A stretch of DNA of 64,000 nucleotides from Curvularia clavata (taxonomy: Eukaryota), in contig CP089274.1 in the NCBI GenBank assembly GCA_023920165.1, positions 124,001 to 188,000 on the forward strand. Direction: 5' to 3'. The notes beneath the pieces are model-generated. The model saw only the letters and a list, made by a program, of their open reading frames with translations. It made no database searches and was not told the DNA's origin. The stretch's first letter is position 1. Each line of letters starts with the position of its first letter. Both the position numbers and the translations under genes were made by a program. Below are positions 1 to 64,000 of the stretch, in pieces.

Positions 1-273
1 CACGGACGATGGATGAAGGAGCACAAGGGAGGCCTGGAAGCCGAGCTTCGAAGTGTAGAGAAGGCCGTCCGAAGGATCCAGGCCGAACTAGCCAGGTTAG
101 CGGACGACAACATTTACCGGATTGAATATCTGCTATCTCAACCCGTGGGAAAAAAGGAAAACACAGCACTTACTATTGATTTTGGCGTTAAGGAAATAGA
201 AAATGGGGTTGTAGATGAAGAGATGGAGGATGGCGAGAGTGAGAATGGTGAATGGCTGGGATTTGAAGAATGA
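1..273 (+). CDS. 3' end of a hypothetical protein gene running in from the left edge (acidic C-terminus)
   Basis: Open frame to TGA at 271-273 with protein-like composition (helical segment, then an E/D-rich tail). No family recognised. Confidence 0.35.
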   Translation, partial: HGRWMKEHKGGLEAELRSVEKAVRRIQAELARLADDNIYRIEYLLSQPVGKKENTALTIDFGVKEIENGVVDEEMEDGESENGEWLGFEE

Positions 274-592
274 TACCATTTGTACGAATACGATTATTTA
301 CGAGCAGCTCTCGATATCTCAAAGCTTCGCATTCCCCACCCAGTGCGCAGGGGCACTTGCTTTCCTTTCCCGGCTGGAGTTACCTGATCTTTGTGAACAT
401 GTGGAAACAGCACACCCGTTTTCGCGGCAAGGAAGTCACAATTGACCAGTGTTCACATGCGTGAGTTCAATTCTTTCAGCCAAATACTCCTGGTCCCTCT
501 TCCAGGACCTCTTCCCAGCCAGTTTTAAATCGTTTCTCTGCCATCACTATATTGCCATACGGAGCAGCTCTTCTGCGCCACTGCCTATCGTT

Positions 593-1513
593 ATGGACAA
601 CGACATAGATATGAACCTTGCGCTGCTTCGGATATTGGAGACAGAAGACCAGGGTGCAAACATGGTTTTGAACAATGTGGGATCGCTGGATTCCGTAGTC
701 ATGGGAGCGAGATCAGATACTCCTATGCATCAGTCGCTCGAGTCTCACGCTCTCCTCACCAATCAGCCGTCTTCACCTGTGAACAGAGATGCTTCCATCA
801 GTCCATCGCTTCAAACACTATTGGACTCCGCCGCCAATATGTCTCGATCTTTACCCAACAAGCCACGGTCTCTATCTGAATCCGATGTAAAAAAGGCAGT
901 GAGGGATGCTTCTCTTCTGAGATCACGGCCTCCTCCAGACATCATTGTACGGGATTTTGCTTTCAACCCCTCCACTTCATCCACATCTCCGAGAGTCCAT
1001 CTTCCGACTCCAATCCTGCTTGCTCTTCGAAACCGCATCAGCCAACCCCTCTATCCAGCCAGCCGCATAGTCCCCATCCGCACGCAAGAGCTCGTCCAGC
1101 TGAAAAGCACACTCGAGCGCCTATCTATCGACTCGGCATTACCTGCGGATCTCACCCCCAAACATGTTGGAAAACACCCCATACCCTATACCATGCCCTC
1201 GGCCACCGATCTTGCCAAAATTCTGCACCCAGCCCTCGTTGAAGCCATTCAGTCCTCAACATACAACAGCCTCGTTCCCAAAGACACGCGCTGCTTCTGC
1301 TCCCTCGTCCTGTACGAGATACAGCGTCGCGTATCCGACATCCGGCTCGATATCCACGGACCAAGGGACCACGCTCACTTGCAGTTGCAACTGCGTAGTA
1401 TCCTAACTTCCAACGAGGCCGTGGCGAACAAACTCCTAGCCTTATACGGCGACGCGTTGAGGCTGCATGCGCACGCTCGCACAAATGCCCGGCCGATGCA
1501 GCTGAATTCCTAG
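593..1513 (+). CDS. Hypothetical protein; probably truncated by an in-frame TAG (frame stays open to 1774)
   Basis: Long ORF with likely ATG at 593 (MDNDIDMN). After TAG 1511-1513 the same frame continues as AEIVGMMVEDVF... to 1774. Confidence 0.55.
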   Translation: MDNDIDMNLALLRILETEDQGANMVLNNVGSLDSVVMGARSDTPMHQSLESHALLTNQPSSPVNRDASISPSLQTLLDSAANMSRSLPNKPRSLSESDVKKAVRDASLLRSRPPPDIIVRDFAFNPSTSSTSPRVHLPTPILLALRNRISQPLYPASRIVPIRTQELVQLKSTLERLSIDSALPADLTPKHVGKHPIPYTMPSATDLAKILHPALVEAIQSSTYNSLVPKDTRCFCSLVLYEIQRRVSDIRLDIHGPRDHAHLQLQLRSILTSNEAVANKLLALYGDALRLHAHARTNARPMQLNS

Positions 1514-2377
1514 GCGGAGATTGTCGGGATGATGGTGGAAGATGTGTTCATGTGTGGGCCACACCCTATTTTCGAGCTGGTGGACGGTGCAGATGGTCAG
1601 GGTGGCGGTGGCGGTGTTGAGGGTAATGGTGAGGGGCGAGATGAGCAGGGGAGCAGAAGAGAAGGAAGTGTAAGGACGGCGGTGACGAAGAGGGGGAAGT
1701 TGAGCAGGTTCAAGTATAAAGGGAAGAAGAGGGTGTTTCGCTCAAAGGTGACGAGGTGGGACTTTACTGCCTAGGCGTTGTGGCGGAGAGTCATTATTCC
1801 AGGGTAGGACTTGATGTTTGAGGTGTATTGGCTGAAGGTGCTTCGCGATTTGAGGTCTTTCGTTGCATAGGATGTTGCGTCGTCTATGGTATTGCGTCAC
1901 TGCTGGTACATCACTTAGTTTTAAGAAACCAAATGAGCGGCGCATGCTCTTTTTGTAAGTGCTTTTTTAGTTCGGTGCGCCGGTGATATGCATTTGTGCA
2001 AATAAAATTGTACGAACTATTTTTGGAGTCCGAAATCGATGCAGGGAATAGGTTGATTACAACCGTTGCAAGCAAAGTCGGAAGTTTGAGCTTGAAAATA
2101 ATGAGGACAACCACTGTAGTAAAAGTCATCAAAATTCCAAGATCAGAACAGATAGAGCCAATATACAGAGTTTTCAACAGCATAGTGCTTGCAGGGCATT
2201 TAAGACAAAAACATATTTTCACAAATTTTACACTGAGTATGGCAGCGAAATACTTTGTTTGGGATGTCAAATCGGAAAAAATGCATATTGCCTTGCAAAA
2301 TTGAGATCGTATGTGTAGGCAGCATGATAAAATGGTCGTTTTGGATTTTACATAATCTTACACATCAAAACCATCCT

Positions 2378-3672
2378 CTATCGGCACTTCTCCACTGCCT
2401 CTTTTACCAGATCCACGTACTGAAGTGGGAGAGGTGTTCCATTTCGTGTCACAAGTGTGTCCAGATTACCCACGGCTTGCATCAGGACTTGGTTGACCTT
2501 CGACTCGTACTGCTGTGCCTCATTTGCCATGGACATTTCGCTTCCCAGCACCTTGCGAGACGTCTTGAGCGCGTTCCAAACGATGATGAGTTCGAGTAGT
2601 TCGTGCCCAAATTTGGTTGCAAAACTGATTTGCTTTGTGACGTTCTTAAAATCGGCAGAAGTCTTGGTAGACTGCTGCGAGAGGACATCAAGGCTAGTCT
2701 GAAGAGAAGACGCATGTTAGACCACTTTCAAAGCGTTCAAAAATATGAAACTTACCATATAATTTGTCTGTTTGATTGCAGCCACCAAACGATTGGCCAT
2801 CTTTTTGACATAATCCTTGGCTCCACCATATTTTTCAGCGACTGTGGCTGCCAGTGCGGTAGGTAGCGCAACGACTACAGGATGACCCCTCCAGTCACCC
2901 TTCTCGTTTGCGGTAGCTGCGGATTGGCTGGCGTGATGCTCATCATTCTCCATGAGCTCCGCGATTTGTTTTGCCATTTTCAGTGCTTTCGTGGTCTCCT
3001 CCTGTTCCCAGTCCGCCATTGCAGCCCTGTGGTGCACTCCCGTCAGGACTTCAGTCACAACACCTCTGTTGCTTAGCCGAACTCCCGACGCCTTTGGCCT
3101 TTGGAGCATCTTCAGCACAAGATGATACATGCCCGCCTCATTTAGTTTTCTAACAACCATCTCCTGCCATTTTGTCTTGACCTCAATTCCCGCCTCCACA
3201 AATCCCTCGAGACATCGAACGACATTTTCCCAATCTTCCTTAGTTTCGCTATTTTGCACTACCTCACGGAAGGTTTGCCAGCGATCCGGTAGCCTGTTGC
3301 GATCGAGATGCTCAAGGGGGAGGGTAACGTCGCCAAGCGTGATTTCCACAGGTTCGGCTTCGATTTTGGGCCGGGACTCTTGCGAGTAGACGAGCTTTTG
3401 TTGCTCTTTTGTCAGGTGATATGGGAGCAGGACCTTGGAATTGAAGGTCGAAAGGAGCGCAGAGAGTTCAGGAGAAGACGGCGGCAGGAAGTTGGGGAGT
3501 GCGCCTGCATTGAATTAATTCCAGACGTCTAAAAGAGCACAGTTCGGAAGTGATGCGGACCTCTGTAGTGCGCTGGACTCTGCGAAAAGGCACGTCTCGA
3601 GCTACCCGTGTACAAGCAGACGTAGCGCGAGGATTGGAGTGCCGATTGGCAGCTCCGCCGTATCGAATGCAT
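2378..3672 (-). CDS. Hypothetical protein with a mitochondrial-presequence-like N-terminus (3 exons)
   Basis: ATG at 3672 (MHSIRRSCQSALQSSR..., R/S-rich with no acidic residues). Introns ~3505-3560 and ~2699-2755 (GTAAGT..CTAAC..CAG) join the frames into GALPNFLPPSSPEL...EKCR*; stop at 2378-2380. Confidence 0.7.
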
Positions 3673-3923
3673 CCTGGTGTGCGTGTGAAGGACGCCGTCG
3701 CATGCAATTGTCACAATTCCGAAAATCCATCGCAAACGCGTCAAACGCGCCAAGGCCGACCGGCGGGCAGTTCCCCGCCTCCGACAACCTCAAGCCACGA
3801 CTCCAGCCTCAGTCTGGTTACACAGCCACACTGGGTCCCCTCTTTTCCAGCGACGCAATGTTGGCTGCCAGGAGGAGAAACCGATACAGTTGGTTCTCCC
3901 CACGAGCCAACAAGAACCCCGAC

Positions 3924-4298
3924 ATGGACAACGAGCAAGCCACCTTCTGGCTGGGCCAGTTCATTGGAAAGAACCTGCGGATTCATGCAAGTGATGGCCG
4001 CGTTTTTGGGGGTCAGATGAAATGCACAGACAAGGTGGGTGGCTGATGATGGCCTTGTGGTGTGTATGCTGTTAATGCTAGGTAGGACCGCAACATCATT
4101 CTCGCACTGGCATATGAATACCGCGCTCCTTCAGCCGAGGCCATCCGTAAGGCAGTTGAAGAGTCGGGAAACCAGTCTGCGACAGTGGCATGGAACAGTC
4201 GCTATGTTGGTCTCATCGTTGTGCCGGGGCAGCATATCAAGAAGATTGAATTCGAAGAGAGTACGCTGCCAGGACAAAAGAGCGCGGTTACTTTATAA
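3924..4298 (+). CDS. LSM-domain protein, probably NatC auxiliary subunit (Mak31/Naa38-like)
   Basis: Exon 1 LRIHASDGRVFGGQMKCTDK, intron 4035-4085, exon 2 DRNIILALAYEYR...RYVGLIVVPGQHIKKIE. These are Sm1 and Sm2 motifs; the CTDxxxNIIL and GLIVVPG pattern is typical of Mak31/LSMD1. Head-to-head with the previous gene (251 bp apart). Confidence 0.8.
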
Positions 4299-4732
4299 AG
4301 TGCTCAATATGTCCGTGTGTGCGACAACGGCACTGCAAACCACGTGGCGCTTGTGCGGCATCCGTTTGCACTGTTGGTGAGATGTTTCAAAGAATTGTAA
4401 GTATTGTTCTTAATAGATCCCTGGATCTCATTGATTCTGATATTGTCAGGAACAAACAATAGCAATAGTAAGAGTGGCCCCGTGTACCGTTTGGTAGCGA
4501 GGTGTTCCCCTTCCAATACAAATCATGGCATGCGTCACACGCAGCTCCTCTATATGCTCACATTGAAATCTCTACCTCGAGTCTACTTGCATCTTTCAAT
4601 ATATACTCAATAGAGAGTGGCGGATACAATATCCTCTTTTCCACCACTACCACCATTACTACCTACCGGTAGCCAACATATCACAGCTCATCCTACACGT
4701 CCAAGGAACCAGCACCAAAAGCCAAAGCAACC

Positions 4733-5305
4733 ATGACATTGCATATATCAACAAGTCAGGACCTTTCCGATGAAAACCCGTATTCTCAAAAGACCTCTCG
4801 GCCTTCGCAAGCACACAGGGCTTCGTTTGAAAATTCCTCAAAGATATCCAAGTCCCTCCGAAGAGCGAAAAAGCATCATCTCAAACTCCTTGGACCGGCC
4901 CAGAACAATTCCATCACGGCACCATCAGAGATCGTCTCACCACTCTTGCGCCTACCCGGAGAGATACGTAACCTCATTTACTCTTATGCATTAACATCAC
5001 CTACCTCAACACTCGTTTATGATGCATCAGCGATGCGTTTCCAAACCAGCGATATCGGCCTCGGTCTGCTGTCGTCGTGCCATGCCATAGCGCTCGAAAC
5101 CCAACACCTTCACTTGAGGCTAAACACCCTTGTGTTTGCACTTGAAGACGGTGAAGCATTGAGAAACAGAGAGATGACTGCTATTTTTCGGGGCTTAGGG
5201 AGGCTAGCTTGTGCACGAGGGTGGAGACTTCAGATGGAGATTGCAGTTAGAGATGGACATACTTCTGAGGTTGCAATGCTTGTATGGTCTCACAAGTCAT
5301 TGTAA
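4733..5305 (+). CDS. F-box-like (SPLLxLPxEIRNxIY motif) hypothetical protein
   Basis: SPLLRLPGEIRNLIYSYAL plus a downstream LLSSCHAIALET motif, typical of the expanded fungal F-box-like family. Confidence 0.6.
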   Translation: MTLHISTSQDLSDENPYSQKTSRPSQAHRASFENSSKISKSLRRAKKHHLKLLGPAQNNSITAPSEIVSPLLRLPGEIRNLIYSYALTSPTSTLVYDASAMRFQTSDIGLGLLSSCHAIALETQHLHLRLNTLVFALEDGEALRNREMTAIFRGLGRLACARGWRLQMEIAVRDGHTSEVAMLVWSHKSL

Positions 5306-7403
5306 AGTTACAGCGATTTTCGACCAACGCTAAGAGCAGAGCAATCTGAACACGTACTGCGGTTGCAAACAACATGATAGTCGAATATAGTATTATCGAT
5401 GTATTTCCGACCAGTAAACATATATGCCAAGTATGCTTGCTTAGTCCCTGCACTCTAAGTATGACTAGATGTCGCTGTCTTGTTCTGCTTCCAGAAAGGC
5501 TCGGTACAATTTCCGCCGACAGATCCAAAATTTCGGTCATCACACTACTAAATGTACTCTCAATTTGGTTGAGCACCCTATTAAGTAAGCACGCGTCGGG
5601 GAGACGGTTCAATTCCGGGCTTCGCTAAAGTCATTCATGGCAAAGGAAGCAAGTACGACACGTAGCACTTTTGGCAAAATAGTAAACAGCTGTGGAAGTA
5701 GGAGCCGAGGTGACATACCGAAATGTGCCCTGAATCCTTCATACGAGGAGCATAAACAATCTACAGGGGTAAAATTATCCGAGTCATGGTTTCTAGGTTC
5801 TACCCGCTTCCGCAGACAGTAGCTCACATGTGTTAGCATTCCCAAGTAGGCATGAAATCAGATTTCTCGGCACAGCTTCTTTAAACACCCCTAAGAAGTC
5901 CGGGGTTCGAAGGACTAACCCAGATACGTCCAAGATGAACGTCACAACTGTATAAGCGAGTGCGTCTACAGCCCCGTTCACCGGCATCCGCGCCGCAATG
6001 CTGCCGCTCCGCCACTGCGTGTTCCCCTTCGTGCTACTACAAATCTACTAACGCCCTCTACCCTGCACATGCAGATGAGCCATTTTCCCGCTGAATGAGC
6101 TTCTGCATACTCTGCGCGTTTCGAACACCAATTGGCTGAGTAGCTCGCCAGCTGGTTGTTCTGGTTCTTGTTATTCATGCTAGAAACTGGGTCTTTCGAG
6201 TCATGGTTGGCCTTGGGAGGGGATCATGCCTGATGATCATGTTTCTTCACATGTAAGCCGACGTAACCCCTGACATAAAATCTCTTGTCCGGCTCTCGAC
6301 CACTGCGTCTACCTCAACAAATAGTTCCAGCATCGCACATTGGATTTTCAAGTTTATGAGACTACCTTCATATACAGTGACATAGCCAATGAGCGCATCT
6401 TAAAGTCGTCCAGCTGTTTGTCACCCGTCCTACCTCTCAGTACAACAGAAAATGTGAAACCCAGCGCGAAGGTCTCCGAACGCCGAGATGGATATGTCGT
6501 TAGCACTCCAATCATTTTTTTGCGTCCTCAACGCGATCGACAGACCCAAGAGTGCGAGCGCCGCACTGGGATGACGTCTTTGCATTCAATCCTCATACAA
6601 AAGCAGCCCAAACAATTTTCGCCCGTGACACGAGAATCCATGCAAGAGGTAGAGAAATACGCTATACAATCTTTGAATCTCACGATATCAAATCCAAGAC
6701 TGCCGCTGATGCTTCTAAGAATATGCCAAAACAACAGATTCCTAGTCCGTTCGCACCTCGATATTTACTCAATTCTATCGCGATGATGCAGCTTCGTGGA
6801 AGACGAAAATCAAATTTGATGAACGAGATTCATAATTTCATGGGATTCAAGACTTCAGCTGAGACGGAGATGACCAAAACTGCTGCAAAGACCTGCTATC
6901 TCAAATTTTGAAGGTCCTTAATTCTATATTGAAAACTCCAGCCTCTCCCAGATTTCTCCATAGCACACTCAAGACTCTAAGCGACGAGGCGATTGGCAAC
7001 TTAGCTGCAGTTCGTATGTTCGGCGGAAAACCATGTAGATGTAAGATGGAAGGTACCTGGGAATACGAGCTGCAAGACAGGGCGAGTTTTAGCAAGGGGC
7101 GGCCCCACTATAGACACGACTCCTGCATCTTATCATAGTCTATGTAGGCGAAGGAACACCCCCCTTGTACTACACGTCTTCTGCGACCGCCAAGGTCAAT
7201 TTAATGCACGTCGTAGGTAGGCAATACTCGGGACGGTTAGCATGTACAATAAATGTGGAGCCAAAACGCTGTTAAAACTCGTACATGAAAGTCAGCAAAA
7301 TTATAAACTACATTTATCCAGCACTGAACTTCCGTCTCTTCTCTGTCCTTGCGACATAACTTTCACTCCTTGATTGAAATCAGAACTATACTCATCCATC
7401 GTC

Positions 7404-8744
7404 ATGAAAGTAAGAGACCATTCACGGATTGTGATAAAGTCTCTGGACTCCATCCAACCCACGACCTTCCCTAGCGATGCCGAGCGGTATGAAGTTAAAG
7501 AAGCGGCTCGACGTCTTTTGAGTCGCCTAGAGAATCCATTCGAGCAAAGTTGGAGACTTTCTGTAGAAACTCCTGTTCTCATTGCTGGTGTTCAGACGGC
7601 GCTCGACCTGGGAATTTGGGAGAAGTGGACTGAAGCGGACAAGGCGAAACCAGGCGCGGCTGTGAACTTGGAGCAGTTGGTCAAGTGGGCCAACAAGGAG
7701 GTCGAGCCAAATCTGCTGCGTAAGTTTCGACATGAGTACCTAAGTGAGCAGGAGAGGAAGAATTAAATACTAATTTTATGATTCGTAGGAAGACTCTTCA
7801 GACATCTTGCTGCGCTCAACGTCCTCGAAGAAACCGATGTGGATACCTGGAAGCCTACACCTTACACACTCTCGGTCGGAGATACTGAATCGGGCATACC
7901 CATAATCACACAATGCGGGTACGTTCACATTTTTAAATGCGTTTCCTTCACGACCTACTAAAATCCACTTAGCATTGACCACACAATCCCCGCACCACTC
8001 AACCTCCCCAGTTTTCTCAAAAAGCACAACTACCGCGAGCCGGTTGATCCGAAATCCTTTGACAACTATAGCGACATGAACGGTGGTACTGATCTCCATA
8101 CTCTCTGCACTGCGGATCCCGAGGGCAAAGGGCGCAGCTACATGGGGATTATGCAAGCATTGGAAAACCACAAGATGCCCTGGACAGACATATATGATAC
8201 ACAAGAAATTATCGACGGGGCCGACATGGCGCCCGGAAAACCGTTGTTGGTGAAAATCAGCAACGCGCATAGCCGCGACGCAACACGATTGTTGGAAGAG
8301 AATCCAGATCTCCCAGAGGGTGTGCTCATCGTTCAGGGCCCTCCTGAAGTCATTGATAACGATGCTGAGAGTACGGACCCACGCATTGTGAAACAAGCAT
8401 ACGACTACTTGGCCCCTCAACCTCAATTGCACGCTCGCGCCTATCTAATCCATGCTGTACTATACGAAAAGCAGGATGCGGAATGTGTACGCCTGCTTTC
8501 GAATATCAAAGCTGCCTTCAAGCCGGGCTATTCTAAGTTGTTGATCTACGAGATCGTGCTGCCGGAGAAGGGGGCGGCGAGTCTTACGACAACCGTGGAT
8601 TTGCAGGTGATGAGTTGTAGAAGCAAGAGGGTGAGGACAGAAGAGCAATGGGGAAAGCTGTTGGCTGAAGCTGGGTTCAAGATTGTTCATCTTAGGAGTC
8701 ATCCTCGAGCGGTGGAAAGCATCATTGAAGCAGATTTGGCGTAG
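7404..8744 (+). CDS. O-methyltransferase-fold protein (Methyltransf_2-like) with degenerate SAM-binding and catalytic motifs; 3 exons
   Basis: Introns 7720-7788 and 7919-7972 give one intact frame. N-terminal dimerisation/winged-helix region (RRLFRHLAALNVLEETDVDTWKPT) and C-terminal PQP..ARAY, FKPGYSKLLIYEIVLP and RTEEQWGKLLAEAGF are typical of fungal OMTs. Confidence 0.8.
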
Positions 8745-9665
8745 GACAGTCGCAGCGATTGGAATAAGGGTTGATTTTCACATACTACTTTACATCATAC
8801 TCGAGGCTCACGTCTCAAGTTGAGATGTCGATGCGCAGCATCAGATTCTTGGGAGATAGTAGCATCATTCAATGCCCATGTATCGCCATTGCGCTCGCAT
8901 AACAGTGTCACTAACATATCTATTATCTCTGCAGTAAACTGATTTGTTATCAGATTTTTAGTGACACAAAACAATGCAAAGGCATGTATCCAAGCTTTTC
9001 CACTAGTCGCCTGGGATCACTCTTCGCCTTCCCACATGCAGGGAATTTATCTCGTCATCTTCTCAATACAGCCCTATCTCAAAAAAACTCATTATTTTTG
9101 AGGCGCATGTCGCCCATTGCCTCAGACAAATATCATGAAGATTAGAGATGTCCAGTTCATTTAGTTAGTCAATGACACTGTTCGCTTTACTGGAAACGGA
9201 GTGGGCATTGAAGCCTTGGAAACTTTGGCGCTTGACAAAAGATGTGATATGTGGAGTCGCTCTTTCCTCGCGCACCGCTATTCTCAATCCTATAGATTTG
9301 GTCATTGTACCACATCTACGACAAAATGGCAACATTTTTCGCGCATATCTTACGGCGATAAGGTCTATGGTATTGCCATCTGGGAAAGTTGAATATTAAT
9401 GGCATGAGTAGTTTCAAATTCCATGGTCATATCTTGACAACATTGCTCTTACTTTTGGGAACTAGAAGGTACTCATTGACGAGCAGGTTTGTGTACGAGT
9501 CTTTGGCTAAATTACAAGAAAGCGAAGATGTAACATTGTTACTCAGGTAGGGTAGGACCATAATGAAGGAAATCATAAGTAGTCTATCAAGGTGTGGCCC
9601 AGCCACAGTGTAGATAGGACGGGGAGGGGTGTTGTGCCGGACATGGGATATGTACACACATCCCA

Positions 9666-10284
9666 TCATCCTGCCATGGTAACAGAGCGGTGGGACAAAG
9701 CCAGGTGCAATTCCCAGACATGTTCGATCAGCTCTTTTCCGTCAGGGAAGAACTCGATGTTGCAGCACCAGTAGGCGTTGTTCACCCAGTTCCAGTGATG
9801 TGATAGGTGCTTGTCGCGGTAGTGGTTGGCGAAGTGTTTAAGGTACCTGTGAGTCGTAGCGCAGGAAGGATGGAACCAAGAGCAATGTCTCACGGGAAAA
9901 GACGCGCGCCTCGTGGTGGTTTGGCGTGGACGGCCATGGTCGTGTGACTGCAGAGAGTTGGGCGTGCCAGTCACGGCAGTCGAGGTAGTGCTTTGGGCGT
10001 TCAAGTTTGTGAGCGTAGCCGACAGCGCGTTGTTGGCTTGAGAAAGCTCCAAGTGTTCGTGGTGTAGTTGGTTGGGCGCGCGGACATGGTAAATGTGCTG
10101 CGTAACATCATGGGCAGGAGGTTCGGTGCAGCTGCGAGTGGCCGTGTCTGATAGAATCTAAGTATGGTAATGACGGTGATGGAGATGCAAGCATACGAGT
10201 GCAACCCTCGGCGAGCTGTGCAATCAAGTCCCTTCTCAAGGTACAATGACAACAATGGCATTGTGGGGTCGGAGGATCCATCAT
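9666..10284 (-). CDS. Small Cys/His-rich protein with C2H2-like zinc-finger(s); 2 exons
   Basis: ATG at 10284 (MMDPPTPQCHCCHC...). Intron 10148-10196 (GTATGC..CAG) joins in frame to the 9666-10052 ORF, which has CSWFHPSC..FANHYRDKH and CCNIEFF..LIEHVWELH. Confidence 0.55.
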
Positions 10285-11503
10285 GGTGGATCGGCGACAG
10301 GCTCAGTAGCGTGGGATGGATGGTCAATGATGGAATGCGTCGATGGCTTGCTTTTGGTCGAGCATAGAACGGGCTGATGCTCGTGTGGAAAATGAGAAAG
10401 CCATGGGCGAGCAGTTGATGTTTATATATGCGACCTGGAGCAGAACGTTGGCGGTTTGCTCCAGGTGAAGTGAAAAAAAGTTGTCCACTCAAGTAGAACT
10501 AAAACTGTGTATTGAACTGTGTATTGTGTTAGCGGCACCCCGGTTAGGGCAAGGGCATGGTTTTGGAATAATCAGACCTAATCCTACACTCTCACGGCAC
10601 CGTGACGGGCCATGTTACTTGTATGCTGCCAAGCTCGCGTCGTGCTCAGAGGGCCAGATATGCCCGCAGAATCCGGATTTCTATTACAAAATGTAAAAGC
10701 AATCTCCTGTGTCGTCGATACCCCCTGTGTTGGTGGTGTTCTGCGATGTCCTCAGAGGCCGTGTTGCAGGGCCGCATTGGCCTCCGCCTGTACGTAGCTG
10801 CGGGGGAGTCTACTAGCGGCGCGCACAGATCATAAGGTGCGTGCAAATCCGTCAGCTGAAATGTCGCCGCTCAGACGCCAGATGGCTTCGCAACACCAAA
10901 CCGCAGCTACAGTTTCTGAATTCATGAAAATTAGAAAGAGTTGGACCAAGGCACAGTGTCCTGGCATCGGCCGCAGGCGGATCCGCGCGGCGTGATGTAC
11001 CCTGGGTGAGGGCAAACCGAAGATGGCCTCGAAGCATCAGTACGTACGTAGAAGCGCTACGCAAAGAAAACGTTTCATCCTGGAGCACCGAGTCATTGTC
11101 GCGCCCATTTGCTGGTGGCTGTCCACTCATTGTTTATTTTTGGTTGCCCGCTTGGACCGTGCCGGTAGGCCCGACATATACATATTTCTTGTGTCGATAT
11201 CAGTTGACCGCAATTCCCTGTTGAAAATCAGGAACAATCTTGTGGAATTCTTACGGCAACTTTGACCGCTACAATAGACTCTTCATATTCGCCTTCCATT
11301 CGCAGTGTATCCACTTGCAATGTCGAATTGCTTTGGATTTCACGGGAAATTGGGCAAGAGCGCAACGCTCTAATGGCCGTATGTTCGCTCATAAAGCTGA
11401 TGCTCCCTCACAGAAGACAGCGCAACATCGCCTCTTATTGCTTGCGTGAACAAGGCCAACTCTACATCGTCGTCAATCCGTCCTCTTCGATATATCGAAC
11501 AAA

Positions 11504-11793
11504 ATGAACTGCACTGCACCTGCTATGCTAGCCCGTGCCAGTAGCGCCGGGGGAATCAGTGGAGACACCATCGCGAACATCACCCTTGGCGTCGTTAACA
11601 TCACCATGGCCGCCGCTCAGCTTTTGCTGGGATATTTGACCTATCGAACGTCGCGCAGTGAGTGACTTCAACATCTGGCCCTGCCATGAACGACATACTT
11701 ACAAACTTAGCAACGCAATTCCGAGAGCCCTACAGTAGCTATGAACCCTACCGCGGAAACGCTGCGAGACGCCAACAGCAGCAGTCAAGTTAG
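11504..11793 (+). CDS. Possible small single-pass membrane protein (about 78 aa, 2 exons)
   Basis: ATG at 11504, hydrophobic IANITLGVVNITMAAAQLLLGYLTY followed by basic residues, putative intron 11658-11710 (GTGAGT..TAG). Confidence 0.3.
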
Positions 11794-12899
11794 CAACATT
11801 GCAGAAGCAAGCAATGCAATAGAAGCGGCTCTTCAACTGTTTCCATAGTCAATCCACGCGTTTTTCCTATCCATCAAGCTCGCAATAATGTGAACAAACT
11901 GTTGTCGTCTCTTGCACAACTTGAAAGAGCCCCAAGCGCCCTGCAGAAGCGAGTGTAAAGCAAAATACCGCCTCATGCCACGTAAGCGCGACGCCGAGTC
12001 AAAAGATTTGAAGTAGGTTGAACCGCTCGCTCAGCTGTCGTGAGCTTGTTCACTAGGCCCCGGCGAATATGTGTAAGGTGGTGTGGAGTAGAAAGGGAAT
12101 TGAAGTGGGTCATGGTCCACATGCGCACACGCGCTACAAGGCAAAGACCTTAAATGGTAAAGTTGAAAACATGCATCTCGTTGACTGAAATTTCTACCTT
12201 ATGCTGAGGACGTCGGGACAAAATGGTAGTAGTTGCTAATGCCTATATTCGCCACCTATTCATCATGTGTGTCAGGTTCAGCAGCTTTATATGTTATGTG
12301 AAATGAACGTCGGATATCATTAGCGCCTGTTGCCGCCAGGAAAGTGAAGGTGATACACGTCTTATTACCATCATAAATCGCCAACTTGACGTCTTGAACT
12401 TTCGGGCATCGCTATCAAACACACCGGTTATTCTCTCATGGTGGCTTCTAATTACCATTCGCAACTGTTATGAAGTAGCTTCGCGATGCCGGCGAGGCAT
12501 GAAGGACATCCAACAAGCATTCAATTTTGTAAGAGTGATGGCTTCAGTACAGCGTAGCCTAAATATCCCCAGCAACCAATTTAGCAACTTATGACGCAGA
12601 CTTATGAAACAGAGCTCTTGTAGGGGATGAGAGGTCGAATCAATTGTGGTATGTGTATTGTAGCTTCAGTTCAGTTTCGGGCGTTGAGTTCACGGACGTC
12701 CAAATGCTGGAAAGGCTTTGGGCTCCTGAGTCTTTAAATTCATTAGTCATTTCCTTTCTTTCGACTCCAAAGGATCGATGTGTTGGCCAACAACACTCCT
12801 GGCCAACTCCTCGCTTCCAAGAGATTTTCCAATGCTGTTTCAGTGTTAATAACGTCAAAAAGAGAAGCATGTCATCATCTGGCCTGAGGATACCCCGCT

Positions 12900-13482
12900 C
12901 GACTGCCTCTGGGAACTGCTCGTGAATTATTGGCCGCTTTCGCAGGTCCAAGTTGGTCATCTAGTGTGAAGGGGAAAACTGTCATTCTGATTGGGGATGC
13001 AGCTAATCCTATGTCTATTTAGACTCTGGTTATTGCCAGCGTGTAAGGTGCTTTTGGCTCGGGGGCTACTTTTGGTCTGCAAGATGCTTGGACATTTGGG
13101 AATGCGCTCGCTCGGCACTTGGAGTCTGGGCCCAAAGACCCTATCTCCAAGGCTTTTGTGGCTTTCGACGCTGCCAGAAGACCATTCTACCAAGAACTGT
13201 GAGTTGATATCTGGCAACTAGTCCTACTTCTCAAAATTACTGACTTTAAGTAGGTGCAGAATTCTAGCCGATATGCGTGCTCGGGGCCAATCAGTAGCCG
13301 AAAGAGATGGATGGGAAGCAAGTTGGGTTGATTTCGCCAAGAGGCATTACAACGAGGCTCTGGATTGGATCTATTATTATGACGTGGAACAAACCCTGAA
13401 CAGACTATCTGAGCAAGATCAAGTTCCCAAGTACGTTAATGAAGGTAGAAAAGCAAGTGCAGTAGTATCTGCGAAAGCTTAA
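12900..13482 (+). pseudogene. Remnant of an FAD-dependent (salicylate hydroxylase-like) monooxygenase, C-terminal part
   Basis: Translates as REL..AFAGP...VILIGDAANPMS / GAFGSGATFGLQDAWTFGNAL...FDAARRPFY...WIYYYD (GD FAD motif, His changed to Asn). The first intron donor is lost, leaving an in-frame TAG at 13020. Intron 13199-13253 is intact. No intact N-terminus seen. Confidence 0.7.
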
Positions 13483-14076
13483 GCGGGGATAGAGCAGAGA
13501 GATTGAAGTTACTTTGTCTTGTTAACTAAAGTCTAACTCAGCTTCCACGTGCCATCGAGCAAGTGCGCGATACGTTCTACCACGACCCTCAAGTGTTCAC
13601 GTATTCCTGTATCATCTGCAGCCATGACCTTGTTATGTACGGTACAACTGTCAATTAGAGCATCAATAGCCAGCGTCTGGGCGATCCGCTTCCACGTTTC
13701 TGGACAGCACGCACACAGTGACAACTAACACACCATTTTCAAGCTATCCAGCTTCACTGCTTCCATTGAAGAGGCAGAGAAGATGGATGTGTACATGATC
13801 TGATGCGAATTAATTACAGTAACTGTAAAGAGCGTCACCCAGAGAGGACAAATAAGATCTTCAGGATGAATCGCAAATCTTCGCTGCTGAATTGATCTTC
13901 CATTCTTTGGCTCCAGGAACAAACAGAAACAGTAGCTGAGGATCTGACAGCGTTGGTCACACTCTGCCCAGACTGGCAAAAAAGTTGGCTGTGAAGAGGA
14001 CATTCACACAGCACAATCCCACGAGCACCCAGCACACCACTAGGCAGCACACCACTAGGACTGCAGGGCAGCAAAA

Positions 14077-14192
14077 TGCATCGGCCGGGAATCGAACCCG
14101 GGGCTAGCCGAAACAGCTCAAGCTGTCCATTGAATTGTATCAATTGAACAGATGAATGGCAACGGCTAATTTTACCACTAAACCACCGATGC
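14077..14192 (-). tRNA. tRNA-Gly(GCC) with a 45-nt intron (about 14112-14156)
   Basis: Minus strand reads GCATCGGTGGTTTAGTGGTAAAATTAGCCGTTGCCA[intron]TCGGCTAGCCCCGGGTTCGATTCCCGGCCGATGCA followed by TTTT. Acceptor stem, A/B boxes and anticodon stem AGCCG/CGGCT are present. Confidence 0.95.
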
Positions 14193-14352
14193 TAGGAACA
14201 AGGTGCTCATGTGACTTGATGGAAGAAAGACGGCCAAAAAAGAATATATTACAAAGCAACTGGACTTCAGCGGCGGTGAGGCATTTGTGTTTTCTCTGGT
14301 CGTGGAGATTGCGTTGTGGGGATGGTCCGCAGAATTCTCGCTTAGGGGCATA

Positions 14353-16492
14353 GCGGGCATGGTCAGTGCGTGAGCATGGTCAGACAATGAGCCACCCCAC
14401 CAAAATGCGCGCCCACCAAAAAACGAAGCTTCTAAGCCCCATACAAAAGCTAATATTGTGAGATTTTTTGGTGGAGTAGTAAGATCATGATATATTTGAT
14501 GGCTGTCTACTTATATTTACTTGGAAGATTGATTTTGCGGCCGCGCGTGGTGGTTTTGGTAGAGGGCTCGGATGGCTGCGGTGCAGACGCACCACCACTC
14601 TGATCATCCGCAACACCACGACGCTTAGCTGTTTTTGATATTTGACTTGATGAAGCTTTTCTTTTGCCTTTATTCCCTCTATCTTGAAGTTTTTTTGGTG
14701 TTGCAGCAACGCGTTCTTGTTGTTTTTGAGCCCGGGCAGCCGCGAGTTGCGCAGCCTTCGCCTCCCGCTCCTTTACTCGTGCCTCCCGTGCTAACTGTCG
14801 GGCTTCTTTTGCTTCTGCTGCAATCCTTTTTTTATAGGCAGTAGCAGCAGCTTTAATCTCTTTTTGCTCTTGTTTTCGGATTTTTTCTGCCTTAGCTTCT
14901 TGTTGTTTTGCGTGTTTACGAGCCCGAGCTTCTTGTACTGAGTGAGGACTCCACACTACCGCCAAACTTTGATACTCTTGGTGCTGCTGAAGATCTAGAA
15001 CTGGATTGTGCTTTTTCTTCTGTTTTTTGGCGTTTATTTCACTGCGTAACTCCTCGTTTTCATGGTGGAGTAGCGCATTTCTGACCTGAAGTGAATGGAG
15101 TGCCTGTTTTAGCTCTTTGGCTTCAACTTTTGACTTATCTGGGACAGCAGCGTCGTACAACTTAGACAGCTGTCTCTAAGTTTCCCCGTCTCTATGCTCT
15201 CTAACTTCTGTATCTATATCTTGTTGTGGTGTTGAGATTTTGAAGCGTTGGAGTATAACTTCTGGATTGAGTGGATGAACTCCAGTAGCCGCAAAGCTGC
15301 TTGTAATATTCTTAAATGTGAAAGTCGACGTATATGCCGCCCAAAATAAGCTTATAAAGTCACTTTTTTGCACGCGCAGTAACCCCTGACAGCGGCGGAG
15401 GAAGTCGGATAGTTTATTCGAGTAAGCTGTCGACAGAGGAGAATATAACACCACGTCGAGTGGCTGAAGACTGTGAGTCGTATGGGGGGGAAAGATTGCA
15501 ATCAGGATTCGATGGGAGTTGCAGTAATCGATGAAGGATGGAGTAACGTGGCTTCTATGGCCGTCGAGCAGAAGAAGTCTGTAGTCTCGTTTTGCTTTCC
15601 CTTTTGTCTTCTGGTCAAACACCTGTTTAACCTAAGCCTTTCCTAGCTTATTGTTACTCCAGCCAGACTCAGTTGTAGAGCAAAAAACCTTGTGTTTATC
15701 TACCTCTAAGTCCTGTATCCATCGCTCGCGAAGACCGATATTTCTTTTGAAGATAATCGTAGGATTAATCCAGCTCCCATTAGCACAGATATAAGCTAAA
15801 ACTGTTATCCACTCTCTGCTACCATCTTGCAAGGCTGCTGTAACTTTCTTTTGGTCTTAAAGTTGTTTTGAAAACACTCTTTTAGACCTTTCTGCAACCC
15901 CAAGAAGGAACCCCTTCTTATCCATATTATAAATATTGTGTGGCTCTACGTTATACTGAGCGATCTTAGCACGAAGGAGTTCGAAATACGATTGGTAACT
16001 ATCAATATTATTAGCTTGGTGACGCTCCTGATCAATCCCAGTCACAAATTTAGTAGTAAGATGATCGCGGTGTCGACGAAGAAATTAGGAAATCCAGCTG
16101 TCCGAAGGCTCCCATTCTGTAATGACTGATACGTAGTTTTTAATTATGGATCTAGTGGGTGGAAGAGCACGCTCAGTTAAGTCATGTATATATTTTATAA
16201 GCTCGGATTCTTGTGGTGGACTGAGTAGTTGGCGTTGGTGTGTCGCGTCGTCACGTGACTGAGTTTTGTTTTGGTGTCTCCGCGCCAACGTATTGCGGTT
16301 AACACTAAAGATTTTTGCAGCTTTACGGTACGAGATTTGTCCTTCTGGGCCTTGCGAATCGATTGCTGCAATCGCTTTTGAAATCGGATCTATGGTGGTG
16401 GAGTTATGTGGTGTTGAAGATAATGGATTACTATGCTACTTTTGGTGGGGTGGCTCATTGTCTGACCATGCTCACGCACTGACCATGCCCGG
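14353..16492 (-). mobile_element. Full-length pogo/Fot1-type (Tc1/mariner) DNA transposon, RIP-inactivated
   Basis: TIRs of about 53 bp at 14353-14405 and 16440-16492 (only the outermost base differs), TA target duplication at 14351-2 and 16493-4, and a DDE_1 transposase on the minus strand. Confidence 0.95.
14507..16392 (-). pseudogene. Pogo/Fot1 transposase (HTH-CENPB + DDE_1), disrupted by RIP
   Basis: Motifs NIYNMDKKGF, SREWITVL, SGWSNN, LLLLDGHRSH, FPPHTTHSLQPLDV. Start codon appears as ATA (16390-2) and there are in-frame stops at Trp/Gln-type positions (near 15176, 15632, 15857, 16085). Confidence 0.9.
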
Positions 16493-17368
16493 TACAAGGC
16501 TGTCGGTCGCGAGGTTAGCCGCATGTGCTCCCACCTAGGAACAGTTGAGAAGAACTGCACATGCAGTATTGCGAGACGACGTTCTGTTAGCCAGGAATTG
16601 TTCTGAGGCATACCGGGCTAGATGCAACAAGATGGTGAATTGCTCTTCCTGAGCTACTGAACACCATGGTCACATCGGATGGACGGTAACGCGCCAGGAT
16701 TATCTTTGGGGTATTGGATTTCCGCAAGCTCCATCTTTTCGTTCGTCAAAATCGTTTCGGCTGAGAAGGATTCTACTACAAGGGGTTTGTATTTCAACAT
16801 TGTTCCTGATGAGTTGTTCAGTAAATTAAAGGGGCTTGACATTCGGGTCTCTGTTGTTTGTTACTAGGACAGGGCTTTGTGACAGAAGCCTGATGAAAGC
16901 CTGACGATGACAAGATGTGAAATACGACTGTGTGCATATGATCCAATAGCCATGGGTCGTACTCAATCATCGATGAGTGGGCAAAGCTTACCTGTCTCCT
17001 TATACTACATAGTAAGTTATCGCACTATGTCCCGCTATCCTCGTCCGATAAGGACTGGAACCATGGATATATGCGCTAGACTTGCCTAGAGTAATAACAA
17101 TAGGTAAGAGGGCTTATTGATATACAGTAAAATGCACAAGGTGAGAGAGCGCAATGCGTAAGGTGAGGGAATGTACAATCAAGATGATGTAACGTGGGTG
17201 AATGGGATATTAGCGCGCATTCCCAAATGGGTATGTTGAGGGACCACCATCCCTCTAACAACGTTAAATGAACACCAACATTGTCGCGCTACTGTCCACA
17301 ACTTCCAACTTCACCCCAAAGCCTTTTGAGTTCGATACGCATTGGTCGCGCTGCACAAGTAACGCGAC

Positions 17369-18521
17369 ATGCCGCTCAAAGTCAAGAATGCGCGCAGTGC
17401 CAGTCGCAAGGTCGCGCCAGCGGAGGAACCCCCTATCACATCGCCCACAAAGAAGAGAGACCGGCCAGCAGAAGCTGATGTGGATGACGCGGTTCAAGAT
17501 GCTACAGAATCCCCGAGAAAACGCGGTAGACCCGCCAAAGCCACGACTGAGGACGTTTCCGAATCGACGAAACGCGGTCGCGGTCGCAAAGGCCGCAGAT
17601 ATTGCAGAGATCGGAAAAGAGTCATTGACAGCGCCTCGAGGTCGTCCTCGTAAAGAGGTCGTCGCTGAACTGGCGCAAACTCCTCGAGGACGTGGTCGTC
17701 CCCCCAAATCTCAGGGACTCGATTTGAAGACGGTCGCTGGCTCTCCTCGTGTTAGTAAATGGGCTGCGGCTGGATCCAAGCCAACAGAGCCTGTTGCTGT
17801 CGCCGCTCGTCTCAACCCGCGCACACGCACTAAGCGTGTTCCACCAGCGAAGGTGTCAAAGGAAAAGTCTACTCTAAAACCAGCCAGGCGCGGTCGGCCA
17901 CCGAAGACGGCAGCAAAAGCACCTGCTACTAAAAAGGCTGTTGGCCGCAAAGCTGCTGAGACCACAGACTCGAAGCCTACCAAGCCTACCAAGCCCGCAA
18001 AGCCTGTGGCCCTCCGCAAGATGCGTGGCCACACTTTGCGCCAGATCCCAGATAAGTTCGTCGCCCAGGTCGATCAGTACCTATATGATCTGATGCAGGG
18101 TGACACCAACTCTTCCCCTGCAGAACACGATCAGGATCAAGAACGCAACATGGAGGACGAGGCTGATGTAGACGGCAACGAAAATCTGGAGCCGACTAGC
18201 GCATCCACTGGGGACCAGGACCAAGAAGAGGCTGCACAAGATGCAGGTACCGAGTCTGCGCATGCGCAAGACGGTGTAGTGGACCAGTATCCGGACAATG
18301 CGGCCAATGAAGGCGAAATTGCTCTGGATGAGAGTGGAGAACCAGAACAAGACATGCAGTCCGAGCTTAACGAAGAGTTTACCGCTGCGGACGATGAGAA
18401 CGAAGATGAGATTGTCGTCCCTGCAGACGCGATTGATATGCCCGTTGTGGATTATGAAAACCGAGCCGGGCTGCCACTGATGGAGAAATATGCTCACGAG
18501 ACCCTAGTGGCCGCTACATAA
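17369..18521 (+). CDS. Multi-AT-hook protein with acidic C-terminal tail (HMGA-like architecture); frameshift near 17588
   Basis: ATG 17369 frame gives RKRGRPAK and KRGRGR. The continuation (PRGRPRK, GRGRPPK, RRGRPPK, acidic tail) lies in another frame from about 17589, with no intron signals between. Confidence 0.65.
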
Positions 18522-19838
18522 CCGAGTAGCGGATACTTTCTCTTACTTCACCTTCATCATCATTCACGTCGGGTTAGGCTAGGCTTGTAGCTTGCCAGAA
18601 ATTCCCATGCTGTCTTGTATGTATCGGCAATTGGAATGCAAGAAACTTGCATCCTCCTCTCCGTATTGCGACCTACATGTATTCCAAAGCTTGACAAGTG
18701 TAGCATGCTGAGATGGACCCTCCTATGGCCAATGCAACAGATCAGAGCTTGGCTATTTTCTCGACTAATAGTTACAGCAAAACAAAACATCAGGACATTT
18801 CTTTTGCCAAAACCTGTATCACACGAGGCTGAAAAGAACCCGAACGCCGTTTCATCTTATCATTTCTTCTGCCTTTAGAATTAATTGGTCTCGAGTGCGA
18901 ACCACCTGTCGTCTCAATACGCTAGTGCGGCTGGCGTTGCTCCCTCAGCCTCCGGCGCCTCCAACCGGTTCCCGCAAGGACACGTCCGCTGGGGAAAATT
19001 AACTTTTAGTATGCATATGTACTTCAAAAAGCCAACGTCATCCCATCACTAGACCAATTTGGCGCTGCTCCAACGACGTATCTCGAGACTACCATGGCCC
19101 CTCCATCGTGGCTAGCGATGTCTGATTACGTGCACACTGTCGTTCCCAAATAGGGTTCGTGTTGAAACCACAAAAGCAAGTGACGACTGAGCAGCCCTTT
19201 GTCAGTGGCTGCATCTGGCTTGTCTGTCCACATATGATCAGCGGGGTGCAGCATCGCGTTCTCCGGCCCCGGTGATCTACCCGCGCTTGGCGTATCTCAA
19301 CAATGAGACCCGCTAATCGTCACTGCGACCCGCTTACATTGCATGGGTCCGCTTGTGTAGACCAGGACTACGGATTCCGTCTTGTCAGTGGCTGTCCATG
19401 ACGAGCTGAGATTCTCTTTATGGCCTACCCCACTTCTTACGTCGCCGACATGTCTACGAAACAGATCCATTTTCGGATGCGCCATGTCAAGCTTCTGCAT
19501 GTGCTTGCCCAGGGCTTGTCCAGAAAAAGCGAGTTGCGTTGAGCCATCAGCTGCTATGGCTACTGAATTCTGCCAGACGCAATGCGCTCCCTGCGTCATG
19601 CACGCCAATCGTTCTCCGCTCTGTAATAATCTTCAAGCAGTCGATGCGTCAAATGATGGGCTTGCTATTGCCACAGGTGTATCAATGTGACATCTAAAGA
19701 CTATTGTTTTAGTCCATTCTCAATTTGGTCAGTGTCAGGACGATTAGCATAAGTATCGCCGCATTTTTGCCTTGTCCGCTTCCACAATCGCAACTTTCTC
19801 ATCTCTCCTTCTTAGTTTTCATATATCCATTTGCAGTC

Positions 19839-21797
19839 ATGACCGACACATTTCCAACCGACAATGACATGACCCCAGAGAAGCTTACGGTCATGAAGCT
19901 TCGTGCTTCTGGTCTAGGTCGGGACATCATGTCTGAGCCTTCATCACCTACAGGCAATCGCTCCTTTTCCTTCGGGAGCCAAGCCAACGGTCAAAGCAGC
20001 TCACTCACGACACGTCGATCCTACCGCCAACTCAATGGATCCTCTCGCCGTTCAAGCAGCTTCCTTCAATCACATCGCAGCAAGATGTCTAGCGAGCTCA
20101 CGGCCCAAGCGGATGGAAAAGTTTTTGCAGTCATGGACCTCATTGCGAGCGCTTCTCGTGAGGCTGCATCCCTGAAAGAGTCGTGGGCACGCATCTTGTC
20201 CGAGCGCGATGCTCTCTTGCGCGAGAGAGACGAACTCATGGTTACAGTAGAGGAGATCACAGAAGAAGTTCAGCGCAAGGAAGCTGAGCACACACACCAC
20301 GGTCACGAACATGGCGAGAGGAAGAGACAGGTAGAGAAACTCATCCTTGAGCTCACAGCTGTAGTTGCCCAAGTTTCAGAACACAAGAAAAAGCTTGCTG
20401 AGCGCGACCGTGCTCTGGAACTCGTACGCCATGAGTTAAGCGAGCACCAAGCCTCGACTGCTCTTACTATTGGTGAGCATGAGAGGACTCGGTCAGAGCT
20501 TGAGGCTGCATTCGCAAGGCTGAAGATCTGCGAGGGCGAGCGCGACGCTGCCCGATTCGATTCGGACAAGCATCACAATGAAATTCGGACTCTTCTCCGT
20601 GAACACACTGAGCTCAAGAGCAAGTACGAAGAAACGACGTCCAAGTTTGATCTCACTCGCAAGGAACTCATTACGGTCAATGAGCGCATCAAGTTGTTTG
20701 AGATTGAGCGCGATGAGCACCTTCATGACAAGGACCGTCTGAACGAGGAGCTCAAGCGTGCGAGGTCTAGGGTTGAAGAGTCGAGTCGAGAGTTCACTGA
20801 ACTTACGGAGAACCACGATCGCGTGCAGCGAGAACTCCACAAGCTCAAGGAGACTCTCCGCAGTGTTGAATCTGAGCGCGATGACTTTTCCTTTGTAATT
20901 GAGAACTTGCGCCGCGAGGTCAAGGCAAAGATCGTTGCATGCGAGGAAGCCGATGCTCGAGCTAATGATTTCTCACTGAAGCACGAACACGTCAAGCGCG
21001 AGGTTGTTTCTATCAAAGAGAAGCTCCGAGATGTGGAACTGGACCGCACGGAACTTACAAATTCTCTTGACCGCTCGCGTGAAGACCACCGCCTTATCGT
21101 CATTGAGCGCGAACAGCTCAAGCAAGATGTTCATGACGAGCGTCGCAAGGTCGAAGAAGGTCGCCGTCGCATCAACATTCTGGAAGAGTCGCTGCGCCGC
21201 TCAGAGCAGTCAATAACCGAGATCAAGTCCGAGGTTCATACCCTGACCGAGCGCAACAGAGTGCTTCATCGGGATGGTGAAGATGCTCGCATCAAGCACG
21301 GCCATCTCACAACCGAGATTTCCAGCCTCCAGGAACAGCTTACTCTTCTTCAAACTGAGATTACAAACCTGAAGTACGAGCGTGATCGCGCACACTCTGA
21401 CCTCAATGCTTGGAAGCACAAATACGAAGAGATCACCGAGACGGTCACTTCATACGAGGACTCTTCCGCCGAGTTCGAATTCGAAATCACTTCTCTGCGC
21501 AACTTGCTAAGCGACGCTCGCGAACAAAAGGAGCGCGCAATCTTGGCTCGCCAAGCTGCTGACCGCGAGCGTGACGAGTACATTTCCAAGTACGAGGAAA
21601 AGTGCCGCGAAATGGAGCGCTTCGAGGAAACCGCCAGCAGCGTGTACCACGCACATAGCAGTGCGGGTGGCGGACGCATGGGCAGCAAAACAACCATCAC
21701 AAGAGTCGCGAGTGGCGGTACCACGATCCACAATCACGATGCGAGTAAGTCCAAAACCCATGAGCACACCGAAGGGAGTTCTTTGTTCGGATCATGA
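19839..21797 (+). CDS. Long coiled-coil protein (myosin-tail/tropomyosin-like), about 652 aa
   Basis: Single long ORF with likely ATG at 19839; S-rich N-terminus followed by about 500 aa of E/K/R/L heptad-rich sequence. Confidence 0.85.
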   Translation: MTDTFPTDNDMTPEKLTVMKLRASGLGRDIMSEPSSPTGNRSFSFGSQANGQSSSLTTRRSYRQLNGSSRRSSSFLQSHRSKMSSELTAQADGKVFAVMDLIASASREAASLKESWARILSERDALLRERDELMVTVEEITEEVQRKEAEHTHHGHEHGERKRQVEKLILELTAVVAQVSEHKKKLAERDRALELVRHELSEHQASTALTIGEHERTRSELEAAFARLKICEGERDAARFDSDKHHNEIRTLLREHTELKSKYEETTSKFDLTRKELITVNERIKLFEIERDEHLHDKDRLNEELKRARSRVEESSREFTELTENHDRVQRELHKLKETLRSVESERDDFSFVIENLRREVKAKIVACEEADARANDFSLKHEHVKREVVSIKEKLRDVELDRTELTNSLDRSREDHRLIVIEREQLKQDVHDERRKVEEGRRRINILEESLRRSEQSITEIKSEVHTLTERNRVLHRDGEDARIKHGHLTTEISSLQEQLTLLQTEITNLKYERDRAHSDLNAWKHKYEEITETVTSYEDSSAEFEFEITSLRNLLSDAREQKERAILARQAADRERDEYISKYEEKCREMERFEETASSVYHAHSSAGGGRMGSKTTITRVASGGTTIHNHDASKSKTHEHTEGSSLFGS

Positions 21798-22199
21798 AAG
21801 TGAGACAAACAATCGTGAGCTGGAAAAATTTGGATTACATTGTTACACCTACTGGCGGAGATTGAGCAAGGAGGTCATGGCGCGAGGTAGCATTTTTGAG
21901 GTTTCAGGACCGCCGCCGAAGCCAAAACTGCGTTTTGCGAATAGCCCTGTGGTCATTTCCAAGGACGCTGTTGAAGGAGACGTTGAGTATTGGGCTTATT
22001 TCGACGATGACGAGTGGGTGAAATTGGATGCGTGGTAGTTGGAGATGTTTCTACACAAAAGTCGAGTAATTAATCTATTTCCTTTATTTGAGTTTTAGAT
22101 GTAGCGGCAGTTATCACGGCTACGTATTATCTCGACGTTGATAACTTGTTATCGTGAGAAAGATACAGATTGTGTTTGGTATACCAACAGGAAGAAATT

Positions 22200-23585
22200 C
22201 TCCATATTACGCTATTCATTTAATAATATCTTTACTACTCGTCAATGACTCCTATTCCTACAACTTGTCGTTATAACTCTTACTCTCGCTATCCTTATTC
22301 TTATCCTAAACAATCCTACGAGTATTGATTTTCCACAGATTCCATTGAAATTGTTTAGCGTTTTGCCTTGATCCACCTTAGAACTCCATTTCACTCCCCA
22401 AAGCGCCAAATCCTCTCTGTAAAATCGGCGCATAGAACGGTTGCACTGATGCTGGCCATCTAGTGATTGGCTTGATCTGAGAAAACAGGTCAAAAGCACA
22501 AGTGCATCTGGACCGAATAAAAGTGTGATAGCAGCACACAGTACAAAAATCTTTGCCAGGCTCCTTCACACATTTGTTGCTGCCAATTCTGAGAACGCAT
22601 ATATCGCACTTCTTTCGCCAACTCTATCTGTACTTCTCCATTACGTCATCTAGAAGATTGAGGGGTAATATCTATGTGAAAGAGGTATAGAGAATCGTAG
22701 CCAACGTGACCAAATATCTAGCGTGGTTACCTTATAATTTACTAGATACTAGTATCTTAAAGCTATATAGATATAAGGCGTGAGCTTTCTAGACATATTA
22801 GTTTAAGACTTAATTTCTAGAGGAAATAATTAATATAGACTTTAGGGACGTTTATTAGAAACTCCGCGTATATTTTATATTAATTTAAATTTTATTTATT
22901 AGAGGTATCTTTCCCTAGACGTAGCCTTTCTAATAGAACTCAATGTTGAAGTAATAGGTGGCTGCTAGTACTACTAGTAGTAGACTTAGACAGCCTGATC
23001 GAGAGACTCTAGATAGACGAGAGATTGCTAGGGGAGAGAGTTGATGGACACGATTGACTTTGTATAAACTGCTCTGGTTTCTATCTACTAGCTATTCTAC
23101 TACTATATATATTGGCTGGAGTAGATTCTAGAAGAATCTATCTAGTAGTAGCTTGCGTAATCTTTAGCGTCATAGACAGATGTCTATAGATCGATTATAG
23201 TCTTGACAGATCGACTATAGACTAAGTTGATTCTGGGTGTAGAAGTACGCACCCAGATACTGTAGATTAGCTGACTAGCTTAGATCTACAACACTCAAGT
23301 CTATTAGAATTCTAATATCGTTAGAGGTAATGACCCCGGATATCTATAGGGCGATCTCGAAGACTAAGTTGCTATAGTCTAGCATAGACTGGTAAACGGG
23401 TATTGACCCACTTTTCTTCTTTCATCAATATCTCATCAAAGACTAGTCCAAATCGAGTAATTCTGACGTCATTTTAATGCCCTAAGCTAGCGCATTCTAT
23501 CATGTAATATAAAGCTAAGCCGTATCTAGCTTAGTTTAAAAGTTATTTAATAGCCCGTTTGTGAGCCCTAGGGCTGGGTTATGAG
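22200..23585. other. AT-rich RIP-degenerate region (left part of the TE island)
   Basis: Strong TpA excess and no long ORFs; hosts solo LTR A. Confidence 0.6.
22944..23293 (+). mobile_element. Solo LTR A (350 bp) of a second LTR-retrotransposon family
   Basis: TGTTG...CAACA termini with a 5-bp TSD CTCAA on both sides (22939-43 and 23294-98); TATA-like TATATATA near 23104. Confidence 0.9.
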
Positions 23586-23614
23586 TGTAACCATGCATAG
23601 ACCAAAACATACCC
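23586..23614 (+). repeat. 29-bp extra copy of the Gypsy LTR 5' end, immediately before the copy-1 LTR
   Basis: TGTAACCATGCATAGACCAAAACATACCC at 23586-23614 is repeated at 23615-23643. Confidence 0.9.
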
Positions 23615-24180
23615 TGTAACCATGCATAGACCAAAACATACCCCAGCCAGGGCAGCTTATCAAGATCCGATTGAGAGCCGGGTCAGACCCGATGAAGACC
23701 CGCACCCAGGTATAAGTACCAGGTACCTTCCATAGATGTTCGGTAGATTTTTGATATCCTTTCGTACCAGGCCTATGAGTGTCTACCGAATCCAAGGTGT
23801 TTCTGCTGTCCCACGCACTTCCATATGCATTTGAGTGACACTTCCCACCGGAACCGATTCGACTAGTCTTGCTCGCGCCGTTACATTATATCAAAAATCT
23901 CGTCCCAGCCGGTGACGGCCTTCAAAACAATATCGCAGCTTGTTTGTTGAGACCGCGCCCAAGCCCAAGTCCCTCCGGAACCGCTCCGGATACTTCACAC
24001 CGTTACGTCCCACATTCACACACAGGCGGGATCCCTTCGATCTCCCGCCGACCGAAGCCTTTGGGTTTGGACCTCCTGTACTGATTGCAGTCAGGTTAAC
24101 TTCGGAGAAGTCGCGTAGATTGCGCCAAGGTAGAGACTCGGAGACTACCAAAAACCCATCAGCCACGAAGACAACCGTCG

Positions 24181-25371
24181 ATGGCTGACCGAACCCCATC
24201 CGGCTCAGGAGAGCTTTCCAGGAAGTCGCCGCGCTTCCAAGATTCGAAGTCAAGAGAGAAGACGCCTGGCAAACCGCCAGCCGTCGAAGAGGAAGAGGAT
24301 TCGGAAGAGGATGAGACTAGCCTCCTTCGGGCAGAGATCGACAGGCTAAACGAACAAATCGCACGGCTGTCCCGCCAAAACACCGCAGCCCCAGATCAAC
24401 CTCTCCCCTCCACCGAATCACCACCGACTATCGCTGAACCAACCGAAACTCAATTCGGAAGGTACCAGTCAGCAACCCCGGACCTGCTACGTGTCAAACT
24501 CACAGAACGTACCCCTTCCATTGATAACCTTAGTGATGGAACAGAACCTACGTTCCGCCAATGGCAAGCGTCAATAGAGGACCGCTTAACAATCAACGCG
24601 GACCATTATCGGAGTGAACGCGCACGCATGGCTCTAGTCTGGGGACATACTACAGGTATCGCCAAGGGATACCTGGAACCACAGTACCTAGCCGATTCGG
24701 TGGAGGACCGGTTCCAAAACGCCGAAGATATGATAGCTACTCTAAAATCATACTTCGTATCCGGCAACGAGCAAGCGGAAAGCCGCGCTGCTTTCCACCG
24801 CTTGCTCATGGACAAAAAGGAAACCTTCGCTGAATTTAAGGCAAAATTTATAAGTGCTGCCGTCAAAGGATCCGTATCGAAGTCGGAGTGGTTTTTCTAC
24901 TTATGGGAAAAAATTACCCCCGCCTTGCGTGTTCCAAACTTGGGATTTAAACACCAGTGGAACAACTCCTTTGACAAGATGATACAACACCTTACTGCCT
25001 TCGATACCGAAAGAAGGAACACTCCTTTCGGACACGGTTCGGAACCCACTTCCAATAATTCTCGTACTCCACCAACGAAGCCCCGCGTCAGTCAATACCG
25101 GGACTACCGCCCAAACACTTATGGAGTCCGATCCGAACCAGCTCCGACCCAATCTCGCGCTCATTCTAATACCCCCAGGTTCCCTTCAAAGACCCCCGCA
25201 CTGGATAGCAAACCGACTACTAGCAATTGCTATAACTGCGGAAAACCTGGACATTATGCGAATGAGTGCCCCATTCCTCGGGTTCGAGAAATCGAAGCAG
25301 AGAAGGAAGAATTCGAAGAAGCACACGAATACTTATCGGAGGAGGACCGGGCGGGAAACCACCAGGCCTAG
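24181..25371 (+). CDS. gag: Gag with CCHC zinc knuckle (copy 1)
   Basis: 396-aa ORF with CYNCGKPGHYANEC. Confidence 0.95.
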   Translation: MADRTPSGSGELSRKSPRFQDSKSREKTPGKPPAVEEEEDSEEDETSLLRAEIDRLNEQIARLSRQNTAAPDQPLPSTESPPTIAEPTETQFGRYQSATPDLLRVKLTERTPSIDNLSDGTEPTFRQWQASIEDRLTINADHYRSERARMALVWGHTTGIAKGYLEPQYLADSVEDRFQNAEDMIATLKSYFVSGNEQAESRAAFHRLLMDKKETFAEFKAKFISAAVKGSVSKSEWFFYLWEKITPALRVPNLGFKHQWNNSFDKMIQHLTAFDTERRNTPFGHGSEPTSNNSRTPPTKPRVSQYRDYRPNTYGVRSEPAPTQSRAHSNTPRFPSKTPALDSKPTTSNCYNCGKPGHYANECPIPRVREIEAEKEEFEEAHEYLSEEDRAGNHQA

Positions 25372-28300
25372 GAAAACTCTCCGCCCTAGGCATGAACAAG
25401 TACGATCTAGCTAAAATTGATTTATCCCACTTGTTCGGAGGAAAACACTTCCTAGTACCCACCGTTCTTTGTTCGAAAGGGTTTGGTGTCAGCTTGCACT
25501 CCTTAGTTGACACTGGAGCCCAAGGCTTTTTATTCTTAAATTCTGCTATTGCTCGTACCCTCTCCGGCTCCCTTCAGGTCCCCATCCGAAGACTTCCCTT
25601 CAAGATCACAGTCAAAGGATTTCAGGACCAAGTCCAAACTAGGGTAGACAAATATATTCGGTTACATATCCGAATCGATGGAAGAAAGATTTACAACTGT
25701 CCCTTCGTGATCATGGATCTAGGGACACAGGACTGCATAATTGGAATCAAGTGGTTAAGACGTTTCCAGCTTAGGCTTGATACGAGCCGGAACCGGATCG
25801 TATGGCCGGCCAAGTACCCTCCAACATATGATCCCGCGCCACCTATCCTTGTACAGTTGAAACAACCTTCCATCGATGCTGATGTGGAACGGGACATACA
25901 GAGGCGAGACGCACTATGGGAAAAGGACAACTACCGTAGGCAAAACAGTCCTCGCAAAGCTCTCATGCGAAGAATTAGAGGATGCCTCAAACTTCCCAAG
26001 GTTCGTCTACCACTACCTGTTCCCGACCCTACTCCGGACCCTATCCGACCAACATCTTCACCCCGTATCGCCATCATTTCGGCAAATGCTTTCCATTATT
26101 CTATGAAGCGTAAGGAAAACGAGTTCTTCACGACAAGTATCTATGAGATCGATCGCATCTTAGAAGAGCGCATGAAGCCAGACGATCCCGAAAACGCCAA
26201 ACTTGTTCGGGACCGACTTCCATCCGCTTACCATTCGTACCGCGATGTCTTCAGCAAGACAGCGGCAGAGCTACTGCCCGAACATCGCCCATACGATCAT
26301 AAGATTGTGCTGACCGAACCTCTTCCGAATCAATTCAGTCCTCTGTACAAGCAGAGCACTGAAGAACTCGAAGCCACCAAGACGTTCGTAATGGAAAACC
26401 TTAGGAAAGGACACATTGACCCAAGCCACTGCCCCTTCGCCTCCCCAGTCCTTTGTGTTCGGAAGCCAAACGGAGACATTCGCATCTGTGTAGATTACCG
26501 CCGACTCAACGCAATCACCAGAAAGGATGCGTATCCGATACCACGCATTGACGAGCTTCTAGCCCGCACCCACAAGGCGAAAATCTTCACCAAGCTCGAC
26601 ATACGTGCGGCATTCAACAAGATCCGAATGCACCCCGACTCGGAGGAGTACACCACGTTCCGCACTAGATACGGAACCTACAAGTCCAAAGTGTTGCCTT
26701 TTGGATTATGCAACGGCCCTGCAACATATCAACGCTACATGAATGATGTGTTGATTGATTATCTAGACAGCTTCTGCATAGTCTACCTAGACGACATTTT
26801 GATCTACTCCGAATCGGAACCGGACCACCCCCGCCACGTACAACAGGTCTTGGAAAGGCTTAGGCAAGCCGGTCTCCAAGTTGACATCAAGAAAAGCGAA
26901 TTCCATGTCACTCGGACCAAATACCTAGGGTACATTTTGACCAACCAAGGTCTAGAGGTGGACCCTGACAAGGTGGAAGCCCTTCAAGATTGGGTCCGAC
27001 CTACCACCGTTACTGGTGTGAAGTCGTTCCTAGGGTTCACTGGGTTCTACAGGCAGTTCGTTCCTGAATACTCGCGAATTGCGAAACCTCTCCTCGCCCT
27101 CCAGAGCCCCTCAAGACCATTCGTATGGGATTCGGAGTGCGACCAAGCCTTTGAAAGGTTAAAATCTGCACTGCTGGCAATTCCCACCTTGTACCACTAC
27201 CATCCAGAGTATGATACCAAGGTGGAGACCGACGCGTCCGATGGCGTTGTGGCAGGCGTTCTTTCCCAAAAGCAGCCAAATGGAAATTGGTGTCCTGTAG
27301 CATTCTTCAGCAAGGTCCTATCCGGGTCTGAGCTGAACTGGGAAATACACGACAAAGAACTATTCGCCATCGTAACGGCGTTTAGCAAGTGGCGACCTGA
27401 ACTGCTGTCGGTACGCTCTCGTGTCGACGTGTACTCAGACCACCGTTCCCTTGAATACTTCATGACTACCAAAGTTCTGAATGCCCGCCAGGTGCGATGG
27501 GCGGAAGAGTTGGCATCCTTCAATTTCCACATCCGATACACCCCCGGAAAGGATAATGCTCGTGCTGACATCCTCTCCCGACGGGAGCAAGATGTGGGGA
27601 ATCTGAAGACAGCCCAAATTGACAACCGTTCGCGGGTCCTCCTGGGACCGCACCGACTTGACAACCGAATCAACTCCGAACTTGCTAAGACCTATGTAGC
27701 CCAACTCCAAGCGGAATCTTTCTCCTTACTTGTAGTTGAGCCCATATCGGAGCCGATGTCCCTCGATTCGCTGGAGCTGATCGAGTCTATCCTACAAGAG
27801 AACCGAGCCTCGTTTGGGGCAGAGCGAAGGTCCCTTCCGGACAGATACCGGATCGAAAACGGACTCCTGCTCTATTCCAACCGCCTATGCATTCCTTCCA
27901 CCTCTACCCTTGTGACTCGCCTCATTCGGGAAGTACACGACCAGGTATCCTCAGCGCACCCCAGTGCAAAGAAGACCTACCAACTACTGTCCCAGAAGTA
28001 CCACTGGAAGGGTATGGAATCCACCTGTAAAAGGTATGTGCGGAATTGCATAGCCTGTAGGAAGGCCCATCCTAGACAGACCCGAATTCCAGGGATGATT
28101 CATCCTTTGCCAATTCCTGACCGGCCGATGCAGCACCTGTGCATCGACTTTAAGGAATTTCCCCGAGACCGATCCGGTTACGACATGATCATGGTCGTGA
28201 TCGACCGGTTATCTAAGCAGGCCATCTCCATCCCCTGCCACAAGACTATTGATGCAAGGGGAATGGCCGACCTATTCGTTCAATGGGTGTACCGATTTGG

Positions 28301-29288
28301 CCACACACCTGAAACCATAGTCTCTGACCGAGGACCACAGTTCATTTCAAGCTTCTGGTCGGAATTCTGCCGAATCCTAGGCGTTAAGGTCAAGCTGTCA
28401 ACCGCCTACCACAAAGAAACGGATGGTCAGACAGAGATTATGAATAAGTACATCGATCAGAGGTTGCGCCCATTCGTATCCTACTACCAAGACAACTGGA
28501 GTGGACTTCTACCTTTGATCGATCGTGCTCAAATTTCCCTACCACATTCTTCCATTGGCATGTCCCCGTACCACATCCTATATGGTTCCGAACCCCGGCA
28601 GAGTTGGGACTGGAAACATTCCACCAGCCTTCTCACCCCCACTGACAAACTCAACCATAAGGATGCATTGGAAATGGCTACCCGCATGCACGACGCATGG
28701 AAGGTAGCTAAGGAACAAATGGAGAAAGCCCAGGACAGGATGCGAACCACAGTCAACCGCCATCGTCGTTCTGTTGACTGGGATGTGGGAGACATGGTCT
28801 TCCTAAGTACCCGGAACCTCGCGTCAGACCGTCCGAGTAGGAAGCTATCCTCCAAATGGGAGGGACCCTTCAGGGTACTTGAGAAGGTAGGACATTCATA
28901 CCGCTTGGACCTTCCGAAAAGGTCCCGGATCCATGATGTCTTCGCCCCGGATCTATTATGCAAAGATCCTCAAGACCCCCTCCCAGGACAAGAACCTCCA
29001 AAGCCCCCAGCAACTCCCATCCAAGGCGTGGAAGAATGGGAGGTAGAAGAAATCCTAGCAAGCAAGTTGTACCGCTCAAACCTAAAATACCAAGTACGGT
29101 GGGTCGGACATGACCCGGATCCTACCTGGTACCCAGCCTCAAACTTCATGGGAGCCCCACACAAGCTCAAACTCTTCCATGAACAACATCCCACCAAACC
29201 GGGACCCCCACGTTCCCTTGGCAAGTGGATCACGGCATGGGAACAAGGCACAGAGGATATGACTTCACTGCAGGATGACAAAATTTAA
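25266..29288 (+). CDS. pol: Pol polyprotein PR-RT-RH-IN-chromodomain (copy 1), probably expressed by -1 frameshift
   Basis: LVDTGA (protease), YLDD (RT), TDASD and HDKELFA (RNase H), H..H..C..C plus DDE core and GPF (integrase), WEVEEIL..YQVRWVGH..TWYP (chromodomain). Confidence 0.97.
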   Translation: MPHSSGSRNRSREGRIRRSTRILIGGGPGGKPPGLGKLSALGMNKYDLAKIDLSHLFGGKHFLVPTVLCSKGFGVSLHSLVDTGAQGFLFLNSAIARTLSGSLQVPIRRLPFKITVKGFQDQVQTRVDKYIRLHIRIDGRKIYNCPFVIMDLGTQDCIIGIKWLRRFQLRLDTSRNRIVWPAKYPPTYDPAPPILVQLKQPSIDADVERDIQRRDALWEKDNYRRQNSPRKALMRRIRGCLKLPKVRLPLPVPDPTPDPIRPTSSPRIAIISANAFHYSMKRKENEFFTTSIYEIDRILEERMKPDDPENAKLVRDRLPSAYHSYRDVFSKTAAELLPEHRPYDHKIVLTEPLPNQFSPLYKQSTEELEATKTFVMENLRKGHIDPSHCPFASPVLCVRKPNGDIRICVDYRRLNAITRKDAYPIPRIDELLARTHKAKIFTKLDIRAAFNKIRMHPDSEEYTTFRTRYGTYKSKVLPFGLCNGPATYQRYMNDVLIDYLDSFCIVYLDDILIYSESEPDHPRHVQQVLERLRQAGLQVDIKKSEFHVTRTKYLGYILTNQGLEVDPDKVEALQDWVRPTTVTGVKSFLGFTGFYRQFVPEYSRIAKPLLALQSPSRPFVWDSECDQAFERLKSALLAIPTLYHYHPEYDTKVETDASDGVVAGVLSQKQPNGNWCPVAFFSKVLSGSELNWEIHDKELFAIVTAFSKWRPELLSVRSRVDVYSDHRSLEYFMTTKVLNARQVRWAEELASFNFHIRYTPGKDNARADILSRREQDVGNLKTAQIDNRSRVLLGPHRLDNRINSELAKTYVAQLQAESFSLLVVEPISEPMSLDSLELIESILQENRASFGAERRSLPDRYRIENGLLLYSNRLCIPSTSTLVTRLIREVHDQVSSAHPSAKKTYQLLSQKYHWKGMESTCKRYVRNCIACRKAHPRQTRIPGMIHPLPIPDRPMQHLCIDFKEFPRDRSGYDMIMVVIDRLSKQAISIPCHKTIDARGMADLFVQWVYRFGHTPETIVSDRGPQFISSFWSEFCRILGVKVKLSTAYHKETDGQTEIMNKYIDQRLRPFVSYYQDNWSGLLPLIDRAQISLPHSSIGMSPYHILYGSEPRQSWDWKHSTSLLTPTDKLNHKDALEMATRMHDAWKVAKEQMEKAQDRMRTTVNRHRRSVDWDVGDMVFLSTRNLASDRPSRKLSSKWEGPFRVLEKVGHSYRLDLPKRSRIHDVFAPDLLCKDPQDPLPGQEPPKPPATPIQGVEEWEVEEILASKLYRSNLKYQVRWVGHDPDPTWYPASNFMGAPHKLKLFHEQHPTKPGPPRSLGKWITAWEQGTEDMTSLQDDKI

Positions 29289-29386
29289 AGAAAAGGAAAA
29301 ACAGAAACTTCATTGGGTATCAGTAACAAAGGAAACTCGGACCCGAACCCCACAACCACCAACAAACCCCCAAAATGTCACCTCAC

Positions 29387-30054
29387 TCAAAGTTCAACAT
29401 CAGAGCGCTCCTGCTCAGCGTCGGCCATCTCCTGGTCAACCGCACCCTTGTCCTCCTCTGAGGAGGAGGACAAACCAGACCATTCCTCCGACTCCTCGAC
29501 CCGAGGGCCGACCCGGGCGCCACCCCGAGCCGACCTGGCCTCAAGACGCGAAAGGCGCCTTTCCATGCCATTGACTGTATCGACCAACTCCGAGATGCTG
29601 TCTCGGATGTCCCTCAGGACCTGGTTCTGGGCGACGAGGAGCTGATTGACTGAAAGCTCCTTCTCCTGGGACCTGACAACTTGGACCTTGCGGGCGATGT
29701 CCAAAGCGGCGGCAGCGATTCGATCAAGCAATACCTCCGTATCGGCATCAACTGCAGGGCCATACCGAGCGATGGCACACAACTCGATGGCATCGATCAA
29801 ATCGTGAAACTCCTCGAAGACGTACTCGGGAACCTATCCGGGTTAGCCAAGCTGCAAACAGTGAAGGAAAAGAGAAGCAAACTTACAGGATCGCACTTCT
29901 CCTTCTGCTGGGTGCAATAAAGACACTTCTTGGAGGAATCGGACGGGTAGGCGTAAGCAATGTCGAACTGACGGCGCGCCAAGGCGCGGACAGCTCGCAG
30001 ACAGATGAAGCGATACGCATCCGGCAGCGCACCGGGCGGACAACGAAGAGGCAT
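29387..30054 (-). CDS. Antisense, intron-containing accessory ORF of the retrotransposon (copy 1), about 204 aa
   Basis: ATG at 30054, exon 1 30054-29887, intron 29886-29834 (GTAAGT..CTAAC..TAG, phase 0), exon 2 29833-29387 in frame. Contains KCLYCTQQKEKCDPVP, a coiled coil and an acidic tail. Confidence 0.75.
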
Positions 30055-30889
30055 AGCGAAAACGAGTGCGTTGAGTTGTAATTGACTTGTTTTGATTGAG
30101 AAGCGTGGAGGAGAAAACTCGGCGGCGACACTGTGTTGTTGTTGATATACACACTGGGGGAGCAAACAGTCTTGGCACACGTGACCTGGATAGCCGTTGG
30201 ACCCTGACTACAAACGAATCGCCGGCGACTCGGAGCTCCGATCGAAGCGTCCAGGCCTGTCTGGCAGGTGAAGGCAAACGGCCTAGCGGCCAGGCAGCAA
30301 GGCAGCAGCGCCACGTGAGTACCGGAATGGTCACTGAGGCTCAGGCACAGAGGCTCAAGTGAAGGACATGCACGGCCACGGGAGCCACACCGGAACCGGA
30401 GCATCCTATTGCCCGAAGTGGCGCAGTGTGGGGAAAATCTGGGGGAAATCAGGAACGAGGGACCCCATGGTGCAGGGAAGAAGAATGACAACCGGAACAG
30501 ACAGCTGTGGGACCAGCTGTCTACCGGGAGGGGGGGTAATGTAACCATGCATAGACCAAAACATACCCCAGCCAGGGCAGCTTATCAAGATCCGATTGAG
30601 AGCCGGGTCAGACCCGATGAAGACCCGCACCCAGGTATAAGTACCAGGTACCTTCCATAGATGTTCGGTAGATTTTTGATATCCTTTCGTACCAGGCCTA
30701 TGAGTGTCTACCGAATCCAAGGTGTTTCTGCTGTCCCACGCACTTCCATATGCATTTGAGTGACACTTCCCACCGGAACCGATTCGACTAGTCTTGCTCG
30801 CGCCGTTACAACTTTATATATTATCTATAGAATATTAAACAAATTCTTTACGGATATAGCAATACTTAAATCCGCTAGAAAGGGCCTCC

Positions 30890-31236
30890 TGTTGTAGATA
30901 AGCTACTCAGCTACTCTACGACAGAATTCGGGTGCTCAGTCACACCCGGATTCTACAATCTATAGTCGATCTGTCAAGACTATAATCGATCTATAGACAT
31001 CTGTCTATGACGCTAAAGATTACGCAAGCTACTACTAGATAGATTCTTCTAGAATCTACTCCAGCCAATATATATAGTAGTAGAATAGCTAGTAGATAGA
31101 AACCAGAGCAGTTTATACAAAGTCAATCGTGTCCATCAACTCTCTCCCCTAGCAATCTCTCGTCTATCTAGAGTCTCTCGATCAGGCTGTCTAAGTCTAC
31201 TACTAGTAGTACTAGCAGCCACCTATTACTTCAACA
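30890..31236 (-). mobile_element. Solo LTR B (347 bp), same family as solo LTR A, inverted
   Basis: TGTTG...CAACA termini with TSD CCTCC (30885-89 and 31237-41). 30959-31236 is the exact reverse complement of 22944-23221. Confidence 0.9.
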
Positions 31237-31241
31237 CCTCC

Positions 31242-31849
31242 TATTTAATTCTAAAAATCTATAACATAGCACGTTCCTAATCTTAAAATATATCTATTAT
31301 AGATAGTATACAAGCTAATATTAGGTGCCGCTTTCCGTCTAGACGCACTTTAAAGACTAACTCTATCCTATCTCCCTCTCTAGAAAGATCCTCTCTATTA
31401 GAAGAGGTTAGGGAGCAGACAGACAAGCTAATATCATAGCTTTAACCTAGTCTCTTAGAAAGATAGATTATAAATATATACTTAATCTCTTTAAATATCT
31501 AATTAGCCCTAGAGAGTTTACTTAAGTAGATAAAACCCTATAAAACGCAGTTATAGAGGTTATTCTCCTTAGGTGCAAAGATATCTTGTCGAATCTATAG
31601 TAGGTATTTATAGTCAAAACTATTATAGTTTATTTTATTATAGTTTGTAAAGTTGTTGTCTAACTTATTATTTGTACCTTCCATTTTAAAGTCGCGCTAT
31701 GCTATCCCAGTATCTATATATTTTATAGTCATATCAAGTTCTAACTTGTTATTAGGTTTTCGTACTTCACTTGATAGGAATAGTGGCGGCTTAAGCAAAA
31801 AAAACTATATAGTTTGTTGGCAACATAATTAGTATATATTAACTTAGGT
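31242..31849. other. AT-rich RIP-degenerate spacer (continues at 39051-about 39650 after copy 2)
   Basis: TpA-rich and ORF-free; split by the copy-2 insertion (TSD TAGGT). Confidence 0.6.
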
Positions 31850-32415
31850 TGTAACCATGCATAGACCAAAACATACCCCAGCCAGGGCAGCTTATCAAGA
31901 TCCGATTGAGAGCCGGGTCAGACCCGATGAAGACCCGCACCCAGGTATAAGTACCAGGTACCTTCCATAGATGTTCGGTAGATTTTTGATATCCTTTCGT
32001 ACCAGGCCTATGAGTGTCTACCGAATCCAAGGTGTTTCTGCTGTCCCACGCACTTCCATATGCATTTGAGTGACACTTCCCACCGGAACCGATTCGACTA
32101 GTCTTGCTCGCGCCGTTACATTATATCAAAAATCTCGTCCCAGCCGGTGACGGCCTTCAAAACAATATCGCAGCTTGTTTGTTGAGACCGCGCCCAAGCC
32201 CAAGTCCCTCCGGAACCGCTCCGGATACTTCACACCGTTACGTCCCACATTCACACACAGGCGGGATCCCTTCGATCTCCCGCCGACCGAAGCCTTTGGG
32301 TTTGGACCTCCTGTACTGATTGCAGTCAGGTTAACTTCGGAGAAGTCGCGTAGATTGCGCCAAGGTAGAGACTCGGAGACTACCAAAAACCCATCAGCCA
32401 CGAAGACAACCGTCG

Positions 32416-33606
32416 ATGGCTGACCGAACCCCATCCGGCTCAGGAGAGCTTTCCAGGAAGTCGCCGCGCTTCCAAGATTCGAAGTCAAGAGAGAAGACGC
32501 CTGGCAAACCGCCAGCCGTCGAAGAGGAAGAGGATTCGGAAGAGGATGAGACTAGCCTCCTTCGGGCAGAGATCGACAGGCTAAACGAACAAATCGCACG
32601 GCTGTCCCGCCAAAACACCGCAGCCCCAGATCAACCTCTCCCCTCCACCGAATCACCACCGACTATCGCTGAACCAACCGAAACTCAATTCGGAAGGTAC
32701 CAGTCAGCAACCCCGGACCTGCTACGTGTCAAACTCACAGAACGTACCCCTTCCATTGATAACCTTAGTGATGGAACAGAACCTACGTTCCGCCAATGGC
32801 AAGCGTCAATAGAGGACCGCTTAACAATCAATGCGGACCATTATCGGAGTGAACGCGCACGCATGGCTCTAGTCTGGGGACATACTACAGGTATCGCCAA
32901 GGGATACCTGGAACCACAGTACCTAGCCGATTCGGTGGAGGACCGGTTCCAAAACGCCGAAGATATGATAGCTACTCTAAAATCATACTTCGTATCCGGC
33001 AACGAGCAAGCGGAAAGCCGCGCTGCTTTCCACCGCTTGCTCATGGACAAAAAGGAAACCTTCGCTGAATTTAAGGCAAAATTTATAAGTGCTGCCGTCA
33101 AAGGATCCGTATCGAAGTCGGAGTGGTTTTTCTACTTATGGGAAAAAATTACCCCCGCCTTGCGTGTTCCAAACTTGGGATTTAAACACCAGTGGAACAA
33201 CTCCTTTGACAAGATGATACAACACCTTACTGCCTTCGATACCGAAAGAAGGAACACTCCTTTCGGACACGGTTCGGAACCCACTTCCAATAATTCTCGT
33301 ACTCCACCAACGAAGCCCCGCGTCAGTCAATACCGGGACTACCGCCCAAACACTTATGGAGTCCGATCCGAACCAGCTCCGACCCAATCTCGCGCTCATT
33401 CTAATACCCCCAGGTTCCCTTCAAAGACCCCCGCACTGGATAGCAAACCGACTACTAGCAATTGCTATAACTGCGGAAAACCTGGACATTATGCGAATGA
33501 GTGCCCCATTCCTCGGGTTCGAGAAATCGAAGCAGAGAAGGAAGAATTCGAAGAAGCACACGAATACTTATCGGAGGAGGACCGGGCGGGAAACCACCAG
33601 GCCTAG
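32416..33606 (+). CDS. gag: Gag (copy 2)
   Basis: Protein identical to copy 1. Confidence 0.95.
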   Translation: MADRTPSGSGELSRKSPRFQDSKSREKTPGKPPAVEEEEDSEEDETSLLRAEIDRLNEQIARLSRQNTAAPDQPLPSTESPPTIAEPTETQFGRYQSATPDLLRVKLTERTPSIDNLSDGTEPTFRQWQASIEDRLTINADHYRSERARMALVWGHTTGIAKGYLEPQYLADSVEDRFQNAEDMIATLKSYFVSGNEQAESRAAFHRLLMDKKETFAEFKAKFISAAVKGSVSKSEWFFYLWEKITPALRVPNLGFKHQWNNSFDKMIQHLTAFDTERRNTPFGHGSEPTSNNSRTPPTKPRVSQYRDYRPNTYGVRSEPAPTQSRAHSNTPRFPSKTPALDSKPTTSNCYNCGKPGHYANECPIPRVREIEAEKEEFEEAHEYLSEEDRAGNHQA

Positions 33607-36600
33607 GAAAACTCTCCGCCCTAGGCATGAACAAGTACGATCTAGCTAAAATTGATTTATCCCACTTGTTCGGAGGAAAACACTTCCTAGTACCCACCGT
33701 TCTTTGTTCGAAAGGGTTTGGTGTCAGCTTGCACTCCTTAGTTGACACTGGAGCCCAAGGCTTTTTATTCTTAAATTCTGCTATTGCTCGTACCCTCTCC
33801 GGCTCCCTTCAGGTCCCCATCCGAAGACTTCCCTTCAAGATCACAGTCAAAGGATTTCAGGACCAAGTCCAAACTAGGGTAGACAAATATATTCGGTTAC
33901 ATATCCGAATCGATGGAAGAAAGATTTACAACTGTCCCTTCGTGATCATGGATCTAGGGACACAGGACTGCATAATTGGAATCAAGTGGTTAAGACGTTT
34001 CCAGCTTAGGCTTGATACGAGCCGGAACCGGATCGTATGGCCGGCCAAGTACCCTCCAACATATGATCCCGCGCCACCTATCCTTGTACAGTTGAAACAA
34101 CCTTCCATCGATGCTGATGTGGAACGGGACATACAGAGGCGAGACGCACTATGGGAAAAGGACAACTACCGTAGGCAAAACAGTCCTCGCAAAGCTCTCA
34201 TGCGAAGAATTAGAGGATGCCTCAAACTTCCCAAGGTTCGTCTACCACTACCTGTTCCCGACCCTACTCCGGACCCTATCCGACCAACATCTTCACCCCG
34301 TATCGCCATCATTTCGGCAAATGCTTTCCATTATTCTATGAAGCGTAAGGAAAACGAGTTCTTCACGACAAGTATCTATGAGATCGATCGCATCTTAGAA
34401 GAGCGCATGAAGCCAGACGATCCCGAAAACGCCAAACTTGTTCGGGACCGACTTCCATCCGCTTACCATTCGTACCGCGATGTCTTCAGCAAGACAGCGG
34501 CAGAGCTACTGCCCGAACATCGCCCATACGATCATAAGATTGTGCTGACCGAACCTCTTCCGAATCAATTCAGTCCTCTGTACAAGCAGAGCACTGAAGA
34601 ACTCGAAGCCACCAAGACGTTCGTAATGGAAAACCTTAGGAAAGGACACATTGACCCAAGCCACTGCCCCTTCGCCTCCCCAGTCCTTTGTGTTCGGAAG
34701 CCAAACGGAGACATTCGCATCTGTGTAGATTACCGCCGACTCAACGCAATCACCAGAAAGGATGCGTATCCGATACCACGCATTGACGAGCTTCTAGCCC
34801 GCACCCACAAGGCGAAAATCTTCACCAAGCTCGACATACGTGCGGCATTCAACAAGATCCGAATGCACCCCGACTCGGAGGAGTACACCACGTTCCGCAC
34901 TAGATACGGAACCTACAAGTCCAAAGTGTTGCCTTTTGGATTATGCAACGGCCCTGCAACATATCAACGCTACATGAATGATGTGTTGATTGATTATCTA
35001 GACAGCTTCTGCATAGTCTACCTAGACGACATTTTGATCTACTCCGAATCGGAACCGGACCACCCCCGCCACGTACAACAGGTCTTGGAAAGGCTTAGGC
35101 AAGCCGGTCTCCAAGTTGACATCAAGAAAAGCGAATTCCATGTCACTCGGACCAAATACCTAGGGTACATTTTGACCAACCAAGGTCTAGAGGTGGACCC
35201 TGACAAGGTGGAAGCCCTTCAAGATTGGGTCCGACCTACCACCGTTACTGGTGTGAAGTCGTTCCTAGGGTTCACTGGGTTCTACAGGCAGTTCGTTCCT
35301 GAATACTCGCGAATTGCGAAACCTCTCCTCGCCCTCCAGAGCCCCTCAAGACCATTCGTATGGGATTCGGAGTGCGACCAAGCCTTTGAAAGGTTAAAAT
35401 CTGCACTGCTGGCAATTCCCACCTTGTACCACTACCATCCAGAGTATGATACCAAGGTGGAGACCGACGCGTCCGATGGCGTTGTGGCAGGCGTTCTTTC
35501 CCAAAAGCAGCCAAATGGAAATTGGTGTCCTGTAGCATTCTTCAGCAAGGTCCTATCCGGGTCTGAGCTGAACTGGGAAATACACGACAAAGAACTATTC
35601 GCCATCGTAACGGCGTTTAGCAAGTGGCGACCTGAACTGCTGTCGGTACGCTCTCGTGTCGACGTGTACTCAGACCACCGTTCCCTTGAATACTTCATGA
35701 CTACCAAAGTTCTGAATGCCCGCCAGGTGCGATGGGCGGAAGAGTTGGCATCCTTCAATTTCCACATCCGATACACCCCCGGAAAGGATAATGCTCGTGC
35801 TGACATCCTCTCCCGACGGGAGCAAGATGTGGGGAATCTGAAGACAGCCCAAATTGACAACCGTTCGCGGGTCCTCCTGGGACCGCACCGACTTGACAAC
35901 CGAATCAACTCCGAACTTGCTAAGACCTATGTAGCCCAACTCCAAGCGGAATCTTTCTCCTTACTTGTAGTTGAGCCCATATCGGAGCCGATGTCCCTCG
36001 ATTCGCTGGAGCTGATCGAGTCTATCCTACAAGAGAACCGAGCCTCGTTTGGGGCAGAGCGAAGGTCCCTTCCGGACAGATACCGGATCGAAAACGGACT
36101 CCTGCTCTATTCCAACCGCCTATGCATTCCTTCCACCTCTACCCTTGTGACTCGCCTCATTCGGGAAGTACACGACCAGGTATCCTCAGCGCACCCCAGT
36201 GCAAAGAAGACCTACCAACTACTGTCCCAGAAGTACCACTGGAAGGGTATGGAATCCACCTGTAAAAGGTATGTGCGGAATTGCATAGCCTGTAGGAAGG
36301 CCCATCCTAGACAGACCCGAATTCCAGGGATGATTCATCCTTTGCCAATTCCTGACCGGCCGATGCAGCACCTGTGCATCGACTTTAAGGAATTTCCCCG
36401 AGACCGATCCGGTTACGACATGATCATGGTCGTGATCGACCGGTTATCTAAGCAGGCCATCTCCATCCCCTGCCACAAGACTATTGATGCAAGGGGAATG
36501 GCCGACCTATTCGTTCAATGGGTGTACCGATTTGGCCACACACCTGAAACCATAGTCTCTGACCGAGGACCACAGTTCATTTCAAGCTTCTGGTCGGAAT

Positions 36601-37523
36601 TCTGCCGAATCCTAGGCGTTAAGGTCAAGCTGTCAACCGCCTACCACAAAGAAACGGATGGTCAGACAGAGATTATGAATAAGTACATCGATCAGAGGTT
36701 GCGCCCATTCGTATCCTACTACCAAGACAACTGGAGTGGACTTCTACCTTTGATCGATCGTGCTCAAATTTCCCTACCACATTCTTCCATTGGCATGTCC
36801 CCGTACCACATCCTATATGGTTCCGAACCCCGGCAGAGTTGGGACTGGAAACATTCCACCAGCCTTCTCACCCCCACTGACAAACTCAACCATAAGGATG
36901 CATTGGAAATGGCTACCCGCATGCACGACGCATGGAAGGTAGCTAAGGAACAAATGGAGAAAGCCCAGGACAGGATGCGAACCACAGTCAACCGCCATCG
37001 TCGTTCTGTTGACTGGGATGTGGGAGACATGGTCTTCCTAAGTACCCGGAACCTCGCGTCAGACCGTCCGAGTAGGAAGCTATCCTCCAAATGGGAGGGA
37101 CCCTTCAGGGTACTTGAGAAGGTAGGACATTCATACCGCTTGGACCTTCCGAAAAGGTCCCGGATCCATGATGTCTTCGCCCCGGATCTATTATGCAAAG
37201 ATCCTCAAGACCCCCTCCCAGGACAAGAACCTCCAAAGCCCCCAGCAACTCCCATCCAAGGCGTGGAAGAATGGGAGGTAGAAGAAATCCTAGCAAGCAA
37301 GTTGTACCGCTCAAACCTAAAATACCAAGTACGGTGGGTCGGACATGACCCGGATCCTACCTGGTACCCAGCCTCAAACTTCATGGGAGCCCCACACAAG
37401 CTCAAACTCTTCCATGAACAACATCCCACCAAACCGGGACCCCCACGTTCCCTTGGCAAGTGGATCACGGCATGGGAACAAGGCACAGAGGATATGACTT
37501 CACTGCAGGATGACAAAATTTAA
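33501..37523 (+). CDS. pol: Pol polyprotein with chromodomain (copy 2)
   Basis: Protein identical to copy 1. Confidence 0.97.
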   Translation: MPHSSGSRNRSREGRIRRSTRILIGGGPGGKPPGLGKLSALGMNKYDLAKIDLSHLFGGKHFLVPTVLCSKGFGVSLHSLVDTGAQGFLFLNSAIARTLSGSLQVPIRRLPFKITVKGFQDQVQTRVDKYIRLHIRIDGRKIYNCPFVIMDLGTQDCIIGIKWLRRFQLRLDTSRNRIVWPAKYPPTYDPAPPILVQLKQPSIDADVERDIQRRDALWEKDNYRRQNSPRKALMRRIRGCLKLPKVRLPLPVPDPTPDPIRPTSSPRIAIISANAFHYSMKRKENEFFTTSIYEIDRILEERMKPDDPENAKLVRDRLPSAYHSYRDVFSKTAAELLPEHRPYDHKIVLTEPLPNQFSPLYKQSTEELEATKTFVMENLRKGHIDPSHCPFASPVLCVRKPNGDIRICVDYRRLNAITRKDAYPIPRIDELLARTHKAKIFTKLDIRAAFNKIRMHPDSEEYTTFRTRYGTYKSKVLPFGLCNGPATYQRYMNDVLIDYLDSFCIVYLDDILIYSESEPDHPRHVQQVLERLRQAGLQVDIKKSEFHVTRTKYLGYILTNQGLEVDPDKVEALQDWVRPTTVTGVKSFLGFTGFYRQFVPEYSRIAKPLLALQSPSRPFVWDSECDQAFERLKSALLAIPTLYHYHPEYDTKVETDASDGVVAGVLSQKQPNGNWCPVAFFSKVLSGSELNWEIHDKELFAIVTAFSKWRPELLSVRSRVDVYSDHRSLEYFMTTKVLNARQVRWAEELASFNFHIRYTPGKDNARADILSRREQDVGNLKTAQIDNRSRVLLGPHRLDNRINSELAKTYVAQLQAESFSLLVVEPISEPMSLDSLELIESILQENRASFGAERRSLPDRYRIENGLLLYSNRLCIPSTSTLVTRLIREVHDQVSSAHPSAKKTYQLLSQKYHWKGMESTCKRYVRNCIACRKAHPRQTRIPGMIHPLPIPDRPMQHLCIDFKEFPRDRSGYDMIMVVIDRLSKQAISIPCHKTIDARGMADLFVQWVYRFGHTPETIVSDRGPQFISSFWSEFCRILGVKVKLSTAYHKETDGQTEIMNKYIDQRLRPFVSYYQDNWSGLLPLIDRAQISLPHSSIGMSPYHILYGSEPRQSWDWKHSTSLLTPTDKLNHKDALEMATRMHDAWKVAKEQMEKAQDRMRTTVNRHRRSVDWDVGDMVFLSTRNLASDRPSRKLSSKWEGPFRVLEKVGHSYRLDLPKRSRIHDVFAPDLLCKDPQDPLPGQEPPKPPATPIQGVEEWEVEEILASKLYRSNLKYQVRWVGHDPDPTWYPASNFMGAPHKLKLFHEQHPTKPGPPRSLGKWITAWEQGTEDMTSLQDDKI

Positions 37524-37621
37524 AGAAAAGGAAAAACAGAAACTTCATTGGGTATCAGTAACAAAGGAAACTCGGACCCGAACCCCACAACCACCAACAA
37601 ACCCCCAAAATGTCACCTCAC

Positions 37622-38289
37622 TCAAAGTTCAACATCAGAGCGCTCCTGCTCAGCGTCGGCCATCTCCTGGTCAACCGCACCCTTGTCCTCCTCTGAGGAG
37701 GAGGACAAACCAGACCATTCCTCCGACTCCTCGACCCGAGGGCCGACCCGGGCGCCACCCCGAGCCGACCTGGCCTCAAGACGCGAAAGGCGCCTTTCCA
37801 TGCCATTGACTGTATCGACCAACTCCGAGATGCTGTCTCGGATGTCCCTCAGGACCTGGTTCTGGGCGACGAGGAGCTGATTGACTGAAAGCTCCTTCTC
37901 CTGGGACCTGACAACTTGGACCTTGCGGGCGATGTCCAAAGCGGCGGCAGCGATTCGATCAAGCAATACCTCCGTATCGGCATCAACTGCAGGGCCATAC
38001 CGAGCGATGGCACACAACTCGATGGCATCGATCAAATCGTGAAACTCCTCGAAGACGTACTCGGGAACCTATCCGGGTTAGCCAAGCTGCAAACAGTGAA
38101 GGAAAAGAGAAGCAAACTTACAGGATCGCACTTCTCCTTCTGCTGGGTGCAATAAAGACACTTCTTGGAGGAATCGGACGGGTAGGCGTAAGCAATGTCG
38201 AACTGACGGCGCGCCAAGGCGCGGACAGCTCGCAGACAGATGAAGCGATACGCATCCGGCAGCGCACCGGGCGGACAACGAAGAGGCAT
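37622..38289 (-). CDS. Antisense spliced accessory ORF (copy 2)
   Basis: Same as copy 1; intron 38069-38121. Confidence 0.75.
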
Positions 38290-40630
38290 AGCGAAAACGA
38301 GTGCGTTGAGTTGTAATTGACTTGTTTTGATTGAGAAGCGTGGAGGAGAAAACTCGGCGGCGACACTGTGTTGTTGTTGATATACACACTGGGGGAGCAA
38401 ACAGTCTTGGCACACGTGACCTGGATAGCCGTTGGACCCTGACTACAAACGAATCGCCGGCGACTCGGAGCTCCGATCGAAGCGTCCAGGCCTGTCTGGC
38501 AGGTGAAGGCAAACGGCCTAGCGGCCAGGCAGCAAGGCAGCAGCGCCACGTGAGTACCGGAATGGTCACTGAGGCTCAGGCACAGAGGCTCAAGTGAAGG
38601 ACATGCACGGCCACGGGAGCCACACCGGAACCGGAGCATCCTATTGCCCGAAGTGGCGCAGTGTGGGGAAAATCTGGGGGAAATCAGGAACGAGGGACCC
38701 CATGGTGCAGGGAAGAAGAATGACAACCGGAACAGACAGCTGTGGGACCAGCTGTCTACCGGGAGGGGGGGTAATGTAACCATGCATAGACCAAAACATA
38801 CCCCAGCCAGGGCAGCTTATCAAGATCCGATTGAGAGCCGGGTCAGACCCGATGAAGACCCGCACCCAGGTATAAGTACCAGGTACCTTCCATAGATGTT
38901 CGGTAGATTTTTGATATCCTTTCGTACCAGGCCTATGAGTGTCTACCGAATCCAAGGTGTTTCTGCTGTCCCACGCACTTCCATATGCATTTGAGTGACA
39001 CTTCCCACCGGAACCGATTCGACTAGTCTTGCTCGCGCCGTTACATAGGTAGCATTCCGAGAAGCCACGCATGCTTTTTTATATTCTCTTTATCTTCAAT
39101 TCCCATTATATCTTGTTTGTAACGGCTTCTGAAAGCTTATAATCTGCCAATATAGATCTCAGCGCTACTATTAGATTGCCGTACTATATATATATAGATG
39201 CCGCTAAGTAGAGTCCACTCACTAGAGATTGCTAGCGCATTCTTATGCAGCTCAGATACATGAAACTCCGGATTGTTAAGTATATCAGTAAGTCTAGCCT
39301 TAGCACTACCTTCGTAAAATGTCTACGTATCTCGCTTCGTGAAAAATTTTCTAGATATGCTTTCAATAGACTCGTGAATAAGACAATAAACTGGCTGCCT
39401 TTCTACTAGTTACTTCGTACTATCCCTCCCTATAACCCGAAAAACCCCCTATACAGAAAAACAATAAGGGTACTTACACTTCAGGTAAAATTAACGCTGT
39501 ACATATATTAAATTTTACTTATCTTGCGCCAGAAATGCATAATATAAGTATTTATTTATGTCGCTGTGTCGTTATTAGTAAAATATACAGACATCCTCCC
39601 ACCTTTGTAGCTTGCTAAATAAATAGTCTCCGTATACAGCATGCAAGTGATCAACGTCTATAGCATCATAGCGAGACTCTAATTGCTCATACCAGCAAGC
39701 ATTCTGTTTCCTTTGAGCCTTAGTCCCTGATCACAGAAAATCGATCTCGTATTGGCCCTAGTGCTGCTGTACCATGCGCGATCATGCATCATCGCCACCC
39801 CTGGTCGGTACTTGCATGACACTTGAAACCAAAATTGGCTAGCTTGAAACAGCCCCGCGTTGCTTACGTGCGATCAAAACTGCGTAATTTACTATTTGCC
39901 ATTAACCAATATTGCTTTCCTCGTGGCTGTGCTTCGAACTGTCAGCAAATGACACTAAGCATTTCTCATGTACAGTAACTGTTCAATCTAAGTACTGGCG
40001 ATTTGTTCCGCTACGGCGGTTGTTCCGTTGCGGGAGGATGCACGTTAGGACTTATGTTGTTATTTTCTATGGTAATAAGAGATCTTAATGCTAATCCTGA
40101 AATTGCTCAAATTAACGTTTCCGTCCTAGTAACAGGCTATCTCTTATTTCGTATGTTCTCTGAAGGAGTTGCTCTTCATTTTTCTCTTCATACCAATGCG
40201 CATCCTCAAGCTCAAAGCGTATATCTTCAAACTCCGGAACCTCCATAAACGCTTGGAGAAAGCGAGAAAACTCGACCTCGTGTATTTGACCCATTGATAC
40301 CTCTTCCGTGAATATCTTCGTCGCAAGGCTACGGAACTATTTGAGACCAAGAACACTCAACTTGACTCGGCAATGCATACGTGGTGTTGGGCGAGTTCTG
40401 CCACATATTTGTAAGAGCCTTCGCCATAACATAGCGGCAACGTGCGTACATATACATCTCTCGCATAGTGATGTACCACCACGAGAACAATTAAGAAACA
40501 AGCGTGGTCTAGTCCCCTACTTCCTGCCCACTTTATGGTGTATGGGCTAAAACAATATGAGGTGTTACGGACAGGTCGACCCATTTCAATGCACGAGGCG
40601 GAGGCAAGTACCAACATTAGTTAACATGCC

Positions 40631-41956
40631 CTATTGGTCCCACACCAACACCTCACTCAAGCGGTCTTCCTTCCAGAATTGCGAGAAAAATACCCAGAAA
40701 GCCCGGATTGCCGTAGCAGCGGCAATAACTATGGCCATGACCTGGCCAAATGCTTCGAGGGGTGACGTTGGATTGATCTGGTACGCCGTCATGAGTCTTT
40801 CCGACGCCAGCAGCGAGAACAGCGAGAACAGCGTGCTCTCGATGTACAACAAGCTTGTCGACATGCCAATCTGAGAATACTTGTACCCTCGCACCAAGCC
40901 TTTACCTTCCACAAACTCTGCAATGCCCGGGCAATCCTTGCACCTATCTCGTTTGTGCCATTTCTTGCATGAGGTACACATGTTTGATTGGCAAGCCTGA
41001 TCATTGCAATGCGTTACATTGCACCTTGAACAGCCTTTACATGTCTCGCAGACTACGCATTCGCAGCGGTGGCTGTTCCTTTGCCCACTCTTTCGCCCTG
41101 TATCACCCGGCGCGGCTTCTTCTCTGCACCACTTGCATTTAGCGCACGGGAAGAATTTTTGTTGTCGCTTTGCCTGGTCGAACTGGCGAGTATTGCGCAG
41201 CGCATAGATCCAGCAGTGTACGACTGAAGAGGCCCTTACTGAGTAATAAATCCAGATGGCGCGTTGATCGGAAGGGTGCCCATCGGTGCAATTGGTGACC
41301 CAACCCCACCAAAAAGCCGGCATGCATCCTGCTTCGCCTGCGGAGAATCCATTGTTCAGGAAATTTTTCGTCAGAACGCCTATTACAATTAAGCCAGCTA
41401 ATTGACACAGGATCGCAGTAACCGTTTGCCACCTGGATGCGAGAGTCTGTTTGGCAACCAATTGCACGGAGAGAGCGCTGTTTTGGGCATCGAGCATCAT
41501 CGTACCAAGGATTGAATTGATCGGAGAGAGCGTCTGAGACACCATAGGCGCCGCGAGAGCTATTGCAAGCGCAATGTGCGTCACCAGAAGCCCTGCTCCC
41601 ACCTCCTGGATTGCACTATAATCCGTACAAAACGAGCCGGCTATGGACATGAGAGTCAGGATGACGACCTGGGTCCAGGTGGCTGCTCGGACGCCGTCTC
41701 CAACGATATCAGCGTCTGCGGTCGCAAAAGGATTGCCGTCCGGGAGAGAAGCGTACAAAGTCTTCGATTGCAGTACGGTTCCGAGAACGAAGATTGCGAA
41801 GCCCATGACTATGGACAAGGCCATGGACAGACGGGCTGTGTCGATGGGATCCACGGCCTTCCGGCGGATGTCCGGCCAATGTTCCATAATTATGGCCAGG
41901 ACTTTGAGGCCTGTCAGTATTGATGCCAAAACCACCGCGAGAGTGTCTTCTGGCAT
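40631..41956 (-). CDS. Multi-pass membrane protein (about 9 hydrophobic segments) with a Cys-rich loop
   Basis: Likely ATG at 41956. DADIVGDGVR and C-terminal FGQVMAI motifs of a widespread uncharacterised fungal membrane family; 15 Cys in 72 aa at 40931-41146. Confidence 0.8.
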   Translation of the reverse strand: MPEDTLAVVLASILTGLKVLAIIMEHWPDIRRKAVDPIDTARLSMALSIVMGFAIFVLGTVLQSKTLYASLPDGNPFATADADIVGDGVRAATWTQVVILTLMSIAGSFCTDYSAIQEVGAGLLVTHIALAIALAAPMVSQTLSPINSILGTMMLDAQNSALSVQLVAKQTLASRWQTVTAILCQLAGLIVIGVLTKNFLNNGFSAGEAGCMPAFWWGWVTNCTDGHPSDQRAIWIYYSVRASSVVHCWIYALRNTRQFDQAKRQQKFFPCAKCKWCREEAAPGDTGRKSGQRNSHRCECVVCETCKGCSRCNVTHCNDQACQSNMCTSCKKWHKRDRCKDCPGIAEFVEGKGLVRGYKYSQIGMSTSLLYIESTLFSLFSLLASERLMTAYQINPTSPLEAFGQVMAIVIAAATAIRAFWVFFSQFWKEDRLSEVLVWDQ

Positions 41957-42434
41957 GATCAAGGACGAAATTGCGTTGAACCTGAAGTGAGTGGTCTGTC
42001 GACTAGGCTTCAAGAGCAGCTGAAAACACCAAAGGTAAGCCCGAATAGCCTTGCAGCGCGCACCGCCGGAAGCATTCTCGCTGACAGCAGAAGCGCACCG
42101 GTCAGCTATTCCTAAAGGCTCTTCAACAAGGATGTCGCGTCGTGTCTCATGGCCATTGGGCCCTCGTGGCGACCTCGCATACGATTTCTTCGGTTGTCGA
42201 GGCTCATTGCCAACCAGAGCGTGAGCAGGTCGGCTTGTGCAGCAAGCTGCATGTGGGCGCCGGACGGGAATCAGCGATCTCGTACCGCCCCGTCACGTCG
42301 TCCCCTCCAATGCTCTCTGATCTAAACGCGGACGTTGAAGGCCGCTGAAGCTTAGTCTTCGCGATTTCGCAACTTCATCAACTCCACAGCGTTGCGCTCC
42401 TGCCAAATTCACTCGTTCCGACTATCTATCCACC

Positions 42435-44772
42435 ATGGGTCCAAGGTTTCAATGGCCGTTCTCCATGGAAACGTTCTATAGAACGCACGGTATGGTCGAT
42501 GATGTGCCGAGATCAAGGGCTCTTTCCGCGGGAGACGATTCGCAGCCTTCTCAGCATACGCAGCAGAATCGCACTCGTCGCACATTGCAGTGGCCCTTCT
42601 CTATGGACGTCTTCTATGCTACCCATGGGCTAAAGCAGCCTCGGCATGTATCGCCGCCTCAGGGCACGCTCAAGGTGCTTGACGAAGATGAGGTCAGTTT
42701 TCTATATATCATCGATGCAGACACAACGCTGATTGGAATTCCCGTCATAGTCAGACGACGGGGATTCTCTCGCAGACCGGCTAGTCATGTCATTCGTTGA
42801 GAGCAATTTCGACACCATGCCACGATCTTTCGCTCCAGCGCGTTCTCTAGAGCGATTGATCACTCCTGACACGGTTACGATCGAGTTGCGTCGGTTCGTG
42901 TCTCAAACAGATGATGGTGGCAAAACGATGGCACAGTTCATTTGTTCTAAAGCTCCTAAAACATTCGCAACAGCTGTGTATGTCGGCTTGGTCAGAAAGA
43001 AACTGTACAAGATGATGATGAGCATGCAGGAGCATGGTATCACAGATGATGACCTACCGTTCGTGCCAAATAGCACGGAGCACAAATGGGAACCAGTTCG
43101 AAGGCTTTGGTCCAAGCCTATCGAGCTGCAATTCTCTGATGCGCAGTGGAAATTCCATGTTCCTATTTTCGTCGATAATAGGCAACACAAGGAACTTCTG
43201 CCATCGTGTATTTTGCCCATAACTCGGACGAGCATGACTCAACACGGGGCTTTTAGCATGGTGTACAAAGCTAGAGTACATGAAGATCATCTCGTCTGTC
43301 GAAATCCAAATGGACCCCAGGGCCAATACGTGGCATTGAAGATAATATCAAATTCTTCAGATGAATTGAATACGAAGAAGAGTTGGCATATGGAACTCGA
43401 GGCCCTTCGCGCGCTTGCAGACTTGAACCATCGGCACATCCTTGGCATTATGACAAGTTTCACAAGAGGAGCGGATCGCTGCCTTATGCTTGAGTGGGCA
43501 GATGGAGGAAGTCTCGTTGACTTCTGGAGTCAACATGACAGAGTCGTACTCAGCTCAATGACTGTAAAAGACTCTTTGACGCAGCTTTATGGGCTGGCTG
43601 ATGCACTTTCATCCGCACACGAGCAGCTCAATATCCGGCATGGCGATCTGAAGCCAGCCAACATTTTGGTATTTCCACACGGAGATTCCATCGGGTGCCT
43701 GAAAATCGGGGATTGGGGTCTGGCCAAAACACATAAAGTCCGTACGGCCGAACGAGCTTCTGGCACTTCCATGCGATTTGGCACGTTACTATACGAACCT
43801 CCCGAAGCTGTGAGTCGGAGCAACGCTCGCTCTCGGCTGTATGACATCTGGTCACTTGGCTGTGTGTTTCTCGAGCACATTATCTGGCTTCTCTATGGTA
43901 ATGACGAACGTCGACGATTTCTTGACGAGCTGCGCGACGACAACGGCAACGTTACTTTCTACGAAGGTACTGGCGACAAAGCTAGACAGCGTGAAGGTGT
44001 CGCGAGATGGATACATCACATCCTGGTGACATTTCCGATGGCAACTACGAGCGTGGGAGGTCTCGTGGATCTCGTCAGTACTAGAATGCTTGTGGCTGCT
44101 CTTCCGAGGTCACATGAAGCTTCGGACATTCGGGTACCAGACCAAATCTTGCAACTGCAACCCGAATTCACGGATGCGCCCACACTGCCGTCTATAGTAA
44201 TTGCCTCTGACGCTCCGGAGTATTCAGAGGCTCGGCAGCAATCAGTCACGGTACCCACTGGCAGTGATGTGCTACAGGATCCGGCAGTGCGATATCGCGC
44301 ACGGGCCATGGAGGTAGTGACATGTCTCCAGCGCCTTCTTGCTGAACGTGGCCCACATTATGACAATTATCTCCCAGATAATAATCGACGCGGTCCAGAA
44401 CGACTACCCCATCGTCAAACGAGCGTTGTTTCTCGATCACGGGTTGATTACCAGGTCCCGGATCCAGTTGCACCTATCCCACGAGGTCGTGAATCGCCTA
44501 AAGAAGCCAGCAACCCTACTCCAGGACTCGAAGAGCTGTCTAGCAAAGCCTCCGAGCGTCCCGAAGAAGCCAGTGAACTTGCCAAAAAGGCTGAACAATC
44601 ACCTGTCGCGTCCGTACCAATTCCTACCCCGGACCCGAACGACCCGGCGGGAAAGTACCGATACTGGGACGATAATGGCAGTAAAGTTGTAACATTCGTG
44701 CCTTTTTCTGATCGTCCAGGGGTAATGGTTACTTCATCGATGTCTAGGGACAGCAGATACAGGGTTTTGTGA
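42435..44772 (+). CDS. Ser/Thr protein kinase (HGDLKPxN type), about 759 aa, 2 exons
   Basis: Intron 42693-42750 (GTCAGT..CTGAT..TAG, phase 0) joins exon 1 to the 661-aa ORF. Kinase motifs HGAFSMVYKA, VALK, HGDLKPANIL, IGDWG, YEPPE, YDIWSLGC. Confidence 0.9.
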
Positions 44773-45399
44773 GGCTAAGTGGATGAATAGTATGTATGCG
44801 ATGTTCTTCGCTGCGCCATCATGGCTTGATGAAACCGAGTTTTTGGTTTTGAAACTCATTCTGAGAGGACATGGTCTTAAATGCAAGCCGCGGTATTACC
44901 CGGGGCACTTGCACGCGCGTGATGGCAGATTCGCCCATTCACCTACATTTCAGCTCTCACCCAGTCACTTCCAAACAAAGCCACTCGATTCTCTCACTTG
45001 CAAATACGGACCACAACATACAGATCCTCTGATAAAACCTCACTCAAACAACAGATTCACGAAATCACGGGTGCTCCCAACGTCGAAAGCGGCCTTTCTT
45101 CACACAGGATCTAAATTTAGAAGCTCACACGTCAGACTCCAGTATTGCGGAGGAAGAAGGAGGAGGAGGTTTCTACTACCTTTTGATATTAGAGGTGGAA
45201 TCGGAACTTCCGACTCGACGTTGCGCTTGGTTCCATGCGGTGATTGACTGTCGGCAGTGTTTGACATACTGGCTAGTTGCTCCTCGTGAGCAGTGGGTGA
45301 TCGGCGAGGTTCAGTCCTAAATGTGACAGCTGGTGTGTTCCCAGATTCCGTTTGTTTTGCAGACGCAACATGCGGCGGTTTCACAGCAGCAGGCCCCAT

Positions 45400-45593
45400 G
45401 TCTGCTAGTAGAAGAGCACCCAGATCGACTAGCGTCGCAGCACATGCTTGCAATAGCATACCAAGCAGGCGGACAGGTGAAGAGGGCAGCAGCGCTGATG
45501 GAGCATGTAGTCACAGTTGAAGTGCGGGTTTTCCGAGACGACCATCCTTCGCGACTAGCATCAATAGAGGTGCTCAAAGACATGTATGCATAG
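45400..45593 (+). pseudogene. Orphan C-terminal TPR (kinesin-light-chain-type) repeats of a fungal NLR-like gene
   Basis: EEHPDRLASQHMLAIAYQAGGQVKRAAALMEHVV...DDHPSRLAS matches the 42-aa HPxxLAS repeat of NB-ARC/NACHT-TPR proteins. No upstream NOD domain is present. Confidence 0.75.
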
Positions 45594-46454
45594 CTAACAG
45601 TCGATTCGGACTCAACACAGTGAAACGTATCTTTGCAGAGTCTGAATTAGTAAGCGAACAGAAACAATGCGAACTCATCATTAATTTCTAAACTCGAGGT
45701 AACGCTGGCCGAAGCATAGAACACTGTAACGCCGCTTTTGCATGTAGATAGGGCTAATCTACATTAGCCTGCTCGTGAGCAATGTGCGACCATAGCGGGT
45801 ACTTGGGTGGTACATAATGTCGCCACCGCTAGCGGAATAGTAGCCGACCCGCTCTGGCCACAGGGTTTGTGTTAGAGGCAATAATCTGTAGATATGGCTG
45901 AAGAGAAGGGTATTGCATGCAGCTCTAGATAGTGTAGTATCTGCCAAGTATAGTCACCGTCGCAGCTCTGCTAGTACTCATTCCTTACGACTTCAACAAT
46001 CGAAAACTCTTATAGGACCCTCAGAGGTCAAACTGAAGCAGCCTTAGCAATTGCAGTGTCCATGTAAGGAGCCGTTGATTGTTTGACCGTACCATGGCTG
46101 TGTCACCAAAACATGCCGGGCCTTTCCAACTTCGTACGTGTTTGCAACGATGGCGTTCTGCCAGTGACACTCAACCCAGGGCCGCCGCACTCAGCTCAGT
46201 ATTATATCCCCCTGTTGTGTTCCCCTTCAACGAGCCGAGACGAGCTCTCGGCTGCTTGGCCCAGGAATCGGCGCCGGTGGGCTCGAGAAGCAGGAGGACG
46301 TGGTAGCTCGAGCAGGTCTTCGTTCGGTTAGCGGAAGGGATGACGGCGGGTTTTGCAGCTTGAGGGTGACATGAATGGCATGTCTCTATGTTATAAAAGT
46401 GCCTCTCCCTATGCGTTGGACCAAATCTCGAAGTTGTTCGATGACTGAGTCTTT

Positions 46455-47187
46455 CATCTCAATCAATTCAAAGACATCAAGTTAAGAGCCAACGTAAGGC
46501 TGTGAAGCTATTTAATATTCCTCGTTCAATACTTTATAACCTTCTTTAAGATAGAGAACCTTAAGCTACTGCTAACGCTAGAAAAAGAAAGCTACTACCT
46601 ATTAAAGAGCAGTCTCTTGTTTAATAGATTCTAGAGCTAGATCGAAGAGGCTTTCCACCATATATTATCGACGTCCGACGGATGGCAGACGCTCTACTCG
46701 CCGCGCGTGGCTAAGATCCACCTCCACCACCTGTCGGCAAGAACTAGGTGTCGCGCTTCGTCCAGAGCCAGCCTAAACTTCAGACAAAGTGGACTAGAAG
46801 ATTTAATAGCTAGCGTGTCTAGTATGAGGATCCCGCTATAATTGCAGCGTAGTTTAAGCTAGTAGAAAAGACGCGCTAGACGTATAGCGTTCTAGATTAA
46901 GACGTCTATAACTTCGACGAGACTGGATTTGTAATAGGCGTCGCTGTAACGTTAAAAGTAGTCACTAGCGCTGATAGAGTTGGCAGAGCAGTCATCGTCC
47001 AGCTAGGTAATCGCGAGTGGGTAACAGCGATCGAGTGCGTTAACGCGTCTGGCTGGTCTCTCCCACCGTTCATAATACTGTCTGGCAAAGTCTACCAGGC
47101 TAGCTGGTACGACGGGCTCCCACTTGACTAGACTATCGGTGTCTCAGACAACGGCTGGACGACTGACGAGCTTAGTGTAGAGTGGGC
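46455..47187 (+). mobile_element. Truncated, heavily RIP-mutated Fot1/pogo transposase fragment
   Basis: ILELDRRGFPP, VGKN*VSRF, VYNFDETGF, GNREWVTAIEC, PPFIILSGK, VSDNGWTTDE with many TAG/TAA stops; ends abruptly near 47187; no TIR found. Confidence 0.85.
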
Positions 47188-47732
47188 CGTTTGCCCTCTC
47201 TACGCTGTCAGGCAACCACGCTCAAATTACGTCGCATGCAGTCGCCCGCCCACTCACCGCTCCTAGCACGTACTCTAACTGCCATTGCCTCCAGTCACGT
47301 GTTCAGACGTTGCTATTGCTTGTCGTTGCCTGTACCCCCTCGCCTATACACTTCTCACCATCACACAGTGGCTCCATCCAAGTACGCTATCGAACGCGGA
47401 AAATATTGGATGTGTAACAACTACATAGCATCTATCGGGCCCAGTTCAGCTTAACTAGAAAAGCAATGTTGTCGCTAGGGGTTAATATTTGATCAGTACC
47501 CGAGGCAATACAGTATTTGCCACGTCCTGCTTGTAGTGCAATGTTTTGGTCGAGTATAGTGCTTAAAAGACCTGATATTACGATATACTTATGCTTCGTA
47601 CGGCTTTTGTTGGCTTTTGAGCAGCTCTCATCATTTACATACAGTCTATTCCTTTCTAGCCACGCATAAGTCAATGCACAAGCATTGGATGTTTCCCAAA
47701 TAGTAGTGGCCAAATCATGAAAGTTGTTTGAA

Positions 47733-48793
47733 CTAGGGCAGAGTCCACTTGTAAAACCAGGCCAGCAAATACGGCGCCAGGTCCCAAGTCGTCGGTCCGC
47801 CACTAAGAACATCATATACCTCTCCAAATTCCGTCTTGCTAGGCCAGCCGTGGCCATAGCCATCAATGGTTCGATGCAGCACAAGATCATGGCGCCCTCC
47901 ACACTTCCATTTGTAATCTGTGACGGTCCCGTTTTCAAGACGCGCAGTTGCAGGGACTTTGTCACAGTTGTCGCGCGCAACCCAAGTATCGACCCATGTA
48001 CGGATTGGAATAAAAGGTGGCGTACTATTTCCATCATAGGGAACTATTTTGTCGCTGAGCCCATGGACGTTCATGTAAGGAAGTGCTCTTCCTTTCAGGT
48101 CTGGTATGCAATCTTTTTGATAGAGTGGCTCAGCCATGACAGCGTCTGGGTAAAAGGCACCGCTGACCGTGGAAAGGGCAGCGAAATGCTTGTTGGCGTC
48201 TTTGTCGCACATGAGAAGCGCAACCATGCTACCTCCGTTGGATATGCCAGTGCCGTAGACGCGCTTCTCATCCACACATAAGGTAGACAATAGCCGCGTC
48301 CTGACTTCCTCAACAAAGATGCGATCATCAATGACGGACGAATTGGGAGCTAGAACATCGCCTAGCCATTGTATCTTCAATCATCAGTTAGCAAAAATAC
48401 ATCTGGCGTTGTTACGTTTCAGCGACTTACACCGGGAGCCTGAACATCCATGCCAGATGGGTACACGACAATAGCGTCCTTGTTGAAAGTGGGATCTGAG
48501 AGCTGGCTAATCTTTTCCATAGACCAGGCGGGCTGCTGCTGGCCGTGGAACGCAAAGATTAGAGGTGCCGGCTTGGGTTTTGAGACAGCGTAATTTGTGG
48601 GCAAGTACAGGATGTATTCACGCTGTGTCGTCTTCCCTATGACTGATCTGGAGGAGATGGTCACATTGTGAGTCGATGTGCCGGGTTTAAGATTGGCAGG
48701 CAAAGGCAAACCACAGCCTGTACTGGCGAGAGCCATAGGGCTGAGGCTACTAAGAACGCCAAGAACGCCAAGAGTGAACGCAAGAGGGGCCAT
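47733..48793 (-). CDS. Secreted carbohydrate esterase family 1 (feruloyl-esterase-C/PHB-depolymerase-like), 2 exons
   Basis: Signal peptide, STGCG, PLIFAFHG, intron 48375-48430, nucleophile GISNGG, HGLSD and GHGWPS. Confidence 0.85.
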
Positions 48794-51672
48794 TGTTACG
48801 ATCGCGTGTGGAAACGAGTTGTTTAGATTCTTGCTAAGATGAGATCCATGACCTATTTATACCATACGACTCACAGCGAAGTGGCTCTTACGGGAGTGAT
48901 TTGGCTATCCACGATCAAATAACGGTCCGGCCGGAAGCTTAGATTGCAACGGCATAACTTCTTTCGGCCCTTTGTTTAGTGCTGACAGCTGCACTCTGAC
49001 CGACTCGAGGAAACAGCAGAAATCCTTTAAACTCTCAAAACATACCACATATGGTGAAAGACGTGGGAAAGCTGCGACAGACTTGCTGCTCGTTCGATAT
49101 TACCAGACGGCGAAACGACCATTCAAAGTTTTCCAAAGATACATCCTTTCTGATGTGAAAACTTAGCACAGGCATGGTATTTTCGTTTGCAATATTAGCG
49201 CATGGCAGGCTTCAGCTATAGCGCATGTTCTTGATTTGCCCTGGGAACGTGTAGTTGGAAATATATGTAGATGCATTGATGACAAGTGACGGGCGTAGTG
49301 CAAAGAAGATGTTTTCTACTATGGTCTCACCATAACCAACAAGGTTTTGGAGGCATACTAAATTCCAGAGATATTTTGAGCGCACGGCCTGACAAGCTAA
49401 CATGTAATGGACTAACAATTAACAACGTCCCTTTCTCAAACCTTATATACTCGACCTGTTCATGTAGAATCATCTAGCCTAGAACTCATGTTTGCCAGAT
49501 TTCTGAGAATGGGGCGCTGCCTAGTACATAAGCCATGCAAAATCTGCTTGTTTCGAATCCCGAACTCACGGACTTACGGCGAATGTTGAACGCTTCTTTA
49601 AGTTTTTATGTATGTTATCTAGAGCACACAACGACGCGACAAAGACAATAAGCCCTCAAATAGTCAACTATGGCGTGGGTTTCTTAGCGCTTATGAAATA
49701 GACGGGTTTGAAACAACCTGGTTCGTGCTAAGAACACTAGCTTGGCTACAAAGCAGCTTCACTAAATCCCACGATTTTGCTCTACGAAGACTTGAGAACA
49801 TGTATATCCATTAGCCCTGTTCATGAAACATGGGTCAAAGTTCTTGCAAGTTGTATTCGAACAAGAAAGTCTCATAGACTCTCCGTGTACCGGAATAACC
49901 GGATCAACCGCCCCATCAACACCGCCCAGCTTATATGGATGTAGTCAAAACCCCAATATCATCACAAGCTTTGTAGAGTATTTAAGATGGATCTAGGAGT
50001 AGTCCTATTCAGCGCATATGTATAAGAATCGAAAAGTGTGTTTTATTATGTATATACATTCTGTGAGTACGTTGTATCGGGCTATTTTTGTGCATTGAGA
50101 GTAGGGAATAACCTAAGAATACCACGCTCTGATAAGCACTCTTTCTTCTTCACTGTAGACGTGTCCTCAAAACGATTGATATGAATGCATCGTAGAGTCA
50201 AAAGCGGACTCTTATGCGCAAAGAATATTGTAAAAAACAAATAGCTGTGACAACTACAGCCCCTGTTTCAAAACTGGTGAAACGAAGAAAAGGGCGATCT
50301 ACTTTACAAGTAGCTGTTGATGTCACAGTGATGTATTGTTGCTGTATTTTTCGGACTGTCGACTCTACTGTTAAAAGTGACTGTAGTGGTCACAGTGCTT
50401 GATCATCTCTGCGCAGTTCAGCAATCCTCTATCCCATAAGGATGAAAGAATGAGGAAGAAGAAACGAAAATTCCCAAGCTCTAGATGTCACCGAGGTACT
50501 CTCGTCAACAGAGAAGGAAGCCACAATCGTGGGTTGTTGTTGTTTCCCAAAGTGGGCTCAGTTTTCATAACTAGAAAGACCAAAGCAATCAAGAAGGGCG
50601 CGGCAGAAGCCTGGCACCTGGAGAGCCCTGTAAGTGTCTCATTTCATTTGCCATGGGGAAGAGATTGGATCATTTAATGATGCAGCAGTTGCGTCCTGCC
50701 CTAGTCAGCCTCTTCAAAACTCCCTCTGCTTCTACCCTCTTCCTAATGAAACTCTCCTTCAACTGCTCTACCATGTCCGAAACGTGCATGATAGAAGAGC
50801 TTGCGGCGCACTTTGTTGTGTTTGCACCATGGTTGATACGATGCTGTAGAGTAGCAGACATGCTAATCGAACGCGGCCGTGAGACCAGGCAGATACAGTA
50901 AGTTTGTTAGTGTTGAATGATGCAGCTGTTATCTCATCTAAGAAGATATCATCACGTGGTCCTGCCTGATCCTCTAGGAGTGGGGCGTGCACTGATCGTC
51001 TGGCTACGTCGCGTTGCTCGAGCACTCGTATTTGTCGCTAGGCTGTTCAAATCTGGAACCCGCACATTATTACTAAACTAACTAGTTACATGTTGTGAGT
51101 CGAGATTGTGTACAAGGAGTACTGCCTGTACATATCCTCCTTTACACCTATCATCATATCATTACTCTACTTCATAACCAGGTGAAGTTACCCCTTACAG
51201 TTCAGGGTTATCGCTTGGCATGGTCGAGTCCTTGCATGGAGCAGACCTGGTCTTCGACTTCTCCGGCACGTACTCCAGAGCTTTCCTTGCGACGTTTCTC
51301 AAATATGAAGGTCAATTGATTGCTCTAGTGAATCAATTGAGCTTAATAAAAGTCAACATGGTTGATTGCGCAAGTGGTGCAAAACTGGTTTGATTAGATC
51401 GAGCAAACCAATCATTCACCCACCCGTGAATTAGGAGACTGGTTGCTAGTATGTCTATTTCAACACTTGCTCGATTATCAGGCGCTCAATCCCATAAACT
51501 TCGCTATCGTCAGAGCTAATTAGGTGTAAGTAGACCGTCAGTTTGCATATGCGCGAGCGTCGCGCTAGTGAGGAGATACAATGCTCTATTAGGTGTGGTA
51601 TATATCCAAACATTTGCGGACTTTTGTTCTAAGTTAGCTCCTATACTCCGACGTGACTACATAACCTCCTCC

Positions 51673-52773
51673 TCAATCCAAGGTAAATCGTTGTGACTCC
51701 CGGCTTGGCTGCGACAGAATGTTGTAGTTCAATCGCTGGATGTAATAGTCATCCTCGAGCTCGTGCGCGCGGGGTTGGCGCTTTATCTGACCAAGCAGAA
51801 TGGGCTTCAAGCCTTTTCCAAAGTTCAACATGCAAATGAACCCTACGACTAGCGAGAATACAGAGGAAGCTAGCGCCAAAGAAAGGTAAAAGACCATTTC
51901 ATCCTTCATCAAAGTCCTCGACAATATCGTATGGCCATACAAGACCATAAGTCGGCTGACGGCGTAAGCAATAAAAGCAGCATGAAGGAGCTTGAAAGAG
52001 TTAGTGGGATACTGAAGTAGAGGTCGCGAGACTCACTAAGATAATGGACATGGCAATCCGTTTTTCGTTGCGAACGCAGTACACTGCCAAAGCCAGATGC
52101 AGAAGGATGGCGGGTATGATACACATGGTCAAAGAGAATTCTGGCTCAGCATAGTGTACGTCGATGAGACTGTAGACCAGCAAAAAGGCAAGCACAAAGT
52201 AAGGAGTGTACTTGAGGAAAACAAGGTAAATCTGCAAGGTGATGAGTAAAGTGCTACTTGAGTACACATGGAGTCGGGAGCACAAACTTGATAGAACATG
52301 TATTTCCGCTGTACTTTTGTATCCGGACTAACGTCCTGATACAGGGCCCATGCGAATTCTCGGTACAGCTTCGGTGCGATGCCACACATGAAGATGCTGC
52401 AGAGACAGCTGACGACGGCACAAACGATCAGGCCAGGCGATACACGCCGCCAGAAGGGCCAGTCGGGCTTTGCGAGAGGTATGTGATATTGATTCCAATT
52501 CGTGACGGCCCTGGCCTGTGCGTCGTTTACCGTGTGATATTGCAATACGGTAGATGCAGAGAGACACACGTTAGTGATGCATAGCGCAAAGATTTGGAGA
52601 TGGTTCTTGATGCGGTATGCGTCGAGTGTCAGAGTCATTTGATACAGACACCCAAGGGTATTGATTGAAAGTGTTAATGAGATGACGAAAGCCAACGGGA
52701 CCTGGGCAACCATCAGCAATGTTACAATTATTGATCTGATCATAGTACCTCGTATATTTGGGGGTTGATCCAT
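51673..52773 (-). CDS. UPF0658-like multi-pass (Golgi) membrane protein, 3 exons
   Basis: Introns 52232-52287 and 51991-52036. Motifs LDAYRIKNHLQI, LYREFAWALY, VRNEK and NFGKGLKPIL resemble the UPF0658 family. Confidence 0.7.
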
Positions 52774-53985
52774 TGAAAGTAGACCACTAAGATGATCCTA
52801 GAATACGGGTTAGCAATCAAAGTTCAAACATGCGGGCTAATGTTAGAGGATCGAACATACATCTGGATGGTGGTGTTGATGACCCCTTGTGCTGCTGCGG
52901 CGGCGAAGAAAGCCCATTCCAGCTGCGTTTCTGGCCACCAGGACAGCATCATCTTCAGATAATTGGAAGAAGGAATTTCATTAAACTAAGAAAAGAAGCA
53001 GAAGAAAAGTATTGCAAATAGGGAACTCAGCCGCAGCCACAAGACAACGCCGTATGCAGAACGAGGCCAGGCCGTCGCACGTAAGGTAAAACGAGAGACG
53101 TTCAAATTTCAGAGATGTTAGCCTGGAGGGTCTTCAAGAGCGACCCACAATCCAAGCCTGAACACGAGAAAGGAGCTGGTGCGAATCATCCGATTCGGCT
53201 GAGTGCCTCACTGACAGAACCTTACTCTGTAGTGCACACGCTAGTTACAGATCGTCTCCACTTGAGGCTTAGCATGCCGAATAGCAGACGTGGCTGTGTC
53301 GTTGTATGATTGGGCATCTGTAGTATCGCCCAGTGCCCGTATAGCCAAATTCTCCATCTGTTGTTTCAGTCTCAGCTCGAGTGTACTCACCTTCTGATTT
53401 CTATCCATGTATACGATGCCTTCAGGTTCGCACACAAAGCAGCATGGAGTTAGTGTGCGTCGTCACGTCACTCTAGCGCAACCAGAGTAGCAAGGTTTCA
53501 TGGCAGTGATCAGCACGGTCTTCGGATCTCGCGACCAGTTCTTGTGTCTGCTGCTGTATGACCTCGGCTCTTTCTTGAAAAGGCATGAAATGGTGTCTTG
53601 AATCCCATCCGCTGCGCCATATCGGAGAAGCCGTTGTCGAAGCACTAAATACGTCGTCGGCTGCTTGGGCAGAAAGTCTGCAGGGCATGGGCACCGGGCA
53701 GATTCGTCCGTTTGCGTTTTTACTCTGGGGCAATCATGAGCGCAAAATCGGATGCGTTTGCGTTGGACAATGAAAAGAGCCTTCCTGCATAGCTCAAAAG
53801 CACCCTGTCGACGTCTTCAAAGCATATCTCCTTTGCAGGTGGGTTCGGGGTGCGCGACGTGGGCGATCCTTTTCAAACTTGGCAGGTGTCTAACCCGAAC
53901 GGGACAGAGGATTGCCGTTGCACGTTTTCCCGCATTCAAGTGCGCCACCCACATCCACTCGCATCCTTGCTACGTACCAGCGTCA

Positions 53986-54562
53986 ATGTCGTTCCTCGTC
54001 AGCCCCTTCTCCCGCTCTTCCAGAGCGCAGAATGCGTGGTTCATGGCCGGGCTAGCCTCGTCGTATCCAAATCTAGACGATGAGATGCGAGTGGGCGAGC
54101 GGCGGCCGTGCGGCGAAAAGTTTGTCCCTGGCTGTCGGATCTTCCACGTGCCTACAGACGACAGCTCCAAAGCAACAGAGATTGCGATTGACGACTGGAA
54201 GGATCCTGATGTTGGTGGAAGCGCCAAAGACCAAGTCATGGTGTTCCGGTACAAGGGAAAGTTTATTGCTGTCAATCACGTACGTGGCAACAGTGTCCAC
54301 CTTGTTCATGTGTTGACCGCAATACTCGCAGGAATGCCCACACTCTTCGTATCCTCTTTCCAACGGTGCGCCCTTCGATATAGAGGACTTTGGTGTAGTG
54401 CTGAGCTCAGGTATTCAGTGCCCGAAACACGACTGGTCTTTCGATCTGCACACTGGACGATCCGATCGCGGCAGCTACAAGCTTCAGGTCTGGGAAGTCC
54501 AACAAAGAGCCGGTGCAGAGGGCGACGAAATATGGGTAAGGCGAAAGCAAAAGATTGGATAG
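53986..54562 (+). CDS. Rieske [2Fe-2S] domain protein, 2 exons
   Basis: Intron 54280-54331 joins ..AVNH to ECPHSSYPL...IQCPKHDWSFDLHTG, giving the CxH and CxxH Rieske ligands. Confidence 0.88.
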
Positions 54563-54672
54563 TCTCCTCGTGTATCATCACTTCCAACAACACAATGTCC
54601 AGCAAACGCAAAAGTAAAATCAAGCAAAATTTCTTTCAAATTATTTCATTAATTTCTCAATCACCCAATACT

Positions 54673-56169
54673 CTACAACTTAATGCCCGTAACCTCAAAT
54701 GTCTGGACGACATTTTTTCCAAAGTACGACCAGAACTTTGTTCCGTTCATTACAGTGTCGCTGTGCTTTCCATACTGCTCGCCGCTACCAATCGTGGTCG
54801 ACCACCGGGTGACTGCCGCACCAGATGCAGGAAGTTTCGAGAAACCCGACAGCTCAAAGTTGAGATACTGCGCATTGTCCCAGTTGACAGCTACAATGAC
54901 CAGGGTTGACTTGCTGGCATCGTACGCGGCGACGACATTGTCGCCACCACCATCGAGGATCTGCATGCCCGGACGAATATGCCTTGCGAATTGGGCGAGG
55001 ACAAAGTATTTCTGCGTCGGAGAGCCCACCGTCTTGGCATCGTTGTCGGCATCAATCAATCCCCAACCTCCTTGGTCGAGAACTTGCCAGTACTCCCACG
55101 CAACGGGCTTCAGGTATCGGAAATCGAGCAGCAGGTTGCTTGCCAGTTGTTGGCCAGAGGCTTCACCGTCACCGTACTCGCTGTTGTAGACTGGCTTTCC
55201 GGCTTTTGTGGCCAGATCGTGAACAGCTACGCGGTCGCCACTCCCATACTGGTAACCGTGCACGTTGACACGTGCAATCTTGGAAAGCGCGCTGCTTCCA
55301 ATGTTCTTCAGATTGTTGACCGCTTGGTCGTAATAAGACTCGTCTGATGCTGCAATCACCGTCGCCAATGAGCGGCTCTTGAGATGCTTGTCGAGATACC
55401 CAACAATCGTGGCTTGGGTGGCTACGTCAATGTGGCACCCCTCTTGGGTACCGTCAGCCTTCCACCAGTTGGCACTCGGCTCATTGAACGGATCGACCGT
55501 CTCGAATTCGATACCGTATTTGCTCTTGTAAACTTGAGCAACTGTTGCCATGTAGACGGCGTGCTGCTCTAGGTTCCATGACTGAATATTCTCAGATCCA
55601 TCTGCGGCTCCCGACGGGTTGTGGTTGCGCGTCATCCACCACATTGGGCTGTTGCTGAACAATTCGGTCTTCTCGACACCTCTTTCAATCGCCTTTTGGA
55701 GTGCTTTCCGCTGATTGACATCTACGTTCCTATATCGAGTAGCCAAGATCAGCGAGTGATGATTCAAAAATCCCAAGTAAGCTTACCAGTTCCAACTCGC
55801 AGAGTTTGGGTCAGTGCTCGTCCAATCCAGCCAGAATCCCTCCATCTGCCTCGACCTCTTGACATTGGGCGACACAACCATTTTGTCGGTACCGATGGTG
55901 TTCCAGCTGCACGCACCGGCATTGTAACGTGCGTGGTTGAAGCCCAGGCCGGGCAGTGTAACACTACCAAACTTGGTTTGCTTGAGCGTGAAAAAGATAT
56001 CTGCGAGATCATCCCTGTCTCCAAACTGCTGAGCCCACCAGGCCAACGAGGTTCCCCATCCTTCCCAGGTACCCCAGTTGGATTTGGGGTTGACGGTTCT
56101 TGTTATATCAGCGTTTACTCCAACATTCAGGAGCACAAGGGCTATCTCGGCAAGGGTAGGAGCACGCAT
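54673..56169 (-). CDS. Secreted glycoside hydrolase family 30, endo-beta-1,6-galactanase-like (GH30_5), 2 exons
   Basis: Signal peptide, WEGWGTSLAWWA, intron 55730-55786, ELFSNSPMWWM, acid/base PFNEP, TQEGCH, nucleophile NSEYG. Confidence 0.88.
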
Positions 56170-57389
56170 GGTGACTAGGATCTGCGGACAACAAAATCGA
56201 CGACAGTGCACAGAGCGTTACCATCTGTCCCTTCTTAAGTAGATGCACGACATCACGCGATCCCTGCTACGCTTGTTTGGAGTACAGTAGCCTAGTCCTG
56301 ACATAGCACCATCAATTCAGGACCCAAGTCCGTTTGTTCTCAATAAAGCATAAGAAAGAGGGGCTGTAGGTGTAGTGCTTAGCACATCTCGGCGGTTCTG
56401 CCCTGCCGGGCCACTTCATTTTTAGAGAAGGCTCCGAGCTCATTTCCGTTACTATTCGCAATCATTTATCGATGTGAATGGTTAGAGTTGTCACTCTATT
56501 CCTAGAATAGCTTGTAATTGCTTATGGGTTCGAGCATATGACGTCGAGTATTGCTTCCCCTCCTGTTTGCCGGCATCCATAGGCCGGAATAATAAAAAAG
56601 TACAATTTTTCCGTTTAGAGCACCTTCCGACTTAGTAGTTACTATATTCGCTATCCCCATAGCCCAAATGTCGTGGTGTATGAAGATCTTGTGAACAACG
56701 GGTAATGCATCCGCACTCCGAAGAATTAGATTGGCAGATTGCGTATGGAGGCAGGAAAAGCCGAGGTTATACCGGAGTAGTACCCGCTGGTGGTCAGCTT
56801 GGCTACCTACCATTATGTGCAGGTGACCACTGAGAACCATGTCGCCGGAATAATTGTTACTTGATTACTCCCGGTTTTGCACTTCCAAACCAATGCGGTC
56901 CTTGAATGCCGGTTTGAGCCAGAGGGTGCAAAACGAAACCATTCCATTTTCATAATGCAAGAGTAATACAACGACTATGACGAAGAACGACTGGAGAACT
57001 TGACCAGACTGCAATGATCCCGCAGCCACTGAACTGGCGCTATCATGATGCTACTTATCCGTTTGCATAAAATTTGTATTTCTCAATGATACCCCTTTTA
57101 TCGCAACGGTTTCGTGATAGTCCAGACTGCATTTGAACGTATGGTTGAAGAAAGCAGGTATACCGGGGCGATCAAACCCACCCCCAGCAAATTAAAAGGA
57201 ACTCAAAGCAAAGAGGTTTAAAGCATCGGGTTTGTCGCATGTAAACACCCTGACATGCAGCTTGGATCAAACAACTCAAATTCGACGTTGAAGTAAACTG
57301 CACGCATACGGCTGGTAAGGGCATTCTCAACTCAAAGTGAGAAACGCTCCTCTTCTCAAGTTACACAATTCACCAACGAACTATCGTTT

Positions 57390-58697
57390 TTAGAGAGAAA
57401 GACCAAAATCCCAAACCTGTACTTGTCGAGCCGGGAACGGCCCCCCTTGTCTAACAAACAAGCTCAAAACACCAAAGTTTTTCAACCTCGTCTCATCGAC
57501 CAGCGGCTCACCGGCAGAATTGGGAATATCTGCCAACTTCTTCCAATCGTTGTAATTCGCGCCTGCTGTCGCGGTCCACAGCTGAATCGTCATCTTTGGC
57601 TGGTCTGGCAGGATAGCAATCACATTGTCGCCTGTAGCAACAATCTTGCCGCGGTAGGCAAGATAGGGTGGCGGTGAAAGGCCAGGCGCGTTGATAGCGA
57701 TCTTGCTAAACTTGCCTTCTGGCGTTCGCATGTAATGATAAAACTGCGCGGTACCAGTTGTGTTGTCGCGCATCAATGCGTGAAAACGGCCCTTTTGGTC
57801 CGCAAACTGGGCTTCCTGGTTGATGATTTGGCTGTTCTGCGGTATAGTGTAGACTTTGACTCCTGGCGTTGAAGGCTTCATGGGTACTGCGACGGATTGG
57901 CCATTGGTTTGTTTCCAGGATTTTCCAGCATCCTCCGAAAAGGCGAAGAAGAAGTCATGGTTGGTGCTGGCATCGGGAGTTTCGCGAACGGTCCATGAAA
58001 CAAATAGTTTACCTCCTTGGCTGCTAATTCCATTGATGTAGGCATTGTTGTCTTCGCCCTGAAAGTATTTTCCAACAGCGCTCCACTTTCCAGTACTGGC
58101 AGAATACCGGTGGATATACGAGTCACCGGCTCCAGACTGTCCTATTCGGAATTCCATCAAGAGGTCGCCGCCATCGATCAGTTCAAAACGTGGGTATGTC
58201 AGCGGTGTCCAAGGTCCGGTAGAGCCTGGCAGGCTGTGCTGGACCGTCCCGAAAGCGCTTGCAGTCCATTCCGAGGGAATGGTCTTTGCAATCCCTGCGT
58301 TGCTCACACGGTAGTTGAGTGGGACGTCATGGTGATCGAAACTCAGATGTATTCTCCCATCACCGCTGATGCCGACGGAGATGGTGTTGTGCTCATCAAG
58401 AGTAGTTTGTTCATAGTCGGTAAAAGCAAAATACTGCCAGGCGCCGACTGTGGGCGAAATTCTTCGTCGACCAAGATTGACATAGTGTTTGCCGTATCCC
58501 GAAGCTGTCTTGTAGAACGCAACGTACTGGTAATCCCCAAACGTCGTCAAGGCGTGCTGCTGGAAGGATAAACCGTTTAGGCGTACTGATCCCTGCACAT
58601 CATCTGTAATATTAAAGGTGCTGGTCGAGGTCACTGAAAGGGCAGAAATGAGGGGCGTGAGAGCCACCGCGCTCAGTAGGGAATAGAAAAGCTTCAT
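57390..58697 (-). CDS. Secreted BNR-repeat beta-propeller, PL42-like (rhamnosyl-glucuronate lyase) candidate
   Basis: Signal peptide; NGLSFQQ, DEHNTISVGISGDGRIHLSFDHH, LTYPRF and Asp-box SEDAGKSW. Confidence 0.75.
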   Translation of the reverse strand: MKLFYSLLSAVALTPLISALSVTSTSTFNITDDVQGSVRLNGLSFQQHALTTFGDYQYVAFYKTASGYGKHYVNLGRRRISPTVGAWQYFAFTDYEQTTLDEHNTISVGISGDGRIHLSFDHHDVPLNYRVSNAGIAKTIPSEWTASAFGTVQHSLPGSTGPWTPLTYPRFELIDGGDLLMEFRIGQSGAGDSYIHRYSASTGKWSAVGKYFQGEDNNAYINGISSQGGKLFVSWTVRETPDASTNHDFFFAFSEDAGKSWKQTNGQSVAVPMKPSTPGVKVYTIPQNSQIINQEAQFADQKGRFHALMRDNTTGTAQFYHYMRTPEGKFSKIAINAPGLSPPPYLAYRGKIVATGDNVIAILPDQPKMTIQLWTATAGANYNDWKKLADIPNSAGEPLVDETRLKNFGVLSLFVRQGGPFPARQVQVWDFGLSL

Positions 58698-59559
58698 AGC
58701 GACAGGTGATGAATCTGAAATGACAGGGTGGGTATTGCATTTATGCCATTGACAGCCATGTCAAAACAGGCGCAATGGTCTTCGTAGTTGACATGGGGAA
58801 TGAGGCAAGTGCTTGAACGATGATTCGGTATATCGTATCATCCCGCCAATAGTAAGCAACTAGTTAGCTCAGGGGCCTCAATTGTCACGATCGGGTTTTC
58901 GGGGGATTACCAGCGCGAGGCGGGGAAACTGGGGTATCCGGGTGGTGGCGCAAGTGGGTAGGTTACCTGTCTTGGAACGCGTGCGCTTGTGGCTTTCTCG
59001 TACTACATATGGTGGGAACACGAGCATTTTAAAGTCAAGCGGCTTCCGTCAGGTTCACGACAGAAAATCAGAAAGCTTAACAAATGCATAGCAAAAGATG
59101 AATAATTCAGCAGAGCATGAAGACGTGCAACCGAGGTTGTAGTTGGGTCTAGGATCGCACGGCACCTCTTCCGAACAGATGCTGGGAAACCATCGGAACG
59201 GTTCCGATGCCGCCCACGGCTCTCGCTTTCTTGTTACTCCAAGAGCCGCACAAACGCAACGACTGTGACAAACGATGAACATCCCTTTAGGCAAGCCGAA
59301 GTGCCGAGCTCTACGTGATAACAGCCATAGGCTAGAGGCTCTTGAACCCAACACGCTACCGAATATGGCAGGAGCGACTGCAGCCAAGGGCAACTCTCTT
59401 GGCAAGTACTTCAACAGGCAAAAAGCGCGTCTTGACTGACGTATCGCCTATCGTCTAGAGTGAGTGAACAAACGAAAAGCGTAGAAAATAAGATGTTGGG
59501 ACGCGCCAATTGCATTTCTGCGTCTCTGTCCCGAATCTCCAAGTGATACAACTCAGAGA

Positions 59560-61210
59560 ATGAGACACTCTTCGATTGCGCTGTTCGCAGCCACTGCGAT
59601 TGCACAATCACAATATGGAGAAAACCATGTCGCTGTGAACCTTGACTCGCAGCTGGTGGAGCAAGCTGCATTTGCCGCGCCGAATGTGACGCTCTACAGT
59701 CCTGCGTTTATGCCCAATGCTTCCTTGGATGCTGGATGGTTCAAAGGCACCGAGGGTGCGACTTCACACGATCAGTTGGGTACGAGAACTCCAGTCTCAG
59801 TCTTGTCAATGGGCTTCCAAAACTCTTTCTAACTATTACGCAGAGACATTCCTCAGCAAGATTGCAGCGAGGAATCCATCATGGATGAAATACTCAGTCG
59901 CTGATTTCCTCAGCGAAGAAGGCAGAACATTCCCTTACGTCCTCCTCTCCACTTCATCAGCATCAAACACCACCTCCTCCAAAATCAAAGTATGGATCCA
60001 AGGCTCTGTCCACGGAAACGAGCCCGCCGGCGACGAGTCCACACTCGCCCTACTCGGAGCCATGGACCACGACCCCGACTGGGCCGCTACCTTCCTCTCC
60101 AAAATGGACATTCTCGTGCTTCCGCGCTACAACCCCGACGGCAACGCCTACTTCCAACGGACCCTAGCCTCCAACTACGATCCCAACCGCGACCACACGA
60201 AGCTCCTGCGCCAGCAAACCCGCGCCATCAAAAAATGGTTCAACAGCTTTTCGCCCGCCATCGCCCTCGACATGCACGAATACGGCGCCGCAACCGTGTA
60301 CTCGAGCAACTACAACAACGCCGCCGACGGCATGCTCAGCCACGCTAAGAACCTCAACATCCACCCTGCGATCCGCGACCTCGCCGAGACGCTCTTCGCG
60401 CCCGCGATAAACGCTTCGCTGGCCGCTCGCGGCCTGCGTGGCGAGCAGTACATAACGTCTGAGAGCCGCAATCCACCACGGCTCGTCGAAGCCGGTACAG
60501 ATGCGAAGATTGGGCGTAACGCCATGGGCTTGACGCAGTGCGTTACATTTCTTTTCGAGACCAGAGGCATAGGCATTGCGAACCAGGAGTTCAAGCGCAG
60601 GACAGTAGCCGGACTGCAGATGATACTGGGGGTGTTGGAGACGGCGAGAGACCATGCTGAAAAGGTCAAGACGACCGTCGACGGCGCGATTGACGAGTTT
60701 GTAGCGAGTAAGGAGGACATTGTGGTTACGGATTATGCTACGTATTCGAACCGCACTTTTACCATGGTGGATCGTCGATCGGGTCAGGTCGTACAGTTGC
60801 CTGTGGAGTTCGCGAGTAACACACCGGCGACGGCGAACTTGACGCGGACGAGGCCTCAGGGCTACATTATCCCCCGTGCATGGGCGGATGTTGCTGAGCG
60901 GTTGGCTGTGTCGGGGCTGGAAGTTGAGACCATGGCGGAGGCGTTTCAAGGCGAGGTTGAAGTCTACAACATTACTTCCTCCAAACTTGCTTCTTCGTAT
61001 TACGAAGGGGCTATTCTAAATACCGTCACTACGGAAAGCTCGATACAGCGGGTTTCGTTGCCGGCTGGAAGCTTCTTCGTGAGCGCGGCACAGAAGAATG
61101 CGGGTTTGGCTTTTGTGGCACTGGAGCCGGAGAACATTGACTCGTACGTCTCGTTTGGATTGGTACCAATGGAGGTCGGCGACCAGTATCCAGTATTCCG
61201 AAAGGTTTGA
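59560..61210 (+). CDS. Secreted zinc carboxypeptidase (peptidase M14), 2 exons
   Basis: Signal peptide, intron 59780-59843, motifs HGNE, RYNPDG, NRDH, LDMHE, FLFETRG. Confidence 0.9.
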
Positions 61211-61408
61211 GCATACAGGCAGTTGGCATCCAAGGGAACTTGAGTAAGAGATACATGAATGTGGATTCTAATAGGTTGGTCTTGATATCAACATGTGCGT
61301 GAGAACATGTCGTCATCAAGAGTATCTAAAGGATAGAGGCCTTGAATATTATAAACATGATCACCGTGCATTAGTTGTTTGGTGACCTCGACAAGAATGC
61401 ATGCAAGT

Positions 61409-64000
61409 TTATGCTGGGACATCATCTCCACTTTTTGCGCGCTTGGCTTCTCTCTCTTCACCTGCTGCCGTGTCAGCGCGTCTCTTACCCTCATCTTTCC
61501 TCGCCACATCTTTCTCCTCCCGTGCCACACGCCGGGCCTCCTTATCCTGCTTTTCTTTCTCTTTTCGCAGGGCCTTGCTCTCAAACTCGTGCCAATCTCC
61601 CTCGAGCTCTTTCAATGCCTCCGCTCGTTTTGGCATAGGAGCTTCGCTGGTAAAGAACGGATGTTCGAGCACATCGGCTGCGGTCGGACGTGCATTTGGA
61701 TCAAACAGGAACATGGCCTGAAGAAGCTCAAAAGCCATGGGACTAACGCGGTCCTTGTACTTTTCTGCAAACGTTGATTTCTTGCGCTCAGTCGGTCGAA
61801 GGAGCTCAAACCATTGCATGTCGACGATGCCAGGCCAATCCTGCACGGTAGGCGTACCGAGAACGTTGTAAATCTTGTCCAACTGGCTGATTTCACCCCC
61901 ATCACCAGGAAAGATGGCATGTCGGGTGAAGATCTCGACGAGTACACACGCCGCTGACCAAATGTCGACCGCTGGCCCGTATTGGGTTTCACCAAGCAGC
62001 AGCTCTGGCGACCGATACCAAATAGTAATGACGCGATTTGTGTAATCCAGTTTTCCGCTCTTCGAATAGAAACGCGCGAGACCAAAGTCAGCTAGTTTCA
62101 GTTGTCCTGTGTTGGACACTAGAATATTGGCTGCCTTGATGTCGCGATGTAGAACTCCGCGGCGATGAAGGTAATCAAGACCTTCAAAGAGTTGCTTCGC
62201 CAGGTCCTTCTTGTGAGATTGCTCGAGCTTGAACGTTGGGTGGTTCAAAAGGCCAGTGAGATCGTGAGAGAGGTATTCGAAAACCATGTAGCAGTCGTTC
62301 TTCTCGACCATGACCTCTCGTAAATTGACGATATTGGGATGGTTGAGAGACTGCAGGAGTTTGACTTCGCGAATGGCGGTGACCGGAAACTGTAGTAATG
62401 TCAGCAAAGTCTCTTATAACAAGCAAAGGATACTTACGCCATCGCGTTCGCCCTCCATACGGATCTTCTTCAGCGCAACCATATCCTTGGTGTAGACATG
62501 CACACCCTTGAAAACCTTTCCATACGTGCCAGATCCAACAACTGACTCATTACCTGGTTTCCTGTAGTACACAGATTCGGAGGCCGCATGCTCTGGATCC
62601 AGTTTCGGTCGTGGCTTTTCTCTCCTTTTCGTGATGATCTTCGTTTTTGGTACTTGGGGAGGAGGCGTCCGTCTGTCTGGTCGAGCAATCGGACGTAGGT
62701 CGGGACGCGGGTCAAGTCTCCTATCATCAGGTCTGCGTGGGGGGTATGGCTCTCGGCGATCCCTTATGTCTCGCAAATCCCGTGGGTCTCGCATATCCCG
62801 GACATCCCTTTCTCGCATGTCGCGTGCATCTCGAAGGTCTCGAGGGTCCCTAAAATCTCGATCGCGTGGGTCTCGAAAGTCTCGCTCCCTGCCACGGTAA
62901 TAGGCATCACGAGAATCTCGCATGTCTCGAGGGTCTCGTTCGCGAGGGTCTCGGTAAGGTGGCTTGCGATCGTAGTAACTATCGTACCGACGGTCTCTTT
63001 CTCTAATGTCTCTGTCTCGGGGATCTCGGTCCCTGATGTCCCGATCGCGGTTACGATCATAGTCCCTCTCTTTTGGTTCCCTGTCTTTGTCATTTCTTGA
63101 CTCTGCGTAACGGGGAGTTGTGTCGCGCGTGGTCTCCGCCTTTGCCTTCGGGTCAAGGAGGGATTCCTTAGAGGCTGGCTCAGCTTTTTCAGGTTCTTCT
63201 ATTCCCAACTTTGCTTTGCTTGCCGGAGGCACAGGGTTCTTTGTCTTGAGAGAAAACCCGAATCCACTCTTGGCCGCTGTCGGAGGAACAGCAGATGCTT
63301 TGGCTGGAGGAGTGATCTTTCGCTCTTCCTTTGAGCCCTCGTCCTCTACCCGTAGATCCTTTGAAGGGCGGAAGGGATTGTCGTCGGCGTCGACAGATGT
63401 GGAGTCGGCTGCCGTTGACGGCACGGAAGGAGGTTGTGGGCGTGGAGCTTCCGTGGCAGGACGGCCGCCTCTTGTCCCGGATGCAGGTGTCCATGACAAA
63501 TTCGAAAATTGAGTGGGCGCCGCGCCTCGACCTCGACCACCAGGACCTCCAAAGGGAGCACCTCCAGCAGGACCCGAAATGCGCCGGTCGGAGCCATGGA
63601 AGCTATTACCGCGGAAGCCACCATGTCCACCACGATGTGAGTTGCTCTGGAATCCCGACTGGGGATATGACTGGTTCTGATAGTAGCCAGGCGACTGACT
63701 TTGATGATACGGAGATTGGCTTGGAGTGTAGCCATGTGGAGGAGATCTGCTTGGATTAGTGTGAAGCGGGCGAAAAGCGGATGAAACTGACCCATGATTC
63801 GGATATGGTTGGTTGTTCCAGCCTCCCCTACCACTGTGGTACGGCGATTGATTTTGGGGAGAGTACTGATTATGTGAAGGATAGGGTGGTGATTGTTGGA
63901 AGCCACCACGGCCCTGGTAATGATATGCTCCTCTCATTTTGTCGTCTTCTCGGCGGCCTCTAGAAGTATCAGAGTTATAGCCTGATCCGGGGGTGGGCGA
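61409..64000 (-). CDS. CTK1: RNA polymerase II CTD kinase catalytic subunit (Ctk1/Lsk1, CDK12-like); 5' end outside the window
   Basis: GSGTYGKVFK, VALKKIRME, intron 62390-62437 giving DGFPVTAIRE, HRDIKAAN, DFG, YTNRVITIWYRSPE. Preceded by RD-dipeptide repeats and a G/Y/Q-rich low-complexity region; a further intron lies near 63747-63790. Confidence 0.92.

Follow-up and report, generated by a model that had tools for sequence, protein, structure and literature searches.

In the usual view LTR retrotransposons are gag-pol machines, whereas accessory genes count as a hallmark of complex retroviruses. The antisense gene HBZ of HTLV-1 lies near the 3' end of the retroelement, has its promoter within the 3' LTR and codes for a regulatory protein that is helical and of the bZIP type. 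Retroviral antisense accessory genes such as this one have been reviewed (PMC10186651). In plants, antisense genes of the aORF-3R type have been described for maize Grande (gene23), rice RIRE2, Silene Retand (TRP28, PF04195) and Phaseolus PvRetro13. According to the accounts of these genes in PMC7264820 and PMC11963269, gene23 has a promoter of its own that drives its transcription, its protein is nuclear, and TRP28 is predicted to bind DNA. For fungi, Boty, an element known from Botrytis and Sclerotinia, has been reported to carry brtn, an antisense gene located between its pol and its 3' LTR (Zhao et al. 2011, Virology 417:248, as cited in PMC7264820, PMC8365987 and PMC4227169); brtn is described as missing from the latest B05.10 annotation (PMC8365987). 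A literature search found no paper describing the antisense protein family presented here.

The DNA analysed, referred to as the window, is a stretch of 64,000 nt from contig CP089274.1 of Curvularia clavata. It harbours two copies of an intact chromovirus (Table 1), recognisable by its LTRs, a zinc-knuckle gag, the PR-RT-RH-INT order and a C-terminal chromodomain. The pol frame encodes protease, RT, RNase H, integrase, SH3 and chromodomain, with Pfam matches to RVT_1 (E 2.5e-39), RT_RNaseH (5e-30), Integrase_H2C2 (4.3e-17), rve (1.8e-15), SH3_Tf2-1 (8.7e-13) and Chromo (3.7e-5); the last, at pol residues 1258-1306, scores 24.0 bits, just below the Pfam cut-off of 25.1. The element is very young. 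Both LTRs of copy 1 (271 nt each) are 100% identical to each other, and the two copies share 99.986% identity across 7196 nt in a self-BLAST, the sole difference being position 24597 inside gag, which is C in copy 1 and T in copy 2. Copy 1 has the termini TGTAAC...GTTACA, and no matching target-site duplication was found in its flanks (TACCC / ACTTT).

Between the pol stop at 29288 and the start of the 3' LTR at 30540, a spacer of 1.25 kb (1251 nt) carries a two-exon gene on the strand opposite to gag-pol. It is arranged tail-to-tail with pol, 98 nt separating the two stops. The original prediction had described this gene, its coordinates and its motifs for both copies, and all of this matches the sequence. 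The gene is intact in both copies, whose predicted spliced products are identical proteins of 204 aa that include KCLYCTQQKEKCDPVP and LLVAQNQVLRDIRDSISELVDTVNGMERRLSRLE. Since the length of the intron is not a multiple of three, splicing would be required to maintain the frame; the branch A lies 9 nt from the 3' end of the intron. The TATA-like sequence and the CT/CA-rich leader, which had also been predicted, are present, the former starting some 95 nt before the ATG. In the upstream regions of the window gene and of two related elements (L006 and L005, see below), a T[GA][TA]ATAT-like motif can be weakly aligned; the four available lineages are too diverged for their upstream alignment to show more than this.

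Table 1. Coordinates of the chromovirus copies and of the antisense gene, numbered from the first nucleotide of the window.
Feature	Position	Strand	Remarks
Chromovirus copy 1	23615..30810	+	7196 bp, LTR-gag-pol-antisense gene-LTR; self-BLAST
5' LTR, copy 1	23615..23885	+	Identical to 30540-30810
gag	24181..25371	+	396 aa; zf-CCHC PF00098, E 1.1e-7 (Pfam)
pol	25266..29288	+	1340 aa stop to stop; frame -1 relative to gag
Antisense gene, exon 2	29387..29833	-	148 codons + TGA; long helices, acidic tail
Antisense gene, predicted intron	29834..29886	-	53 nt, phase 0, GTAAGT...CTAAC...TAG
Antisense gene, exon 1	29887..30054	-	ATG 30054-30052; 56 codons, ends ...KCDP; Cys-rich basic N-terminal module
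Leader and presumed promoter	30055..30539	-	CA/CT-rich; TATA-like GTATAT at 30150-30145; read from the sequence only
Polypurine tract GGGAGGGGGGG	30526..30536	+	Ends 3 nt short of the 3' LTR; sequence
3' LTR, copy 1	30540..30810	+	Self-BLAST
Chromovirus copy 2	31850..39045	+	7196 bp; 5-bp duplication TAGGT at flanks
Antisense gene, copy 2	37622..38289	-	Exon 2 37622-38068, intron 38069-38121, exon 1 38122-38289

Like HBZ, the gene is antisense, located near the 3' end of a retroelement and predicted to encode a helical product. HBZ, however, belongs to a vertebrate retrovirus, is a bZIP protein and uses a 3' LTR promoter, and no sequence or fold relation to retroviral antisense proteins was found (no match of the whole structural model in BFVD at E ≤ 1e-3). 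By position, strand and conservation under coding constraint, the gene is of the aORF-3R type. As with the plant genes, it lies antisense between pol and the 3' LTR and is conserved across copies (PMC7264820, PMC11963269). A closer relation to them is not apparent, as no PF04195 or Smc match occurs among the 55 members of the family described below, and the post-pol region measures 1.25 kb, compared with the 2.9-6.6 kb given for Retand (PMC7264820, PMC11963269). The word 'intron' is absent from both of these papers, so the conserved spliceosomal intron may be particular to the window family. Boty shares more with the window element: it is a Pezizomycotina Gypsy element whose gag-pol includes a CHROMO domain (PMC4227169), and it has an additional antisense gene situated between pol and the 3' LTR (PMC7264820). 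Extra antisense genes had been regarded as known from some plant lineages and poorly characterised in fungi; brtn is a direct fungal precedent, likened here by position and orientation. Neither Botrytis nor Sclerotinia appears among the 30 family representatives that were looked up by name; other Leotiomycetes are members.

A phmmer search with the 204-aa protein against 1.84 billion representatives gave 55 matches at E ≤ 1e-3, 16 of them at E ≤ 1e-10. These members come from Pleosporales and Leotiomycetes and are gene predictions; they share a Met-Pro start, and the alignments span the exon junction. No relatives were found in IMG/VR. Word-indexed protein searches added little (2 matches, at least 7 matches and the query only).

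Four lineages could be read as DNA: the window, the metagenome locus L002 and the metagenome elements L005 and L006. In all four, a phase-0 intron interrupts the gene at the same codon boundary, with lengths of 53, 51, 54 and 47 nt, respectively. The signals GT[AC]AGT, CT[AGT]AC and YAG are common to the four, and the remaining intron sequence has diverged. Unspliced reading runs into stops or a frameshift in these lineages; spliced reading yields open frames of 204 (window), 159 (L002), 215 (L005) and 189 aa (L006). The deposited proteins carry a trace of the same junction. C-x2-C-x6-C-x-P is present in 44 of the 55 members and is followed by a conserved [VIL]P motif in 19 of these; the other 25 continue with an unrelated, V-initial insertion (mostly 'VS'), which fits translation through GTNAGT, that is, read-through of the intron.

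The two-exon reading has a coding-type distribution of GC by codon position (0.66/0.43/0.68; exon 2: 0.685/0.396/0.685). Differences between lineages predominate at third positions in six of six pairs, and pN (0.27-0.46) is below pS (0.60-0.77) in each of them. The dN/dS ratio, proposed as a check with the original prediction, is 0.11-0.38 in the five pairs with finite dS and thus not near 1. These values indicate purifying selection on the antisense gene, including its element-borne copies, and a real, element-borne protein-coding gene is very probable. A longer minus-strand ORF at 29883-30581 (232 aa stop to stop), which overlaps exon 1, was rejected as coding: its GC by codon position (0.51/0.60/0.62) lacks the coding-type pattern, and its translation is rich in Ser, Pro, Leu and Cys.

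Logan contigs from four (X1, X2, X3 and X12) of 24 listed runs contain no splice joints; they are unstranded, and only X2 is recorded as RNA. Contigs of X1 (29068-30101), X2 (29799-30067) and X12 (29801-30231) cross the intron unspliced. Such contigs may stem from DNA, from sense genomic RNA or from pre-mRNA before splicing and are neutral on splicing. The one coding difference among them, 29573 G>A in X1, is synonymous.

Four cysteines of the predicted protein (C18, C44, C47 and C54) are present in 48-49 of the 55 members. Two further cysteines at positions 21 and 34 raise the number to six in 19 members; the Leotiomycete relatives have CLRC plus another cysteine, six in total. The original prediction had recognised the arrangement in the window protein, CLRA followed by C-x2-C-x6-C, as a partial zinc-cluster-like motif. 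Six-cysteine relatives carry a Zn(2)-C6 name in UniRef. Gal4-type Zn(2)Cys(6) domains (PF00172) have the canonical spacing C-x2-C-x6-C-x5-12-C-x2-C-x6-8-C. The window protein resembles them in its K/Q-rich C-x2-C-x6-C stretch followed by helices and an acidic tail, in which 14 D+E face 4 K+R over the last 44 residues. It differs in having four conserved cysteines, not six (C18, then C44-x2-C47-x6-C54), and the six-cysteine relatives are spaced non-canonically, as C-x2-C-x12-C-x9-C-x2-C-x6-C. The motif is thus backed by the extra cysteines of the Leotiomycete relatives but not by Pfam Zn_clus, which matched none of the 55 members at E ≤ 1 and none of six six-cysteine members at E ≤ 10, although HMMER filters may drop very weak matches. 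No other Pfam family matches the window protein either.

Structural modelling was another of the checks proposed at the outset. The AF2 model is confident (mean pLDDT 81.7), with helices at residues 59-80, 88-113 and 118-159 and a low-confidence tail, and the N-domain modelled alone reaches pLDDT 82.7. Foldseek found no match for the N-domain at E ≤ 10 and none in the PDB for the whole model at E ≤ 1e-3. With VIA-align, only two of 48,161 chains match the N-domain at Z ≥ 2; the top one, the Gal4 zinc cluster 1aw6, is a weak match (Z 2.7, rmsd 3.4, 40 residues aligned). A wide VIA-align search with the whole model returned generic helical hairpins only (residues 57-116, best Z 7.6). Sequence comparison with the PDB gave helical or coiled-coil noise, the best match being a designed helical repeat (E 0.0011), and a profile of the N-domain had a single match there, PacI at E 4.2. 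With Zn_clus matching no member at these thresholds and the Gal4 lead this faint, the transcription-regulator reading of the original prediction stays conjectural. An NLS-like basic patch, absent from the window protein, occurs in 7 of the 17 members of at least 170 aa. The clusters closest to the protein in the ESM Atlas consist of unnamed proteins from Ascomycota (0.90, 0.89 and 0.88); named clusters reach at best 0.87 and have no common family, DUF3716 being found in 28% of one cluster at 0.76. All of these are leads only.

On balance, the best overall explanation is that the gene is the element's own third gene and that its product would be a zinc-dependent regulatory accessory factor. Its transcription would run against that of gag-pol, presumably driven by a promoter of its own within the spacer. 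The antisense orientation would let the intron survive retrotransposition: only the antisense pre-mRNA would be spliced, so that the 53 nt would stay in the sense genomic RNA and persist through each round. The protein may consist of a basic N-terminal module of about 58 aa, in which the four near-invariant cysteines most likely form one zinc site, about 100 residues of long helices, and a disordered tail rich in Ser, Asp and Glu. It would most likely bind nucleic acid or chromatin in a zinc-dependent manner and tune the element's own expression or silencing. By analogy, an accessory role comparable to that of the antisense genes of plant elements and retroviruses is most likely; the specific mechanism of a regulatory zinc module is put forward tentatively.

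The same conservation and linkage evidence could also accommodate a protein acting on the replication side, as a nucleic-acid chaperone, a cofactor of the particle or pre-integration complex, or an adaptor for nuclear import or targeting that pairs with Gag or the integrase-chromodomain. A small basic Cys4 module with long helices would suit a transcription factor and a binding adaptor equally well, and such a possibility is raised for plant antisense aORFs in section 7 of PMC7264820. Gag, however, already has a zinc knuckle of its own, and a replication-side role is considered unlikely.

The linkage evidence comes from the genomic context, which was read for the window, for the single locus L001-L004 and for L005 and L006. 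Two of the three independent metagenome lineages (L005 and L006) carry the gene tail-to-tail with the pol of a related chromovirus, in the same place and orientation, which bears out the original claim of a third, element-encoded antisense gene. Their pols are 74% (L005, over 284 aa) and 78% (L006, over 912 aa) identical to that of the window and their accessory proteins only 38-39%; gene and element have therefore been associated for a long time. The third lineage has the gene without pol, gag or repeat within 7 kb and implies that it is able to exist outside an element. Homologues are therefore not always antisense inside Gypsy elements, as had been considered; this is true of L005 and L006 but not of the stand-alone locus.

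The stand-alone gene L002 is intact, contains the intron and has host-like surroundings, with a DUF2293 gene next to it. This would fit a host origin of the gene: one chromovirus lineage would have captured it and would carry it as a passenger without a role for the element. The family tree argues against this. It separates a six-cysteine group, which holds the Leotiomycete members, from a four-cysteine group, which holds the Pleosporales members (support 100/99 each), and L002 is nested in the Pleosporales group together with three element-borne copies (11-row clade, 93/90; the inner 10-row group has a support of only 81/41). Moreover, the L002 protein is closer to that of L006 (58% identity) than the latter is to the window copy (39%). 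By tree position and identities, L002 looks like a derived or domesticated copy, not like a donor. Although the pols of the elements differ by 22-26%, the gene keeps its place, orientation and tail-to-tail spacing in them, and purifying selection continues in the element-borne copies. Capture of a passenger is, in consequence, quite improbable.

Alternatively, the antisense RNA itself might be the functional product, controlling copy number through dsRNA, small RNA or transcriptional interference, with the protein being secondary. An antisense transcript would complement the 3' part of the genomic RNA, and antisense non-coding regulation is known in other retroelements (section 8 of PMC7264820). 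Such a role leaves unexplained the constraint on amino acids in every pair, the third-position excess, the conserved start codon, the near-invariant cysteines and the frames that open after splicing in all four lineages at 38-58% protein identity. As the main function it appears decidedly unlikely; the RNA and protein roles are nevertheless not exclusive. Finally, a chance ORF or gene-prediction artefact in a GC-rich spacer is effectively refuted: while ORFs of such length are common by chance (263 of 500 dinucleotide-preserving shuffles of the 1251-nt post-pol region reach at least 149 aa, with a mean longest ORF of 156 aa) and a longer junk ORF overlaps exon 1, chance does not account for 55 homologues in two fungal classes, an intron conserved in position and diverged in sequence, the pN/pS and dN/dS values, or a confident AF2 model built from the 55-sequence alignment.

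The preferred reading, a regulatory accessory factor encoded by the element, may be extended to an ancient accessory-gene family of Pezizomycotina chromoviruses with an antisense-preserved intron. Its product would be a degenerate zinc-cluster DNA binder that recognises its own LTR or host heterochromatin and controls the activity or silencing of the element; the family would have been domesticated at least once (L002), and brtn would be its Botrytis member. In this full form the proposal is rather doubtful.

Gene annotation did not miss the antisense gene, contrary to what had been expected of automated methods. Four C. clavata accessions (P0059) already hold the identical 204-aa, two-exon model, named 'uncharacterized protein' and with no link to a transposon. 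Dispersed near-identical paralogues of this species, which support the linkage of the gene to the element, number seven: six accessions belong to the 90% cluster of P0003, and the other, P0004, is 95% identical. Similar sets of dispersed, near-identical paralogues exist in Plenodomus lindquistii (4 accessions), Diplocarpon rosae (5) and Pseudogymnoascus destructans (several), three members of the last bearing the UniRef name 'Zn(2)-C6 fungal-type domain-containing protein'.

The family products examined all bear the label 'hypothetical' or 'uncharacterized' protein in the databases, where they pass for host genes; dispersed near-identical proteins of this kind deserve a transposon-gene flag in annotation. 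A fungal chromovirus lineage has retained, in two ascomycete classes and under purifying selection, an antisense gene that is predicted to be spliced. If brtn proves homologous, the window gene would be the same family seen in another class. The stand-alone L002 copy is a possible case of domestication. A young element, a small protein and four mutable cysteines would make this a tractable system for the function of antisense accessory genes in retrotransposons.

The element that carries the antisense gene is a 7196-bp chromovirus present in two copies, which are 99.986% identical in a self-comparison of the window and differ by a single base at 24597, inside gag. The LTRs of each copy are 271 nt long and 100% identical, with the termini TGTAAC...GTTACA. 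The pol chromodomain reaches 24.0 bits (E 3.7e-5), slightly below the Pfam cut-off. Given the near-identical copies, the identical LTRs and the complete set of gag and pol domains, the chromovirus is intact, as the original prediction held, and also very young.

Copy 2 is flanked on both sides by a perfect 5-bp target duplication, TAGGT (31835-31855, 39040-39060). The flanks of copy 1 differ (TACCC / ACTTT; 23600-23620, 30805-30830) and lack a target duplication, which suggests that this copy underwent recombination or rearrangement after insertion. An inverted repeat lies on either side of it. The DNA around and between the copies forms an AT-rich patch (GC 0.405 at 22-24 kb, 0.435 at 30-32 kb) that is rich in TA/CTAG, resembles degraded repeat DNA and contains both insertions. 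Chromodomain-guided targeting of heterochromatin is a mechanism of insertion with which the position of both copies in this patch would fit. In a contig from sequencing run X3, the end of the 3' LTR (30810) joins directly to the sequence found 3' of the 5' LTR. The metagenome locus L006 reads pol, accessory gene, LTR and gag over 1-5121, the same kind of junction. These junctions represent either LTR-collapsed assemblies of a multicopy element or tandem or circular forms.

Features of the chromovirus, its antisense gene and their surroundings (window coordinates; host genes beside the transposon patch are listed for 40631-44772 and 57390-64000)
Feature	Position	Strand	Detail
Inverted repeat	22944-23293 and 30890-31236		353 bp, 94% identical
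Chromovirus copy 1	23615-30810
gag	24181-25371		CCHC zinc knuckle
pol frame	25266-29288		1340 codons; protease, RT, RNase H, integrase zinc and core domains, Tf2-type SH3, C-terminal chromodomain
Antisense gene, exon 2	29833-29387	minus	148 codons + stop
Antisense gene, intron	29886-29834	minus	53 nt, GTAAGT...CTAAC...TAG; branch A 9 nt from end
Antisense gene, exon 1	30054-29887	minus	56 codons
Antisense gene, ATG	30054	minus
TATA-like GTATAT	30150-30145		within CA/CT-rich leader
Polypurine tract			3 nt upstream of 3' LTR
Chromovirus copy 2	31850-39045
Protein kinase, host gene near the patch	42751-44772
GH30-like fragment, host	54673-55782
BNR_4 repeat protein, host gene	57390-58760
M14 carboxypeptidase, host gene	59690-61210
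Protein kinase, host gene near the patch	61409-62413

The spliced product of the antisense gene has 204 aa, and copy 2 encodes an identical protein. The coordinates and intron originally proposed were confirmed, and all peptides quoted with them are present in this product. The stops of pol and of the antisense gene are 98 nt apart, which leaves the two reading frames without overlap. The length of an ORF was rejected as proof of a gene because shuffled sequence gives equally long ones: when the 1251-nt spacer that separates pol from the 3' LTR was shuffled 500 times with its dinucleotides preserved, the longest ORF averaged 156 aa and reached at least 149 aa in 263 cases. The two-exon reading has a GC content of 0.66/0.43/0.68 by codon position, a pattern that resembles gag and pol and not the other spacer ORFs. 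On the same strand, a 232-codon stop-to-stop ORF in another frame (29883-30581) overlaps exon 1 and extends into the LTR. With a composition not of the coding type and a low-complexity translation, it was rejected as a gene and is a trap for ORF-based annotation.

The predicted protein belongs to a family. A phmmer search of 1.84 billion representative proteins returned 55 matches at E<=1e-3 (16 of them at E<=1e-10), which share a Met-Pro start and whose alignment continues across the exon junction. The representative P0059 is identical to the 204-aa product and comprises four Curvularia clavata accessions, all named "uncharacterized protein"; P0003 differs from the window protein by one residue. 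By these matches, the window DNA belongs to C. clavata or to a species very close to it. The claim that automated annotation would miss the gene is therefore wrong as regards gene annotation, the exact model being already deposited. Named members come from Pleosporales (Bipolaris victoriae, B. maydis, Clathrospora, Polyplosphaeria, Plenodomus, Didymella) and Leotiomycetes (Stipitochalara, Cadophora, Diplocarpon rosae, D. coronariae, Pseudogymnoascus destructans), several of these species having dispersed near-identical paralogues. P0004 (178 aa), from a second C. clavata subfamily, is a 95%-identical paralogue in which Tyr replaces Cys18 and whose predicted model is missing 26 residues behind the exon junction; this copy is probably decaying.

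Cysteines 18, 44, 47 and 54 are found in 48-49 of the 55 members, the remainder being mostly fragments without the region. A further pair (positions 21 and 34) occurs in 19 of 55 and extends the pattern to C-x2-C-x12-C-x9-C-x2-C-x6-C. This six-Cys set includes members traced to Leotiomycetes, e.g., P. destructans, Stipitochalara and D. coronariae. The window protein is of the four-Cys type, with CLRA where the six-Cys type has CLRC.

A metagenome scan yielded six loci, four of which (L001-L004; 99.9% identical) are a single locus; three metagenome lineages and the window thus make four independent lineages known as DNA. All four have a phase-0 intron behind the same Pro codon (53, 51, 54 and 47 nt). 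The introns have the signals GT[AC]AGT, CT[AGT]AC (branch site) and YAG; apart from these, their sequences are unrelated. Unspliced, all four contain stops or a frameshift; spliced, they give open frames of 204, 159, 215 and 189 aa. The motif C-x2-C-x6-C-x-P is present in 44 of the 55 members and is followed by a conserved [VIL]P motif in 19 of them; in the other 25 it runs into an unrelated stretch that opens with V, mostly "VS", which is what a predictor reading through GTNAGT would produce. Since these read-through-type members include six-Cys ones, the intron site is probably common to both clades. Upstream of the ATG, L005 (about 200-329) and L006 (about 1560-1670) share a GTACGT...CTGAT..TAG-like stretch that the window does not have and that might represent an intron in the 5' UTR; the four diverged sequences align weakly here. 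Contigs from four sequencing runs contain no splice joint, and three span the intron unspliced, which is uninformative on splicing.

In all six pairs compared, pN (0.27-0.46) is lower than pS (0.60-0.77) and changes fall mostly in third positions. The dN/dS ratios, rough because dS is close to saturation, are 0.11-0.38 in the five pairs with finite dS; they are not near 1 and point to purifying selection. Composition, homologues, conserved intron and selection together indicate that the two-exon gene is real.

AlphaFold2, run on the 55-sequence alignment (mean pLDDT 81.7), predicts a small N-domain, helices at 59-80, 88-113 and 118-159, and a low-confidence tail; 14 of the last 44 residues are acidic. 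No Pfam family rises above noise in any of the 55 members, PDB sequence searches gave helical noise only, and whole-model fold searches found no specific match. For the N-domain modelled alone (pLDDT 82.7), Foldseek returned no match, and an exhaustive VIA-align comparison placed 2 of 48,161 chains at Z>=2, the first being the Gal4 zinc-cluster domain (Z 2.7, rmsd 3.4, 40 residues). Three P. destructans members bear the UniRef label "Zn(2)-C6 fungal-type domain-containing protein". Overall, the N-domain probably forms a module that binds zinc, and it may be a zinc cluster in divergent or degenerate form; membership in PF00172 is not demonstrable, and the Zn_clus profile matches none of the 55 members. 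Of 17 long members, 7 have an NLS-like basic patch; the window protein has none.

The expectation that homologues lie antisense inside Gypsy elements holds for two metagenome loci and fails for a third. The gene of L005 and L006 converges with a pol that shares 74% (284 aa) and 78% (912 aa) identity, respectively, with that of the window, and L006 continues through an LTR into gag. The accessory proteins are only 38-39% identical to the window protein, which indicates that this protein diverges much faster than pol, yet stays intact and keeps its place and orientation. L002 (7001-7540) holds an intact, intron-containing homologue of 159 aa. Neither pol nor gag nor any repeat lies within 7 kb of it, and the neighbouring genes include uncharacterized ORFs of 503 and 398 aa and a DUF2293 gene. 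A tree built from the four genes known as DNA and 22 longer or named proteins (26 rows, short fragments omitted) has two groups, each supported at 100/99: 12 rows with the Leotiomycete members and 14 with the Pleosporales members. L002 is nested among element-borne copies (parent clade 93/90, inner group only 81/41), a position that, with the context known for just four members, tentatively speaks for a derived and possibly domesticated copy rather than a host donor.

Splice signals are strand-specific, so the sense genomic RNA retains the intron of an antisense gene and passes it on to each insertion; the same principle underlies antisense-intron retrotransposition reporters. This accounts for its retention in both freshly transposed copies. 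A promoter within the 485 nt that separate the ATG from the 3' LTR would drive an antisense mRNA, which would be spliced once and translated into a product that may adjust transcription or silencing of the element. The predicted layout, a Cys-rich basic head followed by long helices and an acidic tail, suggests a zinc-dependent binder of nucleic acid or chromatin, and the regulatory function originally proposed is plausible. In descending order of probability, it is unlikely that the product is a cofactor of replication or targeting, rather doubtful that the gene is a captured passenger, and improbable that it acts at the RNA level through antisense RNA.

Antisense genes at this position are a known kind of gene. 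The cited papers describe plant elements with such genes between pol and the 3' LTR, namely Grande gene23, RIRE2, Retand TRP28 and PvRetro13, gene23 having its own promoter and a nuclear product (PMC7264820, PMC11963269). They also describe a fungal case, brtn of the Gypsy element Boty in Botrytis and Sclerotinia (PMC7264820, PMC8365987, PMC4227169). All resemble the window gene in orientation and place. If brtn is homologous, the product may be an already described transposable-element ORF, an outcome that the original prediction had named as counting against it. In the literature searched, neither the protein family nor its intron or cysteine module is described. The antisense gene, very probably real and element-borne on the sequence evidence, is a new or barely described example of this known kind, and its very young element offers a tractable system for studying the role of antisense accessory genes.
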